Source: a virus
Taxonomy: Duplodnaviria; Caudoviricetes
Direction: 5' to 3' (one strand)
Length of the DNA stretch: 64,000 nucleotides
IMG/VR virus record: IMGVR_UViG_3300030106_005551
Coordinates: 6,887-70,886 of that record
Shown: positions 1-64,000 of the stretch, one piece after another
How positions within the stretch are numbered: position 1 is the first letter of the stretch
Layout: every line of letters begins with the position of its first letter
Translations under genes and position numbers: made by a program
The notes under the pieces: model-generated
The model's input: the letters and a program-made list of their open reading frames with translations, nothing else
Databases searched by the model: none
Told to the model about the DNA's origin: nothing

Positions 1-7100: not shown

Positions 7101-10100
7101 TTAATTTCTGTGACTACCTTTTGTTGCGTTATAATTTCTTAATACTTCTGCTGCTGATAATACATCACTATATACTAACAGTCCATCTATTTCACCATGA
7201 AACGCTCTATCTGAATCTACATCGCTAGGATCTCCAGTGCCAATATACCTCATTGTTACATTGTTACCGTCACCTAGTGTGTTATCGCCTTCTGTAACGC
7301 CTTGACCGTTTATATACATTTCAACAGTGTTATTACTACCACCTGATGTTCCAGTAACAACAATACCTACATGCACCCAATCATCAAGAGCTACGTTGTG
7401 TATATCACCGTTAGCTGCTCTAGCGGCGTCACCATTAGTGTCAGATTCTATAGTTATAGTCGCGTTAGAGTTTGCGTTATTAGTAACCGCCACAAGTTTG
7501 TGAAATACAGTGCCACCACCTAAAATTATACCTGTTGTTGAAATTGCTGAGTGTCTTTTAATCCAAAAAAGATAAGATTTGTTTTCTGTATCTACATACG
7601 TAAGTGGGGTTTCATCAACTACATCTACATATGGCCTATCTGAAATAACATTCACGGTGCCGTCATAAGTTTGGGTTAAATTCAAACTACTAGTATCTCT
7701 AGCTCTATTCATTATAAATCCTTGTCCGTCTCTAGAACTATCTAGACCTTGAGGGATTATCATTGTTTCTTGACATGTTGAACTTGGTGTTCCGTTATTT
7801 GACGCTACTAAATCTTTCCATACAGCCAGCCCATTGTTTCTCCAATATCCTGTTAAATAAGCAACTTTAGAATGAGTTAAAGCATTTAGCGCCTTTCCAT
7901 CATTATAAAGTTCTCTAACATCTGCAAGTGTTAATTGATATGTCCAAGCTGAAATTTCTGTTACAACCCCTATATGTGAGTATGCAGCTGTATCGCTTTC
8001 TGTATCTCCTATGTATAGATCTGAATCAGCAGCTGTATCACAGCTATTACTATTTGATCCTTGTACATAACTGCAAGTTTGTTTTTCTCCATTTATAAAA
8101 AACTCTACATCAGTGCCGTCTATTGCTGTATCATCGCTGTTAGAATTTCTTTTCCAATTCATTACAAAATGTGTGAATTTATCTTCTAATCTTGTCGCTA
8201 GCACCGTAACACCAAATATTTCTCCATTACCTGTGTTGTATCCTATATTTATATTACTACTACTATATGTATAATAAAGTGAAGGATTTAAATTATCAAC
8301 AGCCCAAATCATTCCAGAAGAAAAAGAATCTGTAAAACTAACCCACGCACTCACTGAGTTCCATTGATCATTAGTGGCATTCCATATATTAGTTCCTACA
8401 GTTATAGGTACATTATCTGTTTCTGCCCCGTCTATCTCTTGATCTCTAAAATATAATAGTTCATTATATGATTGTAATGCTGTTTGCGGAATATGTAATT
8501 GTTGATCTGCATCTGTCCAACCTGATGCAACACCAACTTCTTTTACCGTAACATCATCAATAAACCATTTTGTTTGATTAGCATGCTCGTAATATATTAT
8601 TAAATCACCACTCGCGCTAGTAGCTACTAATTCTACTGTTTTCCTTCCAGATGTTGCAACTGTTGCTGTAACTTCAAAAGCACTACTAGTAGCTCCAGCA
8701 TATGCTATTTTAAATACACTACCTATACCAGGGTTACTACTATCCCACCATATATCTGCTTGAATACGATACGTACGCCCCACAACAGGTGTCGTAAGAT
8801 TACTAACCGCTAATGTTGCTCCTTGTGGGTCAGTATCTGCTAATCCTGTAATTTCTAAATATGCTGGAGAACCATCATCACCAAATGTTGGGGCGGATCC
8901 ATTTGGGGAATACTCAACCCAATCACTTGCTGAAGCAAAATCTCTATTTTTAGAATCAGTTATTTGCTCATCCCCAAAAAACACAGTTGTTGCGTTATTT
9001 TTAGCGTTTACTTCATATACCTCCACGTTATCAATTTTACCAACAAATTGAGAGGTATGAGAACTTAAAATATATAAATTTTTGTTTGAAGAAGTACTAG
9101 TAGGCTTGTAATATACCGAATGAGTTCCATTGCCAGATATAGACTCAGTAGTTTCATACCCGCCTGGATTAAATTTAATTTCACCAGAAACATAATCAGA
9201 TATTGTTACTACAAATTTATACGTTTGTCCAACACCTAAATCAGTGTTTGTTAGAAATACGTTATCCTGCCTTAAATGACGAGAACCAGTTAAGGTCCCA
9301 CTTATAGTTGCGTAACCATTAGCAATAATCCAGTTATCAGAATCAGCGCTATTACACCTCCATTGTCCCGTTGCGCTAGAGGCCGTTTGATTTCCTGCTG
9401 CTAAAGATATGTTTTCAAAATCTCCACTTGTAACTAAATTATTTCCAAGTCCAATATTAGATGCATCAAGTATGTTAGTTTGATGGCTACGATTTCCATC
9501 TTGCATTGGATACCATGCTTTAAGATTAGATTGTGTAAGTGATGTGTTACCGCTACTTAATACTAAAGATTCTGGATTTAAATAATCATAAGCTACATCG
9601 CTAGCTGTCCAAGCACCTTGCCATAATTGTAAATCTGCTAAAGCTCCATCCCAAAATCTACTATTGTCATTAAGAGCGCCTATATATCTAAGCGCCATAT
9701 CAGCATAAGAACCTGTATTGTCTATTTCTCCAGTTCCATCTGCAACACCATTTAAATAAAAAGAAACAGTTGTGTCGCCGTCAAAAACCCAAACAGCTCT
9801 ATACCAAGTATTTATGTTTAAAGCTGTATTACTAACTCGCCAAGCTCCAGCACCAATATCACGTATAACCAACTTGTTAACATTAGCACCAGCACCTCTT
9901 AATCCTAAATAGCTAGTAGATCCGCCTCCGCCACCTATCAAATTCATAGAATTACTCTCGGTTGTTATTACATAGGGTTTAACCCAACAAACTATCGTCC
10001 AGGCTCTATTAGCTTGTGTGGTTTCTGCTGAAAAATCTACAAAAGTATTAGTAGCACCTAAATCTAAATAATCCGTAACTCCATCAAATTCTAATGCTCT

Positions 10101-10193
10101 ACCAGAGTAAATTTGACCGTGGTTGTTATTACCAGATGTATCTAACGCTCTTGCTATTTTTGGTGTTTCTATTTGTTGTATTGTGCTTGCCAT
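7101..10193 (-). CDS. Multi-LamG tail fibre/spike protein, 1030 aa
   Basis: At least three LamG-like segments (ALEFDGVTDY, WYRAVWVFDG..FYLNG, FFINGE, MYING..FHGEIDGLLVYSDVLSAAEV) with intervening beta-sandwich regions. Confidence 0.85.
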   Translation of the reverse strand: MASTIQQIETPKIARALDTSGNNNHGQIYSGRALEFDGVTDYLDLGATNTFVDFSAETTQANRAWTIVCWVKPYVITTESNSMNLIGGGGGSTSYLGLRGAGANVNKLVIRDIGAGAWRVSNTALNINTWYRAVWVFDGDTTVSFYLNGVADGTGEIDNTGSYADMALRYIGALNDNSRFWDGALADLQLWQGAWTASDVAYDYLNPESLVLSSGNTSLTQSNLKAWYPMQDGNRSHQTNILDASNIGLGNNLVTSGDFENISLAAGNQTASSATGQWRCNSADSDNWIIANGYATISGTLTGSRHLRQDNVFLTNTDLGVGQTYKFVVTISDYVSGEIKFNPGGYETTESISGNGTHSVYYKPTSTSSNKNLYILSSHTSQFVGKIDNVEVYEVNAKNNATTVFFGDEQITDSKNRDFASASDWVEYSPNGSAPTFGDDGSPAYLEITGLADTDPQGATLAVSNLTTPVVGRTYRIQADIWWDSSNPGIGSVFKIAYAGATSSAFEVTATVATSGRKTVELVATSASGDLIIYYEHANQTKWFIDDVTVKEVGVASGWTDADQQLHIPQTALQSYNELLYFRDQEIDGAETDNVPITVGTNIWNATNDQWNSVSAWVSFTDSFSSGMIWAVDNLNPSLYYTYSSSNINIGYNTGNGEIFGVTVLATRLEDKFTHFVMNWKRNSNSDDTAIDGTDVEFFINGEKQTCSYVQGSNSNSCDTAADSDLYIGDTESDTAAYSHIGVVTEISAWTYQLTLADVRELYNDGKALNALTHSKVAYLTGYWRNNGLAVWKDLVASNNGTPSSTCQETMIIPQGLDSSRDGQGFIMNRARDTSSLNLTQTYDGTVNVISDRPYVDVVDETPLTYVDTENKSYLFWIKRHSAISTTGIILGGGTVFHKLVAVTNNANSNATITIESDTNGDAARAANGDIHNVALDDWVHVGIVVTGTSGGSNNTVEMYINGQGVTEGDNTLGDGNNVTMRYIGTGDPSDVDSDRAFHGEIDGLLVYSDVLSAAEVLRNYNATKGSHRN

Positions 10194-10930
10194 TATGATA
10201 AAGTTCCGTTATTAGATCCGTGACTATCATTTGCATCCTCGCTTAAATTCCACCATGAAACTAAATTTGTTTTTTCGCTTGATGTAAGTTTATCGTAATT
10301 TTTCCACATTATAGACTTTACTTCTGCCCCTGTTAACACTCTATTCCATATGCCTACATTTGTCATATAACCATCCATAAAAGCACTACCACCATCGTTA
10401 CCAAGTCTTAAATCTCCAGTATTACCTATATCCGTTGTAGACGCACCACCATCGGTATTGCCTTTAACTCCATTAGCATAAATTTTAATGCCACTAGAAC
10501 CATCGCTTCTATCACAAGTTACTACGCAGTGTGTCCAAGTGTTATGAGGTATGTCTGCGCTTGGTACGCCACTTCCATCATACCCCCTGTCCATTATAGC
10601 TGTGCCCCCTACTACTGCGTAAAACTGCAAACTATCTGTTCCTTGTGTTCTAAAAAACCAATAATTAATTGAATTTTGTCTATTACTTATAATATATTGA
10701 TTGGTAGATTCATTAAAATACACCCAAACAGATATACTAAAATCATCTGTGCCTAAATTAAAAGAAGTGCTTAAACTTATATAATCATCAGTGCCATCAA
10801 AAAATGCAGCACCAGTACTCACTTGTTGTACTGCCCCACCAGCATAATCATGCCTTAAGACTAAATTGTCAGTAACAATAGATTTTTTTAATCTTTTTTG
10901 ATTAAGTAAGGAGTTTCCTAATGATAACAT
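10193..10930 (-). CDS. LamG tail protein
   Basis: AAFFDGTDDY, WTHCVVT, IYANG, MDGYMTNVGIWNRVLT, LVSWWNL. Confidence 0.85.
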   Translation of the reverse strand: MLSLGNSLLNQKRLKKSIVTDNLVLRHDYAGGAVQQVSTGAAFFDGTDDYISLSTSFNLGTDDFSISVWVYFNESTNQYIISNRQNSINYWFFRTQGTDSLQFYAVVGGTAIMDRGYDGSGVPSADIPHNTWTHCVVTCDRSDGSSGIKIYANGVKGNTDGGASTTDIGNTGDLRLGNDGGSAFMDGYMTNVGIWNRVLTGAEVKSIMWKNYDKLTSSEKTNLVSWWNLSEDANDSHGSNNGTLS

Positions 10931-11289
10931 TACTCTCCTATATAAGCGATAATACTTCCTGAAGCAGCTATATCTATTTCAGTCCAACGACCAAATATAG
11001 TTAGTCCTTCTGGAAATGTATTACTAGCGTCTATTTGATCTCCTCCCGTTCCTGACGTTATTGTTGCTGTAGATTCATTATGAGCTGGAGCGTTTGTTCC
11101 TACAAATTCACAGCTTCTATAGTTTGTATCAGCAACTAGACCGCCTGTAGCGTCAAAGGTTGTATCAGATAAAAAAGTTATTGCTACAAATACTTTATTT
11201 GTTGGCGGAGTTATTGCACCATCAGTATCTGTAAATACAGACCCTAATTGGCCAAAACCTTTTTTTACTAAATCATCTACGTTTGCCAT
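10930..11289 (-). CDS. Small beta-rich structural protein, paralog A
   Basis: Shares FGQxGSV, FxAIxF..DTTF and TFPxGxTIxGxW with the adjacent gene. Confidence 0.7.
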   Translation of the reverse strand: MANVDDLVKKGFGQLGSVFTDTDGAITPPTNKVFVAITFLSDTTFDATGGLVADTNYRSCEFVGTNAPAHNESTATITSGTGGDQIDASNTFPEGLTIFGRWTEIDIAASGSIIAYIGE

Positions 11290-11312
11290 TTTATTTTTAT
11301 TTTAAATTAATA

Positions 11313-11687
11313 TTAATATCCCACTGGAGCTAAATAACATATACACGAACCACCGTTAAGCACTATATAGTCCCATTTACCATATATTGTAACTCCTTTT
11401 GGAAATGTGTGTGACGTTGTAATTGTTTCTTGATCTGAAGTTGTACTTTCATTAGTTACCGCCCCAAATGACCCTCCTATATCTAACTCATCTGACACAT
11501 CTGATATAGACCCTACTAGCCCATCTAAAGTTTGTATATCTGTAAAGGTAGTGTCTTCCATAAATTGTATAGCTATAATAAATCTAGTAGCATTAGCTGC
11601 ATTTAAATCTAATTTAGCCCCGCTTCCGTTTAAATATACAGACCCAAACTGCCCAAAAGATGCTTTAAATAAGTCGTTTACGTTCAT
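11313..11687 (-). CDS. Small beta-rich structural protein, paralog B
   Basis: Same motifs as 10930..11289. Confidence 0.7.
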   Translation of the reverse strand: MNVNDLFKASFGQFGSVYLNGSGAKLDLNAANATRFIIAIQFMEDTTFTDIQTLDGLVGSISDVSDELDIGGSFGAVTNESTTSDQETITTSHTFPKGVTIYGKWDYIVLNGGSCICYLAPVGY

Positions 11688-11701
11688 GTTTTAAATTTTT
11701 A

Positions 11702-11709
11702 CAAATATA
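11702..11709 (-). promoter_or_regulatory. Bacteroidota -7 promoter box TATATTTG
   Basis: Intergenic, 14 nt before the ATG at 11687. Confidence 0.65.
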
Positions 11710-11724
11710 GTGAATTTAAATTAT

Positions 11725-14700
11725 TTAATTATATATCGTATTTAGTATTTGCTTTCTTGTCTCTGCATAAGGAGCCACTTCAGTGAGTAGTGTTTTTTTA
11801 GCAAGAGACGATCCTTTTTCTGCATAAGGACTTGTTCTTTTAACTTTTTCTCCAGATGTAGCTTGCCCAATAGCTTTTACAGCATTTTGTAGTGTACCTG
11901 TAGATGCAGGAACTATAGTATAATTTACAAACCTACGTAAGTCTGTTGTTACAAAAACATCATTAGAAAACTTTTTTAAAGTTCTTATAGTTTTTGTATC
12001 TGGCTCATCATCATCTTCCATCATTGCAATTAAGGATAATAACGTCACTCCTATTCCTAAACCAGCTACATGAGCCCTCATTCCCTTCTTTCTTTCTTCG
12101 CTAGATTTATTATATATATCTATTATATCTTTTTTTGTTAAGTTACCCGCAAAGTAATTTCTAAACAAGTCTGTAATAAATTCTGAGCTTGCCCTATAGC
12201 TACCTATATTAACCTCTCCAAATCTATCTATATCTTCTGCTTTAAATCTATCTCTTATTAAGGTAATAAACCATTTCTTAAACTGTAATAAAGCTCTACC
12301 ATAAGAATACATAGAAAGTAAGCTTGCGTCTAAAGCTGTATAACCCTCTCCATGTAATGTAGATATTTTATGATTAATATACATTACTCTTTCTTCTGTT
12401 ATTGTTTCAGGATTATTAAATTCTTTATCTGTTAGCATTCCTAAAAATGCAGCGCCTTGTATGTACCCTTCTGTTTTGTCCATAAAAATATAAGCCCATT
12501 TTTCTATTTTTCCAAAAGCTCCTTTCTTTTCAGAAAGATGAATAAATTCATCAAAACTATATTCTACTATTCTATTGTCAGATAATATTTTTTGTGATTT
12601 AGTAAAATCTTTCCAATATCTACTTTCTCCTTTTATAAATTGATTACCTCCACGCTTTCTTAATTCTTGATATTTACCAGCCAATACATTTCCTATACCT
12701 ACAGTCATGTTAAAACCAAGAAGTCTAAGTGATGTAAGTTTTACAAAGCCGTCTATAACTTTATCTCCTGTTTTTCCTAAAGCGCTTTCTTGTTCTTTTC
12801 TTTCTAGAAATCCTTCTTTCCACCATTCAGTTAAATATTTAACCGCGTTTTTATTATCTAAATTTTTATTAAATCCTATTATAGCATCTGTAAGTATTGC
12901 AACTTTATCCATTCCTGCAAAACGATCATCTCGTTCTACTATTACTCCGTCTTCCATTTTATATATTCCCTCACCATGCTTAAATATATGTCCTCTAGCA
13001 AACTCTAATAACGTAGTGTTTATATCATAAGATATGTTTTGTGATTTGACACCTTTTCTTATTTCATACTCCTGTATAAGTTCTGCGTCAACATCAGATA
13101 TATTTTTAGAGCCTATCATTCTTTTTAACATTGCACCGTTATTAACTAATGCATCATACTCCATATCAGAAAGCATTATTTTTTTACCATCTTCATGTAT
13201 ACCTTGAGACTTATATCTTTTTGCTTTTTTTCTTAACTTATCTAATTCAAATATTTCTCTTCCTGATTTTAATTTAAGCTTACCTGTTCTACCTTTATAC
13301 ACATCATATTTCCACTCATAAAATGTTTTATAGACACTATCTCCGTTAGAATCTATTCCTCGGACTCTTACCCTATAATAATCATTTGCATCAATAGAAG
13401 CGCTGTAAAGGCCAAATAAACCATTTCTTGACATACTTTCTAGGTTACCCATTTGTACTCCAGGTATTCTAGTTTCTCCATCATCTGATCCTAACAATAT
13501 TTCAGCAATAGCTTTATATCTAATGTAGTATTCTTCTTCTTGCTTTGTTAACTCTACTCCATTTTCTTCTATTTCCTCTGGAGTAAACAGCCTAACATTA
13601 CCATTTTCTACAGTAGCTATATTTCCGTATATATATTGATAACGAGCATTAGTATCAAACCCTTGTCTTATTCTTTCTAGTATGCTTATGCCTTTCATTT
13701 TTGATTTAACTAAAGCTCTATTCTTTTCTTCTATTAAGTTTTTGTGCTCTTTAAAGCTTTTCATATACTTTCTGTACTCTTTTTGAGCTTCATTAATTAA
13801 ATATTGTATTTCAGGCCTTTTAGATGTCATGTTATTAGATCCCAACCAGGTTTGAAATCCAGTTAAATCATCTTGAGCTACACCATCTACTCCAGGAGTT
13901 TTATATTCGTAGTTTTGTTTTTTTCCTTCGGTTCTTAAAAATTTAGCCTGCTCTTGAAACGCTCTTTGCCCTATTTCTTTTTCTATTGTATAAGCTATAC
14001 CTTTAGTAGCAGAGTTATCCATCTTTCTAAACTTTCTAGCTCTGTCATATAGACCTTCCATAGTATATTTACTTAAGGGCTTTTTTTCTAATGTTGCTTC
14101 AAACTCTCTAACTAATTTTAAATGACTTCTGTATTTGTTGTATTTTTCAACGAGCATTTTATAAGTTTTAGAGTCTCTTTCTATTTTACTTATATCAATA
14201 CCTTTGTCTGCATTCCATTCTGTAAAAGATAGAAGCTCTACTCCTTCTCCTAAATAATCGCTATTATAAGATGTGTCTGCTGTAATAACTTTTTTTGCCT
14301 TTCTAACAGGGGCTTCAAAACTATTATTATCTTTAGACGCCTTATCTATTTTTTTATCAAGAGTGTATTTATCTCTACCAGCCTTACGATTTTCAACATC
14401 TTTTATAGCATCATTTAATTCTGTAGAAACAGAGCCTGTTAAATAGTCAGCTTTTTTAGTTTGACTTTCTTCTATAATTCTAGACATTTCATCATTAATT
14501 CTTCCTAGGTATTCATTGTCAAAGAAAGGCGTAAATGATGTTGCTTTACCAGCGCCACCAGCTAAACCAAAACGATTAAACTCAGCTTCTATTTCAAAAA
14601 TTAAATTTTTATCTAAATCAGAAAGTTCGGCAAATGATTCTTTAATTTGTTCTATAGCTTTGTAAGAAGTAAACTCTGTTATTTCTGCTCTATTTAATAC

Positions 14701-17700
14701 AATATAATTCCCTTTGTCAGAAACTTGAATAACATTATCTAAAAAGTAATTCCCTTTTCTACGCTCTTGTAATTCTTTAAATTCCTTAATTAATACATCT
14801 TGATTTTTTCTTTCACCAAGCATACTAAACTCGCCTCTTAAATTATTTGTAATAACCTGATTAATAACTTCAGATTTTATTTCTCCTAACTTATTTAATT
14901 TACCTAAAACCATAGGAGTTGTTAATATATTTTGCATATAAGGAGTGTATCTTATATCTGTTCTAGATGCTCTTTCTAATATAGAATCAAATAAACCAGT
15001 AGCATGTTCTATAATGTTGTTAGTTTTAGTTTTTTCTGTAAAAGAATAATCTAATCCCATCTTGCCTAATAATGGGATTCTAACAAGCCCTTGAGCCTGA
15101 GCAATACCCTCTCTAATTTGTTTTAATTCTAAAGGGTTTTTTTCAATACTTTGGTGAACGGTAAATGCCTTAGATAAAGGATCTACAGCGGCTTGTTTAA
15201 ATTTATCTAAAGTGTAAAGCATTAATATAGCTTGCTTTTGTGTAGCTTTAGTATTTTTTAAACTTTTTAAATTTATATTAATAACAGGATTTTTAACAAA
15301 GTCTTTTATATTTATATTACCTAAGCCATTATCTTTAGCAAATTTTAATAATTGATTTTCGCTTATACTATCTTTTTGTATAAACATATCCATTATGTCG
15401 CTATCTTTAGATATATAGTCTTTACTACTATTTCTTTTAGACTCCATATATTTTTTAACTATAGGAGAATTAAATAAAACAGCTAAATCGTTTAGTGAAT
15501 AGCCAAGTCTTCTAAGCAGTACAAATGGAAATACACTTTGCATATCTAATCCTAGCTTGCTAGCATATTGGTGTTTAGCATTATCTAACGCTATATTAAG
15601 TATTTGGGCTACCCCATACCAATTACCCACTCCATTCTCTAAAGCAATATCGTCAAAAAATGTTTCTCTTGTTACAGCTTCGCTTTCTCCTTTAATAGTA
15701 ATAGCAAAAGGCAACTCATCTCTGCTATTTGAAAACACATTAAATGATCTTTGTAACGATGCTATCATTCCGACTAAATTTTTTGCTGGAACATTGTCCT
15801 CAAACATTTGCGCGTCACCCCATGGAGCTAATTGAGAGTCGGTTTCTTTTAAAGCTGGAACTTTAGCAATAGCGTTTTCAGCATCAGAAATAAAATCAAT
15901 ATCAGCCTGTATTTCTTTTTGTATTTCATCTTTACTTGCTAGCTCTACATATAAATCAAAAAACTCATTAGAATCTGCTCTCCATTCTTTTTTAGCAACT
16001 TCTTCTGGTGTCCATTTAAAGTTCATATGAATTGAATCTCCATCTAAATCAGCCCCCCAGTATTTACTCACCCACGCGGGTATAGTTACGTTAGACGTAG
16101 GAGAATCTCCAATTTGTTTATGAAAATCTTTTACTACAAATATAGAGCTGCTTACTTTACCGTGAGCGGGAACTCTTGTCCCAATAAATAAATCTCCTTT
16201 TTTAACTCCTTGTTTTTGTAAATATCCAGGAACTATTGCTTCAGATGCAACTACGTTTTCATCTCCTGCGTATAATCCTTTTTCATAAGATTTTAATCCC
16301 ATACCTAAGCTAGAAGATTGATAACCTATAGACCCCTTAGTATACATCTTAGTTCCTTTATGTGTAATTCGTCCTGTCGCTATAGAATTATGTACAGCAT
16401 TTAAATAAGGGTATCTAGGGTCAAGATTGTCATACGTGTTATCTACAAGAACGTCAAATACTTCAGCAGTAACAGATGATTTAAATGAATCCCTTTCTTT
16501 TAATACGGTTTCTTCACTGGCCTTATCATTCATTATAAGACTAGCATTTCTACTAGAGTTATTAGCCTCCATTACATTTTGCCTAAGCTCTAGCATTCTG
16601 TTTATAGTAGCCTGATTTTCTGGCGTTATATTGCTTAAAAGATTATAGAATAACTGAGAAGGAAAAAACCTTTCATCTGTCTGTTTATCTAGTTCTAATT
16701 GTATGCCTAAACCTTCTCCCGACAATCCTTGATACTTACTATCACCTCCATAGATTTCGTCTTGTTTAGTTAGTATGTCAGACATATTATAGTCTTCGCC
16801 TATATCATGTATAAAGTTATCTCCTCCCGAGTAAAGTTTAGCGGCTGATTCAGATGCGGCTATGATTAAACCACCCTTAGATGTTAAATCAATTTCTGCT
16901 TTTCTTGCCCTAAGAATATCTCCTATATTTTTAAAATAAAGGCTTTGTACTTCTAGCTCTGGAGTTAATGTATGTACAGCAAATTTCATATATGTAGTTC
17001 TGCCTTTTTGTGGCCCTTCTAATTGAGTATAATGATATACAAACTTAAATACATTACCTACCTTTTGAGCCTCACCATATTTAGCTCTAATAAATTCTGC
17101 TTGTTCAGGCAATACATATCCCATTGCATCATTCTCAATAGCAGTATCAACATTGTCTTCTGTTCCTATATTACCCTCTTTATCTACATAGTAATCTTTA
17201 GTGACAACAAATTCTACAGAGGTGTTTCTGTCAAAGACTACGTGACTAGCGATAGCTCCAGCGGCACGTTTAATATAATCTACCTGATCTTTAGATTGCC
17301 TATGGTCGTGTATAAATAACTGTTGAGCCATAAACTTGTTGGCTATATATGAAGTTAAAAAAGATTCAATAGCCCCATCTTGTAATACTCCCTTTTTTAT
17401 AGCCTCATTATTTTTAAACAACTCTTTGTTAGTATTTGCATACTCACGCCACTGTTTAATCAGCCTAGGCATTTCTTTTATCTTATTATTTTCAATAGTA
17501 TAAGGAAATACACGATCGCCATTTTTATATTTAGCATTATAAGCAGGATTATTTTTAACTCTAGATAGCAATGCTTTTCTACTTTTAGTATCGTGAGCGG
17601 CTATACTTTCTATATAATATCTCCTGCTTTTATCAGAAAATACTGCAATAGGTTGATCATATTTAATTGTTTCTTGTTTATTCTTAACTCCTTGATTGTA

Positions 17701-20700
17701 TCTGTTTAAAAACATAAAAAAGTCGCCAGCTATTAATTCATTAGGATTTACATCATTTAATTTTTTAGATCTTGATTGTTTATTTTTTAACCCTACAGCA
17801 TTATTAATAATACGTCTCATCATTCCTGAATGAACTGTAAAGTGAAATGTTTTTACACCTCTATCGTTTTTATTAAGCAATGCTAGTTGACTATAAATAT
17901 TATTATCAGGATGCATTATATCATTCTTATCAATAATTATTCCATCATTAATAATCTTTTCTACATTTTTAGCCCTATTGTGTAATCCATTTTCTTTATT
18001 AAATACACTAACTCCGTCCCCCTCTACATTATCTACCATTGATAAATAATTAATAGCTCTTGAGGCGACAAGCCCTTGTAAAAGTATAGTTCTTAATTCT
18101 GATTGTTTACCATGAATAAGTCCTTCTACAGGAAAGTTTACATAATCAGAAAACCCTTCTTTTTTATTTTTATACTTCATAAAAGATTCATACTTCATTT
18201 TTGGGCCAAACTTTGTTTTAGTATGCTCAAATAGTATGTTCCATAAAAACTGCCTTTCTCCTTTAAAAAGTATTGGTGTTTGTAATAATGCGTCTTTATT
18301 AATTAAACTACCCTTTGCGTTATCATCTAACAAAATATCTAAAACTTTATAAGCGGCATTATATCTATCGCTTCTATTTCTAGGATTTCTTTCAAAAAAT
18401 AATTCATTATATATAGCTGCAATTTGATTTGCTTTATCTTTATTTCCTTTAACGTCTTTAATAACGCTATCAATTACTCCTTGCTCTATTGTTGCGCTAG
18501 TACTTTCATATCTGTTCCAAAATCTTTTACCTTCATTTCCAATAGTTAAAACATTATGCGCCAGAACCTCTATGGTAATACCCTCAATAGGACCCTTAAT
18601 TTCCATTAGCTTAGCATTAGTAAGAGCCTTATCATTTTTATATACTCTATCTAATACGCTTAGCATTGCCATTATATTAGGGTTTTCAGAGCCCCTGAGC
18701 ATATTAATAAAATCATACGGATCATTTTGTGTGTCTTTTGCTAAAGACATAAGAGTAGCCAATAATTCTTTTGTTTTTATTTGATCGTCCTCTCTATAGT
18801 TATGCACTTCTACAATCTTTTTAATAAAATTAGTTGTAGTGGTTGGTAGCGCAATAGCTTTTGTTAAATCATCATATTTATCTACCTCATTAGTCATACC
18901 TTCAGACTCTCCAATTACATCATCAGTAGATTTTAAACTAATACCAATTTTGGCTAATTCGCCATCTAATATAATGTCTGCTTTTTTAAGATCTCCTGGT
19001 CGTTTTAACTGCGTTACAATAGCTGTAATATAATCTTTAGTATCTTTTATTAATTCATCTTTAATGTCTAAATTAGAATCATTAGCTATGGCCTCCATTA
19101 CTTTATCTGCTATTTGTTCAGGAGTTAAATTACGACCTATAAAATCTCCTATATAAGACGACACAGCAGCATATGAAGTAGGCTTTTGTAGCATTTTTTT
19201 ATTAGCCTTGTTAATAGGGCCATATCCAGAGTTCATCATATATGGCACGGTTCTATCAGCAGAATTAAAGTTAAGTAGTACAGTTTTAATTGCTGCTTCT
19301 AAATCTAATCCAGCTATATTTTCTACACTAAGATCTAATAATTTTCTAGCCTCTTCATCAGTGGCTAGCTTTTTACTTTCTTTATAAAACTCTATTAAAT
19401 CTTTTTCTAATTGTTTCTGAGCGGCAGAGCCTTTTACAACAGCGTCTACTGTTCCATAAGAATACGCTTCTAATGTTCTTGTAAATGTTTCTTCAAGTAA
19501 ATGCTTTTGTTGGTCTACCCTAACATCTTTGGCTCCATTAATTTTTAGTTGCGTTCTAAGAGATAAAAATAGTTCATTTATTCTAGTGCTGTCTCCTACT
19601 TTTTCAGCAGCAGCTATATTAGATGCAATGTCAATTAAATCACTTGTATACCTTGTCGTGTCAGTATTATTAATTATATTTCTATATATAGAGCCTAAAG
19701 TAGCCTTAACTCCTTTATAACTCATTAAAGTAAGCTCTGGGTAGTCTTGTTTAGTTTTTTGATATAATTCTGATTTAGGTAAAAGCTTTCTAATTTTTTT
19801 CATTAATGGTGTGTCTTCCATTAAACCATAATAGATATGTCCAGCTTCGTGTATTATATCTGATTGTGCTACTGAATCTATATTAATAAATACAGTAGAC
19901 CCTATAGCTAAAGATGAGGCTTCTTCACCATAATCAGTTAATAACTTTTCATAAGCTAAAACTCCTTTTGCACCAGGAAACTTTTTATTGACTATATCTT
20001 TAACTATAGATGTAGCTATAACACCAGAGCCGTATTTATATAAAGGTCTTATGTCTAATACTGTAGGCTCGTAATTAGGTATTTCTTTTTGGCTTTTTGT
20101 AAGAAACTTTTTAATTTTTTCTTTAGATTCTTTTACTGCTCCTATTAGCCTGTCTATTTTACGAGTATCTTTTTTCTTGGCTTTTTTTACAGGATCTTTG
20201 GCTTTAAAATCTCGTTGAGCTACCTTGCCTACTACTTCACCATTTATAACAACTTCTATTTCAGTTTCATATAAAAGGTTATCAAACTGAAAGTACAGCT
20301 TGCCATCCACCTCAACAACACCCTCTTGACCTTTAACTGGTTTTTTAAGACGTAATTCAACATTAGCATCTTCATCTAATACATACTTATCAGAAGTATT
20401 ATCAAAATCTCTGTACTGAATAGTTTCTCCCTCTGGAGTTTTAATAAAGTAATTAGGCCCCTTGCCTTTTTGTATGTCAGCTTTTTTTATCTGACGAGGA
20501 CCTTTTTCTAAGCTTTCTTCTGTAGTTTTATATTCCTTAGTTTTAGGAACTATTTGAGGTTGGTCTTTTTTTTTTACGTCTTCATCAGACTTTTTTTGTT
20601 TTCTTATAGCGCTTTCAATGTCTTTATTATTTATAGTTCCACCTCTGCCGCTACCTTTTATTTTTGTTGCCTCTTCTATAGATATAATACCATCTTCTAT

Positions 20701-22995
20701 AGCTTTTTTTAATTTTGTTTTTGCTCCTGAAGTAATATTAAGTTTATCTATATCTTCTATAGTTTTTTCTTCTGTTTTTGGCTTTCTAACTCTATTTACT
20801 AATCCTTTTACTCCTTCAACAGCCCTGCCCCCTAAATCTTTTACAGTTTCTAATGCTTTTGTTCCCGCTTCTTTTACTTGATCTACAAGAGGAGTCTTTT
20901 CTTCAGCTTTAGCATCTGCTTCAGCTTTTTCTCTCTCAATTTTTTGCTTTTCTCCTTCTTGTGTAAAAGCTTCAAATTCGTCTTTTGTTAATCCTTCTTT
21001 TTTAAATCTAGCATCTCTTTTTCCAGTAGATTTAGCTATAGGGGCTTGATCTACTTTAGCAGTATATATATCTTCAATAGACTGTTCTACACTTGCTAAA
21101 TCGTTATTTAAAGCTTCTATTGTAGCATCATGTCTTTCTTTTAATGCTTGTAATTTTGCTTCTAATTTTTTCTTATCTTTAATAACAGATTTTTGATGTT
21201 CCACCGTTTCATTATAGCTTGCTTTTTCATCAGCTATTTCGCCTTCCTTACGAGTTTTAACCATTTCTAAGTTAAACGCTTTTTCAGCACCTGCCTCAGT
21301 AAGAGAACTATTTACATGATGTTTTGCATAATCTCTTTCTGCTAATTCAATTCTTGCTTTATATTCTAATCCCTGCTCTTCAGACAGCTTATTATCTTTA
21401 ACTAAATTGTCTACAATAGACATAGCGGCAGATCCATCTCCTGAATAATTCCAAATATTAGACGCTATTAAATTATCTATTGCTTGCTCAAATATAATAG
21501 CTTGTTCTGCGCTCATATTGCCTTCATTGTTAGAAAGCATATCTATTACATTATTATAAGCGTCTATCTTTTTATCTGTAAGATGTTTTCTTTCAGCAGC
21601 AGCATCAAAATACCCTCTTGCTCCACCCATAGCTCCTCCTAATCCTACAGAAGACCAAAATATATCTCTTAGTCCAGAATCTTTTCCAAATGGAGCTTCT
21701 TTTAACCATGAGGTCCAAGACTCATAACCCTTATTGTTTGCTTGCTGTATATTTTTGTATTTAGCCCATTCCTGATAAACCTCTTGAAACCCTTCTGTTA
21801 ATCCTTCTACTCCAGCATAAACTCCTGCTGCTGGTAAATTTGGCACTACACTTCTCATCAACATTCCAGTAAGACCCTTCATATTTTTTGCAAATGGTGC
21901 TTTTGCTATAGGGCTTCTTAACACCTTGCCCATTAAGCCTCTACCAGCACCTCCAAATAAAATTCCATATTGAAGTATATCTACACCCATCCATATAGCG
22001 TTATCTGCCATAACTCCTGCCGCGTGACTTGCTGCTTCTTCTGGTGTAAACATAGGATTACCATTAGCATCTACATCATTAGCCATTTCTTGATACGCTT
22101 CTCCAGCCAAAAAAGCTCCTTCAAATAAATTGGCTGTTGCACCACCACCAATATATCCACTTATATTTCTTGCAAGTTTAGTAGGCTTTATTCCAGCCTT
22201 TCCTAAATCAACACCTAATTTACCTAAAGCTCCAGTGCCTTTTACTCCTTTAAACCCTTTTTCTCCAGCACCTGTTAATTTTACCCCTTTAGCCATTTTA
22301 CCAAACATTCCTGATTTAGAGGCATATTTTAATGCTGTTGGACCAAGTCTACCAAGTAGTCTTCCTGCTAGTATAGAACCACCAGCATATGGCATTATAA
22401 ACGATGCGGCATAAGGAACAAGCCTTGATATTTTTGAACTCCAAAACTCTCCTTTAAACATATCATCCCAAGTAATATCTTGCAAATCTTCAGATAATAC
22501 TAAAGCATTTTCTTTTTGATATTCTGTTCCTACTTTTTTTAAGTACGATCCTACGCTTGTAGTTAAATCGCCCTCTCCTGGAGTAAGTAACGCTGACAAA
22601 TAATCTATAGTGTCTCCTGTTCCTGAAACTAAATCACCCCAACCAGCTTTTAATCCTCTAGCAACTCTTTCTCCAGTAGAACCTATCATTGCATTAGGAT
22701 CTGTTATTTGTTGCTGTGGAGCAGGACCATATCTTTCAGCGTCTAGCCCAGAATATAATGTATTGCCCATTTCACCAGCGGCAACCCCTTGCGCGTATTG
22801 ATCTAGAGCAATATCATTAATAGTATTTGTTTGAATAGAATTTTCTATAAGGCCACTTAATCCAGTTGGACCTTGCTGCATATCTCCTTCATACAAGTTT
22901 TGTATATCTTGTTCTGGTGATTGCGGTGTTAGTGAGGGTGGTGTAGCCCTGCCTAATATTTCATTAAGACCTGAAGTATAATCGTTGTCTGCCAT
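11725..22995 (-). CDS. Giant virion protein containing crAss-like double-psi beta-barrel RNA polymerase, 3756 aa
   Basis: GTRVPAHG (R2274, P2276) followed by WGADLDGD (D2316/D2318/D2320, nt 16036-16050); HEAGH at residues 1049-1053; Gly-rich hydrophobic N-terminus; located after the tail/ejection genes as in crAss-like phages. Confidence 0.85.
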   Translation of the reverse strand: MADNDYTSGLNEILGRATPPSLTPQSPEQDIQNLYEGDMQQGPTGLSGLIENSIQTNTINDIALDQYAQGVAAGEMGNTLYSGLDAERYGPAPQQQITDPNAMIGSTGERVARGLKAGWGDLVSGTGDTIDYLSALLTPGEGDLTTSVGSYLKKVGTEYQKENALVLSEDLQDITWDDMFKGEFWSSKISRLVPYAASFIMPYAGGSILAGRLLGRLGPTALKYASKSGMFGKMAKGVKLTGAGEKGFKGVKGTGALGKLGVDLGKAGIKPTKLARNISGYIGGGATANLFEGAFLAGEAYQEMANDVDANGNPMFTPEEAASHAAGVMADNAIWMGVDILQYGILFGGAGRGLMGKVLRSPIAKAPFAKNMKGLTGMLMRSVVPNLPAAGVYAGVEGLTEGFQEVYQEWAKYKNIQQANNKGYESWTSWLKEAPFGKDSGLRDIFWSSVGLGGAMGGARGYFDAAAERKHLTDKKIDAYNNVIDMLSNNEGNMSAEQAIIFEQAIDNLIASNIWNYSGDGSAAMSIVDNLVKDNKLSEEQGLEYKARIELAERDYAKHHVNSSLTEAGAEKAFNLEMVKTRKEGEIADEKASYNETVEHQKSVIKDKKKLEAKLQALKERHDATIEALNNDLASVEQSIEDIYTAKVDQAPIAKSTGKRDARFKKEGLTKDEFEAFTQEGEKQKIEREKAEADAKAEEKTPLVDQVKEAGTKALETVKDLGGRAVEGVKGLVNRVRKPKTEEKTIEDIDKLNITSGAKTKLKKAIEDGIISIEEATKIKGSGRGGTINNKDIESAIRKQKKSDEDVKKKDQPQIVPKTKEYKTTEESLEKGPRQIKKADIQKGKGPNYFIKTPEGETIQYRDFDNTSDKYVLDEDANVELRLKKPVKGQEGVVEVDGKLYFQFDNLLYETEIEVVINGEVVGKVAQRDFKAKDPVKKAKKKDTRKIDRLIGAVKESKEKIKKFLTKSQKEIPNYEPTVLDIRPLYKYGSGVIATSIVKDIVNKKFPGAKGVLAYEKLLTDYGEEASSLAIGSTVFINIDSVAQSDIIHEAGHIYYGLMEDTPLMKKIRKLLPKSELYQKTKQDYPELTLMSYKGVKATLGSIYRNIINNTDTTRYTSDLIDIASNIAAAEKVGDSTRINELFLSLRTQLKINGAKDVRVDQQKHLLEETFTRTLEAYSYGTVDAVVKGSAAQKQLEKDLIEFYKESKKLATDEEARKLLDLSVENIAGLDLEAAIKTVLLNFNSADRTVPYMMNSGYGPINKANKKMLQKPTSYAAVSSYIGDFIGRNLTPEQIADKVMEAIANDSNLDIKDELIKDTKDYITAIVTQLKRPGDLKKADIILDGELAKIGISLKSTDDVIGESEGMTNEVDKYDDLTKAIALPTTTTNFIKKIVEVHNYREDDQIKTKELLATLMSLAKDTQNDPYDFINMLRGSENPNIMAMLSVLDRVYKNDKALTNAKLMEIKGPIEGITIEVLAHNVLTIGNEGKRFWNRYESTSATIEQGVIDSVIKDVKGNKDKANQIAAIYNELFFERNPRNRSDRYNAAYKVLDILLDDNAKGSLINKDALLQTPILFKGERQFLWNILFEHTKTKFGPKMKYESFMKYKNKKEGFSDYVNFPVEGLIHGKQSELRTILLQGLVASRAINYLSMVDNVEGDGVSVFNKENGLHNRAKNVEKIINDGIIIDKNDIMHPDNNIYSQLALLNKNDRGVKTFHFTVHSGMMRRIINNAVGLKNKQSRSKKLNDVNPNELIAGDFFMFLNRYNQGVKNKQETIKYDQPIAVFSDKSRRYYIESIAAHDTKSRKALLSRVKNNPAYNAKYKNGDRVFPYTIENNKIKEMPRLIKQWREYANTNKELFKNNEAIKKGVLQDGAIESFLTSYIANKFMAQQLFIHDHRQSKDQVDYIKRAAGAIASHVVFDRNTSVEFVVTKDYYVDKEGNIGTEDNVDTAIENDAMGYVLPEQAEFIRAKYGEAQKVGNVFKFVYHYTQLEGPQKGRTTYMKFAVHTLTPELEVQSLYFKNIGDILRARKAEIDLTSKGGLIIAASESAAKLYSGGDNFIHDIGEDYNMSDILTKQDEIYGGDSKYQGLSGEGLGIQLELDKQTDERFFPSQLFYNLLSNITPENQATINRMLELRQNVMEANNSSRNASLIMNDKASEETVLKERDSFKSSVTAEVFDVLVDNTYDNLDPRYPYLNAVHNSIATGRITHKGTKMYTKGSIGYQSSSLGMGLKSYEKGLYAGDENVVASEAIVPGYLQKQGVKKGDLFIGTRVPAHGKVSSSIFVVKDFHKQIGDSPTSNVTIPAWVSKYWGADLDGDSIHMNFKWTPEEVAKKEWRADSNEFFDLYVELASKDEIQKEIQADIDFISDAENAIAKVPALKETDSQLAPWGDAQMFEDNVPAKNLVGMIASLQRSFNVFSNSRDELPFAITIKGESEAVTRETFFDDIALENGVGNWYGVAQILNIALDNAKHQYASKLGLDMQSVFPFVLLRRLGYSLNDLAVLFNSPIVKKYMESKRNSSKDYISKDSDIMDMFIQKDSISENQLLKFAKDNGLGNINIKDFVKNPVININLKSLKNTKATQKQAILMLYTLDKFKQAAVDPLSKAFTVHQSIEKNPLELKQIREGIAQAQGLVRIPLLGKMGLDYSFTEKTKTNNIIEHATGLFDSILERASRTDIRYTPYMQNILTTPMVLGKLNKLGEIKSEVINQVITNNLRGEFSMLGERKNQDVLIKEFKELQERRKGNYFLDNVIQVSDKGNYIVLNRAEITEFTSYKAIEQIKESFAELSDLDKNLIFEIEAEFNRFGLAGGAGKATSFTPFFDNEYLGRINDEMSRIIEESQTKKADYLTGSVSTELNDAIKDVENRKAGRDKYTLDKKIDKASKDNNSFEAPVRKAKKVITADTSYNSDYLGEGVELLSFTEWNADKGIDISKIERDSKTYKMLVEKYNKYRSHLKLVREFEATLEKKPLSKYTMEGLYDRARKFRKMDNSATKGIAYTIEKEIGQRAFQEQAKFLRTEGKKQNYEYKTPGVDGVAQDDLTGFQTWLGSNNMTSKRPEIQYLINEAQKEYRKYMKSFKEHKNLIEEKNRALVKSKMKGISILERIRQGFDTNARYQYIYGNIATVENGNVRLFTPEEIEENGVELTKQEEEYYIRYKAIAEILLGSDDGETRIPGVQMGNLESMSRNGLFGLYSASIDANDYYRVRVRGIDSNGDSVYKTFYEWKYDVYKGRTGKLKLKSGREIFELDKLRKKAKRYKSQGIHEDGKKIMLSDMEYDALVNNGAMLKRMIGSKNISDVDAELIQEYEIRKGVKSQNISYDINTTLLEFARGHIFKHGEGIYKMEDGVIVERDDRFAGMDKVAILTDAIIGFNKNLDNKNAVKYLTEWWKEGFLERKEQESALGKTGDKVIDGFVKLTSLRLLGFNMTVGIGNVLAGKYQELRKRGGNQFIKGESRYWKDFTKSQKILSDNRIVEYSFDEFIHLSEKKGAFGKIEKWAYIFMDKTEGYIQGAAFLGMLTDKEFNNPETITEERVMYINHKISTLHGEGYTALDASLLSMYSYGRALLQFKKWFITLIRDRFKAEDIDRFGEVNIGSYRASSEFITDLFRNYFAGNLTKKDIIDIYNKSSEERKKGMRAHVAGLGIGVTLLSLIAMMEDDDEPDTKTIRTLKKFSNDVFVTTDLRRFVNYTIVPASTGTLQNAVKAIGQATSGEKVKRTSPYAEKGSSLAKKTLLTEVAPYAETRKQILNTIYN

Positions 22996-25055
22996 TATCT
23001 ACCTCTTTGATACTGAATTATTCCTTTTGTAATTTTTCTACTATTTTTATAGTCTTTTTCATTATATTGTGTTTGACTATATTCGTCATAGTTTCCAGTT
23101 TTTATTGCTGTTAACATTGCCTCAAAAGCTGGGTTGCCACCTATTAAACCTTCTTGTAAAATTTTAGCACTATAGGCCATGTATTGTCCTGGATTTTGTG
23201 CTATCATTTTTTTAGAAGGATCTGTTTCTTGTGGATTAAAATCATATGGATAAGTTCTTTCTTGTTGCGAAGCTACAAATAAATCTGACATTATCATAGG
23301 AACTGCTTGCTGAATTTTAACTGCAGGAACCCTAGACAAACCAAGACCAACTGTTAAAGTTTGATCGTATCCTGAAACAAGATCTTCAACAGATTCAGGA
23401 TTTGGCATATTTAATTGTCTTTGTAATTTAGCGTTAGCAACCATTTGTCTTTTAGCAATCATTTTTTCTCTTGCCATTTGTTGTTCATATGAACCTGATT
23501 GCCCTAAAACTTCATTTAGTTTTTCTGGATTTATTTGTTCGTTTAAAGACATTAATACGTTTGCGTCTCCTAAATCTAATTCTTTATAGTAAACATCATT
23601 ATGTGACAATAAATCAAAATCTTCCATTTCTGCTACAATTACTGGCTGGAAAACAACGTCTTTGTATTCTTTTGATAATTTTGTCCTGTCTTCTTTATTA
23701 GTAACATCGGTAAGTAAAATAGATTTTCCATCTGCACCAGTTCCTCTTAAAGCAACAAAATATCCATTAAGCTTAAGATCCATTTTTTCATCTTCACCTA
23801 CCCAGTCTTCAAAGCCTGTTTCTCCTGGCATTATATCTGATGTATCTTGTGATGTTATTTGATGACCTCTTGAGTCGTATGCGCCAACCATGCCTACATC
23901 ATATATTTTACGATTTTTAGACACATACTTAGATATGTCAGAATCTTGATATTTACCAAATAAAATTTCTGATATTTTATCTTCTATATTTTTATCTACA
24001 AACACCTGGCCTCCTGAAGCAACTTGCCTACCTTTTCCAAAAATAGCTTTTGTACCTACATAACTTTTAGTTTGTTTTGTTGCATCATATCCGCCAAATC
24101 TATTCCAGGTTTTAGCTAAACCAGTTTCGTTAAAAAGTTTGTGGAATGTTTCACCATCTTTTAAATTTAAATTATCAAAGAATTGTTTTCCAGTAACTAT
24201 ACCAGTTTTATTGGTTTCTTTAGTCATTCTTTTTAACTCACTACCAAAATCAGTATCAATTTCTTTTTCTCCAAACATAGCCTGGCCATTAAAATAATCT
24301 ACCCCTCCTGAAGGGGTTACATTCAATTCATTAGCAAGCCAAGCTTTCATTTGACTATCAGTATATTGTGTACCTGGTTCAGCGTTAGAATCATTAATCA
24401 TGTCCGCAAGTATTGCACTATAATTATCATATAATACATCATCTAAATTTATAGCGTCTGCTGAATTACGAGCCTTTATAGATTCATTTAAATAATCCTG
24501 TCTGCCTCCATAAAATATAAAATTATCTGTTGTTCCGTCTAAAAATTGTTTATATCTTTCTTTGCTTCCTTTTGTTAAAAATCTATCATTTTTATCTTTA
24601 TCTAAAGCATAAGCGTGGTACAACTCTAAACTAGCTTTATTTTTATTTACCCTTCTAGAAACAGGATTATCTTTAAGCTTTGCCTTATATTCTTCTAATA
24701 AATAATCTAAATTACCATATAGTCTTGCATTATCTACAGATCCATGCTGTCTTAAGATTTCTTGTATATCTCCCCAGCCAGACATGGTGTTATGCCAATT
24801 TCTAAAATCATCTATATCTTTTTGTCTAGAAAAATTATTTTTAGTATACAAGTCCATTTTAGCAGCTTCAGTGGCTGTATTCAGTTGAGACTGTAATGCT
24901 TTTTGTTTATCTAATTGTGCAAGCTCCATTTGACGCTGTTGTTGCGCTATTTGAAACTCTTGTAGTTTTCTTTGATCTCTCATTTCTTGTATACGACCAG
25001 CAGCCTGCATTGGTCCTGTAAGAGCTTCAAAAAATCCGTAATCTACTGTTGACAT
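22995..25055 (-). CDS. Putative ejection/internal virion protein, 686 aa
   Basis: Lies between the lysozyme-bearing protein and vRNAP; Gln-rich coiled N-terminus; no recognised motif. Confidence 0.55.
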   Translation of the reverse strand: MSTVDYGFFEALTGPMQAAGRIQEMRDQRKLQEFQIAQQQRQMELAQLDKQKALQSQLNTATEAAKMDLYTKNNFSRQKDIDDFRNWHNTMSGWGDIQEILRQHGSVDNARLYGNLDYLLEEYKAKLKDNPVSRRVNKNKASLELYHAYALDKDKNDRFLTKGSKERYKQFLDGTTDNFIFYGGRQDYLNESIKARNSADAINLDDVLYDNYSAILADMINDSNAEPGTQYTDSQMKAWLANELNVTPSGGVDYFNGQAMFGEKEIDTDFGSELKRMTKETNKTGIVTGKQFFDNLNLKDGETFHKLFNETGLAKTWNRFGGYDATKQTKSYVGTKAIFGKGRQVASGGQVFVDKNIEDKISEILFGKYQDSDISKYVSKNRKIYDVGMVGAYDSRGHQITSQDTSDIMPGETGFEDWVGEDEKMDLKLNGYFVALRGTGADGKSILLTDVTNKEDRTKLSKEYKDVVFQPVIVAEMEDFDLLSHNDVYYKELDLGDANVLMSLNEQINPEKLNEVLGQSGSYEQQMAREKMIAKRQMVANAKLQRQLNMPNPESVEDLVSGYDQTLTVGLGLSRVPAVKIQQAVPMIMSDLFVASQQERTYPYDFNPQETDPSKKMIAQNPGQYMAYSAKILQEGLIGGNPAFEAMLTAIKTGNYDEYSQTQYNEKDYKNSRKITKGIIQYQRGR

Positions 25056-25069
25056 ATTTTATTCTTGTA

Positions 25070-26998
25070 TTATTGTTCTGTTTTTCCCCAATTTGTTATA
25101 GAGTTAAGTAAATTTGTAGTTCCAGGCGCTGGATTAGGAACTAAAGAGCTTCTACCAAACCCTGATAGTAAATTTGTAAATGCTGCTGATGTAAATCCTG
25201 CTGCTGATTTTTTATTAGCAACTTGTCTTTCCATATCTTCAGCTCTTTCCTTTTCTGTTTGTTGTATATCAAAATTTTCCTTAAAGAGCATTGCTTTTTC
25301 ATATCTCTCTTGATTCGCAGCTTGTAGCTCTTCATCTTTTACTGCATAGTTTAATAATGCAGAACTACGTTGAGCATCCAAAACTCCTGATTGAGCTAAA
25401 AATCTAGCCCTTTGACCTCCAGAACCTCTTACCGCGTTTTCTAATCCTATTTGATAAGACTTATCTAGTTCTTTTCTAAACTTTCTAGCTTGATCTGGAT
25501 GAAAACCTTTTTTAGCTAACTCTCTAGTTTGTCTTAAATGTTGCATAAACATTGGAGATAGCTCAGCGCTAGCCTGTGGTTTTACTTCTTCCATTGCGGC
25601 TTTTAAACCTTTTTTACCCATTATGTATGAGATAATAGCCCCAGGCCCTCCAATAGCATCTAAAGCGGCGCCAGCCCCTTTTAGTAACTCGCTTCCAGCT
25701 TGACCAAATTTTTGAGCTTTTGTTAAAGGTGTTTCTTTAGCAGGCGTCTCTTCAACAACTACCTCTTCAGTGGGCTTTTCTTCAGTGGTTACTTCTTCAG
25801 TAGGAGTCTCTATTATCTGTGACTGATCAGTTTTTTCATCAACTACATTATAAACAATATCATCACTTTTATCATCGCTTAAAGGATCTGGTAACACAGG
25901 AGTAGTTTTACTTTTTTCTATATCAATAGATCCATCAGGAAGTAAAATGTTTTGATTATAACCTTGTTGTACTGGACTAATATCATAGTCTCTCCAACCT
26001 TGCTTTGTTAACAGTTTTACCCTATTCCCTGACTCTAATATAGTTTTTCTAGACTCTGCTATTTCCTTTGTTATATCTGCTGGTACGTCCTCTCCAGCGT
26101 TTACATATGCTTTTGCCTCGTTCTGCAATCTAGATAGCTGAGCTCTTGCATTATTTTCTCTATTCACATAATTATTTAACTCTTTTTTATATAAATCTTC
26201 TTTTAATACGTTTTCTTTTTTTGAAAGACTTTTTATTAATTCACTTCTTTTTTTTATGAGACTATTATATTCTTTTGTCCCTTTACTAAAAGAATTTAGA
26301 TTTTTTTCTATACTATTTAATTCCTTAAAGGCGTCTTGATTATCTTCTAGATATTTTAAATATTCATCTCTACCAGATATTCTGTCTAAAATATCTTTTC
26401 TGTATTTCTTTTTGCTTGTGCTTTTAGAATCTTCCTCTATTTTAACCTCTGGTATTAATGTTGACTCCTCTATTGGCTCTTCTCCAGAAATAGGATAATA
26501 CCCTTTTTGTTCTTTTTGCTGCTCTATTTCTTCATCAGTTTTGCCTTTTTGAGAAACTATAATATTTTCCTCATCATCAAAACTGATTAAATTTAAATTA
26601 TCTATTCTTTTTTGTATTGCTTTTGAAGACTGATCTTTAGGCTTTTCAAATTCTTTCATAAAAGCTTTTGTGGCATCCTCTTCATCTTTATAGCTACTAT
26701 TAAGATAATTTTGAGCCTCTTGCTCTTTTAATGCAAAATCAATTTGCCCTTTCCAATTTGTTTCCCAGTTTGGCACCTGCTCTAAAAATGCTTTTTTTCT
26801 AGCAGGAAATGTGTGTTGAAAAAGACCTATACCTTTATTTTTTACATTTGCCATTTCAACCGCATCGGAATAAAAAAGTGATTCAGATTGTATATTAGCA
26901 ATAATTCCCAAGGCTTTATTCTTGGTCATTTTAGGTTTAGTCATTAAATAATTATAAACCTCTTTTATAGATATTTTATTTTTTCCTGGTAGAGCCAT
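25070..26998 (-). CDS. Internal virion protein with N-terminal phage tail lysozyme domain
   Basis: KALGIIANIQSES and GIGLFQHT..R..WKGQIDFALKE match the Phage_lysozyme2 pattern; coiled-coil and Gly/Ala-rich C-terminus. Confidence 0.8.
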   Translation of the reverse strand: MALPGKNKISIKEVYNYLMTKPKMTKNKALGIIANIQSESLFYSDAVEMANVKNKGIGLFQHTFPARKKAFLEQVPNWETNWKGQIDFALKEQEAQNYLNSSYKDEEDATKAFMKEFEKPKDQSSKAIQKRIDNLNLISFDDEENIIVSQKGKTDEEIEQQKEQKGYYPISGEEPIEESTLIPEVKIEEDSKSTSKKKYRKDILDRISGRDEYLKYLEDNQDAFKELNSIEKNLNSFSKGTKEYNSLIKKRSELIKSLSKKENVLKEDLYKKELNNYVNRENNARAQLSRLQNEAKAYVNAGEDVPADITKEIAESRKTILESGNRVKLLTKQGWRDYDISPVQQGYNQNILLPDGSIDIEKSKTTPVLPDPLSDDKSDDIVYNVVDEKTDQSQIIETPTEEVTTEEKPTEEVVVEETPAKETPLTKAQKFGQAGSELLKGAGAALDAIGGPGAIISYIMGKKGLKAAMEEVKPQASAELSPMFMQHLRQTRELAKKGFHPDQARKFRKELDKSYQIGLENAVRGSGGQRARFLAQSGVLDAQRSSALLNYAVKDEELQAANQERYEKAMLFKENFDIQQTEKERAEDMERQVANKKSAAGFTSAAFTNLLSGFGRSSLVPNPAPGTTNLLNSITNWGKTEQ

Positions 26999-28194
26999 TA
27001 TGCCATTCCGTTAGATTTCCACTTTTTAATATTTTTCTTTACTACTTTTACAATATTATCATCAGTCATATCCATTTTAAATTGATCTGTAGCGTGATCA
27101 TATATACCCGAGCCTTTCATTGCTCTAAACGGCAACGCGCCTCCGCCCGCGTAGATATTGCCATCTTTATCCACAGGCATAGGATTTCCTTTATGTGTCT
27201 CAGGCCCAGGAGTTATCTTTCCTGCTGACATTGCATTTCTTATTCTGTTTGCTGCTGATTTATTATTACCAGTAGCTATATCATTTTCTAATGCTTCTTG
27301 ATCATTAACAATTAATTCGTTTCCTGTAAATTCTGCGACAATATCCGCACCCATCTTCATTCCTTGTTCAGCATATGCTCTAGCATTGTAATTGCCCCCA
27401 TATTGGTTGTCATATCTAGACGCTCTATCCTGATACATTTGAGCCATTAAATTAGACTCCATCTCTTTTCTATTTTCTTCTACCTGTTCTGCTCTTTGAT
27501 CATATATATCTTGTTGTTGACTTGTAACTTCAGCTATAGCTTGCTTTTTTCTTTTTTGAGCCGCTTTTTTACCTTTTCTTGAAAACATTCCTCCTAAAAG
27601 TAAAGCGCCTAAAGCAAGACCTGGATGCATTCCTAATATACTTGCGCCTGCCGCTCCCGTTCCACCAGCAGCTGTTAATGGGCCTATAAACCCAGCTGGA
27701 GCTGCCGCTGTAGTTAACCCAAGCATTGGAGCTAAAGCCCTTCCTGCTAACAATGTGCTTCCTATAGTTCCTAAACTTTCTGTTCTTGTCCAGTCGTAAG
27801 GATTTTGATTTCTTGTCATTCCATATACCATAGCGGCTGGACCCAGACTACCCAACGTTCCTTTAGCGCCTAAACTTTTTCCTGCTTTAGATAAATATGG
27901 AGATATTGATTCTGCTAAGCCTGCATATTGTAACCCCTGTGTACCCCTAAGCATTAAGTCTTCAGTTTTACTAAGACCCGTATCTTGTGCTTGCATTATA
28001 GGATTTATTATACTTCTATCCTCACCTGTGTATATATTTCTTGATGACTTTGGTGTATAAGCTCCAGATGAATAAGGGTTAATAGGAGCGTAATCCATTT
28101 TTACATTAGATAAATTGTTGCCAATATTAGCAAAATTAGTGTTTAATAAATCTCCGTATAATTTTGTAGCACCTATAATATCTGAATACGCCAT
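26998..28194 (-). CDS. Gly/Ala-rich putative ejection (cargo) protein
   Basis: Hydrophobic GA-rich helices; AEFTGNE and GPETHKG segments resemble crAss-like cargo motifs. Confidence 0.6.
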   Translation of the reverse strand: MAYSDIIGATKLYGDLLNTNFANIGNNLSNVKMDYAPINPYSSGAYTPKSSRNIYTGEDRSIINPIMQAQDTGLSKTEDLMLRGTQGLQYAGLAESISPYLSKAGKSLGAKGTLGSLGPAAMVYGMTRNQNPYDWTRTESLGTIGSTLLAGRALAPMLGLTTAAAPAGFIGPLTAAGGTGAAGASILGMHPGLALGALLLGGMFSRKGKKAAQKRKKQAIAEVTSQQQDIYDQRAEQVEENRKEMESNLMAQMYQDRASRYDNQYGGNYNARAYAEQGMKMGADIVAEFTGNELIVNDQEALENDIATGNNKSAANRIRNAMSAGKITPGPETHKGNPMPVDKDGNIYAGGGALPFRAMKGSGIYDHATDQFKMDMTDDNIVKVVKKNIKKWKSNGMA

Positions 28195-28203
28195 AATTTA
28201 TTT

Positions 28204-31200
28204 TTAGTATGTTTTTCTATACTTTGCAAGTATTGCAAAGATATTAAATTTTTCTGTGGTTTTTGCACTATATTTTATTTTTGCATATGTACCTCTTGTT
28301 CTACGTGTACTTTTAGCTGTTCTAATAGGGGCCTTTAACACTCCGTCAATATATTTATCGGCTTGCAAACCTATTATTTCTATCCACTCCACGTGATACT
28401 CTTCAGAGCCATTACTTAAATCAATTCGTATCCTTTCTATAATACTTTCGTCCCATTTACTTGTACCTGCCATATCCCACTCAGCAATTACATAATCACT
28501 ATCTATACCTGTAGGAACATTTATTATTGATTGTCTTGACGGGCTTTCTCCAAGTCCAACAAAACTTCCTTTTTCTTTTTCTAAATATTCATAGCCTACC
28601 CAGCGCAACCTTCCAAGCCAATCACTAGTATTAGTCACCCTTTTAACTTTCATTCTTATTTTGTTATTATACTTACCATGTATATTTATTTCTAAACCTT
28701 TTCCTGGGCTTCTAAATTTATTACCTGCTTGTGTTACTAATTCTATACCATTAGTAGTTATTGGCGGGGCTATAGTTGCAGTTCCATCGTAGAACCACCA
28801 ACCATGTATTGCTTTAGTAAAATCCCATCTTCTATTAATAACTAATTGTTCTGTTTCGTCTAACAAATTACTTCTATAATTACCATCTTGATCTGGCAAA
28901 ATTGTTGTTGTCTTTATAGTATCGTGAGAAATATCAGTGGTGTAGTCAATAAAACTATAGTCTACATGTTTAGGGGTCATAACTACTTGCACATTATCAA
29001 AAACTTTACTTCTTGCTGCTTCAGAGTTTATAACTTTTACTATATAACTTTCGTCTGGCATTTCTATTGTTCCAGCAATTGCAATCTTTAAACCTGTAAT
29101 TGCATTTCCGTTATTGTCTAACTCTACCTGTCCAGACACAGAAGAAGTTATAGTACTAATTGTATAAAGATCATCTTTTTTGCCAAAAAAATGTGTCTTT
29201 TTATTGTCTTTATGTTTATCCCAAATCCATAAACTTAATGGATTGCATCTTCTTTTCCTATTAGCAACTGACGTTCCAAGAGCTGTGTTATTGTCAGAGG
29301 CCCCGTAATCATAGTATGGTATATTATAGTAATTTCCTTGTAGCCCGTCAATACGACTAAAGTTTGTTATAGCGTTAACACTTATTTCGTTTTCTGGACA
29401 TAGCATAAAAGAACCCTGACCTCCTGCAAGCCATTGTGGAGGAGCAACACTATACTTAGAAATAAACGCATTTACAGCCTCACTATACACTAATGTTTCT
29501 GATGTTCCTACTGGCTCTCCACTTCTAGTGCTTCCCATCAGGTGATTGTCTGATTTTCTAGAAAACTGTTGTCTATGATGATCTTTACTTTCCCAAGTAG
29601 AGTTATGAAATGTAACTAATAATTCTTTATTTTTATAATCATATATAGAGGTTATTCCTAAAAATCTTAAAGGATTGTCTGACAAATAATTTCTGTTGTC
29701 TGTAGGTTTTTCTAAACTATCTAACATTCCGTAATTTGTACCATGCACAACAGGTCCTGCTGCATGCACTCCACCCGCAGCACCTCCAGTCCCTGAAGTT
29801 GAAGTACACTCTCTGTATGCTCTTTGCTCCCACTCTTTTATTATGTATTTTAAATAATTTCTTTGTCCTAACGCATCGCCAAGAGATATTAATTTTTCTG
29901 TATCATATTTAAATAATCTACCAAAATTGCTATCAACAAAATAAAGAGACTTTTCACTCATAGCTACACTAAATCTATGTCTAGACCCGTATTTTGTTGA
30001 TATGTATATATGATTCTCTACAGTTTCTCCAGTACCAGTAAATAATGATGTACCAGCATCATCACTTAACATAGATAATGGATTTACAAGAAGTTTAGCA
30101 AAAGCGCTATCTTGCAATACATATATCTCATTTTTAAAGTTTACAATTCTATTTATTTCACCATAAAGACCTTCCATATCGTGAAATTGATTTATAGGAA
30201 ATTGTCTAAAAGCATCTGATTTTTGTCCTAATATTTTTGTATTAGAATATGCTATTTCATAAGGAAGGTTCAAGCTTTTTTGAAAAGTTTTTTCATCTAC
30301 CATTAATCCAGACTTCAAACTATTTTCTTGAGAATAAACGTTGTTATATAGCCAATCATTACTATATGGAGCTTGATTCATATCTTTACCTATTACAGTA
30401 TCTCCAGCATTTAAGGTTAATCCACTACGCATATCAGTATTTACATAAGATTCTACAGGGAATAATTGCCATCTTGAAGCAGAGTGCTTCATATATGGGC
30501 TAGATGTTTTCTGATGAGTATATAAATTAACAAAAGTATCTCCTCCGAACACTTGTGATACGTGACCTTGTGCTGTATTATTAGGATTAGAATCTCCTAC
30601 TGGATGAAAATTACCACAAGGTATATATCTTGTTTTTTCTATTGACCCCTTGCTATATCCACCATATGCAACTACATTTCTTACTATAGAGCACAAATAT
30701 TTAAAAGGAACTAAATCTTTAGATCCAGAATAGTGTATTTTTAAATCGCCTCCGCTATCATGGTTGTCAGTTGAAATAACATTATTGTCCCAATAACGCG
30801 TTAACCACCCTGAATTAAAAGGGTAGGAAACATAACCATTGTATGGAGTATTATTTCCGCCTGACGGATATTGATTCCCATCACTCTCTATTCCGCCCCA
30901 AAAACCATGCTCATATAATGCGGACCAGTTTTGTGGTGAAAACCAGGCATCATATTTTCTATTAGAAGCAGTCATATTATTATAATTAGCAGCAAAATCA
31001 GTGGCGTCATCAGCCGACCCATTTTTTCTTACAACATGCACCCTATTATCTATTTCAATTAAAATACTTCTTAACCCCATTTGCATTGTTGAAACTGTAT
31101 CATAATTATAATCCTCTTGCTCAAGATTAGTTTGCTCTCCATCTGCTGCTGTTTTCCCTTTTAAAAAAACTTGATCTGCGGCAACAGCATCAAAAACCCT

Positions 31201-34200
31201 AAAAACTTGACCTGAGTCTTCGTGTTTTCCTTCGTTGCAAACTCCTAATGTATTGTTAGAAAAACCTGAAATTTCACCACGATCTACCCTTCGGTTGTGT
31301 TTAAAAAATCCACTAGGAACTATTTCTCCATCAGACAATTCTTTTGAATTTGCTATAGGTAGTTGCCATCCGTATTCACTATTTGGTCTCCAGCCCGCAT
31401 TACCACCACCACCGCCTATAAACTTTCCGCCATCTATTTCCATCCCTATACCGATGTAAGGATCGTAAGAGCAAAATTTTCCTATAAGAGCTCTGTAATA
31501 TCTGTCTATAGTTTTGCTAGTGCAAAATTGTAATGCTTGGTACAGCGATTTATTAGTACCATATGGTTGCCAGAGCTCAACGTGACTATTTTCTGACCAA
31601 TCCACAGGCTCACTACCAGAATAAGTTTTTACCTCTGTATTACAATTAGAGTAAAATGAAAAAGGATTTCCCGTTGAGCGATCATTAAATCTACCCTCAT
31701 CTGTTAACTTTAAACAATCGTCTATTCTTAACATATCACCTTCTCTGTAAACATAAGGTCTAATACCAAAAGCACTATCTGGCGCGTCTAATGTAAACAC
31801 ACTTCCGCTACACTCATATCTTGGTGTATAGCCATATCTTACGGAGGGAGTATTGTTAGATGTTGCTCCAACCCTACCTATATCATACTCTCCTGTCCCC
31901 CCAAAACCTACATTCCTTGTTGCATAAGAGGTTGTCTTGTCATAACTTCCAAAATATCCACAATGTCTCTTGTGGAGTCCGTATGTTCCTGGGCCCCCAA
32001 AAGAATAGCCAGCGTTGTCCCCTCGGCCCCTAGCATGCCCTGATCCATTTGAAACATTAGCGACATATTGCCATTTTTTCATATCCTCTCTTTCTGGCCA
32101 ATAGAAAACTTTACCAGCAGAATTTCCTCCCGTTGTTACTTCTCCATCTGATGTGCTATCTTCGTGAAAGGCCATAAAAGAGTGTTCTGCCAATCCTAAA
32201 TAACCATTTAAATAAGTATTGTATTCTGGTTGTTCTGGAAGGGTTGGATCAACACCACCAGTTGGATCATTATATTGATTTACAAAAACTGGGTCTCCGT
32301 CAAAAGCCTCGTTGTCTTTTTGGCAAAATCTTGCCGCTCCATAACCATATTTTTGACCTAACTTTGCGCTTCCATATTGTACTGTTTGATTTAACAAGCC
32401 CTGATGCACAACTCTTTTATCCTCTTCTGTTCTTTGAGCCCTAACAACTCTAAATCCAGATATTTTTTTACAAACACTATCAGGTATTATAAATTCAAAT
32501 GAAACATAAAGGTCAAACAAATAATAAATATCATCGTGATTGGTTATATCCGCTCCTCCCCTACTTTCTAGGTATGCAGGAACGGCTCTTACCTGCCCGC
32601 CTGCATGCGAGTAATCAGTTCCAGTTGTTCCAGGAAGGTCGTCTCTTTGCGCTCCATCACTTTTAATATATGCGTTTAAATTTTGTCCTACTCCCGTAGT
32701 AGTTGTTCTTTGCGTAAACCACTCTACATCTACTGGAGGAACTGTATGTCCATATGCAAATGCCAATCTAAAATCTTTTATAAATTTATGAGCAACTATA
32801 CAATCAGTATCTGTCCCGCTACTATTGTCTAAAGCATTCCAACTAGAACCACCCCCGTCTGTTGTTGGTCTAAAAGGGGTGTAATCTAATCCATTTGTAG
32901 AATTTTCATTTTTAATGTCTATCATTCTGTTTACATCATATTGATGTGGAGTTTCAATATCTCCTATCCACAAAACATTACCAGGAGCTCCATTTAAATC
33001 ATATATCTGAACGCCAAATCTATATACATCTCCCCTTTGATAGCCTCTAAGATTTCCAGCTAAATGAGGATCTTTTGAGCCTCCCAAAGACATAGATGTT
33101 CTAAATTTTGTCTCTCCTGATGCTCCGTCAAAAACACTATCACTTTCTACATCGGCAAATTCTGTTTGTACTTCATCTGATAAGTTTGTAGAAGACACAA
33201 AAGGAGAAGACCAGGCATTTTTAGACTGATCTCCTATTTTTTCTTGAACTCCAAAAGATACACGGCAGCCTCCTAGTCCATTTGTAGCGTAATTAAAACT
33301 TTCTGCCCCCACAGTCATTTTGTCTGATAAATATTTATATAAAAAATGTGTTTGATACCAAGTTTTTGCAGCAGCCCCATATCCCGCTCTTTGATTTGAA
33401 AGAGCAGTTGTCCACATTGGAATGTTTTTTGTGTCGTTATAATTAATAAAATCATACGTATTAGACGCTTCGTACATGCTATTGGGAACCCCTAACAATT
33501 GGCCATGACCCACTTTATAGCCAAACTCATCTTGTACAGAATAATCATATGCAATATCATTTATAGAAACGGGATCTCCGTTACTATCTAACTGATAATG
33601 CTTTACTTCTATATCGTTAGTTGTTAGCATTGCGTCTAAACGATTTGCTGCGCTATTAGCAAGTCTATATCTTAAAACTTTTACGTTCCACTCTTGTTCT
33701 GATATAAAGTTTCTTTTTTGCCTTAAGTTAGCAGCAAATAAAATATTATCTTTAATTGCAATATCTTTACAGACATCAAATGTATTGCTTTCTATTAATA
33801 TTTCTTCTAAACCATTTTCTACTTCGTTGTTCCAGTTTGTATGTTGAAAATTGCTTGAAAGACCACTTATTTGATTCCTAGCTACAACAGCAACTCTTGG
33901 AGGGGCGTTGTTATCTTCGTAAAATAAAGCGTATAGCTCTACATAAGCAAAATTTTGATCTATATCTTTTACGTCTATCTGAAATCCTTGTGTTCCTATA
34001 TTTCCTTTTGGACCACCCGCATATAAGGTTGAATTTCCAAAAGCTTGATCAGAAACATGATACATATTACTTAATGGCGCAAATGTTGATTCTCCTCCAT
34101 TTTCAGATATATATTTATAAGTATACTGATAAACCCCTACTGGCAAAGATCCAGATAAAGTACTTGCAAGTGTAGCTTGTGACGGATTCATAAGGGGGGT

Positions 34201-34941
34201 AATATCTAAAGAGTTTTGATTTATTAAATCTAACCTATCTTGTTTTATATTTAGCGTTCTTAATGGATTTTTATTATCTGTCCAATAAACTCTAGAAATA
34301 ACATCATTTTCTACTATATGCTCCATTCTTATTGGAGTGTCTAAATCCATATTTAAATTAGGATATTGTGCCTGCGCAGGATTTCCTTGATTGTAACAAA
34401 CTCTTAAATCTGAAACTTTTTTTACTTTAAATTCATGATCAAAGTCTACTAATAAAAAAATAGTTCTATCTATTTCTGTATTTTCTATAGAACTTCCGTC
34501 TGTTGAAGATATTGGATTTTGATTATTTCTATCCCACTCAAATCTTCCCACTATAACAAGCAATAATTGATTGGCATATGAAACATGACCTACAATAGAG
34601 CACCTGTTAGACAGCTCTTGATTGTTTGATATACTTATATTATCAGGACCTCTATCATAAAAAGTTTTATAATCTGCATATGTAGTACCGCCCCCCTCGC
34701 CTTCATTTACACTTATAGGAAATGATGCCAAATTAACAAACAAACTGTTTCCTTCTATGTTTTCTACAGTAAATGTATCTCCTTCTGAATTTGTAAGTCT
34801 AATATTTTGTGCGTCAGCATAACTTCCACTTAGTTGAAAATGTGGATCCAAATCGCTAACCATTCCATGCGTGAAACTTTCTGGTTTTGATACACCTTTT
34901 TGTTGTTGAGCACCTTGTTGTCCTCTATTCTTTTTTGCCAT
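28204..34941 (-). CDS. Tail stabilisation/muzzle-like protein, 2245 aa
   Basis: N-terminal SFTHGMVSDLD..YADAQNIRL; YQYTYKY, DIAIKDNILFAANL, YQRGDVYRFG, FGGDTFV, ETLVYSE; C-terminal RTRGTYAKIKY. These resemble the crAss-like tail stabilisation protein. Confidence 0.75.
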   Translation of the reverse strand: MAKKNRGQQGAQQQKGVSKPESFTHGMVSDLDPHFQLSGSYADAQNIRLTNSEGDTFTVENIEGNSLFVNLASFPISVNEGEGGGTTYADYKTFYDRGPDNISISNNQELSNRCSIVGHVSYANQLLLVIVGRFEWDRNNQNPISSTDGSSIENTEIDRTIFLLVDFDHEFKVKKVSDLRVCYNQGNPAQAQYPNLNMDLDTPIRMEHIVENDVISRVYWTDNKNPLRTLNIKQDRLDLINQNSLDITPLMNPSQATLASTLSGSLPVGVYQYTYKYISENGGESTFAPLSNMYHVSDQAFGNSTLYAGGPKGNIGTQGFQIDVKDIDQNFAYVELYALFYEDNNAPPRVAVVARNQISGLSSNFQHTNWNNEVENGLEEILIESNTFDVCKDIAIKDNILFAANLRQKRNFISEQEWNVKVLRYRLANSAANRLDAMLTTNDIEVKHYQLDSNGDPVSINDIAYDYSVQDEFGYKVGHGQLLGVPNSMYEASNTYDFINYNDTKNIPMWTTALSNQRAGYGAAAKTWYQTHFLYKYLSDKMTVGAESFNYATNGLGGCRVSFGVQEKIGDQSKNAWSSPFVSSTNLSDEVQTEFADVESDSVFDGASGETKFRTSMSLGGSKDPHLAGNLRGYQRGDVYRFGVQIYDLNGAPGNVLWIGDIETPHQYDVNRMIDIKNENSTNGLDYTPFRPTTDGGGSSWNALDNSSGTDTDCIVAHKFIKDFRLAFAYGHTVPPVDVEWFTQRTTTTGVGQNLNAYIKSDGAQRDDLPGTTGTDYSHAGGQVRAVPAYLESRGGADITNHDDIYYLFDLYVSFEFIIPDSVCKKISGFRVVRAQRTEEDKRVVHQGLLNQTVQYGSAKLGQKYGYGAARFCQKDNEAFDGDPVFVNQYNDPTGGVDPTLPEQPEYNTYLNGYLGLAEHSFMAFHEDSTSDGEVTTGGNSAGKVFYWPEREDMKKWQYVANVSNGSGHARGRGDNAGYSFGGPGTYGLHKRHCGYFGSYDKTTSYATRNVGFGGTGEYDIGRVGATSNNTPSVRYGYTPRYECSGSVFTLDAPDSAFGIRPYVYREGDMLRIDDCLKLTDEGRFNDRSTGNPFSFYSNCNTEVKTYSGSEPVDWSENSHVELWQPYGTNKSLYQALQFCTSKTIDRYYRALIGKFCSYDPYIGIGMEIDGGKFIGGGGGNAGWRPNSEYGWQLPIANSKELSDGEIVPSGFFKHNRRVDRGEISGFSNNTLGVCNEGKHEDSGQVFRVFDAVAADQVFLKGKTAADGEQTNLEQEDYNYDTVSTMQMGLRSILIEIDNRVHVVRKNGSADDATDFAANYNNMTASNRKYDAWFSPQNWSALYEHGFWGGIESDGNQYPSGGNNTPYNGYVSYPFNSGWLTRYWDNNVISTDNHDSGGDLKIHYSGSKDLVPFKYLCSIVRNVVAYGGYSKGSIEKTRYIPCGNFHPVGDSNPNNTAQGHVSQVFGGDTFVNLYTHQKTSSPYMKHSASRWQLFPVESYVNTDMRSGLTLNAGDTVIGKDMNQAPYSNDWLYNNVYSQENSLKSGLMVDEKTFQKSLNLPYEIAYSNTKILGQKSDAFRQFPINQFHDMEGLYGEINRIVNFKNEIYVLQDSAFAKLLVNPLSMLSDDAGTSLFTGTGETVENHIYISTKYGSRHRFSVAMSEKSLYFVDSNFGRLFKYDTEKLISLGDALGQRNYLKYIIKEWEQRAYRECTSTSGTGGAAGGVHAAGPVVHGTNYGMLDSLEKPTDNRNYLSDNPLRFLGITSIYDYKNKELLVTFHNSTWESKDHHRQQFSRKSDNHLMGSTRSGEPVGTSETLVYSEAVNAFISKYSVAPPQWLAGGQGSFMLCPENEISVNAITNFSRIDGLQGNYYNIPYYDYGASDNNTALGTSVANRKRRCNPLSLWIWDKHKDNKKTHFFGKKDDLYTISTITSSVSGQVELDNNGNAITGLKIAIAGTIEMPDESYIVKVINSEAARSKVFDNVQVVMTPKHVDYSFIDYTTDISHDTIKTTTILPDQDGNYRSNLLDETEQLVINRRWDFTKAIHGWWFYDGTATIAPPITTNGIELVTQAGNKFRSPGKGLEINIHGKYNNKIRMKVKRVTNTSDWLGRLRWVGYEYLEKEKGSFVGLGESPSRQSIINVPTGIDSDYVIAEWDMAGTSKWDESIIERIRIDLSNGSEEYHVEWIEIIGLQADKYIDGVLKAPIRTAKSTRRTRGTYAKIKYSAKTTEKFNIFAILAKYRKTY

Positions 34942-34942
34942 C

Positions 34943-36061
34943 TTAGAAATCTATTAAACTACTTCTATCATTTGAAATAGGAACTAATGTATTCCACATA
35001 TTACCTATTTGTTTTAACTCTTCTGATGTAGGCATACTATCATCCCCTCTAGCCTTACCACATAAAAAATACCACCTTTTTTCTAAATCTTTTGTTATGT
35101 ATTGCGGCAATTTTCCATTATAAAATTCTATTAATTTCATTTGCCACATTATATACTGGGCAACCGCAGTTTCGTGACCCTCTTTTATCATAGGCCAACC
35201 TCTAACATCTGTAGGGTAGGTTAAATAAACAATAGTTATTTCATCTACATTATCATGTGTTATATTTAATCTATTGCCTTCTAAATAATATCTAAAAGAT
35301 CTTTGCTGTGAATCATCATTAAGTTTTCCTACTCTTTGTCTGTGCACCGCAGATGTTTTTTTAATTACAGCGTGCTCATAGTCAGAATCATCTGTCCCAA
35401 CTCTTACCCCTAATAATTTTATATTATTTTCTGGTAATATTATTTGCTGATTTCTATATATACCCTTTCCTCCTGTTAAAGACAGTCCGCTTACCTTTGC
35501 ATTTGCATTATCTGATGCTAAAGAATAGTCATTACCATCTGGGCCTATTTCTTTTGCTGTAATAGTTAATGTTCCCGCTGTAGTATCTACAGTATAATCA
35601 GCTATATTTATTGCTTCAGGATAATGCAGTGCAGCAGAATTTTCTATTATTGGCCCAGTCATAGGACTTACACCAGTTCCTGTAAAACCTTTTAAACTTT
35701 CTAACAATCCATACGGAGAGGTTGTTGTGTCAGTTAAAGTTAGGGCTAGAGTGCTATCTATTTTTAGCTCGTTTGGTGACTTTGCCTCACCCCAATTTGT
35801 TGTATCTTTAAAAAATAACTCTACACCATTTAGGGTGATAGAATCTCCTGATGTTGGGTTTGCTGCAAACGTTATAGTTCCAGAAGCTTTAGCGCCTGTT
35901 GAATTATATGTTGTTTCTTTTTGAACAAAAGTATCTCTACTTCCAATAAGTTTTTCCGCCTCATAAGTCCACTCAATCCAACTATTGGTATGCCTAGTAA
36001 AATCTTCTAGTCCTAAATTTCTGGATACAGTTGTAAATACTCTATCTATGTTTACATGCAT
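34943..36061 (-). CDS. Tail ring/adaptor protein with inserted beta-sandwich domain
   Basis: IEWTYEAEKLIG N-terminus and WYFLCGKARG C-terminus resemble crAss-like ring proteins; insert at about residues 54-198. Confidence 0.65.
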   Translation of the reverse strand: MHVNIDRVFTTVSRNLGLEDFTRHTNSWIEWTYEAEKLIGSRDTFVQKETTYNSTGAKASGTITFAANPTSGDSITLNGVELFFKDTTNWGEAKSPNELKIDSTLALTLTDTTTSPYGLLESLKGFTGTGVSPMTGPIIENSAALHYPEAINIADYTVDTTAGTLTITAKEIGPDGNDYSLASDNANAKVSGLSLTGGKGIYRNQQIILPENNIKLLGVRVGTDDSDYEHAVIKKTSAVHRQRVGKLNDDSQQRSFRYYLEGNRLNITHDNVDEITIVYLTYPTDVRGWPMIKEGHETAVAQYIMWQMKLIEFYNGKLPQYITKDLEKRWYFLCGKARGDDSMPTSEELKQIGNMWNTLVPISNDRSSLIDF

Positions 36062-36071
36062 AATTTATAAT

Positions 36072-36536
36072 TTATACAGAAGCAATAAATACTTCTAATT
36101 GATGATTGGCAACCCCTTTTACTTTTAAAGCTGTAGCGTTATCTAATGTAGACCCGCCATTACCTCCTTCGCACGTAGTTCCTGTATACATAATACTACT
36201 ATTTGCAGCTACAGATGTGTAAGCCGCATCAGAAGCTTCATCATCTAAACCAACTTGTAAAGCATCTGTACCGTCTAAATTAGTTACTCTTATATACCTA
36301 ACGTCAGCCCTAACAAAAGCTCCATCAGCAGTTGTTGTTCCAAAAGTAGCAACTTTAGTTAAATTGGTATTTGCAAGCTTTATAATTCTTTTAGAGGAAT
36401 TAATAATACTACCAAAAGTATGTGTATATGTTTGAGCAAAATCTAAATTATCTGTTGATCCAGTATCGTGCCCTACAGCTAAAGCCTCTGTAATTGTCAC
36501 TGTCAGCGTTGCCGCATTTAAATCAGTATCTGCCAT
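36072..36536 (-). CDS. Putative structural protein, 154 aa
   Basis: Thr/Ala-rich beta protein with VRYIRVTNLD; sits in the tail module. Confidence 0.55.
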   Translation of the reverse strand: MADTDLNAATLTVTITEALAVGHDTGSTDNLDFAQTYTHTFGSIINSSKRIIKLANTNLTKVATFGTTTADGAFVRADVRYIRVTNLDGTDALQVGLDDEASDAAYTSVAANSSIMYTGTTCEGGNGGSTLDNATALKVKGVANHQLEVFIASV

Positions 36537-36541
36537 TTTTT

Positions 36542-36934
36542 TTAATCTTTATTTATTAATTTTTTTGAATACCCTAAAGGCATTATTTTACAATTTCTAT
36601 ATTTTGTTGGTCTTACCCAAACCAATTTTTTATAATAATCATCTAAAATAGGAACCTTATAAAAAACTGTTTCTCCCTTTTCTTTTGTAGCTTCATTATC
36701 AACCCTTATATGAAACGCTCTTTTATGAGGTTTTTCATCTAAATATACATACCCCATTTGGTTTGGCAAATATACTTGATGATCTCTTTCTGTTACATCT
36801 CTTATAAGTATTTCAAAAAACCTTTTTATTATACTATAATATAATTTATAGTCAATATTTTTATATAGCATTGTTTTTACATGCTTATATATTTTTCTTA
36901 TTGGTGTATACTTATCTTTGTACTTGTGCCCCAC
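36542..36934 (-). CDS. IHF/HU-like DNA-binding protein
   Basis: Basic; helix YYSIIKRFFEILIRDV then VYLPNQMGYVYL; crAss-like tail modules carry an IHF-like gene here. Confidence 0.65.
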   Translation of the reverse strand: MGHKYKDKYTPIRKIYKHVKTMLYKNIDYKLYYSIIKRFFEILIRDVTERDHQVYLPNQMGYVYLDEKPHKRAFHIRVDNEATKEKGETVFYKVPILDDYYKKLVWVRPTKYRNCKIMPLGYSKKLINKD

Positions 36935-37766
36935 TTGCTTTTAATCTTAAATTATCATCTAGCCCGTCTACCACTACATCCTTGTTAGTTTTTAACTCTG
37001 TTTGCACTTCAACCTGAATAATTCTTTGCACCAAGTCACTTACAAACTCTAACGGTATAGGGTAAGGAGATTTATCATCTTGAAACTCTTGTATAGCGGA
37101 AATTATGCTTGTCTCTGTAGGGTTTTGTAATATAGCGCGAAATCTAGGCTTATAACTATATCTAATATCCATCGCCACTGGAGTTTGTAAATCACCTCTG
37201 TTAATTGGACCGTCCATTAATCCATGTACTTTAATTTCGCTTTTTGGATAAGAAGACATTATATAATAAGGCTTGTCATTACTTGTAAATTTATTAAAAT
37301 CTCCAAATTGCCGTTCTGATAATGATTTTCTATAAATAGCAATTTCATTTCCTGTATCAGAATAAGACATGTTAACCATATCACGAACCCTTCTATTTAC
37401 TGAAAGGTTTTTAATACCCCCATCATTAGGCAGGGTTAAAATAGAAGGGGTTTCAATTTTTAAAAAGCCCTGATTTCTCCAGCTCCCCCTCATTTGTTTT
37501 TTTGCAGAACTTATACCAAAAGCATTAATAGCAAAATAGTTATCACTACTAGTATAAGCTATAGGATAAAAATCGCCTAATATAAATTCTTGATAAATAT
37601 TTTTAGCATTTAAAATGCCTTTATTGATATTATCAGCTATTAATTTTGCTCTATGATAATGAATCCAATGTTTTATTTGTGCAGTACTGATATTATTTTC
37701 TGCACTATTCTGACCCCCATAAGCTAAATTCTTAATATTATATGCTATTTCGTTTAATGTAATCAT
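36912..37766 (-). CDS. crAss-like ring/structural protein
   Basis: MITLNEIAYNI..QIKHWIHYHRAKLI N-terminus; NPTE..YPIP C-terminus. Confidence 0.65.
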   Translation of the reverse strand: MITLNEIAYNIKNLAYGGQNSAENNISTAQIKHWIHYHRAKLIADNINKGILNAKNIYQEFILGDFYPIAYTSSDNYFAINAFGISSAKKQMRGSWRNQGFLKIETPSILTLPNDGGIKNLSVNRRVRDMVNMSYSDTGNEIAIYRKSLSERQFGDFNKFTSNDKPYYIMSSYPKSEIKVHGLMDGPINRGDLQTPVAMDIRYSYKPRFRAILQNPTETSIISAIQEFQDDKSPYPIPLEFVSDLVQRIIQVEVQTELKTNKDVVVDGLDDNLRLKASGAQVQR

Positions 37767-37787
37767 TAGGCATAAATTAGGTTGTTA

Positions 37788-37819
37788 CAAAATTAATTAA
37801 TTTTTCTTTATAAAACAAA
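37788..37819 (-). promoter_or_regulatory. Full Bacteroidota promoter TTTG-N20-TAATTTTG
   Basis: -33 TTTG at 37816-37819 and -7 box at 37788-37795 with a 20-nt spacer, upstream of the ATG at 37766. Confidence 0.7.
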
Positions 37820-37895
37820 AATAGGCCTTAACTATTTCTAGTCTTAACCTATTCTTGCAGCAGGGAGCAAAAGAACTCTCTTTAAATATCATTTA

Positions 37896-38672
37896 TTATG
37901 ACGATGGGGTCATTAACCCTATATCCACTCTTGTCATTTTTTCTACCGCTAGCTGAACTATTTCTCTTTGATGATGCTCTTTAAAAGATCTAGGTTGTCC
38001 AGGTGTAGACGAGCCAGTAAAAGCTTCATTTAAAGTAGGTAGTTGCAGTGTTTGTATATGAACTGATCTTATAGGTATAGCGGGCAAAATCAGCAAATTA
38101 TTTTCTAAATACGCCCAACATGGATTAGTATTAGAAGGTTTATTAAAGGGATCATCTGTATTTTGTACTTCTTTATAATCTCTTATTGATTTATTTTTTA
38201 CAGATATAAAAGGTCCAAAATCAACATCTCCTACACCAACTCCCGCGTTTGGATTTCCTGTAGAGTCTAAAACTTCATCATAATTATAAAAGCTTACAGA
38301 TACATGTAATACATATAAGTGCTGTTTTGGTAAAACGTATTGATTTCCAGATTCCCAATATCCCTTTGTAGACGTAAACGTATTTATGTCAAACTTTTCT
38401 GATAAGGCTGGATAGTCAATAGCTCCTGGAGCATTATATATAAGGGCTCCCCCTATAATCTCTGCCTTAGTTAATCCAAAAGTAGCATCGTTTATTAAGC
38501 CAGATAACGCAGACCTAGAATCTTCATCAACTAGCATTTTTTCATAATGCATGTTTACAAAATCTGAAATCGCAAGATTTAAAAATTTATCTTTTTCTTC
38601 TGATGTAAAATACGGCTGATCTGCTTTATCTAAAAGCAAATCTATTAATTCTTTAGCCTGGTCTAGCGTCAT
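37896..38672 (-). CDS. Head-tail ring/adaptor protein
   Basis: LIDLLLDKADQPYFTSEEKDKFLNLA N-terminus; HQREIVQLAV C-terminus. Confidence 0.65.
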   Translation of the reverse strand: MTLDQAKELIDLLLDKADQPYFTSEEKDKFLNLAISDFVNMHYEKMLVDEDSRSALSGLINDATFGLTKAEIIGGALIYNAPGAIDYPALSEKFDINTFTSTKGYWESGNQYVLPKQHLYVLHVSVSFYNYDEVLDSTGNPNAGVGVGDVDFGPFISVKNKSIRDYKEVQNTDDPFNKPSNTNPCWAYLENNLLILPAIPIRSVHIQTLQLPTLNEAFTGSSTPGQPRSFKEHHQREIVQLAVEKMTRVDIGLMTPSS

Positions 38673-38679
38673 ATATTAT

Positions 38680-39459
38680 TTACTTTTTCTTATTACCAAA
38701 CCATCCTTTAGGTTTAGTAGTTTCGTTTTCTAGTTGGTTAATAGTACTAGTAGACATAGTTTGTGGTTGAGGTGTTTCTTCAACAGCCACTCTTTCAGCT
38801 ACAGGAACCTCTTCTACAGCTGGTTTACCAGTTCTTAACTGTCTTCTAAGCAGAGCGTATATATCTGCGTTTTCTTTTAACCATACAATTGCTTGTTCGT
38901 CAGCCAGTCCAATATTTAAAGACCCGTGTTTCCAAACACCATTAACATTTGTTAATACATTTTTTGCCACTGCTTTCTTTAAAAATATTCTGTACTCTTG
39001 ATCTATATCATTTATTAATGATAAAAAATTATCTGGAGTTGTATTAGCATATTGAATAATTTTGGCTTTTAACATAGTATCTTCTATGTCTGAATCCATA
39101 CCTATTAATATTGCTAAATCTTTCATGGCATTCATAGATAGGTCGGTAGCCTTTGTAATTGCTTCTGCGCTTTTTAAAGCACTTTCAGCATTTTTTTCAT
39201 CGTTTGCTCTTAAATCTTCAATGGTAAATTTACCACTCAATAATGGATGATCTTTTAAAAATTCGTAAACTCTCTTGTCTTGTTTTTGATTAATATCTAA
39301 AGACACAACAGCCTGAAACATTTCATAGCCATCTGTCATTTGATCATTAATATCTACTAAATTTACATTTCTTCCCTGCCTATCTTTATAATTACCAAAT
39401 TTACAGTAATTAAATTTATCAGGTCTTTTTGATTTGATTAATACAATGTGTTTTTTCAT
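38680..39459 (-). CDS. Conserved crAss-like protein downstream of the capsid gene
   Basis: MKDLAILIG..LKAKIIQYA..PDNFL..AVAKNVL..NIG..AIVWLKEN pattern and position. Confidence 0.6.
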   Translation of the reverse strand: MKKHIVLIKSKRPDKFNYCKFGNYKDRQGRNVNLVDINDQMTDGYEMFQAVVSLDINQKQDKRVYEFLKDHPLLSGKFTIEDLRANDEKNAESALKSAEAITKATDLSMNAMKDLAILIGMDSDIEDTMLKAKIIQYANTTPDNFLSLINDIDQEYRIFLKKAVAKNVLTNVNGVWKHGSLNIGLADEQAIVWLKENADIYALLRRQLRTGKPAVEEVPVAERVAVEETPQPQTMSTSTINQLENETTKPKGWFGNKKK

Positions 39460-39487
39460 TTTCTTTCTTTTTAGTTAATACTCCCTG

Positions 39488-39688
39488 TTATTTATTGTGC
39501 ACTTTTCCTCCTTTTCTTTCTTTTACTATATTTCCGTTTTCTATCCAAGTTTTGTTAGAAGATTCTGTTTTCCATTTAAATCCAGATCTACCTCCTATTG
39601 AAAATACTTGCGGACTTGGTTCTTTTACCAATTCGTCTTCTTTTAACTCTACTACTTTCCCGTTTCTTACTACTAGTCTTGTTTTCAT
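39488..39688 (-). CDS. Small basic hypothetical protein
   Basis: ORF track; has its own -7 box 4 nt upstream. Confidence 0.6.
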   Translation of the reverse strand: MKTRLVVRNGKVVELKEDELVKEPSPQVFSIGGRSGFKWKTESSNKTWIENGNIVKERKGGKVHNK

Positions 39689-39692
39689 TTTA

Positions 39693-39700
39693 CAAATATA
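39693..39700 (-). promoter_or_regulatory. Bacteroidota -7 promoter box TATATTTG
   Basis: Only 4 nt before the ATG at 39688. Confidence 0.65.
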
Positions 39701-39708
39701 AGAATTTT

Positions 39709-39728
39709 GGGGGAACCGAAGCTCCCCC
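39709..39728 (-). other. cUUCGg stem-loop after 39755..40252
   Basis: GGGGGAGC-TTCG-GTTCCCCC on the minus strand; no U-tract follows. Confidence 0.7.
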
Positions 39729-39754
39729 GAAACTCAAATTTACATTACAAACTA

Positions 39755-40252
39755 CTATCCACTATGGTCTGCTCCACCATCGGCTACAGCACCTTGTACA
39801 CAGTAATAGTTTGATCCATCACAGATAACTTCTGCCCAATCACCTAATGTTGCGTTTGAAGCAACAAAAGTTATTTTGTCAGAATCTGCAGCAATTGCAG
39901 TGTTAGTGTCACCCATTTCTATACCAACCATTTTGTCAGCAGTACCTCCGATAATATCTACATCGTTAGCACCTACTGTTCCTACAATGAATTTAGCATG
40001 CCAGCCAGATTCTGTTACAGCAGGTATTGTAATATCATAAGCACCAGCTTGTGATACGATAAAAACTTTACCACTATCTTCTGCTGTTAACTCTGTAGTT
40101 GCAGCTAATGGTTCTACGATTTTCGCAGTACGTAATTTTGGTACGTGGACCGCTTCTTCACCAGCAGCTAAGCTAGTTCCAGAAAGATCTGTACCTGTTA
40201 AGAATCCAGCTACCGCTGTTCTTAATTTGTTAAAACTAAATTTTAAAGCCAT
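39755..40252 (-). CDS. Putative capsid decoration/auxiliary protein
   Basis: TELTAEDSGKVFIV..YDITIPA..GWHAKFIV beta-rich pattern; two genes after the MCP. Confidence 0.55.
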   Translation of the reverse strand: MALKFSFNKLRTAVAGFLTGTDLSGTSLAAGEEAVHVPKLRTAKIVEPLAATTELTAEDSGKVFIVSQAGAYDITIPAVTESGWHAKFIVGTVGANDVDIIGGTADKMVGIEMGDTNTAIAADSDKITFVASNATLGDWAEVICDGSNYYCVQGAVADGGADHSG

Positions 40253-40273
40253 TTTAAAAATTTTTGTGATATT

Positions 40274-40298
40274 GGGGGGTTTTTATTTTTTACCCCCC
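40274..40298. other. GC-rich intergenic hairpin
   Basis: GGGGGGT/ACCCCCC stem with an 11-nt loop between 40370 and 40252. Confidence 0.55.
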
Positions 40299-40369
40299 CT
40301 TTATCTAGTTATTTACTAAGGTATTCATGCGCATAGGCTATCTATTCACAAATACCAATTAATTAATTA

Positions 40370-40666
40370 TTATGCGCTAATTGCAACAGCAGCACATGCA
40401 CTAACATTAGGCATAAAAATACTGTTGATATCATCGGCTACAATAAAAACACCTCTTGTTTCAGTTAAAACTCTACCAAGCTCTTTTAAGACCTCATCAC
40501 CTTTACCAGTGTCACAAGTAATATCTGCAGTTCCGATTCCGTTATCGTCACCAGCAAATGATATTTCTATGTTAGTATCACTAGTTGCAGAAATAAATCT
40601 TATTGCATTACCAGGTATCATAATTTTCTCGTCAGCGTCTTTTATTAAAACTAAACAATTTTTCAT
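40370..40666 (-). CDS. Hypothetical protein directly after the MCP
   Basis: ORF track; operon position. Confidence 0.65.
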   Translation of the reverse strand: MKNCLVLIKDADEKIMIPGNAIRFISATSDTNIEISFAGDDNGIGTADITCDTGKGDEVLKELGRVLTETRGVFIVADDINSIFMPNVSACAAVAISA

Positions 40667-40692
40667 ATTTTCTAAATTTTAAAGGTTAATAA

Positions 40693-42228
40693 TTACGATG
40701 CACTTAAGATACCACAAGACAATGGGTTTCTAACAATGATTCCAGTTTCTGAAAGCACGTGGCATTCAAATTTGTCATCAGCGTTAGCAGCCAACATTGC
40801 TTTTTGGTCATAAGGATTCACCATTCCAGCTACGTACTTCTTGATCATACTTCTGTTAACTCCTTCAGCTCCTTTAGTAACTAACTCAACGTTAGAAACA
40901 CCAGAAGTTTTTCCGAAGTCCATAAATACCATCTTAGCAGATTCTTTTAATCTGTTGTCACCAAATGCATTAGTTCCACCAGCAGAAGAATGTAAATTAG
41001 GGTCATCAAATACAGGGCAGTGAGCAACAGTAATTTTGTTACCTAGCGCGCTGTAAGAAACGAAGTTAGCTCCTAAGCTAACATCTCCATTTACACCATT
41101 CATAGATCCACCAGTCATTGCACCAGCAGGAGCAACAATAAGGTCTTTCATAGCTCTGTGGAATGCTAATCTACCTTCAGTTCCAGTAAATACAACCCAC
41201 TCATTACCTTCAGCAGCAGTTGCGTTTAATGAAATCTTAGCGATAAACTCAGTAATAATATCTTCTGTTAAAGATCCCATTGAATAAGATGCTTGGTTAG
41301 AAGAATCAATTTGAGCTAATAAACCATCTCCAGTAACAACTGAAGAAGCCATAGTACCTGAAGTACCTATAGCAGACGTGCTATAAGCTCCTGGTCTTTG
41401 GATAGAAGTGTCTGTAACAGACTTTCTACCATACCATCTTTGAAGCTCTTGTTGATACATAAACTCATCCATCATCATTTGCTCTTTAGTAAAGTACCAA
41501 AGTCTTGAACCGTTATTTTCAATCCAAGTTACATCAGTAAGGTCTTTACCAGTTACAGAACATTTCTTACGCATTGTAGTTAACCAATTTGAATGCGTAG
41601 ATGGGTATACGTAGTTTTCACCTACATCAGCACCATCAGACCCGTTAGGGAATGCAGAACCAATAGAAGCAATAATAGCCTCATCAGCAACGTCAGTTTC
41701 TAATAAAGCTTGTGCAGAAGCGTCTACCATTTCAAATTTTACAATATAGTCTGTAGTTGCAGCAGAACCTGAAGTATTAGCAATTGGATCTTCTTTTACA
41801 ATTGCAGTAGCTCCAGATTGAAATCTTACCATATCAAACTTATTTAAGAAGTTTCCTGTTCTACCAGTTGCAGTTCCATCTATAATGATTTCAAATACAT
41901 CACCGTTTGCATCAGCACCATCAAGAATAATTCCTGTTGAAGATGTTGGTGAAGAAGTAAAAGACGTATCAGCAGATACACCTTTAAAGAAACCTGTAGA
42001 ATATGATGGAGCATTGTACCTTCCCATCACTTTCCATTCAAAAGAGTTGTCCCCTAGGACTTTCTCCGATGCAAAACGACCAGTTCTTTCTAAAAGATAA
42101 GTCGCAGCATAACGAGGATACTGTTGAATAAGAGTTCTAGCAATCTCTGGGTATTGCATTAGAGCTGTATTCAAAGCATTCTCGGCAGTTGTTCCAGAAC
42201 CATAAGTTCCAGTATATAATTTTGCCAT
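40693..42228 (-). CDS. Major capsid protein (crAss-like HK97 fold)
   Basis: 511 aa; TYLLERTG, FEWKVMG, NWLTTMRKKCSVTG, WVVFTGTEG, HCPVFDDP; follows the scaffold and portal genes. Confidence 0.85.
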   Translation of the reverse strand: MAKLYTGTYGSGTTAENALNTALMQYPEIARTLIQQYPRYAATYLLERTGRFASEKVLGDNSFEWKVMGRYNAPSYSTGFFKGVSADTSFTSSPTSSTGIILDGADANGDVFEIIIDGTATGRTGNFLNKFDMVRFQSGATAIVKEDPIANTSGSAATTDYIVKFEMVDASAQALLETDVADEAIIASIGSAFPNGSDGADVGENYVYPSTHSNWLTTMRKKCSVTGKDLTDVTWIENNGSRLWYFTKEQMMMDEFMYQQELQRWYGRKSVTDTSIQRPGAYSTSAIGTSGTMASSVVTGDGLLAQIDSSNQASYSMGSLTEDIITEFIAKISLNATAAEGNEWVVFTGTEGRLAFHRAMKDLIVAPAGAMTGGSMNGVNGDVSLGANFVSYSALGNKITVAHCPVFDDPNLHSSAGGTNAFGDNRLKESAKMVFMDFGKTSGVSNVELVTKGAEGVNRSMIKKYVAGMVNPYDQKAMLAANADDKFECHVLSETGIIVRNPLSCGILSAS

Positions 42229-42314
42229 TTTTTTTAAATTTATTAATTAAACACTATTTTACTTTTGTTCAATTAACTTTCAACTATGAGCAGACTTTGT
42301 CTTACTTTTTAAGC

Positions 42315-43337
42315 TTACTCGCTCATGAACGCTTTAGGATCAAACCCGCCTGACTTTACTTTAAAGTTAGATTTGCCTTTTCCTGAGTTAAGGTTTGGCG
42401 AGACTATACTATCCATAATAGCGGCTTTGCCGTCTTCTAAACCTTGAGAACGAAGAATCTTTTCAATCTGCTTACGATACAACATAAACATAGCAACATC
42501 AGCAACATTGGCGTGATTAGCATATATTTCTTTGTGCATATCGCCTGTAGCATATCTATAAGCTTCTTCTTTCTGTTTTTTTGTTACTTTTCCGCCCATG
42601 AACTCATTCATGTTTTTTATTTGATTTTTTAGCTCTTTCTTTGCGTTCTCTGCTTGTTTTTTTCTTTGTTCTTTTTCTTGTTCGGCTTGCTGGTTTGCTT
42701 GTGCAGTTTGTTGGTCAATAGCATTATTAATAACTCTTCTAATGCTTTTAGCCTTCATTTTCATCATACCAGAGTCCTCTAATTTATCTAAAGACTCCTC
42801 TATTTCTGCATCTTCTATTCCATCTGCCTTTAATTCTTCAGCTACTAAATCTCTGTCTGAAAAATTTAAGTATGATTTTAATTCAGCAACCTGACTGCTT
42901 ACTGGAGCTTGTTGTTGTTGGGCTTGTTGTTGTAGTGCGTTTATAGCTTTTACAAACTCGTCTTTTGATGTTATCTCTACACCTAACTCTGCGCCAACTT
43001 TAGCCCAGTCTAATGATTCTTGAGCTGTTGGAGCTTCTTCAGTTTTTTCTGATCCTGAACCTTCCCAATCATACTCCTCTTCTTTTTCACCCTCTTCTTC
43101 GTTACTATCCCAAGACCAACCCTCCTCTTTTTCGTCACTATCTGACTTTTCCTCTTTAGCTTCTACCTTCTCTTTTGCTTGCTCAGCTTCACCTTCTGTT
43201 TTTTCTACTTCCTCTTCTTGTTTTTCTTCTTTGTAGTTTTCATCACCAGCAAAAGCTAATGGATTAAACTCGTCTTTCTTTTGTGTAGATTCAGTTGTTT
43301 CTACAACTTCCTCTACTAATTTTGATTCTTCTGCCAT
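42315..43337 (-). CDS. Acidic scaffolding-like protein
   Basis: Very Glu-rich N-terminal half and coiled coils; lies between portal and MCP. Confidence 0.65.
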   Translation of the reverse strand: MAEESKLVEEVVETTESTQKKDEFNPLAFAGDENYKEEKQEEEVEKTEGEAEQAKEKVEAKEEKSDSDEKEEGWSWDSNEEEGEKEEEYDWEGSGSEKTEEAPTAQESLDWAKVGAELGVEITSKDEFVKAINALQQQAQQQQAPVSSQVAELKSYLNFSDRDLVAEELKADGIEDAEIEESLDKLEDSGMMKMKAKSIRRVINNAIDQQTAQANQQAEQEKEQRKKQAENAKKELKNQIKNMNEFMGGKVTKKQKEEAYRYATGDMHKEIYANHANVADVAMFMLYRKQIEKILRSQGLEDGKAAIMDSIVSPNLNSGKGKSNFKVKSGGFDPKAFMSE

Positions 43338-43369
43338 TTTATTTTAATTTAATTAATACTCCCAACTTG

Positions 43370-43377
43370 CAAATATA
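43370..43377 (-). promoter_or_regulatory. Bacteroidota -7 promoter box TATATTTG for the capsid operon
   Basis: Lies in the gap between the portal stop and the scaffold start. Confidence 0.65.
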
Positions 43378-43388
43378 CAAAATAATTA

Positions 43389-45692
43389 TTATATTTTCTC
43401 GGCTGCTTTTTTGAGGCTGTCTGAACTTGTGGTTGATCCAGACTCTCTAGCCCTATCATTTTGTTCTTTTTTATCCTCATCTTCTTTATTTTTTCTTTCA
43501 ATATAATAATCGGCTGCCTTTCTATCCATTTCATTTCTTTCTTTTGTGTCATGAATATCTCTATCTACATCAGCCTGTATTTTTGCCACTTCTAATCTAG
43601 ATTCTGCACCTATTTGAGCAACTTTAAGTTTAGCCTCATTATCCATTTGTTTCAGTTGTGCTTCAGCCTCAAACTTAGCCTGCTCTATTTCAGCAGCAGC
43701 TTGCTGTGCTTGCATTTGCTCTTGCATAGTTTGCTGTTGTTGTTTTTGCATTTCTGTCATTGCTTGTTCTAACACTTTCTCTGCTTCAGTCATAGTGTCT
43801 GACCTTAATACTTTAATTACACCTAACATATCTATTGTTCCAGCTTGCAATGCAGATTGCGCTAATTGTTGAACTACTTGCTTCATAGAATCGTCCTTAC
43901 CACTATCACCTACATAGATACCGTAATCTTGCAAGGCAATATCTGGCATAACATTTAAAAATTTGTAAGCACCATCTCCTAAAATCATTCCAGCTTTTTT
44001 ACCTCCAGCCCAAGACACTTTCATTAGGTTGCATAATCTTTCTAATACTCTTTGCTTACACTCTCCATGAGAATAAAACCAGCTTTCTGTAATAGTTGCA
44101 GACTGAACAACACTTCTTTGTACATTTCCTACATATTCATATTGTCCTACAGCTCCTTCTCTTTGTCTTGTAACGCCTGAAATCTGACCAGCCATTTCCT
44201 CTAACATAACCTTTAAATTAATTAACTGCTGAACTGATTGTGAAAGCGTAAAGTCTACTTGCTGAAACTGATTAAAGGTTTGCATCTGATTTCCTTCATC
44301 TTTTGAATTAATAGGTATTATACCATCTGTTTTTAAATGATACAATACTTGTTGTATATCCATTCCCACATTAGTTGGTAATTGCGAAACATCATATACT
44401 ACCGCCTTACCACCAGAACGAGCCATAGCAAGTTCTATTTGATAAACAACTATATTGTATAGCATTTGTATATTATCAAGCATATCTACCATAGACATAC
44501 TATTACCAGTTGTATTATTTTTTATACATCCAACATAAGATAGTGGAGTTTTACCTGGATCATCTACACTTCTAACCTGATTATCACGTCTATTTGCATT
44601 TACTAAAATTTTACCACCTATCATAGTAGCTTCCCAAACATCATCCACCCATTTAGTTTGTATTTTTTCTCCTTTTCTTTTTCTATATGTATCTTTTACC
44701 ATTTTTCTAAACGGCCTAGAAGGATCGTATTTATTGTCAGACAATTTAAACTTTATAGCTCTTAATGATTTCCACTCCGCACTAACAACACGTATTCTGG
44801 CTTCTTTTCCATGCGCTACATCCACCCACTCAAAACTACTATTATAGTTTGCTAAATCTCCACCTAAATAAAGATTTCTCATTTTGTCTAGCTCTAATAA
44901 ATCATCTGTAGACAAACTATCTTTGTATTCGTCATTTATTTCATTAATTGACAGCCATCTTTCTTCTCCCACCCAAGTGGCGTCATCCAAATAATCTGAA
45001 TGAAAAGAATCGTCAAATATTATATTTCTAGGGTCCACTCTTCTTGCGTAGGGGTCGCCATTTTGTATGCTTATTTTATAAAACTCTTTTCCAGTTACTA
45101 ACAAGTCTCTAAATCCTTCTTTGAATACATCTTTTAGATTATATCTGTTTGTAACATACTCTAAACCATCTTGAGCTGTTTCCTCTATCATTTCACGATA
45201 GTTATACTTCATATACGTTTCAATATCTTCTGGAACTGGCATTCCTTGACCTTCCTGCAAAACATCTATATTCATTTGCTCTTGAATTTCTTTATGAAAA
45301 TCTCCCAATAAATCTCTCATCATTAATCCAACCTTATGATCGTGTTTTCTTATTACAGCAGCTTTATTAACCGTAGTAACTTTCATATCTAAAGGCCTTC
45401 TTAACTCCTCACCTAATAATAAATCAATTTTTGGAGATATGATAGGATAGTTTACAAGTCTTGCGGGATAAGTTAGTCCATACTGCTCTGTTATATAAGA
45501 ATAATCACCTTGACTTAAAACCCCATTATATATTTGGTAGTTTCTTATATCTTTTACTCTTGAGCTATGATAAGAGCCTCCTTCCGCGCCCATGTAGTTT
45601 GTTATTGCGTCTAAGACTTGTCTGCACCAGTCTTGTGTTTTGTCTTTTTCGGCAACCACCATTGATGGCATTGATTTGTATCTATTTTCCAT
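43389..45692 (-). CDS. Portal protein
   Basis: 767 aa; LVNYPIISPKIDLLLGEELRRP, SMVDMLDNIQMLYNIV, ISGVTRQREG; immediately after terL. Confidence 0.85.
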   Translation of the reverse strand: MENRYKSMPSMVVAEKDKTQDWCRQVLDAITNYMGAEGGSYHSSRVKDIRNYQIYNGVLSQGDYSYITEQYGLTYPARLVNYPIISPKIDLLLGEELRRPLDMKVTTVNKAAVIRKHDHKVGLMMRDLLGDFHKEIQEQMNIDVLQEGQGMPVPEDIETYMKYNYREMIEETAQDGLEYVTNRYNLKDVFKEGFRDLLVTGKEFYKISIQNGDPYARRVDPRNIIFDDSFHSDYLDDATWVGEERWLSINEINDEYKDSLSTDDLLELDKMRNLYLGGDLANYNSSFEWVDVAHGKEARIRVVSAEWKSLRAIKFKLSDNKYDPSRPFRKMVKDTYRKRKGEKIQTKWVDDVWEATMIGGKILVNANRRDNQVRSVDDPGKTPLSYVGCIKNNTTGNSMSMVDMLDNIQMLYNIVVYQIELAMARSGGKAVVYDVSQLPTNVGMDIQQVLYHLKTDGIIPINSKDEGNQMQTFNQFQQVDFTLSQSVQQLINLKVMLEEMAGQISGVTRQREGAVGQYEYVGNVQRSVVQSATITESWFYSHGECKQRVLERLCNLMKVSWAGGKKAGMILGDGAYKFLNVMPDIALQDYGIYVGDSGKDDSMKQVVQQLAQSALQAGTIDMLGVIKVLRSDTMTEAEKVLEQAMTEMQKQQQQTMQEQMQAQQAAAEIEQAKFEAEAQLKQMDNEAKLKVAQIGAESRLEVAKIQADVDRDIHDTKERNEMDRKAADYYIERKNKEDEDKKEQNDRARESGSTTSSDSLKKAAEKI

Positions 45693-45696
45693 AATT

Positions 45697-47514
45697 TTAG
45701 TTTATTTGCATTGGCACTCCGTTGTACCCCATTCTATAATATTTAAATCCTATATCTTTTGCTTCCGCCTCCCTTTCGCTTGCTTGCATTCTATAATTAT
45801 CTATATTATGAATTAAGCAAAGACCAAAGGCTATAGCTCGGTCAGTATTTTGCAATCCATAATTAGCAAGCTCATCTATTAAATCTATGAACCATATATC
45901 TTCAACACTTTCTCTTAGGTAATCATCTATTAAATCTTCCATTAGAGCTTTTACCTGTTTATTCATATGCACACCATATCTATTCCTAGTTTTTGTGCCA
46001 GGATTGTGCGCAGATTCTGGTTTTTCTTTTAAATACTTTAAGGCATTCATACGTTTAAAGTAATCTAAAATACCAATCTTGGTATATTCCACTAACATTC
46101 TAGCATTATAATATACAGCTAATTTTAAACAACCATCCCAAAAATCCTCTTTCTTTTTTGGCCTATCTGTGTATTCAGCAACTACGTAATCGCTTGACAT
46201 ATTAGTATTTGCAAATCTACGATAAATTATTGCACTACCCAAAGAATCTGATGCTCCAGCTTGATCTTGGTCATAAGAATCAATCCCTCCTATATCTAAA
46301 TTCTTGTATTCTGGCTCTGGATGTTTAAGTATTTTATATGGTCCATTAGGATGAGGTCTCCACTTCACTGTTGGATCAGCCTCTCCTAGTTCCCAATCTA
46401 AATAACCTCTTTGTATTTGACTCCTATGGTCCTTACTAGACAATATTCTTGATCTTTGTGCGTTTAATAAAGATATGTCAAATCTTGCTGAATGCGTATT
46501 TAAAAACGCCTCTTCTATTGTAAGCGGGTAGTTTTGTATATGTAAATTATACGCTTCATTATCTCCAGACCTTTGAATGTCATCTCTATCCGCTATTAAT
46601 TTTTTCCTTGCACCCTCCTCGTCTTCTTTACCAGTTTGTATATCAAAAAATCCATAATACGCTTTAGATGCTGGTATAAAGACAGGAATTAAATTATAAG
46701 CGTCATAGCTGTAATACATATCCATAAAGTCTTTAGAAGCTTTAGATATATCTCCCCCTGTTCCCCCAACGATAGGTATACCAAACTGAATATCTCCATC
46801 CATAAAGCACGCCTTAGATGACATATAGGCATTTTTAAGTTTTTTAAATTCACCCGCCTCTTCAAATACCATTAAAGACACACGCTCACCTTTAAACACC
46901 TCTGGATTGTCCATTGTTCTACAAATAATAGTAGACTGATAACCTCCTGTTTCCCATTTGCCATCTTTATTCTTTTGCTTGTATCCAGATCTCATTATAC
47001 CATCAGTGTCTTTAAGTACAGAGTGTTTAAAGTTAGGGTGTATACCATTAAGGCCTTTTCTGGTTTTGTCAAAAAATGCATCGGCTGTAGCTTGTAACCC
47101 TGCCGCTACGCCTACATCATTAAAGGGGTAAAATGTATATTCATGGGCAACAGCTCCAGAGTTCATATAAGAAAAGCCTTTATCTCTGGCTTTAATAACA
47201 ATCATACCCTTGCCCTCTTCTTTGCACAACTCTATTGTGTCAAAATACTCATGGTCCATTGTTCTGTACCAAGGATGTATTAAAGTTTTACGATTACCTG
47301 ATGTGCCATCATTACCAAGTATCATATAATAGTTAAGATAAAAATAATACTTACCAGATATTTTTTTCATGCCTTTTGGCTTGTAGCCATTCATACAACG
47401 ATCAGTTTCTTTTGCCCAGTACTCTTGATAAGCAACAGAATCAGGATTTAAGTCTGGATGCCCATTATTTGGAATAGGCCTATATTTTTGTGGGTTAAAT
47501 TTAATCTTACCCAT
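45697..47514 (-). CDS. terL: Terminase large subunit
   Basis: Walker A-like IKARDKGFSY, Walker B VFEEAG, coupling motif GGTGG, nuclease GIDSYD, C-terminal DRAIA. Confidence 0.92.
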   Translation of the reverse strand: MGKIKFNPQKYRPIPNNGHPDLNPDSVAYQEYWAKETDRCMNGYKPKGMKKISGKYYFYLNYYMILGNDGTSGNRKTLIHPWYRTMDHEYFDTIELCKEEGKGMIVIKARDKGFSYMNSGAVAHEYTFYPFNDVGVAAGLQATADAFFDKTRKGLNGIHPNFKHSVLKDTDGIMRSGYKQKNKDGKWETGGYQSTIICRTMDNPEVFKGERVSLMVFEEAGEFKKLKNAYMSSKACFMDGDIQFGIPIVGGTGGDISKASKDFMDMYYSYDAYNLIPVFIPASKAYYGFFDIQTGKEDEEGARKKLIADRDDIQRSGDNEAYNLHIQNYPLTIEEAFLNTHSARFDISLLNAQRSRILSSKDHRSQIQRGYLDWELGEADPTVKWRPHPNGPYKILKHPEPEYKNLDIGGIDSYDQDQAGASDSLGSAIIYRRFANTNMSSDYVVAEYTDRPKKKEDFWDGCLKLAVYYNARMLVEYTKIGILDYFKRMNALKYLKEKPESAHNPGTKTRNRYGVHMNKQVKALMEDLIDDYLRESVEDIWFIDLIDELANYGLQNTDRAIAFGLCLIHNIDNYRMQASEREAEAKDIGFKYYRMGYNGVPMQIN

Positions 47515-47725
47515 ACTTTAATTTTTTTGTTTTTCCTATACCAAACATACCAGCATTTTCTTCTTTTTTTGCTAACTTTGTATGATACCTATCTCTCAAA
47601 TCTACGCCATGTAGTTTTTGAGCTAAATCATTATATTCGTTAGCCTTATTCATATCAGCCTTCTTATAATGTTTTTTATAAGAGTTGTACAAATATTGTA
47701 AATCGTATTTATTTTTTTTAGCCAT
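47507..47725 (-). CDS. Small Lys-rich hypothetical protein
   Basis: ORF track; overlaps its neighbours. Confidence 0.65.
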   Translation of the reverse strand: MAKKNKYDLQYLYNSYKKHYKKADMNKANEYNDLAQKLHGVDLRDRYHTKLAKKEENAGMFGIGKTKKLKYG

Positions 47726-48027
47726 TAGCTATGCTGCACTCTAAAGCCGCCTGTTGATGTTGGCATTTTACAGCCATCATTACAGTTCCATTTACGTAAA
47801 GATTTATTAATTCTAGAGTTAGGATCATTTCTTTTTTTAGATCCTGTTAGTTTCTTTTTCATACCGCTCATTCTTGCACAAAAAGAAGCCTTTCTAGATT
47901 TTCTTTTACCTTTTGGATTTTTTTCCGTAACAGGAGCTTTAACGCCAGCACTCTTACGGCCTTTAGCATTTAAACCGCCAGAAGGACTTTTACCTTCTTT
48001 TCTCTGCCAAACTGGAGTACTAGCCAT
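47725..48027 (-). CDS. Small highly basic phage protein (DUF6321-like)
   Basis: WQRKEGKSPSGGLNAKGR, SFCARM, SRINKSLRKWNC; the family name is recalled, not searched. Confidence 0.7.
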   Translation of the reverse strand: MASTPVWQRKEGKSPSGGLNAKGRKSAGVKAPVTEKNPKGKRKSRKASFCARMSGMKKKLTGSKKRNDPNSRINKSLRKWNCNDGCKMPTSTGGFRVQHS

Positions 48028-48029
48028 GA

Positions 48030-48401
48030 CTAATCGTGTTGCATTCTACCGCCATGACCGTATTTCATTTTCATACCATGCATAGCTTTATTTTTCATTT
48101 TCATGCCATACTTAGCCTTATTCTTTTTAGCACCGATTATTCTATCAGCAGCAGTTGCTTTTGGATTGTTGTCATATCCAGCTTTTACACTTAACATGCC
48201 AAACTCACCTCCCTTACTATACTTAAGCATCTTGCCACCACCTGCATAGTTTTTCATTTTCATACCTCCGTATGCTTTTGCTGTTTTAGCAGCATCTTTA
48301 AAATCTTGTGCGCTTGGAGCTCCAGGGTCTCCCGCTTTTCTCATTTTTTCACCACGCTTTCTTTTTGCGTGAATGTTTGCATATAAACCTTTTTTTGCCA
48401 T
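48030..48401 (-). CDS. Small basic protein with repeated xxxG(G/M)KM motifs
   Basis: KGLYANIHAKRKRGEKMRK..GAPS..DF domain plus six short motif copies. Confidence 0.7.
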   Translation of the reverse strand: MAKKGLYANIHAKRKRGEKMRKAGDPGAPSAQDFKDAAKTAKAYGGMKMKNYAGGGKMLKYSKGGEFGMLSVKAGYDNNPKATAADRIIGAKKNKAKYGMKMKNKAMHGMKMKYGHGGRMQHD

Positions 48402-48422
48402 TTTTTTATTATTTATTAGTTA

Positions 48423-48953
48423 TTACATTTCTTTAATTTCCTTTCTTCTTTCCAAGAAAGATAATCCTTTATCCCCAGCTATCTTTTGTCTTTCTCCTCT
48501 CCTGTCTATTGCATCTAAAAGAGCTTGTCTTGTTTTAAGTATCTTTTCCACCCCAATCATTAGCTTTTGTAACAGCTCAGCATTCTCTTCATCAAGATGC
48601 ATACTGTCAATAAGAGAGGTAAATTGATTAATCTTTTTATTAAAAGCTATCAACTGCTCGTCTAATGGATCAAATTGTAGTTCAGTATATTTAGAGCAAG
48701 CAGCTTTTAGCGTTGCATCTTTTACACCACTCCAATTATACGTGTCATATAAATCCTTAGAGACAGCCTTAACTCTCTCACTTTCACTATAATGCCTATA
48801 TGGGCTTTCATAGTCGTAGACTAGGGCAACCCATTTGAGGGCCGTAGGCCCGAATTTTTCTTTCTTAATGAGTGTAAGAAATTCAGGAACTCCAGTTACA
48901 CCATCATCGTCTTTAAATATGTCTCCCTTTCTGTTGAGATTTAACAAATACAT
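48423..48953 (-). CDS. Conserved crAss-like protein, candidate terminase small subunit
   Basis: LVYDYESPY..ER..ACSKY followed by a coiled coil; upstream of terL. The TerS role is inferred. Confidence 0.45.
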   Translation of the reverse strand: MYLLNLNRKGDIFKDDDGVTGVPEFLTLIKKEKFGPTALKWVALVYDYESPYRHYSESERVKAVSKDLYDTYNWSGVKDATLKAACSKYTELQFDPLDEQLIAFNKKINQFTSLIDSMHLDEENAELLQKLMIGVEKILKTRQALLDAIDRRGERQKIAGDKGLSFLERRKEIKEM

Positions 48954-49225
48954 TATTTCATATATTTAAGCTTCATCTTAAACACGTATCTTAAAAAATC
49001 TACACCCTCTGTACTATTATCATTTATTATTGTTTGTATATGATAATAAGGATTTTTTTCCATCATCCAATTGCTTTTTACAATTCTAAATCCGTGTCTT
49101 TTTGCTCTGCGTTTTATTTCCTCCTGTTCTTGCATCAGTTCTCCTAACCCGTCAAATATTTTTTCAAGATAATAAAATCCGTTTTTATTATATATTTTTC
49201 CTAAATCTTTATCTAATTTTTTCAT
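48953..49225 (-). CDS. Hypothetical protein
   Basis: ORF track. Confidence 0.55.
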   Translation of the reverse strand: MKKLDKDLGKIYNKNGFYYLEKIFDGLGELMQEQEEIKRRAKRHGFRIVKSNWMMEKNPYYHIQTIINDNSTEGVDFLRYVFKMKLKYMK

Positions 49226-49875
49226 TTTATTAATGACGATTGTTTAGTTCCAAATATACTATTTATTACGTTATTAACGTTAGGAATTTTATTAATATTA
49301 TTTGTATCGGCTAAGTAAGGAGCCATATTCTGCTTATACATTAACTCTTCTTTTTTTGCTTTAATAGCGTCAGTAGAATCTTTAGCTAACATGCTTTTGT
49401 TAAAAAGATTAAGTTTTTCTTGTGGATTATCAGTTCCTGCCCAATGATTCTTTAGCCAAAAGTCTGCGGTAGACTGTTGTCCAGACCAGAGTTTACTAAA
49501 GTCAGATGTTGGGTGTTCTCTATGGTAGCCTAAAAATAACATTTTTTGTTGATCAGCATTTAAACTACTTACATCAACACTTTTTTTACCCTCCCATAGC
49601 TCTCTAAGCCATTGAGGAACAAATTGATTATTTCTTTCTAGATAATTTACTGTTCTATTTACAGCAAGGTTGCCGCCTTTATTTTCTCCAACCTCAAATT
49701 GAAAAAGACCTCTGCCTGGTCCTCCTCCTTTTTGTTGAGCGGAAGCACTCATTCTTTGGGCTGGCCCAGTTTCGTGAAAGGCAATATAATCCATAAGTTG
49801 ATTATACTGGTCGGCAGTACCACCCTTATCTCTTATAATGAGCTGTAGTAATTCGCTGAGTCCTATTTCGTTCAT
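49222..49875 (-). CDS. Lysozyme-fold protein
   Basis: Helix-terminal Glu in IAFHETG followed by the GPGRGLFQFE hairpin motif. Confidence 0.6.
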   Translation of the reverse strand: MNEIGLSELLQLIIRDKGGTADQYNQLMDYIAFHETGPAQRMSASAQQKGGGPGRGLFQFEVGENKGGNLAVNRTVNYLERNNQFVPQWLRELWEGKKSVDVSSLNADQQKMLFLGYHREHPTSDFSKLWSGQQSTADFWLKNHWAGTDNPQEKLNLFNKSMLAKDSTDAIKAKKEELMYKQNMAPYLADTNNINKIPNVNNVINSIFGTKQSSLIK

Positions 49876-51254
49876 TAGAACCTGCCGCCATTAAGATAGT
49901 TTTTTGGGTTACGCTTTCTATGATCGTATCCTTTTTCTTTCATATCAAGATGGTCTTGTAATTTGTTAGCCTTATATGCTTTTCCTGTTTTTGGGTCATA
50001 CATCATATGTGGTTTAAACGCACCCCCTTTTGCCATTGACATTGCTCCTTTATTCATTGCGTTAGAAACTAAGCCGCTTAACTGGTTCATTGCTATAGCT
50101 TGGTTTGCTTGTTGAGTGTAATAACCACCATGATTATAATCTGGCATTTTCATTCCGTGTTTAGCATAATCTAATTCCTCCTCTACATTAGGAGTTACAA
50201 ATGGATTTTCTTTTTCCCCCACCCAGTCTCCTTCTAGCAATCCTGCTGGATCTGAAGATTTTTTAATATTAGAAAGTACATCCGCTTTCCTTACATTTAA
50301 TCCAGACATTACAGGTTCAGCTGCTTTCTGTATAGGATCTCTTTTTACTGTCTGCAAATTATCTTGTGGCATATTGAAATTGTAAGAATCTCTAGAAGGG
50401 AATAATACAGGTCTAACATACTCATTTAACAAATCTATTGCTCCAAACCCTAAAGATTTAGTTGCGTCTAACGCTCCCTCTATAAGTCCTCCAGCTAAAT
50501 TTAAACCTGCACCCATAATAGGCTCAGTTACATTTCTAACCCCTCTTAAAATAGGTGTTGCTACATCCATTGCTAAATCCATTCCAGGCTCTAATACAGG
50601 TTTTATAACTTTATTTGCCTCTTTCATTGCAGTAGTTGCCACCTTTCCAGTGCCCTCAACTAAACCTCTTGAGCCGCTAGCTATTGTTTTTACCGCTGGA
50701 GTGAGAGCTTTGTCGCCAACAGTTCTAACAACATTTGTACTTGCCTGAGCTAATGGGTCAACCACATTACCAGCTACATCAAACACTGGATTTAATACAG
50801 TATTAAGGGGTTGTGTAACAGCTTTAACGGCACTAGTAACAGGTTTAAAAACGGATCTAAGAAATCCACCAAGTCCATATTCAGGAACATCATACATACC
50901 TCCCTTATTAAAACTAGTAACATTTTCTCCCATATACGGATTTAGTGCAATAAGCGGATTTGCATCCATATTACCTTCCACTTGTGCAGATCCACCACCT
51001 CCACCTGGGCCTTTCATACCTCTCGCTTGCTCAATAGAGGTTGCTGATATTCTATTTAAATTGCCAAACAAAGAAGCTAAGTTGCCCTGTCTAGACATTC
51101 CTCTTAAATTAGGCGCATCATCTACTGGTATATCACGATTAACTCGGTTTGCAATATTAAAAGATCTATCTATTGCTGCCAAACCTAAAGGTGCATTTGA
51201 CATAGGAGCTTCTGCTGGAGGTAAATCTGTTGTAAAGTTCGGGAAGAATGCCAT
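49875..51254 (-). CDS. Putative cargo protein with amphipathic repeats and YxxGG motifs
   Basis: Pro-punctuated 11/7-residue repeats; six [YFM]xxG[GM] motifs; FKPHMMYDPKTGK module near the C-terminus. Confidence 0.7.
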   Translation of the reverse strand: MAFFPNFTTDLPPAEAPMSNAPLGLAAIDRSFNIANRVNRDIPVDDAPNLRGMSRQGNLASLFGNLNRISATSIEQARGMKGPGGGGGSAQVEGNMDANPLIALNPYMGENVTSFNKGGMYDVPEYGLGGFLRSVFKPVTSAVKAVTQPLNTVLNPVFDVAGNVVDPLAQASTNVVRTVGDKALTPAVKTIASGSRGLVEGTGKVATTAMKEANKVIKPVLEPGMDLAMDVATPILRGVRNVTEPIMGAGLNLAGGLIEGALDATKSLGFGAIDLLNEYVRPVLFPSRDSYNFNMPQDNLQTVKRDPIQKAAEPVMSGLNVRKADVLSNIKKSSDPAGLLEGDWVGEKENPFVTPNVEEELDYAKHGMKMPDYNHGGYYTQQANQAIAMNQLSGLVSNAMNKGAMSMAKGGAFKPHMMYDPKTGKAYKANKLQDHLDMKEKGYDHRKRNPKNYLNGGRF

Positions 51255-51270
51255 AGTATATTATTTTTTA

Positions 51271-51278
51271 CAAAGATA
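51271..51278 (-). promoter_or_regulatory. Bacteroidota -7 promoter box TATCTTTG at the start of the late region
   Basis: 16 nt upstream of the ATG at 51254. Confidence 0.7.
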
Positions 51279-51389
51279 TAAAAAAAATTTTTTATTTTTC
51301 TGAGGGAGGGATACTATATGCTTAAACCCCCCGTTGCATTTCAAAACTTTGGATACCCTACCCTATTTTTTAGATTCTCAATTCTTTTA

Positions 51390-51404
51390 CAACTTAATTA
51401 TAGA
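51390..51404 (+). promoter_or_regulatory. Early-region motif copy 1 (CAACTTAATTATAGA)
   Basis: 14/15 identical to copies 2 and 3; precedes the first plus-strand ORF. Confidence 0.55.
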
Positions 51405-51434
51405 CAATATAATTATTAATTTAAATTACTTATT

Positions 51435-51590
51435 ATGGACTATATACTATGGTTATTCTTACTATTCATTGGAATGTTTGCTAAATGCTTGGGTGCTTTG
51501 TTAGCATTTGGTGTAGCTTATTACATTTACAAAACCTATGCAGATAAACTAATTGATAAGGCAGATAAAATAATAAAGGGAGACAAATAG
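51435..51590 (+). CDS. Small membrane protein, 51 aa, first early gene (not in track)
   Basis: MDYILWLFLLFIGMFAKCLGALLAFGVAYYIYKTYADKLIDKADKIIKGDK; followed by a terminator. Confidence 0.7.
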   Translation: MDYILWLFLLFIGMFAKCLGALLAFGVAYYIYKTYADKLIDKADKIIKGDK

Positions 51591-51603
51591 TCTCTCTTTT
51601 TTT
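51578..51603 (+). terminator. Intrinsic terminator
   Basis: GGGAGAC-AAATA-GTCTCTC followed by T7. Confidence 0.75.
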
Positions 51604-51906
51604 CAATTTAGTATAAAATATGCGTATTGAAGTGTCAGTGTGATATAATCTATAACCCTTAATAATCACCCTTATAATAGCTATAATAACAGTATAATTA
51701 CTCTAAGTTATTGATAATCAATCAGTTATTGTTTATTTATCATTTATTACTAATGTATAATATATGTTCTAATATATTTAGATGATTAATAATAATAACT
51801 AACTAATGAGTTGGCGAAGTTATACATTTTATTTGACATTGTCAAGCGTTTAGCAGTTTTTTTATTCAACTATAATTGCTTATAATATTTAGCTGACTAA
51901 TTTTTT

Positions 51907-51921
51907 CAACTTAATAATAGA
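51907..51921 (+). promoter_or_regulatory. Early-region motif copy 2 (CAACTTAATAATAGA)
   Basis: 51901-51921 is identical over 21 nt to 52402-52422. Confidence 0.6.
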
Positions 51922-51925
51922 TAAC

Positions 51926-52005
51926 AAGAATAGAGTACAAGAGTGTGCGCGCTCTCCTCGTGGAAAGGTATATACATCATAGGTTTACCCTCTGTTCTTT
52001 TTTTT
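51926..52005 (+). ncRNA. Candidate small structured RNA
   Basis: AAGAATAGAG/CTCTGTTCTT end stem, inner AGAGTG/CGCTCT hairpin, T-tract; no ORF. Confidence 0.45.
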
Positions 52006-52027
52006 ATTAACTTAAATCAAAACTATT

Positions 52028-52288
52028 ATGAAAACTATAGGAATCAATTGCTCTTGTGGCAATACAGAAGGCTTTCAGCTTTCAAGTACAGCAGCTGAAT
52101 GCACAAGCTGTACAACATTACATACAATTACAGATGAGCCTGTGTTCATCACTCGTAACATTACACCTTTACACGTAATAGAACAACGTGCTAAAGAGCA
52201 AGCAGTAATAGATATGTGGCTAGATGATCAGCCATTTATTGACTGGTCTACTTGCTTTGATATAAATAACATAAGAGTGGCAGTTTAG
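52028..52288 (+). CDS. Small Zn-ribbon-like protein
   Basis: CSCG...CTSC. Confidence 0.65.
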   Translation: MKTIGINCSCGNTEGFQLSSTAAECTSCTTLHTITDEPVFITRNITPLHVIEQRAKEQAVIDMWLDDQPFIDWSTCFDINNIRVAV

Positions 52289-52299
52289 TCACTCTTTTT
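52273..52299 (+). terminator. Intrinsic terminator
   Basis: AAGAGTGGC-AGTTTA-GTCACTCTT followed by TTT. Confidence 0.7.
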
Positions 52300-52301
52300 A
52301 T

Positions 52302-52309
52302 TATCTTTG
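52302..52309 (+). promoter_or_regulatory. Bacteroidota -7 promoter box TATCTTTG
   Basis: Directly after a terminator and before a non-coding hairpin unit. Confidence 0.6.
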
Positions 52310-52317
52310 CAAACTTT

Positions 52318-52407
52318 TATAGAATGTTCCTCAGTGCTAATCTATATTGTCGTTAATTCTCTATTTAGCATTCTATACATAACGGGGCTTAGCACAGCCC
52401 CTTTTTT
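52318..52407 (+). ncRNA. Candidate ~90-nt sRNA with its own terminator
   Basis: TATAGAAT/ATTCTATA and GCTAA/TTAGC stems; GGGGCT/AGCCCC plus T6 terminator at 52384-52407. Confidence 0.45.
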
Positions 52408-52422
52408 CAACTTAATAATAGA
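52408..52422 (+). promoter_or_regulatory. Early-region motif copy 3 (CAACTTAATAATAGA)
   Basis: Identical to copy 2. Confidence 0.6.
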
Positions 52423-52605
52423 ATAGCGAACGTAGTATTGCAAGCTATCCTCTTTTCAGTAGTGGTGAAAGATCCAAACTCTAGATATTGCCCGTAAAGC
52501 ATATTGATAATGAGGCTTTAAACCATAGGGCTGATTAACTCGCATGAAATTGCCTATGAAATAACGCGGAGTACTCAATAGAGAGAGGTATACTATTCTT
52601 TTTTT
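52421..52605 (+). ncRNA. Candidate ~180-nt structured RNA
   Basis: End pairing, inner hairpins, a possible T-loop and H-type pseudoknot, T7 end; no ORF. Confidence 0.5.
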
Positions 52606-52619
52606 AACTTAAAAATAAC
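52605..52619 (+). promoter_or_regulatory. Early-region motif copy 4 (TAACTTAAAAATAAC)
   Basis: Degenerate copy before the ATG at 52650. Confidence 0.4.
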
Positions 52620-52649
52620 TAATCTAATATTAATCAAAACAATTAAATC

Positions 52650-53018
52650 ATGTCAGAAAACAAAAACACATTAGCAAAAGGTATGTTCGTTAGAGAGCAT
52701 ACATTTGATTCAGGAACTAAAATTCTTAATGTATCTATCAATGTAGCAGATTTTTGCTCATTCGTTAAAGATAATATGAATACAGATTCTAATGGTAATC
52801 AATGGGTTAACCTAAAATTAATCCCTAACAAAAATGTAGGAGACAATAAACTATCTCATACGCCTATTCTTAATGATTACACTCCTAAAAATGCAGACAG
52901 AGCTTTAGATGCATTAGCAGAAGTGCTTAAGCCTAGCGTTGAGGAGAGAGAAATAATAGAAACTCCTACAAAGAAAACTAGAAAGAAAGCAACTAAAAAG
53001 GCTGATCTGCCATTCTAA
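52650..53018 (+). CDS. Early SSB-like protein with C-terminal DLPF
   Basis: Beta-rich OB-like N-terminus, flexible tail ending KADLPF. Confidence 0.55.
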   Translation: MSENKNTLAKGMFVREHTFDSGTKILNVSINVADFCSFVKDNMNTDSNGNQWVNLKLIPNKNVGDNKLSHTPILNDYTPKNADRALDALAEVLKPSVEEREIIETPTKKTRKKATKKADLPF

Positions 53019-53248
53019 TGAGCATTCTAGGAATAGCATTCTTCGCTGCCATAGGTTATTATATCATAGTATATAAAGCCTTGGGCAGACGGAGACTAGT
53101 AAAAACTCAGACATTCTGGGATATATTATTTACATTATTACTACCATTATTATTTATTGGTACATTTAGTGGTCTAGCCACTGCTGTTATTGCAGGAGTA
53201 TTATTCTCTATCTTTACGGCAATGACTCCGTCACCTGACGAGCCATAA
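53018..53248 (+). CDS. Small multi-TM membrane protein
   Basis: Three hydrophobic segments. Confidence 0.7.
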   Translation: MSILGIAFFAAIGYYIIVYKALGRRRLVKTQTFWDILFTLLLPLLFIGTFSGLATAVIAGVLFSIFTAMTPSPDEP

Positions 53249-53252
53249 AAAT

Positions 53253-53277
53253 AAAGAGCCCTAGTGGCTCTTTTTTT
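53253..53277 (+). terminator. Intrinsic terminator
   Basis: GAGCC-CTAGT-GGCTC followed by T7. Confidence 0.75.
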
Positions 53278-53292
53278 CTACTTATTTATAAC
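53278..53292 (+). promoter_or_regulatory. Early-region motif copy 5 (CTACTTATTTATAAC)
   Basis: Immediately after the terminator, before the ATG at 53311. Confidence 0.5.
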
Positions 53293-53310
53293 TAATCAAA
53301 TACTTTTACT

Positions 53311-53694
53311 ATGAAAAAAGAAATCTATGAAATCTCATCACAATATATGAAAGATTTAAAAAAATTATTGAAAAACAAAAAAATATCACAGTATGATATA
53401 GCCCATCAGTCATTTAGAAAAAACAATGCTGATTGGATTATTAAACATGTGAATAAAGCAAAGCTTACAATTACATATCTTAATGGAGACGTAAGAGTAC
53501 TCCCTACATATAATGAGCTTATGCGTAGAGTTAGCTGGAGTAATAACGATTACAAATCAGCTAGACGTAGATTTATTAAAAGATATTATAGAATAGTTAA
53601 TGCTTTTACTAAACATAAAAATAGATTTAAAAGAAATACGATAGCCAACAAACTTAATCCACAACAGATTAAACAGTTAGCTTCGCAAATATAA
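53311..53694 (+). CDS. Basic hypothetical protein
   Basis: ORF track. Confidence 0.65.
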   Translation: MKKEIYEISSQYMKDLKKLLKNKKISQYDIAHQSFRKNNADWIIKHVNKAKLTITYLNGDVRVLPTYNELMRRVSWSNNDYKSARRRFIKRYYRIVNAFTKHKNRFKRNTIANKLNPQQIKQLASQI

Positions 53695-53932
53695 TGATAA
53701 GGTTATTAATGTAATATACCCTGGACCCTTATCATAGAGTCAGGTCGGGCAACTATTTGTAGAATTAATAAAATTCATAATTAAAGTGTTCTAATTGCAG
53801 ATAAACTTTAAACATAGCAAGTTGGCGTAAAACGTTCCTGACTCTAAACATAAGAAAGGAGGTTAGTAATTTAATTTTAATAACTCAGCGGTTATACTTT
53901 GTGTGTTGATTACAACTCCTCCTTTCTTTTTA
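53694..53932 (+). ncRNA. Candidate ~240-nt three-domain structured RNA
   Basis: Three perfect 9-11 bp long-range helices with nested hairpins in an ORF-free gap. Confidence 0.55.
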
Positions 53933-53951
53933 TTAATTAAAAACTAAAACA

Positions 53952-54200
53952 ATGAAAGCAAAAAAAATAGGAAAAAACCTTACAAAATCATATAGTGAAT
54001 GGAAAGAATATGTTAGCGATAGTTTAAAACAATCTAAACTTAAAAAAGAAGTTCCTAAAACTATAAATAAATTAAAAGATACTCTAAGTAAATTTGATGA
54101 CAAATTCTTAGGTAAATACAATTATTTTCTTGATGTAAAATATTTAAGAAAAAAAACAGAAGAAATATATAATCGTAGTAAAAGTCTTATAAATAAATAA
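53952..54200 (+). CDS. Lys-rich hypothetical protein
   Basis: ORF track. Confidence 0.6.
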   Translation: MKAKKIGKNLTKSYSEWKEYVSDSLKQSKLKKEVPKTINKLKDTLSKFDDKFLGKYNYFLDVKYLRKKTEEIYNRSKSLINK

Positions 54201-54202
54201 TT

Positions 54203-54451
54203 ATGGAAACTAATACAATTTCATTTAATGTTAGCAAAACTATTAACATCGGTAACTTTGAAGCTATTAAAATTAATTATGGTCAAAGCATTACAGTAGA
54301 CCCTACAAGACCTATTGAAGAGCAAAGACAAGAATTAATACAAGAATGCTATGCTACTGTTAAAAAAGAAACAGCATTATGGACGTTAAAACACGTGCAA
54401 CACGTTGATAGCAAAAAAAATACAACAATTTATAAAAGTAAAATAAAATGA
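54203..54451 (+). CDS. Conserved phage hypothetical protein
   Basis: SKTINIGNFEAIKIN pattern. Confidence 0.65.
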   Translation: METNTISFNVSKTINIGNFEAIKINYGQSITVDPTRPIEEQRQELIQECYATVKKETALWTLKHVQHVDSKKNTTIYKSKIK

Positions 54452-54723
54452 AAAAAGAAAAATATAATTGGCAAAGAAGTAAAGCAGACATAGAAAAATA
54501 CTGGACAGATTTAGTATCTAAAAATCTAGTCGGTAAAACTATAACAAAAGTTGAATATGTTGATGATGAAGAAGTAGAAGACAATATGTGGTATAAAAAA
54601 CCAATAGCAATACAATTAGACGGTAAGCACTGGTTAATTCCTATGTCAGACGATGAAGGTAATGACGGAGGCGCAATATCAACTACTTTTAAAGATTTAA
54701 AAACAATACCAGTAATATTTTGA
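54448..54723 (+). CDS. Hypothetical protein
   Basis: LVGKTITKVEY..PMSDDEGNDGGAI. Confidence 0.7.
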   Translation: MKKEKYNWQRSKADIEKYWTDLVSKNLVGKTITKVEYVDDEEVEDNMWYKKPIAIQLDGKHWLIPMSDDEGNDGGAISTTFKDLKTIPVIF

Positions 54724-54983
54724 AATCATATTTACTTAAAAAACTTATAGCAGGCTACAAGCTTCATCCTAAACATTCTGGATTTGATCTTGTAGCTCTG
54801 CCTTATAAGTATACTAACGAAAAAATACTTGTTAGATATAGTGACAAGAAAATGATAATAGATCAAGATACTCCACTGCTTGGAAAACAAACGTTTCCAG
54901 ATAAGTTTGGCAGAGATAAAACATATACTCTTTACTATTATCAATGGCAACCTATTAAAAATCAAATAAAATTAGAACTATGA
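54720..54983 (+). CDS. Hypothetical protein
   Basis: ORF track; overlaps its neighbours. Confidence 0.6.
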   Translation: MKSYLLKKLIAGYKLHPKHSGFDLVALPYKYTNEKILVRYSDKKMIIDQDTPLLGKQTFPDKFGRDKTYTLYYYQWQPIKNQIKLEL

Positions 54984-55249
54984 CAGCATTAGATGTAGAA
55001 AAATACATATGCAAAACATATGGAAAAGAAGCATTAAAACACGATCCACATGCATTAGCAGAAGCAATAAATCAAACACAACAGGATATGGATTATTCTG
55101 ACGAGTGGCATTTATTTCATTTATTAATTGAAAACAGGCCAATACCATCTTTGTATACACATAGTTATGGGTTTCATACAGCAAATGGTAGAGGTATAAT
55201 AGAAAGAATTAAAAGTTATTATTATGAAAACATATCAAGTAGCAATTAA
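54980..55249 (+). CDS. Hypothetical protein
   Basis: ORF track. Confidence 0.6.
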   Translation: MTALDVEKYICKTYGKEALKHDPHALAEAINQTQQDMDYSDEWHLFHLLIENRPIPSLYTHSYGFHTANGRGIIERIKSYYYENISSSN

Positions 55250-55430
55250 CAGAACATATACAACATATATTACATTAAAATTTCCAAATGATGGTAGAAA
55301 TCATATGGACATTATTAGTGAAAAAATAAACAAAGGCGATCAAGACATATGGGATTTAATAGCTGAAAAAGAGCTAGAACAAATGGAAACTAGTAATGAA
55401 GACTGGGAAATATCAGAATTAACAAAATAA
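55224..55430 (+). CDS. Hypothetical protein
   Basis: ORF track. Confidence 0.6.
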   Translation: MKTYQVAINRTYTTYITLKFPNDGRNHMDIISEKINKGDQDIWDLIAEKELEQMETSNEDWEISELTK

Positions 55431-55441
55431 AATAAATAATT

Positions 55442-55927
55442 ATGGGAACAAGAAGTTTAACTTACATAGAAGAATCATGGGAAACTGCGGTTGCCGATGA
55501 AGAAAATAATAACAAAGTACATAAAACAACACAAAACATACTTTGTATGTATCGTCAGTATGATGGCTACATGAGTGGTCATGGTGCAGAACTTGCTGAG
55601 TTTTTGCAAGACTTTAATATCGTTAATGGTATGAAGCTAAATGATCCACCACGCACTGCAAACGGCATGGGGTGTTTAGCAGCACAATTAATTGTACATT
55701 TTAAAGCAAGCGCATGTAAAGATGATGGCACGCCAACGTCTGAACCAGGCGGTATATATGTATATCATCCTGAAGCTAAAGATTATGGTGAAGAATTTAC
55801 TTATACTATTTATACAAAAGGCAAAGGAAATATATATATTCGTGCTTATGATGTATGGGCAGAAAAAGTTATATTTGATGGTACTCCAGAAGAATTATTA
55901 ACTAAATTAAAATTAGATTATGCTTAA
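55442..55927 (+). CDS. Conserved phage early protein of unknown function
   Basis: MGTRS..YRQYDGY..G.ELAEFL..ANGMGCLAAQL pattern. Confidence 0.7.
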   Translation: MGTRSLTYIEESWETAVADEENNNKVHKTTQNILCMYRQYDGYMSGHGAELAEFLQDFNIVNGMKLNDPPRTANGMGCLAAQLIVHFKASACKDDGTPTSEPGGIYVYHPEAKDYGEEFTYTIYTKGKGNIYIRAYDVWAEKVIFDGTPEELLTKLKLDYA

Positions 55928-56789
55928 TACAGAACAAATTTTAGAACAAAATGGACTTAACTGGAATGTAGTTAAAAAGCCATTAATATATGCAGGCGAA
56001 TGTACGCCTGAAGCAAATAATGGATTACATCACACTCCATATTATGGCATAGTAAGAGAAGATACAGGTGAAGTATTTACTACAGTATCAGAAAGTTATG
56101 AGCCTACACAAAATCATACAATTATTGAAACTATGCAAGAGATTGCAGAAGATAATGAATTAGATATTGTAAAAGCCATACCATTACATGGGGGTAGAAA
56201 AGTTGTAGTTCAAATGAAACGTCCTGATAATATAAATGTTATTGGAGGGGAAACAACAGAAGAGTATATTTATGCAATTAATGGACATGATGGTAGTTCT
56301 TCATTAAAATTTGGCTTTATGAATAAAGTAATATTTTGTCAAAATCAATTTGCATGGTTATCAGGTAATGCTTTTTCTGGCTATAGACATACAAAATCTA
56401 TACAAAATAAAGTAAAACAATTGCCTAAAATAATTAACTTTACAGATCAGTATGATAAAATTGCTGATTTAAAAGATTTTGCTGAACAATCTGCTTCACC
56501 AAGCCTTATAATTGATTTAGTTAATTATTTATTTAACACAGACAGATTAGCAAAAGATGAGGATATTTCTTCTAAAAAGTATAATATGATACATGACATA
56601 ACAACATGTATAGATGCTGAAATGAGTAGAATATCACATACTAAATGGGGTGTTTTTAATGGTGTTACAAAATATACTACACATAAAAAATCATCTCCTA
56701 ATAGAAAAAACGGACAACAAGAGTCTATACTAACAGGATCTTGTGGTAAAATGAATGAAAAAGCTTTTAAGTTTTTAAAAGCATACTAA
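55920..56789 (+). CDS. DUF932/DUF945 (TIGR03299-like) phage/plasmid protein
   Basis: GLNWNVVKKP, YEPTQN, INGHDGSSS, IFCQNQ, RHT, TKWGVFNGVT. Confidence 0.85.
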   Translation: MLNTEQILEQNGLNWNVVKKPLIYAGECTPEANNGLHHTPYYGIVREDTGEVFTTVSESYEPTQNHTIIETMQEIAEDNELDIVKAIPLHGGRKVVVQMKRPDNINVIGGETTEEYIYAINGHDGSSSLKFGFMNKVIFCQNQFAWLSGNAFSGYRHTKSIQNKVKQLPKIINFTDQYDKIADLKDFAEQSASPSLIIDLVNYLFNTDRLAKDEDISSKKYNMIHDITTCIDAEMSRISHTKWGVFNGVTKYTTHKKSSPNRKNGQQESILTGSCGKMNEKAFKFLKAY

Positions 56790-56798
56790 TAGAAGCGA

Positions 56799-56819
56799 GG
56801 GGGTTAACACCCCCTTTTT
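56799..56819 (+). terminator. Intrinsic terminator
   Basis: GGGGG-TTAACA-CCCCC followed by T5. Confidence 0.75.
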
Positions 56820-56834
56820 CTACTTATTAATAAC
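56820..56834 (+). promoter_or_regulatory. Early-region motif copy 6 (CTACTTATTAATAAC)
   Basis: Immediately after the terminator, before the ATG at 56848. Confidence 0.5.
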
Positions 56835-56847
56835 TAAAAAATAAAAT

Positions 56848-57009
56848 ATGAAATTAATAGTATTAGATTTTTTTAAAGACATAACCTATATATATACAAT
56901 AGGAAAAAGAATAAACGATACTGATGTGGAGGCGTTGTTAAAAGATATGGGGCATCGCCCTTCAAATTGCCAATGGATGTTGACACATAACGAAATAATA
57001 ATAAAATAA
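56848..57009 (+). CDS. Hypothetical protein, 53 aa (not in track)
   Basis: MKLIVLDFFKDITYIYTIGKRINDTDVEALLKDMGHRPSNCQWMLTHNEIIIK; TAATG overlap with the next gene. Confidence 0.65.
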   Translation: MKLIVLDFFKDITYIYTIGKRINDTDVEALLKDMGHRPSNCQWMLTHNEIIIK

Positions 57010-57236
57010 TGAACTATGATAAATGGAAGTTAAGCAACCCAGTAGATGATGGTTATGGATATGACATGGTATCATCATGTTGCGGTACACACTATGACGA
57101 AGACGAAGATAACGTTACATGGTGCGCAGACTGTGGTAATGATTGTAATATAATAGAAGACTACGAATACGAAGCTATACGTAGAGAAAATTATTTGGAA
57201 GAAAGGGCAGACGCTATGCGAAAATATAAAGAATAA
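57009..57236 (+). CDS. Small Cys-rich acidic protein
   Basis: SSCCG..CADCGNDC. Confidence 0.7.
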   Translation: MNYDKWKLSNPVDDGYGYDMVSSCCGTHYDEDEDNVTWCADCGNDCNIIEDYEYEAIRRENYLEERADAMRKYKE

Positions 57237-57239
57237 TTT

Positions 57240-57247
57240 TATATTTG
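57240..57247 (+). promoter_or_regulatory. Bacteroidota -7 promoter box TATATTTG
   Basis: Intergenic, 19 nt before the dnaB start. Confidence 0.6.
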
Positions 57248-57266
57248 TTAGCTTAAACAAAATCGT

Positions 57267-58556
57267 ATGGACAATAAAACAATAGAAAAAACATTACTGG
57301 GCAAACTTATAGTTGATCCAGAATTAATAGACAAATTTTCACAACTTTTACACGAAAATTTATTTGAACACGATTTTCACAGGTCTACATATCACGCCCT
57401 TATAGAGTTAAAAAATAAAAATAGGCCTGTAGATCTACTAACTGTTTCTAAGCTAATTAAAGGCGACAATGTAGTCTTAGAATTATCATATATGACTGAC
57501 AAAGCTTATGATTTTATGGAGGTTATTACATGTATAGGAGTTTTAACAGAAGCGTTTCAAAAAAGAACCTTAACAGGAATAGTACACAATGTCCATAATC
57601 AATTAACTAATCAAGAAGAGTTAGAATTAATTATTGGAAATTTAAATACAGAAATTTCTAAATTACAGCTTGGGTCTCCTGAAGTTTTAGGCGATATAGG
57701 AACGCAAATAAAAAACTTTTTAGACGACATAGAAAAAAGAATGAACACTGATGGATTGCTTGGTATTGCTTCTGGATTTCAAGATATAGACAGATTTACA
57801 GGTGGCTGGCAAGAAACAGATTTAATTATAGTTGGTGGAGCATCATCTATGGGTAAAACAAGTTTTGCACTTGCACTTGCTTATAATGCTGCAAAATTTA
57901 CAAATACATCAACTGTAATATTTTCTTACGAAATGTCAGCTATACAGCTTTTAAGAAGATTGGCATCTATGGAGTCTGAAATTAGTAATAAATATATAAC
58001 TAATGGAACGTTAAACTCTGAAGAATTAGCTAAAATACACAAAGCTATTGGTAATATAGAAAATATACCACTTCATATAGACGAGGGTAGCGTTACTTCT
58101 TTAGGTTATTTAATATATAGAATAAAAGAATATGTTAAAAATAAAGCTGTTAAATTAGTAATGATTGATTATTTGCAATTAGTAAGCTCTAAAAATAAAG
58201 CTGGTAGTAGAGAGCAAGAAGTTAGTAAGGTAGCTAGAACGCTAAAAAATTTAGCTAAAGAGTTAAATATTACAGTAATAGCACTAAGTCAACTTAATAG
58301 AGGTGTAGGAATGAGAAACAATAGTAAACCAACATTGTCAGATCTTAGAGAGTCAGGAGAAATAGAACAAGCAGCAGATGTAGTTATGCTTATATATCGT
58401 CCTGAGTATTATGGTATAGAATTTAATGACGATGGAAAAGAAAGCAAGGGTACCGCCAACATTATATTTGCAAAAGGCAGAAATATAGGCGTTGGAGAAG
58501 TTACCTTAAGTTTTAAAAGTGAAATAACAAAATTTATAGATTATGAAAAAAATTAG
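57267..58556 (+). CDS. dnaB: Replicative DNA helicase
   Basis: GGASSMGKT Walker A, FSYEMS, IDYLQL, LSQLNR, LSDLRESGEIEQAADVV, IIFAKGRN. Confidence 0.95.
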   Translation: MDNKTIEKTLLGKLIVDPELIDKFSQLLHENLFEHDFHRSTYHALIELKNKNRPVDLLTVSKLIKGDNVVLELSYMTDKAYDFMEVITCIGVLTEAFQKRTLTGIVHNVHNQLTNQEELELIIGNLNTEISKLQLGSPEVLGDIGTQIKNFLDDIEKRMNTDGLLGIASGFQDIDRFTGGWQETDLIIVGGASSMGKTSFALALAYNAAKFTNTSTVIFSYEMSAIQLLRRLASMESEISNKYITNGTLNSEELAKIHKAIGNIENIPLHIDEGSVTSLGYLIYRIKEYVKNKAVKLVMIDYLQLVSSKNKAGSREQEVSKVARTLKNLAKELNITVIALSQLNRGVGMRNNSKPTLSDLRESGEIEQAADVVMLIYRPEYYGIEFNDDGKESKGTANIIFAKGRNIGVGEVTLSFKSEITKFIDYEKN

Positions 58557-58704
58557 TTTGATAGGTAAGTATCCTATTATATTTACTGTATTAATAGCTG
58601 CTATTATTTTTGTCTTAGGACCTATAGTATTTGCTTTAATTATTGCAGGAATTATTGTACTTCCAATGTATTTAGCTGTTCAAATACTTGGAGATTCTGA
58701 ATAA
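58543..58704 (+). CDS. Small hydrophobic membrane protein, 53 aa (not in track)
   Basis: MKKISLIGKYPIIFTVLIAAIIFVLGPIVFALIIAGIIVLPMYLAVQILGDSE. Confidence 0.65.
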   Translation: MKKISLIGKYPIIFTVLIAAIIFVLGPIVFALIIAGIIVLPMYLAVQILGDSE

Positions 58705-58709
58705 TATCG

Positions 58710-58717
58710 TATATTTG
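58710..58717 (+). promoter_or_regulatory. Bacteroidota -7 promoter box TATATTTG
   Basis: CTTG at 58687-58690 lies 19 nt upstream; 7 nt before the ATG at 58725. Confidence 0.7.
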
Positions 58718-58724
58718 CCCTAAT

Positions 58725-58964
58725 ATGGACAAGAAAAAAAGGGGCATATCTAAAGTAAAATCAATTATAAATGAGATTGCTTACGATTTAGGAATTGACA
58801 AAAAACTTGTTAGACAAGTATTGCTTTTAACATTTAAAGAATTAGCTGTTACTTTATTGCTTAAAGGTAGACCTGTTATGATAAGGAGATTTGTAAAATT
58901 TGTAGTAGCTGCAGTAGCAGTCAAGAAAATGAAAAAATCAAAACAAAAAGAAACATCAGAATGA
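58725..58964 (+). CDS. HU/IHF-like DNA-binding protein (short)
   Basis: IINEIAYDLGIDKKLVRQVL..F..L..GRPVMIRRFVKF. Confidence 0.7.
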   Translation: MDKKKRGISKVKSIINEIAYDLGIDKKLVRQVLLLTFKELAVTLLLKGRPVMIRRFVKFVVAAVAVKKMKKSKQKETSE

Positions 58965-59452
58965 ATTTAAACGATTTAAAAAAAGAACTACCGTATAAGT
59001 GGCGTGTACAGTCCACTAAATATGGAAAAACAACCTGTGTAGCGTACATAGACGCTAGAGATTGCCAAGACTTACTAGATGAAGTATGCGGTCCAGAAAA
59101 CTGGCAAAGTATATTCTATGAAGAGAATGGCTTACTGTTCTGTAAAGTAGGCATTTGCTGTGATGCAAAAGATAATGAATCTGAAGTAGCATATCACCAA
59201 TGGGTGTGGAAATCAGACACAGGATCAGAATCTAATGTAGAAAAAGATAAAGGGCATGTATCAGATGCATTTAAACGTGCGTGTGTATCATGGGGAATAG
59301 GTAGATTCTTGTATAGACTACCAATACAAACTTTAACTACAAAACAATGGAAGGGTAAGGACTATCCTTATGCTCCAGAAAAAGATAAAATTATATTTGA
59401 TGGCGATACGCTTACAAAATATATTAATTGGAAAATTAAAAACAATAAATAA
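58961..59452 (+). CDS. Rad52/22-family (Sak-like) single-strand annealing protein
   Basis: AYIDAR, LDEVCGPENWQ, WVWKSDTG, KGHVSDAFKRACVSWGIGRFLY. Confidence 0.9.
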   Translation: MNLNDLKKELPYKWRVQSTKYGKTTCVAYIDARDCQDLLDEVCGPENWQSIFYEENGLLFCKVGICCDAKDNESEVAYHQWVWKSDTGSESNVEKDKGHVSDAFKRACVSWGIGRFLYRLPIQTLTTKQWKGKDYPYAPEKDKIIFDGDTLTKYINWKIKNNK

Positions 59453-59453
59453 C

Positions 59454-59705
59454 ATGGGACCACAACATAAATGGAACGTAGAGCAAATGCTAAAAAAAGC
59501 GCACGAAAAAAAAGAATATTCGTCTGCATTACCAAAAAACAGTATTAATACTCCGTTAAATCCATCAATAGAAGAGCTTCTTCCAAAACTAGATCATTAT
59601 CGTGAAGAAAATGAAAGGTTAAGAAATAATAATGAAAATTATAAATTAGATTTAATAGAAGCTAGACAAAAATTACATAATATATTAGAAATTATAAATA
59701 AATAA
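59454..59705 (+). CDS. Coiled-coil hypothetical protein (start revised from 59370)
   Basis: ATG at 59454 lies 2 nt after the Rad52 stop, avoiding an 83-nt overlap. Confidence 0.6.
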   Translation: MGPQHKWNVEQMLKKAHEKKEYSSALPKNSINTPLNPSIEELLPKLDHYREENERLRNNNENYKLDLIEARQKLHNILEIINK

Positions 59706-59707
59706 AT

Positions 59708-60283
59708 ATGGCACTACCATTTAATTTAAACACAACAACAACAGGAAGGGCAAAAGGTGAAAAAATAGAATATATTGAACCAGGAGCCCATGAATGTAAA
59801 ATTACAGGCTTAACAACTTCAGAAAATTTAGAAAACTACAATGGATCTCCATTTATACAATATGCTGTTACAAGTAATGGCAAGGTTGGTAGATGTAGAT
59901 TTTGGGTGGTTAAAGAATCTGACAAAACATCTACAAGAGAATGGAAAACAAAACAAATAAAAGATTTTCTTGTAAATGCTGGAGTAAGAGATTTTAGTGA
60001 TGATAGTAAAGCAATGAATGATGCTATCGGAAAAAGTCTAATGTGTACATTTATATCTGAAGAGTATATAGGTGTAAACAAAGAAAATGAAGAGCCAGTT
60101 ATAAGAACTGCTACTAAATATAGATGGTCTGCAAAAGTTGGAGGTAAATGTACATATAATAATGATATGAACAAAACCTTGACTAATGAAGAAATGGCTG
60201 ATTTTACAAGCAAACACGCTACATGGGGCAGACAAAATGCTATAGTGCAAGACGCTGCTAATGATGAAGACATGCCGTTCTAA
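59708..60283 (+). CDS. Phage SSB-like protein (DUF669-like)
   Basis: YIEPGAHECKIT N-terminus, acidic tail ending EDMPF, beside the annealing protein. Confidence 0.7.
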   Translation: MALPFNLNTTTTGRAKGEKIEYIEPGAHECKITGLTTSENLENYNGSPFIQYAVTSNGKVGRCRFWVVKESDKTSTREWKTKQIKDFLVNAGVRDFSDDSKAMNDAIGKSLMCTFISEEYIGVNKENEEPVIRTATKYRWSAKVGGKCTYNNDMNKTLTNEEMADFTSKHATWGRQNAIVQDAANDEDMPF

Positions 60284-60403
60284 AGATATATAAATGAGAG
60301 AGATAACAGATCCCTAGGATCAGGTAAGTGTCCTACTAGATAGGTTAAACTTTTAAGATTTAAGTGCGCCAAATTCCAAGGGTGAAACTCTCAAATTTAT
60401 TAT

Positions 60404-60411
60404 TATCTTTG
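60404..60411 (+). promoter_or_regulatory. Bacteroidota -7 promoter box TATCTTTG
   Basis: 4 nt before the ATG at 60416. Confidence 0.7.
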
Positions 60412-60415
60412 CAAT

Positions 60416-60781
60416 ATGGCAGAGATTTTCATAGCAGGAAATGTCCCATCTAGTAAAAACGGAAAACGATGGACAGGAAAGTATTTAATTCATTCTAAAA
60501 CAGTTATGAATTATATAAAAAAAACAAAACAAGACTGGATTAACAACAAAGAAAAGTTTATAGAACAAATAAAAGACAAGAAAATGCCATACAAAATAGA
60601 ATTTACATTTATAAGAAATAGCAGAAGAAAGTTTGATTATATAAATCCTTGTCAGACTGTTCAAGACTTAATGGTTACATACAATTATATAGATGATGAT
60701 AATTGTGATTGCGTAATACCTAGCTTTGGGGAATACAAATACGATAAAGAAAATTCAGGAGTAAAAATTAAAATACTATGA
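60416..60781 (+). CDS. rusA: RusA-like Holliday junction resolvase
   Basis: GNVPSSKN, RRKFDYIN..QDL..IDDDN. Confidence 0.75.
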   Translation: MAEIFIAGNVPSSKNGKRWTGKYLIHSKTVMNYIKKTKQDWINNKEKFIEQIKDKKMPYKIEFTFIRNSRRKFDYINPCQTVQDLMVTYNYIDDDNCDCVIPSFGEYKYDKENSGVKIKIL

Positions 60782-61221
60782 CACAAAATCAAGCTTTATT
60801 AGACTTTTTTATTGCATATTGCAATAGAGTTGATTTAACTATAGAGCAATTATATTCTAAATCAAAAAAAAGAGAATTAGTAGAAAAAAGAATGGTTTTA
60901 GTTTATGTTCTAAGAAAGTCAATAGGAATGACTTTTCATAATATAGCTAATGCTTTAGAAAAAAATCATGCAACTATGATACATGCGGTAAAAAGTATAG
61001 AAAATTTTATAAAAGTATATCCACATATACAAAAAATGTATGATATGGCAGAAGAATGCTTAATTGATCATAAACAAAATCTAATAGAATATTATAATTC
61101 TCCAATTTTAACAGAAATAGAGAGAAATAAACAGCTAGTAGATATATTATTAGATAATAATGATAGATTAAAATTACAAATAAAACAACTTAAAAGTGAA
61201 TTAAATGGCGTTAAAGAATAA
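60778..61221 (+). CDS. Stand-alone DnaA domain IV (HTH) protein with coiled coil
   Basis: SKSKKRELVEKRMVLVYVLR..MTFHNIA..KNHATMIHA. Confidence 0.8.
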   Translation: MTQNQALLDFFIAYCNRVDLTIEQLYSKSKKRELVEKRMVLVYVLRKSIGMTFHNIANALEKNHATMIHAVKSIENFIKVYPHIQKMYDMAEECLIDHKQNLIEYYNSPILTEIERNKQLVDILLDNNDRLKLQIKQLKSELNGVKE

Positions 61222-61552
61222 AAAAGAAAAAATAAAAATTATGGGAGTTCAATATAAAGTAGAAAAACCTATATCTGAAACAATGAAAGCTATGTCAGAT
61301 GCTTTAAGATCGCATGAAGTAGCATTACTTACGTGGGTTCATAAAGATTACGACAACAATGGTAAATTTGACGACCAAGACGTTGAAGAGTTTAGAAAAA
61401 GTCTTAATGAATATTGCTTGCAAATACCAGAAGCAAGTAATATTTTAAAAAGGATGGACGAACTTGATAAACAAGTAGAAAAAGAAAACAAAGAAAAGGA
61501 AAGTAAAAAAGTTCAAAACAAACAAGAGAAAGATTCGGGAGCAAAAGAATAA
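61205..61552 (+). CDS. Hypothetical protein
   Basis: ORF track. Confidence 0.6.
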   Translation: MALKNKKEKIKIMGVQYKVEKPISETMKAMSDALRSHEVALLTWVHKDYDNNGKFDDQDVEEFRKSLNEYCLQIPEASNILKRMDELDKQVEKENKEKESKKVQNKQEKDSGAKE

Positions 61553-61557
61553 TTTAC

Positions 61558-61565
61558 TACTTTTG
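61558..61565 (+). promoter_or_regulatory. Bacteroidota -7 promoter box TACTTTTG
   Basis: Intergenic, before a two-hairpin leader. Confidence 0.55.
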
Positions 61566-61610
61566 TAGAACTTTCTTGTCCATGTTCACATGGTTTTTGT
61601 TTTGATTGCA

Positions 61611-61638
61611 TTGGGGCCTTCCTTCGGGAAGGTCTTAA
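61611..61638 (+). other. 12-bp cUUCGg stem-loop
   Basis: TTGGGGCCTTCC-TTCG-GGAAGGTCTTAA; no U-tract. Confidence 0.75.
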
Positions 61639-61655
61639 TGTCTACAAAGTAAAAT

Positions 61656-62465
61656 ATGAAATTAATAGAAAATCACAACTTAACACAAAACAACTATTAT
61701 AATGATACAGAATATGTGTCAAATAGTATGTTAAACAATCTTACTGGTAAATCACCAGAATATTTTAGGTTTGTAATGGATAATCCACAGCCTAGCACGC
61801 CAGCTATGAAATTTGGATCAGCATTACACATGAATGTATTACAGCCTGAAGAGTTTAATAAAAACTATGCAGTAGCTCCAAAGTTTGATAAACGAACTAA
61901 ACAGGGCAAGGCAGACTATACAGAATTTACCAACAATAACATGTTAAAAACTGTTATATCAGAACAAGAATATAACCTAATAGAACAAATGACTCAAAAA
62001 ATAATGAGAGATTCTGACGCTAAATTATTGTTAAGTAATGGTATAAAAGAACACATTATAGCTTGGAAAAATGAAGAGTATAATGTAAAATGCAGAGGTA
62101 TGCTTGATGTATATAATAAAGATGCTGATATTATAGTAGATCTTAAGACAACACAAGATAGCTCTTATTATGGCTTTGCAAGCTCTGTAAAGAAGTTTAA
62201 GTACTACAAGCAGGCCGCCTTCTATATGGACGCTGTAAGGGCTCAGGAGTTCTATATTGTGGCTATAGAAAAAAATCCACCATTTAGTATTAATATAATA
62301 CAATTAGGAGATAATCTTATAGATATGGGTAGGGATTTGTATAACACCGACCTAAAAATATATAAATATTGTCTTGATAATGATTATTGGCCTAGCCAAG
62401 GATTTGATTATCTTGACAAGAAATCAGAAAGAACTATACATATAATGAACGAAGATATATTATGA
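61656..62465 (+). CDS. RecE/ExoVIII-like PD-(D/E)xK exonuclease (DUF3799-like)
   Basis: VSNSML, FGSALH, CRGMLD, IVDLKTT, YYKQAAFY. Confidence 0.9.
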   Translation: MKLIENHNLTQNNYYNDTEYVSNSMLNNLTGKSPEYFRFVMDNPQPSTPAMKFGSALHMNVLQPEEFNKNYAVAPKFDKRTKQGKADYTEFTNNNMLKTVISEQEYNLIEQMTQKIMRDSDAKLLLSNGIKEHIIAWKNEEYNVKCRGMLDVYNKDADIIVDLKTTQDSSYYGFASSVKKFKYYKQAAFYMDAVRAQEFYIVAIEKNPPFSINIIQLGDNLIDMGRDLYNTDLKIYKYCLDNDYWPSQGFDYLDKKSERTIHIMNEDIL

Positions 62466-62656
62466 AAATACCAAGAGGAAGAACACCAAAAGGAGCAGTA
62501 AAAGCATATAATGCAGAAGGCAATTTTATAGGATTTGTATTTAAGAATTTTTATGATAAAATTACTTATGATATTGCAAAAAAAGACAGAAAAGATAGAA
62601 AAGAACGTCAAGACAAGGCAATAGAAATGATTATGAACGGAGAAATTAAAGATTAA
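62462..62656 (+). CDS. Hypothetical protein
   Basis: ORF track. Confidence 0.55.
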   Translation: MKIPRGRTPKGAVKAYNAEGNFIGFVFKNFYDKITYDIAKKDRKDRKERQDKAIEMIMNGEIKD

Positions 62657-62659
62657 AAA

Positions 62660-63052
62660 ATGAAAAATTCAGTAGTATTTGAAGGAGGTATTGATAAAGT
62701 CAGTACCTTAGCAGACGGGAGCCTACGTATCTATGTAGGCACTCCTGAGCTAGCACACGAAACTATGGTTAATCTATTTGGATTAATTAAAAAGCCTGGT
62801 TATGTATTAATATCGGCAAACCATATTAATCAAGACCAGATAGACGCTGTAGAAAAAGCTACAGCAAATACAGAGTTTAGCGAAAAAACGCCTAGCCAAA
62901 GAATGAGGGGTGTTTTGTATAAAATATGGGAAAAAACACAACCTAAAACAATGAATGGCGATACAGGTGAAATAGAATATGTTGATTTTGACTTATTTTA
63001 TAAAAGACAAATGAATAAAATTATAGATCATTTTAAAAGTAAATTAGATTAA
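62660..63052 (+). CDS. Conserved phage hypothetical protein
   Basis: STLADGSLRI, KTPSQRMRGVLY. Confidence 0.7.
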   Translation: MKNSVVFEGGIDKVSTLADGSLRIYVGTPELAHETMVNLFGLIKKPGYVLISANHINQDQIDAVEKATANTEFSEKTPSQRMRGVLYKIWEKTQPKTMNGDTGEIEYVDFDLFYKRQMNKIIDHFKSKLD

Positions 63053-63336
63053 TGATAAAACACAGTAAATATTATTATGAAAAAGATAGAAATATGTATG
63101 TAACAAACACAACATTAGATAAAAGAATACCTACTTATTATATAGGTAAACATCACGGCTATGAAGCCCGTAAAGTAGTAGAAGATTTTGAACTATCTTA
63201 TAATGTGGGGACAGCAGTAACATATCTTTTGCGCGCAAACCGCAAGCATGACACTCCAATAGATTGTATAAAAAAAGCAATAACTCATTTAGAATTTGAA
63301 TTAGAAAAAATAAATAATGAAAATTCGGAAGATTAA
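63052..63336 (+). CDS. DUF3310-family protein
   Basis: P.YY..YEARKVVE..YNVGTAVTYLLRA..K..DCIKKA..LEFE. Confidence 0.8.
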   Translation: MIKHSKYYYEKDRNMYVTNTTLDKRIPTYYIGKHHGYEARKVVEDFELSYNVGTAVTYLLRANRKHDTPIDCIKKAITHLEFELEKINNENSED

Positions 63337-64000
63337 AAGAAAAACATTTAAAATTAGACCATCAGGTAGATCAACAGATTTTATATCTCCAAGCTTTGGA
63401 TATGGCTGTTTGTATAACTGTTCTTATTGTTATATGAAACGCCATATGCCAAGAGGTCTAAGTGTTGCAACTAATACAGAAGACATACTTACTGAAATAA
63501 ACAGTCATGTTATGTTTGCTGAAGTAGAAAAGCCTAATCAAACACACAAAAAATATATAACATACGATATTAGTTGTAATGAAGATTTTGCATTACATGC
63601 TAAACATCACGAATGGGAAAAAATATTTTTATTTTTTAGAGACCATCCTATTGCTATGGGTAGTTTTGCTACTAAATACGTTAACCCAGATTTTATATTT
63701 TTTAACCCTGAAGGCAAAATTAGAATTAGGTTTAGCTTAATGCCACAATTAAAAGCAGATATACATGAGCCTAATACATCTAAAATAATAGATCGTATAA
63801 AAGCAATAAATGCTTATGTAAAATCTGGTTATGATGTTCATGTAAATTTTAGCCCCGTAATTGTTTATGATGGCTGGCTTAATGATTATTATAAATTATT
63901 CCAAATGCTTAATGACTACGTTGATTCGGCCATACATGCAAACGTTCTGTCGGAAGTTATATTTTTAACACACAACGAGTCTAGGCATTTGGTTAATAAT
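63317..64000 (+). CDS. splB: Spore photoproduct lyase-like radical SAM protein (partial; runs off window end)
   Basis: Not in the track; open for 228 codons. GYGCLYNCSYCY (C31/C35/C38), YDISCNED, FATK, RIRFSLMP, EPNTS..RI.A, VHVNFSPVI. Confidence 0.88.
   Translation, partial: MKIRKIKRKTFKIRPSGRSTDFISPSFGYGCLYNCSYCYMKRHMPRGLSVATNTEDILTEINSHVMFAEVEKPNQTHKKYITYDISCNEDFALHAKHHEWEKIFLFFRDHPIAMGSFATKYVNPDFIFFNPEGKIRIRFSLMPQLKADIHEPNTSKIIDRIKAINAYVKSGYDVHVNFSPVIVYDGWLNDYYKLFQMLNDYVDSAIHANVLSEVIFLTHNESRHLVNN

What the first reader, a model, noticed from the sequence alone, without database searches (positions are those of the whole stretch)
11725..22995. 3756-aa virion RNA polymerase polyprotein with a DLDGD active site
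Seen: RVP..GADLDGD, plus a candidate second barrel with D1956, K1984 and K2004 (tentative). Known: phi14:2 gp66 (~2200 aa) is a crAss-like virion RNAP related to eukaryotic RNAi polymerases, with a DFDID motif. This one keeps the canonical DxDGD and is about 1500 aa longer. Inference: a fusion of ejection/membrane domains, protease and RNAP, from a lineage distinct from the described families.
Basis: partly seen in the sequence, partly recalled or inferred. Interest (0 to 1): 0.7.

Follow-up and report, generated by a model that had tools for sequence, protein, structure and literature searches.

The report
Fused crAss-like virion RNA polymerase
This 3756-residue gene of a roughly 70-kb marine crAss-like phage joins the three-gene virion RNA polymerase module of phi14:2 into one protein; the enzyme type is known, but this lineage keeps the canonical DxDGD catalytic loop that described crAss-like phages have replaced.

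Summary
One uninterrupted 3756-aa ORF lies at 11725..22995 on the minus strand, with a single DxDxD match, DLDGD at residues 2316-2320.

An AlphaFold model of residues 1630-2530 (pLDDT 81.6) matches the phi14:2 gp66 virion RNAP best (Foldseek E 1.5e-20; VIA Z 17.4, 793 residues aligned). QDE-1, plant RDR2, P23-45 gp96 and the beta-prime barrel follow.

D1956, K1984, K2004 and R2274/P2276/H2278/G2279/D2316/D2318/G2319/D2320 are invariant in 24 aligned homologues. Profile comparison shows a colinear fusion:
- N-terminus ~ gp67
- core ~ gp66 (DLDGD on DFDID)
- C-terminus ~ gp65

The phage is a distant crAss-like one: TerL and portal are 26% and MCP 20% identical to phi14:2, in the same gene order.

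The size and the fusion are not new, since annotated Crassvirales RNAP genes of 4091-4551 aa exist. Three things differ:
- All 78 long homologues have Gly at motif position 4, while all 10 Crassvirales sampled have Ile or Val.
- The invariant HExxH lies upstream of the polymerase, not downstream as in phi14:2.
- Sequence searches (Pfam, PHROGs, PDB, INPHARED) do not recognise the family.

The protease assignment rests on the motif alone.

Verdict: new variant of a known kind, of moderate interest.

The parts
11725..22995 (-). Whole 3756-aa ORF: fused virion RNA polymerase module
   Evidence: The TAATG overlap with the upstream ORF suggests translational coupling. There are 52 homologue clusters of 3470-4080 aa.
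21607..22527 (-). N-terminal Gly-rich module (residues 157-463), homologous to the N-terminus of phi14:2 gp67
   Evidence: hhalign of A1 against gp67 133-402: E 2e-6, probability 89.5%. Repeated on the sub-alignment: E 1.8e-5.
20146..21318 (-). Lys/Glu-rich linker (residues ~560-950), including a small beta domain at ~841-930
   Evidence: K+E make up 26-33 of every 100 residues. Beta strands in model m67c31facf116, residues 1-88, at low pLDDT.
19306..19998 (-). HExxH region (residues ~1000-1230), a candidate zincin-like metallopeptidase. H1049, E1050, H1053 lie at window 19837-19851; Q1163 and E1169 follow.
   Evidence: These five residues are invariant in 48 sequences. HExxH sits in a predicted helix. 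No PDB fold match and no Pfam match. Weak hhalign to the crAss/N4 zincin-like regions: E 0.0018, probability 14.6%.
15421..18063 (-). Two-barrel RNA polymerase core (residues 1645-2525)
   Evidence: AF2 model pLDDT 81.6, pTM 0.80. Foldseek to 6vr4_A: E 1.5e-20, TMq 0.66. VIA Z 17.4, rmsd 4.3, 793 residues aligned to gp66 276-1666. hhalign to gp66 860-1662: E 1.2e-7.
16984..17130 (-). Catalytic residues of the beta-like barrel (DPBB1): D1956, K1984, K2004
   Evidence: Invariant. D1956 aligns with gp66 D962 and K2004 with gp66 K1027. The Asp plus two Lys pattern matches QDE-1 D709/K743/K767 (PMC9508822).
15913..16350 (-). Beta-prime-like barrel (DPBB2, residues ~2216-2361), with RVPAHG at 2274-2279 and DLDGD at 2316-2320 (window 16036-16050)
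   Evidence: Model residues 587-732 align to Rpb1 357-526: Z 9.1, rmsd 2.5, 105 residues, 21% identity. DLDGD aligns on gp66 DFDID. The motif is invariant.
15724..15825 (-). Probable bridge helix (residues ~2391-2424)
   Evidence: Long helix at model residues 762-795. In one search it aligns to the gp66 segment that the paper calls the bridge helix (1529-1559). This assignment is inferred.
11857..12723 (-). C-terminal module (residues ~3425-3713), homologous to the C-terminus of phi14:2 gp65. It holds the only strongly hydrophobic helix, 3641-3659 (window 12019-12075).
   Evidence: hhalign to gp65 987-1371: E 3.2e-9, probability 96%. Hydropathy scan. ESM Atlas look-alikes are large unnamed viral clusters.

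Best explanation
The ORF encodes the virion-packaged, DNA-dependent RNA polymerase module of a distant, roughly 70-kb marine crAss-like phage, made as one 3756-residue chain. It is colinear with phi14:2 gp67, gp66 and gp65.

Shown here: the fold of the core; the invariant catalytic residues (D2316/D2318/D2320 in the beta-prime-like barrel; D1956, K1984 and K2004 in the beta-like barrel); homology of both ends to gp67 and gp65; and the crAss-like gene context.

Inferred from phi14:2 and other crAss-like phages:
- The protein is made late with the structural genes and loaded into the capsid as cargo.
- It is ejected with the DNA. The Gly-rich N-terminal module and the C-terminal module with its single hydrophobic helix probably help passage through the envelope.
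- The core then transcribes the plus-strand early genes (about 52-64 kb of the window) without host RNAP.
- The three Asp residues hold catalytic Mg2+, and DPBB1 Asp/Lys residues hold the second metal, the NTP and the RNA 3' end.

Because position 4 of the motif is Gly, the loop can probably adopt the canonical Mg-binding shape without the refolding proposed for gp66. The invariant HExxH region may cut the chain into working parts or act on the cell wall; this is the weakest step.
For: - ORF and motif.
- Homologue family with invariant catalytic residues.
- Fold model: pLDDT 81.6. The best structural match is gp66 (Foldseek E 1.5e-20; VIA Z 17.4, 793 residues). QDE-1, RDR2, P23-45 gp96 and Rpb1/beta-prime follow.
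- Profile matches to gp67, gp66 and gp65 in gene order.
- Phage context: TerL, portal and MCP hit crAss-type PHROGs and Crassvirales records. Pairwise identity to phi14:2 is 26%, 26% and 20%.
- The fused frame is conserved in 27 of 27 complete IMG/VR loci.
- Function of gp66 as a rifampicin-resistant virion RNAP for early genes, virion presence of gp65/66/67, and fused polyproteins in some phages: 10.1101/2020.03.07.982082.
Against: - There are no expression, proteomic or activity data for this uncultured phage.
- No sequence method links it to gp66 without a family profile.
- The motif differs from the D-F-D-[IV]-D said to hold for all crAss-like RNAPs.
- About 1700 residues (1230-1640 and 2530-3400) have no assignment.
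- The HExxH region has no fold or HMM match.
- Cleavage is not shown.
Confidence: 0.85

Rival explanations
1. It is a two-barrel RNAP, but not virion cargo: a non-virion polymerase made in the cell for middle or late transcription, like the second RNAP of P23-45 or the nvRNAPs of jumbo phages.
For: The structural matches include non-virion phage RNAPs: P74 gp62 and P32 gp64, Z 11.6. No proteomic data exist for this phage.
Against: The gene lies inside the late structural operon, coupled to its neighbours. Its ends are homologous to gp67 and gp65, which are virion proteins in phi14:2 (annotation). The closest fold is the virion enzyme gp66.
Confidence: 0.05
2. The chain works as an intact multifunctional ejection protein and is never cleaved. 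The HExxH region is not a protease: it is either a structural metal site or a cell-wall or other hydrolase.
For: No zincin fold or HMM match was found. The N4 vRNAP, about 3500 aa, acts uncleaved (PMC13434306 abstract). The frame is kept fused across the clade.
Against: HExxH plus Q1163 and E1169 are invariant down to 17% identity. A hydrophobic strand sits just before the HExxH helix, as in the zincin-like regions of phi14:2 gp65, of the Suoliviridae phages and of phage Presley. The profile match is weak: E 0.0018. The phi14:2 paper proposes processing.
Confidence: 0.35
3. The polymerase is mainly RNA-dependent, or dual like QDE-1. It would make double-stranded or antisense RNA rather than early mRNAs.
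For: VIA Z for QDE-1 (17.3-17.4) ties with that for gp66. The DxDGD motif resembles the eukaryotic RNAi enzymes.
Against: Far more residues align with gp66 (793 against about 500-525), and Foldseek E is 1.5e-20 against about 1e-6. The context is a dsDNA phage with an early gene block. gp66 is DNA-dependent.
Confidence: 0.05

Closest known systems
Cellulophaga phage phi14:2 gp66 virion RNAP (PDB 6VR4) with its neighbours gp67 and gp65
   Same: - Best structural match over the whole core, covering both DPBB barrels, the connector and the bridge-helix region.
- The N- and C-terminal modules are homologous to gp67 and gp65, in the same order.
- It holds the same place in a crAss-like structural operon.
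   Different: - One 3756-aa chain instead of three proteins totalling 5398 aa.
- A compact core: 881 residues against gp66 276-1666.
- DLDGD instead of DFDID.
- HExxH lies upstream of the polymerase (residue 1049). In phi14:2 it is in gp65, downstream.
- No similarity detectable by BLAST or a single HMM.
Fused giant RNAP proteins of Crassvirales (Carjivirus, crAss002, Rudgehvirus, cr1_1, cr52_1; 4091-4551 aa)
   Same: A giant single ORF holds the RNAP core fused to neighbouring modules. One is annotated 'RNAP catalytic subunit fused to unknown RNAP subunit'.
   Different: - All of them carry D[FL]D[IV]D.
- gp66 finds them by tblastn (116 records), whereas this protein finds none.
- Their genomes are about 90-104 kb, against about 70 kb here.
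Neurospora QDE-1 and plant RDR2 (eukaryotic RNAi polymerases)
   Same: Single-chain two-barrel fold: Z 15-17 with about 470-525 residues aligned. The 4th motif position is Gly (stated for all previously studied RNAPs), and the barrel 1 pattern is Asp plus two Lys (PMC9508822).
   Different: They are eukaryotic, RNA- or DNA-templated enzymes that make dsRNA, and they have no virion or ejection modules. Sequence identity is only 10-14%.
N4-like (Schitoviridae) virion RNAP
   Same: Works alike: a giant protein of about 3500 aa, packaged in the capsid and ejected to transcribe early genes (PMC13434306 abstract). The zincin-like stretch of phi14:2 gp65 even matches the vRNAP of phage Presley.
   Different: From my own knowledge, the N4 catalytic core is T7-like and single-subunit, not two-barrel. 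No N4-type RNAP appeared among the structural matches.

Membership tests
Two-barrel (double-psi beta-barrel) RNA polymerase superfamily | Two DPBB domains forming the catalytic cleft | tested here: met
   The model aligns over both barrels with gp66, QDE-1 and RDR2 (Z 15-17). Barrel 2 alone aligns with Rpb1 357-526: Z 9.1, rmsd 2.5.
Two-barrel (double-psi beta-barrel) RNA polymerase superfamily | DxDGD metal-binding loop in the beta-prime-like barrel | tested here: met
   DLDGD at 2316-2320 is invariant. All 78 long homologues have DxDGD.
Two-barrel (double-psi beta-barrel) RNA polymerase superfamily | Conserved Asp and two basic residues in the beta-like barrel | tested here: met
   D1956, K1984 and K2004 are invariant. 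D1956 and K2004 align to gp66 D962 and K1027. K1984 falls two positions from a gp66 Lys, so that single equivalence is uncertain.
Two-barrel (double-psi beta-barrel) RNA polymerase superfamily | Bridge helix and trigger loop | tested here: inconclusive
   A long helix at 2391-2424 aligns to the gp66 bridge-helix segment. The trigger loop was not resolved residue by residue.
Two-barrel (double-psi beta-barrel) RNA polymerase superfamily | Mg-dependent templated RNA synthesis | not testable with these tools
   Needs an enzyme assay.
crAss-like virion RNAP (gp66 type) | Core closest in structure to gp66 | tested here: met
   Foldseek E 1.5e-20 against about 1e-6 for the next family; 793 aligned residues.
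crAss-like virion RNAP (gp66 type) | Ile or Val at position 4 of the catalytic motif (DFD[IV]D), stated for all crAss-like phages | tested here: not met
   Gly in all 78 homologues. Ile or Val in all 10 sampled Crassvirales.
crAss-like virion RNAP (gp66 type) | Linked to gp67-like and gp65-like modules in the late structural block of a crAss-like genome | tested here: met
   for the modules. for TerL, portal and MCP.
crAss-like virion RNAP (gp66 type) | Present in virions and delivered into the host | not testable with these tools
   Uncultured phage; no proteomics.
Zincin-like metallopeptidase | HExxH on a helix plus a third metal ligand | tested here: inconclusive
   HExxH is invariant and lies in a helix. 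E1169 and Q1163 are invariant candidates for the third ligand, about 116 residues downstream.
Zincin-like metallopeptidase | Zincin fold or family HMM match | tested here: inconclusive
   No match by Foldseek or VIA wide on an 801-residue model of pLDDT 68.5. No Pfam hit. hhalign to crAss/N4 zincin-like regions: E 0.0018, probability 14.6%. The domain was not folded alone.

The most novel reading that the evidence does not exclude
This clade of fused 3500-4350-aa proteins could be an early-branching sister lineage of Crassvirales that keeps the ancestral, canonical DxDGD catalytic loop; distant members even read DYDGD or DFDGD. The Gly-to-Ile/Val change, and the self-inhibited loop seen in gp66, would then be a later Crassvirales invention. 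These phage enzymes would be the closest viral counterparts of the eukaryotic RNAi polymerases. That would give a direct test of the proposed phage origin of those enzymes.
Probability: 0.2. Interest if true: 0.7.

Novelty: new variant of a known kind. Interest (0 to 1): 0.45.

Why it matters
The gp66 study stated that every crAss-like RNAP has Ile or Val at the fourth motif position. It tied that residue to an odd, Mg-incompatible loop and to a self-inhibition model. Here a whole metagenomic clade has the same module but a canonical Gly: 72 clusters at 50% identity, seen in marine viromes.

That gives a natural comparison for testing whether the Ile/Val loop really serves regulation. It also gives a more compact core, about 880 residues, for structural work. 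It provides an outgroup for rooting the history of phage and eukaryotic single-chain two-barrel polymerases.

Practically, the family is invisible to Pfam, PHROGs and BLAST, so such contigs are currently annotated without their key enzyme.

Tried and rejected
- Pfam and PHROGs on the whole protein and on seven segments gave nothing meaningful.
- phmmer and a family profile against PDB sequences found no RNAP.
- tblastn of both halves against 50,697 phage records found no match.
- PHROGs on four shorter distant homologues gave nothing.
- hhalign of segments 900-1300, 1300-1650, 2500-3050 and 3050-3420 against gp65, gp66 and gp67 gave nothing. A first script timed out.
- The fold of residues 840-1640 had no match above background in Foldseek PDB or VIA wide. 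That model covers several domains and is only of middling confidence, so this does not show a new fold.
- Pfam on the HExxH region of nine clade members gave no peptidase family. Only the classic crAss-like locus L043 gave weak SprT-like and M91 hits.
- ESM Atlas gave only weak 'large polyvalent protein' leads (LPD1/5/23/38), not confirmed by HMM.
- A scan of 185,579 prokaryote genomes found no relative, so there is no prophage or host clue.
- A first alignment was too large for the fold server.
- The 2018 Yutin paper could not be read.
- The PSBD-like motif noted earlier is not recognised by Pfam at E up to 5.
- No DPBB-core phylogeny was attempted, because identity between groups is about 10-13%.
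- Complex prediction, sequencing-run tools and RNA tools were not used.

Full report
**Observation.** The window holds one open frame of 3756 codons at 11725..22995 on the minus strand. Its ATG overlaps the stop of the preceding ORF as TAATG. The pattern DxDxD occurs once in the protein: DLDGD at residues 2316-2320, window 16036-16050, forty residues after GTRVPAHG.

**Context.** The whole minus-strand block from about 51 kb to the window start is a phage late operon.
- TerL lies at 45697-47514, portal at 43389-45692 and the major head protein at 40693-42228.
- The best database relatives of TerL and the head protein are Crassvirales and flavobacterial crAss-like phages, at 25-30% identity.
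- Against Cellulophaga phage phi14:2, TerL is 26%, portal 26% (full length, E 5e-63) and head protein 20% identical, in the same gene order.
- The identical protein is on record from a 70,935-bp contig, and relatives sit on contigs of 65-74 kb. This is therefore a distant crAss-like phage with a genome of roughly 70 kb.
- No relative was found in 185,579 prokaryote genomes.

**Family.** Pfam, PHROGs, PDB sequences and tblastn against 50,697 phage records do not recognise the protein.
- The metagenomic protein collection holds 52 clusters of homologues, nearly all of 3470-4080 aa.
- An exhaustive HMMER pass over 1.84 billion representatives finds only 72 clusters. The most widely kept piece is residues 2266-2530.
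- IMG/VR holds 41 loci. In 27 of the 27 clade loci where the frame is not cut by a contig end, it is uninterrupted at 3500-4110 codons.
- In a 24-sequence alignment reaching 24% identity, the invariant columns include D1956, K1984, K2004, R2274, P2276, H2278, G2279, G2314, D2316, D2318, G2319 and D2320.

**Fold of the core.** Residues 1630-2530 were folded with a 39-sequence alignment, giving pLDDT 81.6 and pTM 0.80.
- Foldseek against the PDB puts the phi14:2 virion RNAP gp66 (6VR4) first: E 1.5e-20, TMq 0.66. QDE-1, plant RDR2, the phage P23-45/P74 RNAPs and cellular beta-prime/Rpb1 follow.
- VIA-align gives Z 17.4, rmsd 4.3 A and 793 aligned residues against gp66 276-1666. Against QDE-1 it gives Z about 17 with about 500-525 residues.
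These align to Rpb1 357-526, the active-site barrel: Z 9.1, rmsd 2.5 A, 21% identity. That test is passed.

**Residue-level match.** A profile of the family aligns to gp66 860-1662 at E 1.2e-7.
- DLDGD falls on DFDID, and RVPAHG on RIPNQG.
- D1956 falls on gp66 D962, and K2004 on K1027 (positions).
- K1984 falls two positions from a gp66 lysine, so that one equivalence is uncertain.
- The pattern of one Asp and two Lys in barrel 1 is the one described for QDE-1 (D709, K743, K767) and Pol II (PMC9508822).

**Fusion.** In phi14:2 the transcription order is gp67 (1797 aa), gp66 (2180 aa), gp65 (1421 aa).
- Residues 157-463 here match gp67 133-402 (E 2e-6).
- Residues about 3425-3713 match gp65 987-1371 (E 3.2e-9, probability 96%).

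The protein is thus a colinear fusion of the three-gene module, shortened from 5398 to 3756 residues. The gp66 paper already says that the three proteins are virion components. It also says that in some phages they are fused into one polyprotein, likely cleaved, and that gp65 carries a zincin-like domain (10.1101/2020.03.07.982082). Annotated Crassvirales records confirm giant fused genes: 4551 aa in cr1_1, 4464 in cr52_1, 4098 in Rudgehvirus, 4091 in a Carjivirus and 4245 in crAss002. The size and the fusion are therefore not new.

**What differs.**
1. *The catalytic motif.* The gp66 paper states that all crAss-like RNAPs have Ile or Val at position 4, and links this to a loop shape that cannot bind Mg. 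I confirmed D[FL]D[IV]D in 10 of 10 sampled Crassvirales from Steigviridae, Suoliviridae, Intestiviridae and one unclassified virus, and in the one classic 94-kb IMG/VR contig picked up (L043, DFDID). By contrast, all 78 homologues longer than 1400 aa in this family have Gly:

| Motif | Homologues |
|---|---|
| DLDGD | 53 |
| DFDGD | 6 |
| DYDGD | 6 |
| DHDGD | 5 |
| DNDGD | 5 |
| DQDGD | 2 |
| DKDGD | 1 |

2. *The position of HExxH.* An HExxH (1049-1053) with Q1163 and E1169 is invariant in 48 sequences down to 17% identity. It lies upstream of the polymerase, whereas in phi14:2 the only HExxH is in gp65, downstream.
3. *Divergence.* The gp66 core finds 116 Crassvirales records by tblastn. 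This protein finds none.

**The protease question.** I folded residues 840-1640; pLDDT is 68.5, with HExxH in a helix of pLDDT about 80.
- Neither Foldseek nor the wide VIA search gave a match above background.
- Pfam found no peptidase family in nine clade members.
- The local pattern resembles the zincin-like stretches of phi14:2 gp65, of the Suoliviridae phages cr131_1, cr10_1 and cr53_1, and of the N4-like phage Presley vRNAP. In each, a hydrophobic strand is followed by a short loop and then HExxH.
- A profile comparison aligns the motifs, but only weakly: E 0.0018, probability 14.6%.

I rate a metallopeptidase as somewhat more likely than not. It is not shown, and neither is cleavage.

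**Other anatomy.**
- Residues 200-400 are Gly-rich. Residues 560-950 are Lys/Glu-rich. The only strongly hydrophobic 19-mer is 3641-3659, inside the gp65-like module.
- Residues 1230-1640 and 2530-3400 remain unassigned.
- ESM Atlas look-alikes of the C-terminal module are large unnamed viral clusters of 500-590-aa proteins. This is a lead only.

**Mechanism.** The best reading is a virion-packaged DNA-dependent RNAP that is ejected with the genome and transcribes the plus-strand early block. gp66 is shown to do this in phi14:2, with rifampicin-resistant early transcription. Shown here are the fold, the catalytic residues, the homology of both flanks and the context. Packaging, ejection, template preference and processing are inferred. 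The Gly at position 4 predicts a canonical Mg-binding loop.

**Novelty and verdict.** This is a known kind of enzyme in a known kind of fused arrangement. It comes from an undescribed sister-like clade that has a canonical active-site loop and a rearranged HExxH module. I class it as a new variant of a known kind, with interest 0.45. The more ambitious reading is that it is an ancestral-type lineage bridging the phage and eukaryotic RNAi polymerases. That is not excluded, but it needs a rooted, structure-guided phylogeny that I could not build reliably at 10-13% identity.

Other readers' notes in this scan already called this genome a marine crAss-like phage. I checked that independently with TerL, portal and MCP.

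Noticed in passing
window 20611-20736 (residues ~754-795 of the giant protein): A stretch in the Lys/Glu-rich linker looks by eye like a peripheral-subunit-binding domain (KGSGRGG.I...DI). Pfam does not detect E3_binding, even at E up to 5, on the 81-aa segment.
   Followed up: partly
L058 (Acinetobacter phage Presley, NC_023581.1 53487-54629): The zincin-like stretch of phi14:2 gp65 matches the virion RNA polymerase of an N4-like phage: 35.8% identity over 73 aa, E 3e-5. The same HExxH module may therefore ride on two unrelated kinds of ejected polymerase.
   Followed up: partly
L043 (IMGVR_UViG_3300045988_162307, 94,456-bp contig), ORF 2447-12787: A classic-size crAss-like contig carries a 3447-codon fused frame with DFDID and an upstream HExxH. 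That region gives weak SprT-like and Peptidase_M91 hits, followed by a weak ART-PolyVal hit (PF18760, E 4.9e-4).
   Followed up: partly
window 28204-34941 (-): A second giant ORF of 2245 aa lies in the same operon. It hits phrog_28748 'virion structural protein' (E 3e-59) over residues 1417-1698 only. The rest is unassigned.
   Followed up: no
window 5341-6237, 7101-10193, 10193-10930 (-): Three ORFs downstream of the polymerase share matches to the same PHROGs (phrog_8510, phrog_3545). This looks like repeated tail-fibre-type modules.
   Followed up: no
RefSeq Crassvirales records: Several Crassvirales RNAP genes carry misleading product names: 'nuclear pore complex protein-like protein', 'DNA helicase', 'DUF1768 domain-containing protein' and 'DprA-like'. 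All of them contain the RIPT...DFD[IV]D core.
   Followed up: partly
window 11728-13098 (residues 3300-3756): ESM Atlas places the C-terminal module next to large unnamed viral clusters of stand-alone 500-590-aa proteins (score 0.98, up to 441 members). This hints that the module circulates as a separate gene in many other phages.
   Followed up: no
P0050, P0051 (distant homologues, 3971-3991 aa): These two homologues carry a precomputed Pfam hit PF09537 that the others lack. It may be an extra inserted domain.
   Followed up: no

What the first reader, a model, noticed from the sequence alone, without database searches (positions are those of the whole stretch)
52421..52605. Candidate ~180-nt RNA with closed ends, T-loop and H-type pseudoknot
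Seen: GAATAG/CTATTC (52421-26/52593-98) and TATCCTCT/AGAGGTATA (52446-53/52584-92) close the molecule. Inside are AGTGG-TGAAA-GAT-CCAAACT (T-loop-like), AAAGC/GCTTT, CATAGG/CCTATG (52524-29/52553-58), and loop ACTCGC pairing with GCGGAGT (52566-72) across an A-rich linker. Inference: a tertiary-folded RNA expressed immediately after entry. Its size and end-pairing recall 6S RNA (an RNAP decoy), but it could be a ribozyme, aptamer or anti-defence RNA.
Basis: partly seen in the sequence, partly recalled or inferred. Interest (0 to 1): 0.72.

Follow-up and report, generated by a model that had tools for sequence, protein, structure and literature searches.

The report
New structured RNA family in marine phages
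The 180-base gene-free stretch belongs to a previously undescribed family of folded RNA elements that marine phages carry as an optional, swappable cassette at the start of their early genes; what the RNA does is unknown and it has not yet been shown to be made.

Summary
Taken alone the sequence folds no better than shuffles (z +1.2) and matches no Rfam family. Relatives change the picture.

- **Conservation:** the unit recurs at 94-98% identity in five other marine contigs, where the adjacent gene is only 73-87% identical.
- **Family:** it is the largest member of a family of about 13 distinct sequences, found in two unrelated phage groups: crAss-like phages and DNA-polymerase-A phages.
- **Scaffold:** a closing helix AAGAAUAG/CUAUUCUU, then UGAA, a hairpin usually with a UGCA loop, and a second helix enclosing a variable payload.
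- **Covariation:** the hairpin and second helix covary (8 pairs changed on both sides against 3.8 in shuffles, 0/500). A covariance model recovers held-out members.
- **Setting here:** an ORF-less cassette between two copies of a phage-specific promoter-like motif, ending in U7. Three near-complete relatives lack it.

The closed ends are supported. The T-loop, the H-type pseudoknot and the 6S analogy are not. Expression is untested. My best reading is an accessory, stable early non-coding RNA with a conserved scaffold and an exchangeable payload. The scan had not found this family on other DNA.

The parts
52384..52407 (+). Terminator-like hairpin GGGGCU-UAGCAC-AGCCCC plus T6. It ends the preceding ORF-less unit, and the T-run runs into the promoter-like motif.
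   Evidence: conserved in L004, L006 and L059
52402..52422 (+). Copy 3 of the early-region motif TTTTTTCAACTTAATAATAGA, the presumed phage-specific promoter for the unit. Its last bases overlap the first bases of helix P1.
   Evidence: four copies in the whole 70.9-kb record, all on the + strand at window 51386-52616. The same motif lies 33-57 nt before the start codon of the 122-aa gene in most relatives.
52420..52599 (+). The RNA element itself (here called 'u2'), an expanded ~180-nt member of the AAGAAUAG-clamp family.
   Evidence: (90.6 bits)
52420..52426 (+). P1 5' strand AGAAUAG. It pairs with 52593-52599.
   Evidence: sequence conserved in every family member
52428..52430 (+). Junction GAA of the conserved (U/C)GAA.
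   Evidence: invariant G10 A11 A12
52432..52448 (+). P1a hairpin GUAGU-AUUGCAA-GCUAU. The loop holds the family's UGCA.
   Evidence: 5 of 6 pairs change on both sides across the family
52449..52453 (+). P2 5' strand CCUCU. It pairs with AGAGG at 52584-52588.
   Evidence: C-G/U-A exchanges
52456..52460 (+). P2b 5' strand UCAGU. By homology it pairs with GCUGA at 52530-52534.
   Evidence: inferred from family alignment; constrained fold -29.0 vs MFE -32.8 kcal/mol
52461..52480 (+).
   Evidence: pair 47/59 of A2 is G-C, G.U or A-U
52496..52519 (+). P3 hairpin AAAGC-loop-GCUUU, followed by the conserved AAA(C) junction.
   Evidence: invariant here; covaries across the family, 0/265 derangements
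52530..52539 (+). P2b 3' strand GCUGA plus the conserved UUAAC.
52540..52583 (+). Variable 3' payload of unresolved fold. GCGGAG (52566-71) can pair with ACUCGC (52538-43) or with UGCCCGU (52489-95).
52584..52592 (+). P2 3' strand AGAGG plus the conserved UAUA linker.
52593..52605 (+). P1 3' strand CUAUUCU and the U7 run. The U-run is terminator-like and is also the T-run of the next motif.
52599..52619 (+). Copy 4 of the motif (TTTTTTTAACTTAAAAATAAC), the presumed promoter of the 122-aa gene.
52650..53018 (+). Downstream early gene of 122 aa, ending in DLPF. It served as the anchor for collecting relatives.
51926..52003 (+). Second, minimal family member in the same genome ('u1'): P1 AAGAAUAGAG/CUCUGUUCUU with a U.G pair, and P1a AGAGUG-UGCG-CGCUCU.
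   Evidence: 23.5 bits; E 0.016 in the genome

Best explanation
Window 52420-52605 (+) encodes an expanded member of an undescribed family of structured RNA elements found in marine phages.

Shown:
1. The family shares a scaffold: a closing helix P1 of nearly fixed sequence (AAGAAUAG/CUAUUCUU), a UGAA junction, a 5-6 bp hairpin P1a usually capped by UGCA, and a helix P2 that encloses a payload.
2. In one class the payload holds further conserved parts: P2b CAGY/GCUG, a covarying hairpin P3, and the UAAAA and UUAAC junctions. In other members the payload is unrelated.
3. P1a, P2 and P3 keep their pairing through compensatory changes.
4. The element is optional. It is exchanged between diverged genomes and always lies in the direction of the neighbouring genes.

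Inferred:
1. In this crAss-like phage it is a self-contained early cassette, transcribed from the phage-specific motif 52402-52422, probably by the polymerase that serves the early genes.
2. The transcript starts at or just before P1. It ends where P1 is followed by U7, giving a ~180-nt RNA whose paired ends protect it.
3. The conserved scaffold is a handle for stability or for a conserved protein partner. [quoted passage not shown]
For: **Homologues.** They are 94-98% identical over the unit, against 73-87% for the adjacent gene. In L103, L106 and L115 the neighbouring protein is only 46-56% identical.

**Family members in other contexts.** L005, L113, L085, L096 and L072; L128-L133 in DNA-polymerase-A phages that lack the CAACTTAA motif.

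**Scaffold pair counts on A4.** 94.3% of cells are paired. Eight pairs change on both sides against 3.8+-1.1 in shuffles (0/500), and slid controls give 0-3.

**Independent prediction.** RNAalifold on five members, without the window, predicts the same three helices with 6 compensatory pairs.

**Matched versus mismatched arms.** P1a: 5.6 vs 1.2 bp, 0/1854 derangements reach the observed value; chance of such a hairpin is 1-9% per sequence. P3: 0/265 derangements.

**Covariance model.** Model R1 recovers members it was not trained on: L096 at E 9e-5, L072 at 0.026, L129 at 0.036 and window u1 at 0.09.

**Strand.** G.U pairs in P1, P1a and the u1 closing helix fit the + strand only.

**Cassette nature.** The motif flanks the unit on both sides. 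Relatives carry no unit, this unit or an unrelated ORF-less unit at the same site. Contigs of run X9 lose homology exactly at 52420 and 52598. Three relatives that are 98-100% complete have no copy.

**Precedent.** Abundant early non-coding RNAs come from intergenic regions of the crAss-like Cellulophaga phage phi14:2 (10.1101/2020.03.07.982082), and six putative ncRNAs are reported in phi38:1 (PMC5335546).
Against: - There is no expression evidence for the unit.
- The window sequence folds no better than shuffles.
- Within its closest homologues covariation is not significant, so the interior fold of this long member is unresolved. Forcing the family-based pairings (P2b/P3) costs 3.8 kcal/mol against the MFE.
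- In the DNA-polymerase-A phages P1 is followed by only four U and there is no recognisable promoter. The element therefore need not be a separate transcript everywhere.
- In some crAss-like relatives other ORF-less units run straight into the 5' UTR of the 122-aa gene.
- P1 is AU-rich and long-range, and the terminator scan did not call it.
- The trans-acting role is pure inference.
Confidence: 0.55

Rival explanations
1. A cis-acting RNA element, not a free small RNA. It would be a structured leader, 3' end or insulator of the neighbouring mRNAs, for instance a stabilising 5' or 3' clamp or a leaky terminator that tunes read-through into the 122-aa gene.
For: In L128-L133 only U4 follows P1 and no promoter motif precedes it, and the unit lies between co-directional genes. 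The cassettes in L039/L103 and L080 lack a T-run and continue into the 5' UTR of the 122-aa gene. Every cassette in this region, with or without an ORF, ends in a hairpin plus T-run.
Against: Here the downstream gene has its own motif copy, and that arrangement is conserved in relatives with no unit at all. The element sits beside different genes in different phages. A conserved multi-helix core is more than a terminator needs.
Confidence: 0.25
2. A DNA-level selfish or recombination element, such as a MITE-like insertion or a recombination site folded as single-stranded DNA. The inverted termini AAGAATAG/CTATTCTT would be the functional part.
For: The terminal inverted repeat is nearly invariant in sequence across unrelated contexts. 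Distribution is patchy and identity is higher than in the flanks. The unit is flanked by direct repeats of the motif.
Against: - The flanking repeats differ at 4 of 21 positions while the unit is 94-98% conserved. In the other phage group they are absent, so they are not target-site duplications.
- Internal helices covary and use G.U pairs, which fits one strand only.
- Orientation always follows transcription.
- Other ORF-less cassettes have closing helices of quite different sequence, which does not fit a single recombinase.
- There are only two copies per genome.
Confidence: 0.1
3. A 6S-like RNA polymerase decoy, a self-cleaving ribozyme or a tRNA-like RNA.
For: The size is ~180 nt, the ends are paired and the position is early.
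Against: No Rfam family matches at gathering score or at E<=10 over the unit, nor in compact members. ARAGORN finds nothing. The fold is a multi-branched junction without a long helix and central bubble.
Confidence: 0.04
4. No function: a remnant of a lost gene or filler between two promoters.
For: MFE is no better than shuffles. The unit is dispensable in complete relatives.
Against: It is better conserved than the neighbouring coding sequence. It has a recognisable scaffold in two phage groups, with compensatory changes.
Confidence: 0.03

Closest known systems
Early non-coding RNAs of the crAss-like Cellulophaga phage phi14:2 (intergenic regions g004-g005 and g005-g006; Drobysheva et al., bioRxiv 10.1101/2020.03.07.982082)
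   Same: A marine crAss-like phage. ORF-less stretches at the start of the rightward early region are transcribed from the earliest time point at high level. Function is unknown.
   Different: No sequence or scaffold similarity was seen. Those regions are long (about 1.7 kb), and one of them contains a tmRNA gene by ARAGORN. No common early promoter motif was found in phi14:2, whereas this clade has a clear one.
PeSL promoter-terminator cassettes of T4-like phages (PMC2839356, PMC4122927)
   Same: A repeated composite of terminator hairpin or T-run plus early promoter bounds small variable cassettes. Relatives differ by insertion, loss and replacement exactly at these repeats.
   Different: PeSL cassettes carry ORFs. 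Here several cassettes are ORF-less structured RNAs. The motif sequence and the phage group differ. Recombination at the motif is inferred, not shown.
Y RNAs / bacterial and phage YrlA (scaffold plus module RNAs)
   Same: The 5' and 3' ends pair into a conserved stem that could be a protein handle, while the rest of the RNA varies.
   Different: There is no Rfam match and no tRNA-like module. No Ro/Rsr gene was seen nearby. The resemblance is architectural only and rests on my own knowledge.
6S RNA
   Same: Length near 180 nt and paired ends.
   Different: No central bubble flanked by long helices and no Rfam hit. The fold is a three-way junction scaffold.

Membership tests
AAGAAUAG-clamp RNA family (defined here) | Closing helix P1 AAGAAUAG/CUAUUCUU followed by U residues | tested here: met
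   52420-26/52593-99 plus U7. Present in all members.
AAGAAUAG-clamp RNA family (defined here) | (U/C)GAA junction, then a 5-6 bp hairpin P1a with UGCA in the loop | tested here: met
   CGAA, then GUAGU-AUUGCAA-GCUAU at 52427-48
AAGAAUAG-clamp RNA family (defined here) | P2 helix starting directly after P1a and closing before a UAUA (or ..GACUAG) linker | tested here: met
   CCUCU/AGAGG plus UAUA
AAGAAUAG-clamp RNA family (defined here) | Significant match to covariance model R1 | tested here: met
   90.6 bits, E 3e-15. The window was in the training set; held-out members also match.
6S RNA | Match to the Rfam 6S models; long irregular helix with a central open-promoter-like bubble | tested here: not met
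   No hit at gathering score or at E<=10. The predicted folds are multi-branched.
tRNA-like / T-loop RNA | T-arm with T-loop consensus; detection by ARAGORN | tested here: not met
   ARAGORN finds 0 genes in the window. The loop UGAAAGAU lacks the UUCRA-type consensus (sequence).
Known self-cleaving ribozymes and riboswitches | Match to any Rfam 15 covariance model | tested here: not met
Intrinsic (rho-independent) terminator | Stable stem directly followed by a U-run | tested here: inconclusive
   P1 plus U7 has the form, but the stem is AU-rich and closes a 165-nt multiloop. The scan did not list it. In the other phage group only U4 follows.
PeSL-like promoter-terminator cassette | Repeated terminator+promoter composites that bound segments gained, lost or replaced between relatives | tested here: met
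MITE-like transposable element | Terminal inverted repeats plus target-site duplication, many copies, no strand preference | tested here: not met
   Terminal inverted repeats are present, but there is no consistent duplication, only two copies per genome and a fixed orientation.

The most novel reading that the evidence does not exclude
The conserved clamp (P1 of fixed sequence, UGAA and the UGCA-capped hairpin) is the docking site for a specific protein. The exchangeable payloads are functional 'warheads'. On this reading, marine phages carry a modular RNA platform, delivered in the first moments of infection, whose payloads neutralise different host defences or host RNAs. A more remote variant: the paired-end RNAs are substrates or templates of the phage's own virion polymerase.
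Probability: 0.15. Interest if true: 0.85.

Novelty: new variant of a known kind. Interest (0 to 1): 0.62.

Why it matters
Phage-encoded structured RNAs are few and mostly orphan.

- **A new family:** this one is absent from Rfam 15, has covariation support, and has a conserved scaffold with variable payload domains. It occurs in two unrelated groups of uncultured marine phages.
- **Accessory and early:** in the crAss-like clade it is one of several ORF-less, paired-end cassettes bounded by a clear early-region motif. This gives a concrete set of candidates for RNA-based host takeover or counter-defence in Bacteroidota phages.
- **A candidate early promoter:** no early promoter consensus is known for crAss-like phages, so the motif itself is a lead.
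- **Testable:** the compact ~105-125-nt members are suitable for probing, pull-downs and structure work.

Tried and rejected
- **Rfam:** nothing on the unit at gathering score over the window. Nothing at E<=10 over 51250-54000, apart from a chance minus-strand SraG row at E 1. Nothing on relatives.
- **ARAGORN:** no tRNA or tmRNA in the window.
- **MFE z-scores:** no signal for the window. Other members range from -0.5 to -4.8.
- **Phage database:** blastn and tblastn against 50,697 phage records found no relative of the region or of the 122-aa gene.
- **Sequencing runs:** only one RNA run held any part of the stretch, and its contig covers 52665-52897, the 122-aa gene. The unit itself has no cover. 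Contigs cannot show absence, so this is no evidence either way.
- **Search for a host mimic or target:** an 18-mer from the invariant core gave three hits in 596 Gb of prokaryote genomes, with no flanking similarity. These are chance matches.
- **Pattern hits L134-L137:** they lack P1a and P2 and lie in what look like coding regions, so they are chance matches.
- **Shared payload word:** no word is common to all cassette families.
- **Link to SSB-like genes:** rejected. In the DNA-polymerase-A phages the protein with the DLPF-type tail lies elsewhere.
- **AlphaFold2 model of the 122-aa protein:** pLDDT 55, unusable. Pfam and PHROGs found nothing for the early proteins or the 3756-aa ORF.
- **N4-like reading of the genome:** my early reading was dropped. 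The portal is crAss-like at about 30% identity, and a relative with terminal repeats has this region mid-genome.

Full report
**1. The observation**

The window is bases 6887-70886 of a 70.9-kb IMG/VR virus record. The minus strand carries a long run of large genes, including 3756-aa and 2245-aa ORFs and a portal about 30% identical to crAss-like portals. From about 51435 the plus strand carries small early-type genes.

The stretch 52421-52605 has no conserved ORF.

On its own the sequence is unremarkable.
- The + strand MFE is -31.9 kcal/mol with z +1.19 against dinucleotide shuffles. The - strand gives z +0.58.
- Rfam gives nothing at gathering score or at E<=10.
- ARAGORN gives nothing.

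**2. The setting**

A 21-nt motif, TTTTTTCAACTTAAYAATAR, occurs four times in the whole record. All copies are on the + strand, within 1.2 kb (window 51386-52616). One copy abuts the 5' end of the unit (52402-22) and one its 3' end (52599-619).

I collected relatives through the downstream 122-aa gene: 15 viral and 60 marine metagenome loci. In most of them the same motif lies 33-57 nt before that gene's start codon. This makes it a good candidate for the early promoter, but that is inferred.

Between the preceding terminator and this motif, relatives show one of three states:
- nothing (L006, L007, L008, L010);
- this unit;
- an unrelated ORF-less unit of 80-180 nt.

Cassettes that carry ORFs end in local GC-rich hairpins. 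The ORF-less ones mostly end in a helix between their first and last bases, followed by the T-run. Over 11 cassette families the matched 5'/3' arms pair far better than mismatched ones: the summed duplex energy is -119.6 kcal/mol, and no derangement reaches it.

Contigs of DNA run X9 lose similarity to the window exactly at 52420 and 52598. This repeated terminator/T-run plus promoter boundary, with gain, loss and replacement, resembles the PeSL cassettes of T4-like phages (PMC4122927, PMC2839356).

**3. Homologues of the unit**

Full-length copies lie in L103, L063 and L106, and partial copies in L075 and L115. They are 94-98% identical to the window over the unit, while the adjacent gene is 73-87% identical at the DNA level. 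In L103, L106 and L115 the neighbouring protein is only 46-56% identical. The unit also sits behind different upstream elements in these loci. It is therefore an exchanged module under stronger constraint than its neighbours.

There are about 20 variable columns.
- Those that fall in proposed helices are all pair-compatible. They include one G-C / G.U / A-U pair in the hairpin at 52461-80.
- With so little divergence the counts do not exceed shuffles (284/500).

**4. A wider family**

Searching for the end sequences found further members with different interiors in the same clade: L005, L113, L085, L096, L072 and the window's own 51926-52003.

Pattern scans of IMG/VR then found L128-L133. These lie in phages with a family-A DNA polymerase and a helicase, have no CAACTTAA motif, and are co-directional with the genes.

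All members share the following, in order:
1. P1, AAGAAUAG(UG)/(UA)CUAUUCUU;
2. UGAA;
3. a hairpin P1a of 5-6 bp whose sequence differs in nearly every member, with a loop that is usually UGCA;
4. directly after it, the 5' strand of P2 (CCUCU, CCCUCU, CCAC, CCAU or CCC);
5. the P2 partner (AGAGG, AGAGGG, GUGG, AUGG or GGG), lying just before a UAUA or ..GACUAG linker and the 3' strand of P1.

Tests of the scaffold:
- On alignment A4 (10 sequences), 94.3% of cells pair. Eight pairs change on both sides against 3.8+-1.1 in shuffles (0/500). Slid controls give 0-3.
- RNAalifold on five compact members, without the window, predicts the same three helices with six compensatory pairs.
- Matched P1a arms give 5.6 bp against 1.2 for mismatched arms (0/1854 derangements). 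The chance of such a hairpin at that place is 1-9% per sequence.
- Covariance model R1 recovers members it was not trained on: L096 at E 9e-5, L072 at 0.026, L129 at 0.036, window u1 at 0.09 and L085 at 0.8, in 405 kb.
- G.U pairs in P1, P1a and the closing helix of u1 fit the + strand only.

In the class with the UAUA linker, which includes the window, the payload is also conserved in outline:
- P2b, CAGY/GCUG;
- a covarying hairpin P3 (0/265 derangements);
- a UAAAA junction;
- UUAAC after P2b.

Mapped onto the window, these give P2b at 52456-60/52530-34 and P3 at 52496-500/52515-19. The 52461-95 segment is then a subfamily-specific insertion. This family-based fold costs 3.8 kcal/mol more than the MFE. 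The interior of this long member is therefore not settled.

**5. Distribution**

The record has two copies, 52420-52599 and the minimal 51926-52003. One partial relative has one copy. Three relatives that are 98-100% complete have none. The element is accessory.

**6. What it most likely is and does**

Shown: a conserved, plus-strand, RNA-type structured element with a fixed scaffold and a variable payload. It is optional and exchanged between genomes.

Inferred:
- It is transcribed from the motif at 52402-22 at the onset of infection.
- The transcript ends at P1+U7, giving a ~180-nt RNA with protected, paired ends.
- It acts in trans on the host as a decoy or regulator.

The nearly invariant sequence of P1, UGAA and the UGCA loop, next to freely covarying helices, suggests a protein handle.

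Points against a free small RNA:
- only U4 follows P1 in the polymerase-A phages;
- some other cassettes run into the downstream 5' UTR;
- no RNA data cover the unit. The single metatranscriptome contig covers only the 122-aa gene.

The main rival is a cis-acting role as a leader, a 3' clamp or a leaky terminator.

A DNA-level mobile element is less likely for three reasons. The internal helices covary with G.U pairs, orientation always follows transcription, and the flanking repeats are not target duplications.

The 6S, tRNA-like and ribozyme readings find no support.

**7. Comparison with what is known**

The closest biological precedent is the pair of abundant early non-coding RNAs of the crAss-like phage phi14:2, whose function is also unknown (10.1101/2020.03.07.982082). 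They show no similarity to this family, and one of those regions holds a tmRNA gene. Six putative ncRNAs were also reported for Cellulophaga phage phi38:1 (PMC5335546).

The family is not in Rfam 15. I class it as a new family within a known kind, phage-encoded structured non-coding RNA.

**8. Verdict**

The closed ends and the RNA nature hold up. The T-loop, the pseudoknot and the 6S analogy do not. Interest is moderate to high, because the evidence points to a new, modular RNA family in abundant uncultured marine phages. It is limited by the lack of expression data and by the unknown function.

Noticed in passing
window 52302-52407: A separate ORF-less unit just upstream, conserved in L004, L006, L007, L010 and L029. 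It has a Bacteroidota-type -7 box (TATCTTTG), a closing helix AUAGAAUG/CAUUCUAU that becomes UAGAGU/ACUCUA in L007 and L010 (a compensatory change), a conserved core GUGCUA...AUUGUCGUA, and then a GC-rich terminator.
   Followed up: partly
window 51386-52616, and about 40 of 58 non-redundant relatives: The motif T-run + CAACTTAAYAATAR occurs four times in the genome, all on the + strand at the start of the early genes. It is conserved 33-57 nt before the 122-aa gene's start codon in relatives. It is a candidate early promoter for a crAss-like clade, for which no early consensus is known.
   Followed up: partly
L004/L029/L112 (about 85 nt), L008 (about 91 nt), L039/L103 (about 140 nt), L086 (130 nt), L066 (two units), L022 (126 nt): At least six further ORF-less cassette families, unrelated in sequence, occupy the same promoter-bounded sites in relatives. 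Each is closed by its own 7-11 bp terminal helix, for example AAGAUAUAAC/GGUUAUAUCUU and AAUAACAGGU/ACCUGUUAUU.
   Followed up: partly
window 52650-53018: The 122-aa early protein ends in DLPF, like the C-terminal tip of bacterial SSB. It has no Pfam or PHROG match, and the AlphaFold2 model was of too low confidence to use.
   Followed up: partly
L119 (Cellulophaga phage phi14:2, NC_021806) 4031-4500: ARAGORN calls a tmRNA gene (tag GSSVQKLAMVA) inside the intergenic region that the phi14:2 paper reports as a highly expressed early 'long non-coding RNA'.
   Followed up: partly
window 11725-22995 (-): The 3756-aa ORF has no PHROG or Pfam match at the thresholds used, so its reading as a virion RNA polymerase rests on motifs only.
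   Followed up: no
L128, L131, L132 and L133, directly 3' of the unit: In the DNA-polymerase-A phages the unit is followed by AACAUAAACAAGG and an 8-bp hairpin (UUGGUGAU...AUCACCAA) before the next gene. This may be part of the same RNA or its real terminator.
   Followed up: no

What the first reader, a model, noticed from the sequence alone, without database searches (positions are those of the whole stretch)
53694..53932. Large three-domain structured RNA in an intergenic gap
Seen: helix A ATGATAAGG/CCTTATCAT (53694-702/53727-35); helix B AGAGTCAGG/CCTGACTCT (53736-44/53837-45) enclosing CAACT/AGTTG, GAATT/AATTC and TTAAAGT/ACTTTAA; helix C AAGAAAGGAGG/CCTCCTTTCTT (53852-62/53918-28) enclosing GTAAT/ATTAC and ATAAC/GTTAT, then a T-run. 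Bulged CCC-TG-GAC (53719-26) could pair with GTCGGG (53744-49). A and B stack with no spacer. I do not recognise the family. It is the strongest new-RNA candidate in the window.
Basis: partly seen in the sequence, partly recalled or inferred. Interest (0 to 1): 0.76.

Follow-up and report, generated by a model that had tools for sequence, protein, structure and literature searches.

The report
Modular structured RNA cassettes, marine phage
The gap holds three separately folding RNA hairpin modules, and the last one belongs to a large undescribed family of optional, once-per-genome structured RNA cassettes in marine phages, so it is a real new RNA motif but not one three-domain molecule.

Summary
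All three helices are present exactly as written. The region folds better than shuffles (z -3.1), and no Rfam family matches. Comparison with relatives changes the interpretation.

- **Domain C (53852-53928 plus a U-run)** is the local copy of a ~75-105 nt motif found in more than 120 IMG/VR contigs. P1 and P2 covary strongly and the core is conserved (GGUUA..AUAAY-loop-GUUAUACUUUGUG..AAUUCC).
- **Setting of C.** It is always intergenic and points the same way as the flanking genes. G.U pairs outnumber A.C 58 to 17 on the sense strand. 75% of copies are followed by a U-run.
- **Copy number and hosts.** C occurs exactly once in 13 of 13 carrier genomes. Carriers include crAss-like phages and an unrelated ~30 kb phage group.
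- **C is optional.** It is absent from five near-complete close relatives of the ~30 kb group, whose equivalent gene junction is empty or holds another module.
- **Domains A and B** occur only in a few close relatives. B is 95% identical where the neighbouring gene is 65% identical, and its substitutions preserve pairing. Relatives show other combinations, such as type II-B-C and A-B-X-C.

Best reading: a string of optional, hairpin-closed structured RNA cassettes forming the tail of an early transcript, with C also acting as its terminator. Function and expression are unproven.

The parts
53253..53295 (+). Plain hairpin plus T-run, followed by the repeated early-region motif (TTTTTCTACTTATTTATAACTAA). 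This is the likely start of the transcription unit that ends in A-B-C. Context only.
   Evidence: Terminator-like site 53253-53273. Direct-repeat family D1/D7 with copies at 51902, 52600, 53273 and 56815.
53311..53694 (+). Upstream ORF of 127 aa with a basic C-terminus and no Pfam or PHROG family. Its stop codon (53692-53694) overlaps the first base of helix A.
   Evidence: Homologues in L002-L011 are each followed by a different array of modules.
53694..53735 (+). Module A: a 9-bp closing helix (53694-702/53727-35) around a 24-nt loop.
   Evidence: Found only in L073/L099 and L054. L073 carries a compensatory change (ATGATGAGG/CCTCATCAT).
53736..53845 (+). Module B: a 9-bp closing helix (53736-44/53837-45) enclosing CAACT/AGTTG and two inner hairpins (GAATT/AATTC and TTAAAGT/ACTTTAA).
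   Evidence: Fold z -2.9. It is 94.5-95.5% identical in L073, L054 and L011, where the adjacent ORF is 64-68% identical. Eight of 10 variable columns lie in predicted pairs and all keep pairing: 2 double changes and 4 wobble changes that fit the + strand only. A 65-nt short form in L376 lacks the inner hairpins.
53852..53928 (+). Module C, a member of the widespread family. P1 is 53852-62/53918-28, P2 is 53866-70/53909-13, and P3 is 53880-84/53891-95 with loop 53885-90. The conserved J3/2 ACUUUGUG is at 53896-53903.
   Evidence: Model R1 scores 90.9 bits, E 1.9e-17, as the only hit in the window. This sequence was in the seed alignment.
53926..53934 (+). U-rich tract directly after P1 (TTTTTATT). 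Together with P1 it has the form of an intrinsic terminator.
   Evidence: 70 of 93 family members have at least 5 T in 8 nt at this place.
53952..54200 (+). Downstream ORF of 82 aa, the first of a block of small genes that runs to 56789 with no further hairpin/T-run or repeat-motif copy in between.
56797..56837 (+). Plain terminator hairpin plus motif copy. Context: at the equivalent gene junction the relative L073 carries a 'type II' structured module instead.
   Evidence: (window) compared (L073 5230-5300, minus strand).

Best explanation
The gap holds three adjacent, independently folding, hairpin-closed RNA cassettes on the sense strand. They are most likely transcribed as the untranslated tail of the early gene 53311-53694. 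Cassette C is one copy of a previously undescribed structured RNA family. That family is an optional accessory of marine phages: it is present once per genome or not at all, and it sits between whatever two genes it happens to lie between. Its purine-rich/pyrimidine-rich closing helix followed by a U-run most likely stops transcription. The folded core would then sit at the 3' end of a nuclease-resistant RNA. The conserved core (GGUUA, AUAAY-loop-GUUAUACUUUGUG, AAUUCC) is inferred to be the functional part, probably a binding platform or decoy for a host or phage factor. A and B are lineage-specific cassettes of the same general design placed upstream of C. Shown here: the structure, its conservation, the strand that folds, the copy number and the patchy distribution. 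Inferred: transcription, termination and the binding role.
For: - **Structure.** On 92 distinct sequences, 92.3% of cells pair against 79.0% in shuffles and 40-59% with slid partners. There are 306 double-change cells against 92.5 in shuffles. All 16 pairs of P1 and P2 vary, and 15 of them show a change on both sides.
- **Conserved core under two independent search patterns.** One pattern was the 16-mer in P3/J3-2. The other used the P2 flanks only. Each set conserves the part it was not selected for.
- **Sense-strand folding.** G.U/U.G pairs number 58 against 17 A.C/C.A in P1 plus P2.
- **Position.** In 83 contexts the motif is always intergenic and co-directional. Where the adjacent gene was found, it mostly starts just after the upstream stop codon and mostly ends about 15-25 nt before the next ATG.
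- **U-run.** Present in 70 of 93 members.
- **Copy number.** One copy in each of 13 carrier genomes.
- **Host range.** Carriers include crAss-like phages (5 of 5 carry PF23898) and ~30 kb genomes without that capsid (0 of 5).
- **Accessory status.** Of the 80 closest loci of one flanking gene, 18 have C directly after the stop. A few have other modules or a small hairpin, and most have only a ~25 nt spacer. Five near-complete genomes with the empty site have no C anywhere at E<=1, while the same search finds it in five sister genomes.
- **Interchange with plain terminators.** L073 has a type II module where the window has a plain terminator.
- **A and B.** Compensatory and wobble changes are seen, and B is 95% identical next to a 65%-identical ORF.
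- **Precedent.** The marine crAss-like phage phi14:2 transcribes long intergenic early-region RNAs of unknown function at high level (bioRxiv 10.1101/2020.03.07.982082, read).
Against: - There is no expression evidence for this region.
- About 25% of family members lack a U-run, so termination cannot be the conserved function.
- A 55-nt structured interior is atypical for an intrinsic terminator.
- If C terminates efficiently, the ten genes from 53952 to 56789 have no recognised promoter. Filled junctions in relatives bring no room for one either.
- P3 is almost invariant, so its pairing rests on C-G / U.G / U-A alternation at one position only.
- No binding partner is known.
- The high identity of B could reflect recent horizontal transfer rather than selection.
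Confidence: 0.5

Rival explanations
1. Cis-regulatory attenuator. C would be a protein- or ligand-responsive terminator (riboswitch-like, with the sensing domain embedded in the terminator stem) that sets read-through into the downstream gene block.
For: The conservation pattern resembles an aptamer: conserved junction nucleotides, variable-length hairpins and optional extra stems. P1 plus a U-run is present in 75% of members. In the window no promoter-like motif or other terminator lies between C and 56797, so downstream genes would depend on read-through. A terminator-embedded aptamer has precedent in the HMP-PP riboswitch (PMC6478431, seen).
Against: The same gene pairs work without the element in most close relatives. 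Downstream genes are diverse, including a flap-nuclease-like gene, an MKITGKLVKKL-type gene, HNH and several unknowns. A quarter of members have no U-run. No alternative antiterminator pairing was found. Different unrelated modules occupy the same site.
Confidence: 0.12
2. Selfish or mobile RNA/DNA cassette, possibly carrying a new self-cleaving ribozyme, that spreads between phage genomes and inserts between genes without benefit to the phage.
For: Presence/absence differs between close relatives at one junction. Many different insertion sites are used. The motif occurs in two unrelated phage groups. Frame sequences recur around different cores (ATAGGTTGG ... CCTTCCTTTTT). B is 95% identical beside diverged genes.
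Against: There is a single copy per genome. No target-site duplication is visible when empty and filled sites are compared. No terminal repeats exist beyond the stem itself, and no associated transposase or endonuclease recurs. Long-term covariation with a conserved core points to selection on the RNA. No Rfam ribozyme matches.
Confidence: 0.15
3. One integrated three-domain RNA, in which A, B and C fold together through stacking and an A-loop/B pseudoknot and act as a unit.
For: The A-B-C order is kept in the window, L073/L099 and L054. A and B abut with no spacer. The proposed pseudoknot is partly maintained in L073.
Against: C occurs alone in more than 100 contigs. B and C occur with a different first module (L011, L376). 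L054 has an extra hairpin between B and C. L376 has a truncated B.
Confidence: 0.08
4. DNA-level hairpin element: a single-stranded DNA structure serving as a promoter for the virion RNA polymerase (as in phage N4), as a priming site, or as an origin.
For: The crAss-like virion polymerase gp66 transcribes single-stranded but not double-stranded DNA in vitro, and no common early promoter motif was found in phi14:2. The element is single-copy and lies in the early/replication region.
Against: The wobble bias favours the sense strand, not the template strand. A U-run follows the stem as in RNA terminators. The stems are long with structured interiors, unlike the N4 promoter hairpins of 5-7 bp with a 3-nt loop (my own knowledge). 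The element is dispensable in close relatives. It also occurs in ~30 kb phages that lack a crAss-type capsid.
Confidence: 0.05
5. Ordinary intrinsic terminators whose interiors are neutral filler, with no specific RNA function.
For: Plain hairpin/T-run terminators punctuate the same early region. One such site is occupied by a structured module in a relative.
Against: The interior of C is conserved in sequence across two phage groups and more than 120 contigs, with covarying P2. C is single-copy. A quarter of members lack the U-run.
Confidence: 0.05

Closest known systems
Phage 'morons': accessory cassettes inserted between conserved genes, typically ending in a terminator (my own knowledge of the concept from lambdoid phage genomics).
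   Same: C, and other modules, are present or absent between the same two neighbouring genes in close relatives. They end in a hairpin plus T-run and are dispensable.
   Different: The cassette encodes a ~75-105 nt structured RNA rather than a protein. No promoter of its own was found. The terminator stem is the closing helix of the RNA itself.
Early long non-coding RNAs of the Cellulophaga crAss-like phage phi14:2 (bioRxiv 10.1101/2020.03.07.982082).
   Same: Both are non-coding stretches between early genes of a marine crAss-like phage. In phi14:2 they are transcribed from the earliest time point at higher level than most genes, and their function is unknown. The non-coding stretches are visible in the record.
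   Different: There is no sequence or structure homology. Model R1 finds nothing in the whole phi14:2 genome. The phi14:2 regions are 0.7 and 1.7 kb long, against 0.24 kb here. Expression of the window's region is unknown.
Terminator-embedded aptamer of the HMP-PP (thiS) riboswitch (PMC6478431).
   Same: In both, a conserved RNA domain sits inside a stem that is followed by a U-run.
   Different: The riboswitch has a consistent gene association and a known ligand. C has neither, is optional, and lacks the U-run in 25% of members.
RNase III processing hairpins between phage T7 early genes (my own knowledge).
   Same: Both are intergenic, sense-strand, irregular long hairpins in an early polycistronic region that would leave a protective structure at the 3' end of the upstream message.
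   Different: T7 sites are present at several junctions per genome and are constant within the species. C is single-copy, optional, and has a conserved three-helix core. Cleavage was not tested.
Rfam families, including RAGATH-7 (RF03159).
   Same: There is only a weak chance-level similarity of a C-plus-M4 stretch in relative L007: 25.7 bits, E 0.08.
   Different: The gathering score is 111.8 bits. Nothing matches in the window at E<=10.

Membership tests
Any Rfam 15 family | Covariance-model score at or above the family's gathering threshold | tested here: not met
   No hits in the whole window at gathering score. None at E<=10 on 53400-54200. In seven relatives only three chance-level hits at E 0.08-0.6.
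New family defined here (model R1, 'module C') | P1-P2-P3 architecture with the conserved GGUUA / AUAAY-loop-GUUAUACUUUGUG / AAUUCC core | tested here: met
   Window 53848-53941 scores 90.9 bits, E 1.9e-17, but this sequence was in the seed. 93 independent hits in relatives score 35-103 bits.
New family defined here (model R1, 'module C') | Base pairs supported by covariation | tested here: met
   All P1 and P2 pairs vary, and 15 of 16 show a change on both sides. The covariation score is 0.435 against 0.186 for shuffles and 0.08-0.135 for slid partners. P3 is inconclusive because it is nearly invariant.
Intrinsic (factor-independent) terminator | Stable G+C-containing stem immediately followed by a U-tract on the transcribed strand | tested here: met
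   P1 is 11 bp with 5 G-C pairs, followed by TTTTTATT. 70 of 93 family members have a T-rich tract.
Intrinsic (factor-independent) terminator | Short apical loop (3-8 nt) in a simple hairpin | tested here: not met
   The interior is 55 nt with two further helices. The terminator scan did not list it.
Intrinsic (factor-independent) terminator | RNA 3' ends at the U-tract | not testable with these tools
   Only assembled contigs of one RNA run could be laid, and they do not cover the region.
Riboswitch | Consistent association with genes of one pathway | tested here: not met
   Downstream genes differ widely. The same junction is empty in most close relatives.
Riboswitch | Ligand binding and an alternative expression-platform fold | not testable with these tools
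   No competing conserved pairing was noticed by eye. Binding needs in-line probing.
Known self-cleaving ribozymes (hammerhead, twister, twister-sister, pistol, hatchet, HDV-like, hairpin) | Match to the family's model, and site-specific cleavage | tested here: not met
   No Rfam match. Cleavage itself cannot be tested here.
N4-type hairpin promoter for a virion RNA polymerase | 5-7 bp stem with a 3-nt loop formed on the template strand (my own knowledge) | tested here: not met
   Stems are 9-17 bp with long interiors. The wobble bias of 58 to 17 favours the non-template (sense) strand.
tRNA / tmRNA | Cloverleaf recognised by ARAGORN | tested here: not met
   No genes found in the window.
Phage moron (accessory cassette) | Present or absent between the same conserved neighbours in close relatives | tested here: met
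   18 of 80 loci have C at the junction, and most have only a spacer. Five near-complete genomes of that group lack C altogether, whereas five sister genomes have one copy. This was shown for the ~30 kb phage group. For the window's own clade the evidence is the varying module sets in L002-L011.
Phage moron (accessory cassette) | Own promoter | tested here: inconclusive
   No room for a promoter and no motif were seen at filled junctions. Promoters of these hosts and phages are not covered by the scan.

The most novel reading that the evidence does not exclude
Marine phages of at least two unrelated groups may exchange a repertoire of small, hairpin-framed structured-RNA cassettes (C, type II, M3, M4, B and others). 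Each would be kept once per genome and could be swapped at gene junctions. C would then be a new functional RNA class: for example a decoy against a host defence or RNA-binding factor, a factor-responsive terminator, or a new self-cleaving ribozyme. Together the cassettes would form an RNA counterpart of protein-coding morons.
Probability: 0.2. Interest if true: 0.85.

Novelty: new variant of a known kind. Interest (0 to 1): 0.66.

Why it matters
Structured non-coding RNAs of phages that infect marine Bacteroidota-type hosts are almost unknown. The abundant early non-coding RNAs of phi14:2 still have no assigned function.

This work gives a family with more than 90 distinct sequences, clear covariation, a defined core, a defined strand and a presence/absence pattern. 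That is enough to design probing, termination, cleavage and pull-down experiments. It also allows a test of whether carriage correlates with host defence systems.

The work also shows that several different structured modules share one frame and replace each other, or plain terminators, at the same junctions. This hints at a general way in which phages acquire and shuffle RNA functions. For annotation, it warns that 'long structured intergenic RNAs' in these phages may be strings of independent cassettes.

Tried and rejected
- **GenBank phages.** blastn of the region (401 nt) gave no match. The 65-nt core at E<=10 gave only chance hits. The best, in Thiohalocapsa phage LS06-2018-MD03, lies inside a gene on the other strand and is not found by R1. 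No cultured phage with the motif was found.
- **Bacterial and archaeal genomes.** The 16-mer hit 122 places, none with the P3 context, which is chance level for that database size.
- **Gapped pattern for B in viral contigs.** It returned essentially chance hits; blastn found B only in L011, L054 and L073/L099.
- **Sequencing runs.** One metatranscriptome (X15) held 11% of the words. When laid, its contigs cover 52665-52897 and short bits beyond 53956, but not A-B-C, so nothing can be concluded about expression. Summed DNA depth peaks over C because other phages share it.
- **Trans target.** The complement of the conserved GUUAUACUUUGUG occurs nowhere else in the window.
- **phi14:2.** No C motif.
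- **Literature.** Searches for crAss-like non-coding RNAs and for the core sequence found nothing beyond the phi14:2 paper.
- **Neighbouring proteins.** No informative Pfam or PHROG family.
- **Readings dropped along the way.**
  - 'Generic terminator', because C is single-copy.
  - 'Essential cis element such as an origin or the early/middle switch', because C is absent from complete close relatives.
  - 'crAss-specific motif', because C also occurs in ~30 kb phages without a crAss capsid.
  - 'Host-type promoter inside C', because the variable spacing and the covariation do not fit one.

Full report
**The observation**

The minimum-energy fold of 53685-53945 reproduces the three domains (-56.4 kcal/mol; z -3.13 against dinucleotide shuffles). 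Folded separately, A is unremarkable (z -1.1), while B (z -2.9) and C (z -3.45) stand out.

The gap lies between two plus-strand ORFs, 53311-53694 and 53952-54200. It has no ORF of 30 aa or more and no tRNA. It has no Rfam match at gathering score or at E<=10.

**Setting**

The window is 64 kb of a 70.9 kb IMG/VR virus record. The genome encodes a crAss-type capsid and muzzle protein and a P22-like portal, so it is a small marine crAss-like phage.

Genes switch strand near 51.3 kb. The plus-strand region that follows is a run of short units, each a plain hairpin plus T-run followed by a repeated motif. The unit that starts at 53273 contains the 127-aa ORF and then A-B-C.

**Relatives show a modular array**

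Nine IMG/VR loci encode homologues of the 127-aa ORF. The DNA after that gene differs from locus to locus:

| Locus | Modules after the 127-aa gene |
|---|---|
| window, L073/L099 | A-B-C |
| L054 | A-B-extra hairpin-C |
| L011, L376 | 'type II' module-B-C (B in L376 is a 65-nt short form) |
| L008, L009 | another module-C |
| L003 | four other modules, no C |
| L006 | a single type II module |

Many modules share a frame (AGGUUGG ... CCUUCCUUUUU) whose stem contains tandem U.U mismatches.

In L073 a type II module sits exactly where the window has a plain terminator (56797-56816). The domains are therefore separable cassettes, not parts of one fold.

**Module C is a large family**

- **Collection.** The 16-mer AGCGGTTATACTTTGT found 105 IMG/VR stretches. 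About nine are chance matches in coding DNA, and the rest all have the same architecture. A second pattern that uses only the P2 flanks found 95 stretches, including 31 further distinct members without the 16-mer.
- **Model.** Covariance model R1 aligned 93 hits, 92 of them distinct.
- **Pairing statistics.**
  - 92.3% of cells pair, against 79.0% in shuffles and 40-59% with slid partners.
  - There are 306 double-change cells against 92.5 in shuffles.
  - Every pair of P1 and P2 varies, and 15 of 16 change on both sides.
- **P3.** It is nearly invariant (AUAA/UUAU). Its top pair alternates between C-G (65), U.G (23) and U-A (3), so its pairing is plausible but not proven.
- **Loops and insertions.** The P3 loop varies in sequence and length. 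Some members carry an extra hairpin in J2/3, and some carry a 70-90 nt insertion after J3/2.
- **Conserved core.** It consists of GGUUA at the P1/P2 junction, AUAAY ... GUUAUACUUUGUG, and AAUUCC.

**Strand, position and U-run**

- G.U/U.G pairs outnumber A.C/C.A 58 to 17 in P1 plus P2, so the sense strand is the one that folds.
- In 83 contexts the motif is intergenic and co-directional with both neighbours.
- Where an adjacent ORF was found, it mostly begins just after the upstream stop codon and mostly ends about 15-25 nt before the next start codon.
- 70 of 93 members are followed by a T-rich tract. The rest, which belong to particular lineages with longer P1 stems, are not.

**Copy number and distribution**

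- R1 finds exactly one copy in each of 13 carrier genomes.
- Five large carriers (84-90 kb) have a crAss-type capsid.
- Five carriers of 29-30.5 kb, 95-100% complete, do not have that capsid. The family therefore spans at least two phage groups.
- Nothing convincing turned up in bacterial genomes or in GenBank phages. phi14:2 lacks it.

**C is optional**

I took one gene that often precedes C (128 aa, ending ...EDESEDFKK) and fetched its 80 closest loci.

- C follows the stop codon in 18 of them.
- A few have other framed modules (for example M4 in L483 and L493) or a small hairpin.
- Most have only a ~25 nt AT-rich spacer before the next gene.
- Five near-complete genomes with the empty junction have no C anywhere at E<=1. 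The same search finds it in five sister genomes.

C is thus neither an essential cis element nor a generic terminator. It behaves like an accessory cassette.

**Modules A and B**

Both occur only in the window's closest relatives.

- **Conservation of B.** It is 94.5-95.5% identical between phages whose adjacent ORF is 64-68% identical at the nucleotide level.
- **Substitutions in B.** Eight of its ten variable columns lie in predicted pairs and all preserve pairing. Two are full compensations. Four are wobble changes that would be mismatches on the other strand.
- **Substitution in A.** It has one compensatory change in L073.

With so few sequences this is suggestive rather than statistical. 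Recent transfer could also explain the high identity of B.

**Mechanism**

Shown here:
- a sense-strand structure under selection;
- a conserved core;
- single-copy, optional and patchy carriage;
- positional equivalence with plain terminators.

Inferred:
- The cassettes are transcribed as the tail of the upstream early message.
- C's closing helix and U-run end the transcript.
- The resulting structured 3' RNA is stable, and its core binds some factor.

The phi14:2 study reports abundant, persistent early intergenic RNAs of unknown function in a related marine phage. This makes expression plausible but does not demonstrate it here.

Points against a simple terminator role:
- a quarter of members lack a U-run;
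- the interior is large;
- no promoter is recognisable for the genes downstream of C.

The rival readings are scored separately. They are a responsive attenuator, a selfish or ribozyme-bearing mobile element, one integrated three-domain RNA, a DNA-level hairpin element, and neutral filler.

**Verdict**

- Module C defines a previously undescribed family with strong comparative support.
- Function and expression are open.

Noticed in passing
L003 1580-1870; L007 2900-3160; L483 and L493 just after position 1880-1910; L073 5230-5300 (minus strand): At least three further framed module families occur in relatives. Type II has the core GGAAUGAUAAC..GCGGUUAU and was found in 17 IMG/VR stretches. 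M3 is another. M4 has the core CUUAACGAA..UACGGUAAACUAG. All have covarying closing stems and a trailing T-run, and each looks like a separate undescribed RNA motif.
   Followed up: partly
window 53692-53714: The stop codon of the 127-aa ORF overlaps an ATG (TAATG) that opens a 6-codon mini-ORF (MIRLLM*) inside helix A. L073 has MMRLLL* and L054 has a 19-codon frame. This is probably chance.
   Followed up: partly
window 52665-52897: A 233-nt contig of a marine metatranscriptome run (X15) is identical to part of ORF 52650-53018. This is weak evidence that this phage, or a near-identical one, was transcriptionally active in that sample; DNA carry-over is not excluded.
   Followed up: no
window 51384-53295 and 56815-56837: A repeated motif (TTTTT-YWACTTAWWWATAR) follows plain hairpin/T-run sites six times on the plus strand. 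Some relatives have it directly after C's T-run (L008, L009).
   Followed up: partly
window 11725-22995 (minus strand): The 3756-aa ORF has no Pfam match at E<=0.01, whereas the 2245-aa ORF (28204-34941) matches the crAss muzzle protein.
   Followed up: no
L022, L053, L111 (about 24 nt downstream of C): In one lineage C lies immediately upstream of an HNH-type endonuclease gene (MKINYRKLYEKKYGKIPNKWEVHHIDFNHN...). This may be relevant to mobility of the cassette or may be coincidental.
   Followed up: no
L007 3045-3210: A weak Rfam hit to RAGATH-7 (25.7 bits against a gathering score of 111.8; E 0.08) spans the end of C and an M4 module. It is not a member.
   Followed up: partly
L116 (phi14:2) 1279-1983 and 2905-4601: The long non-coding early regions of phi14:2 are visible in the RefSeq record as stretches from which earlier ORF calls were removed. 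They were not examined for modular hairpin structure.
   Followed up: no
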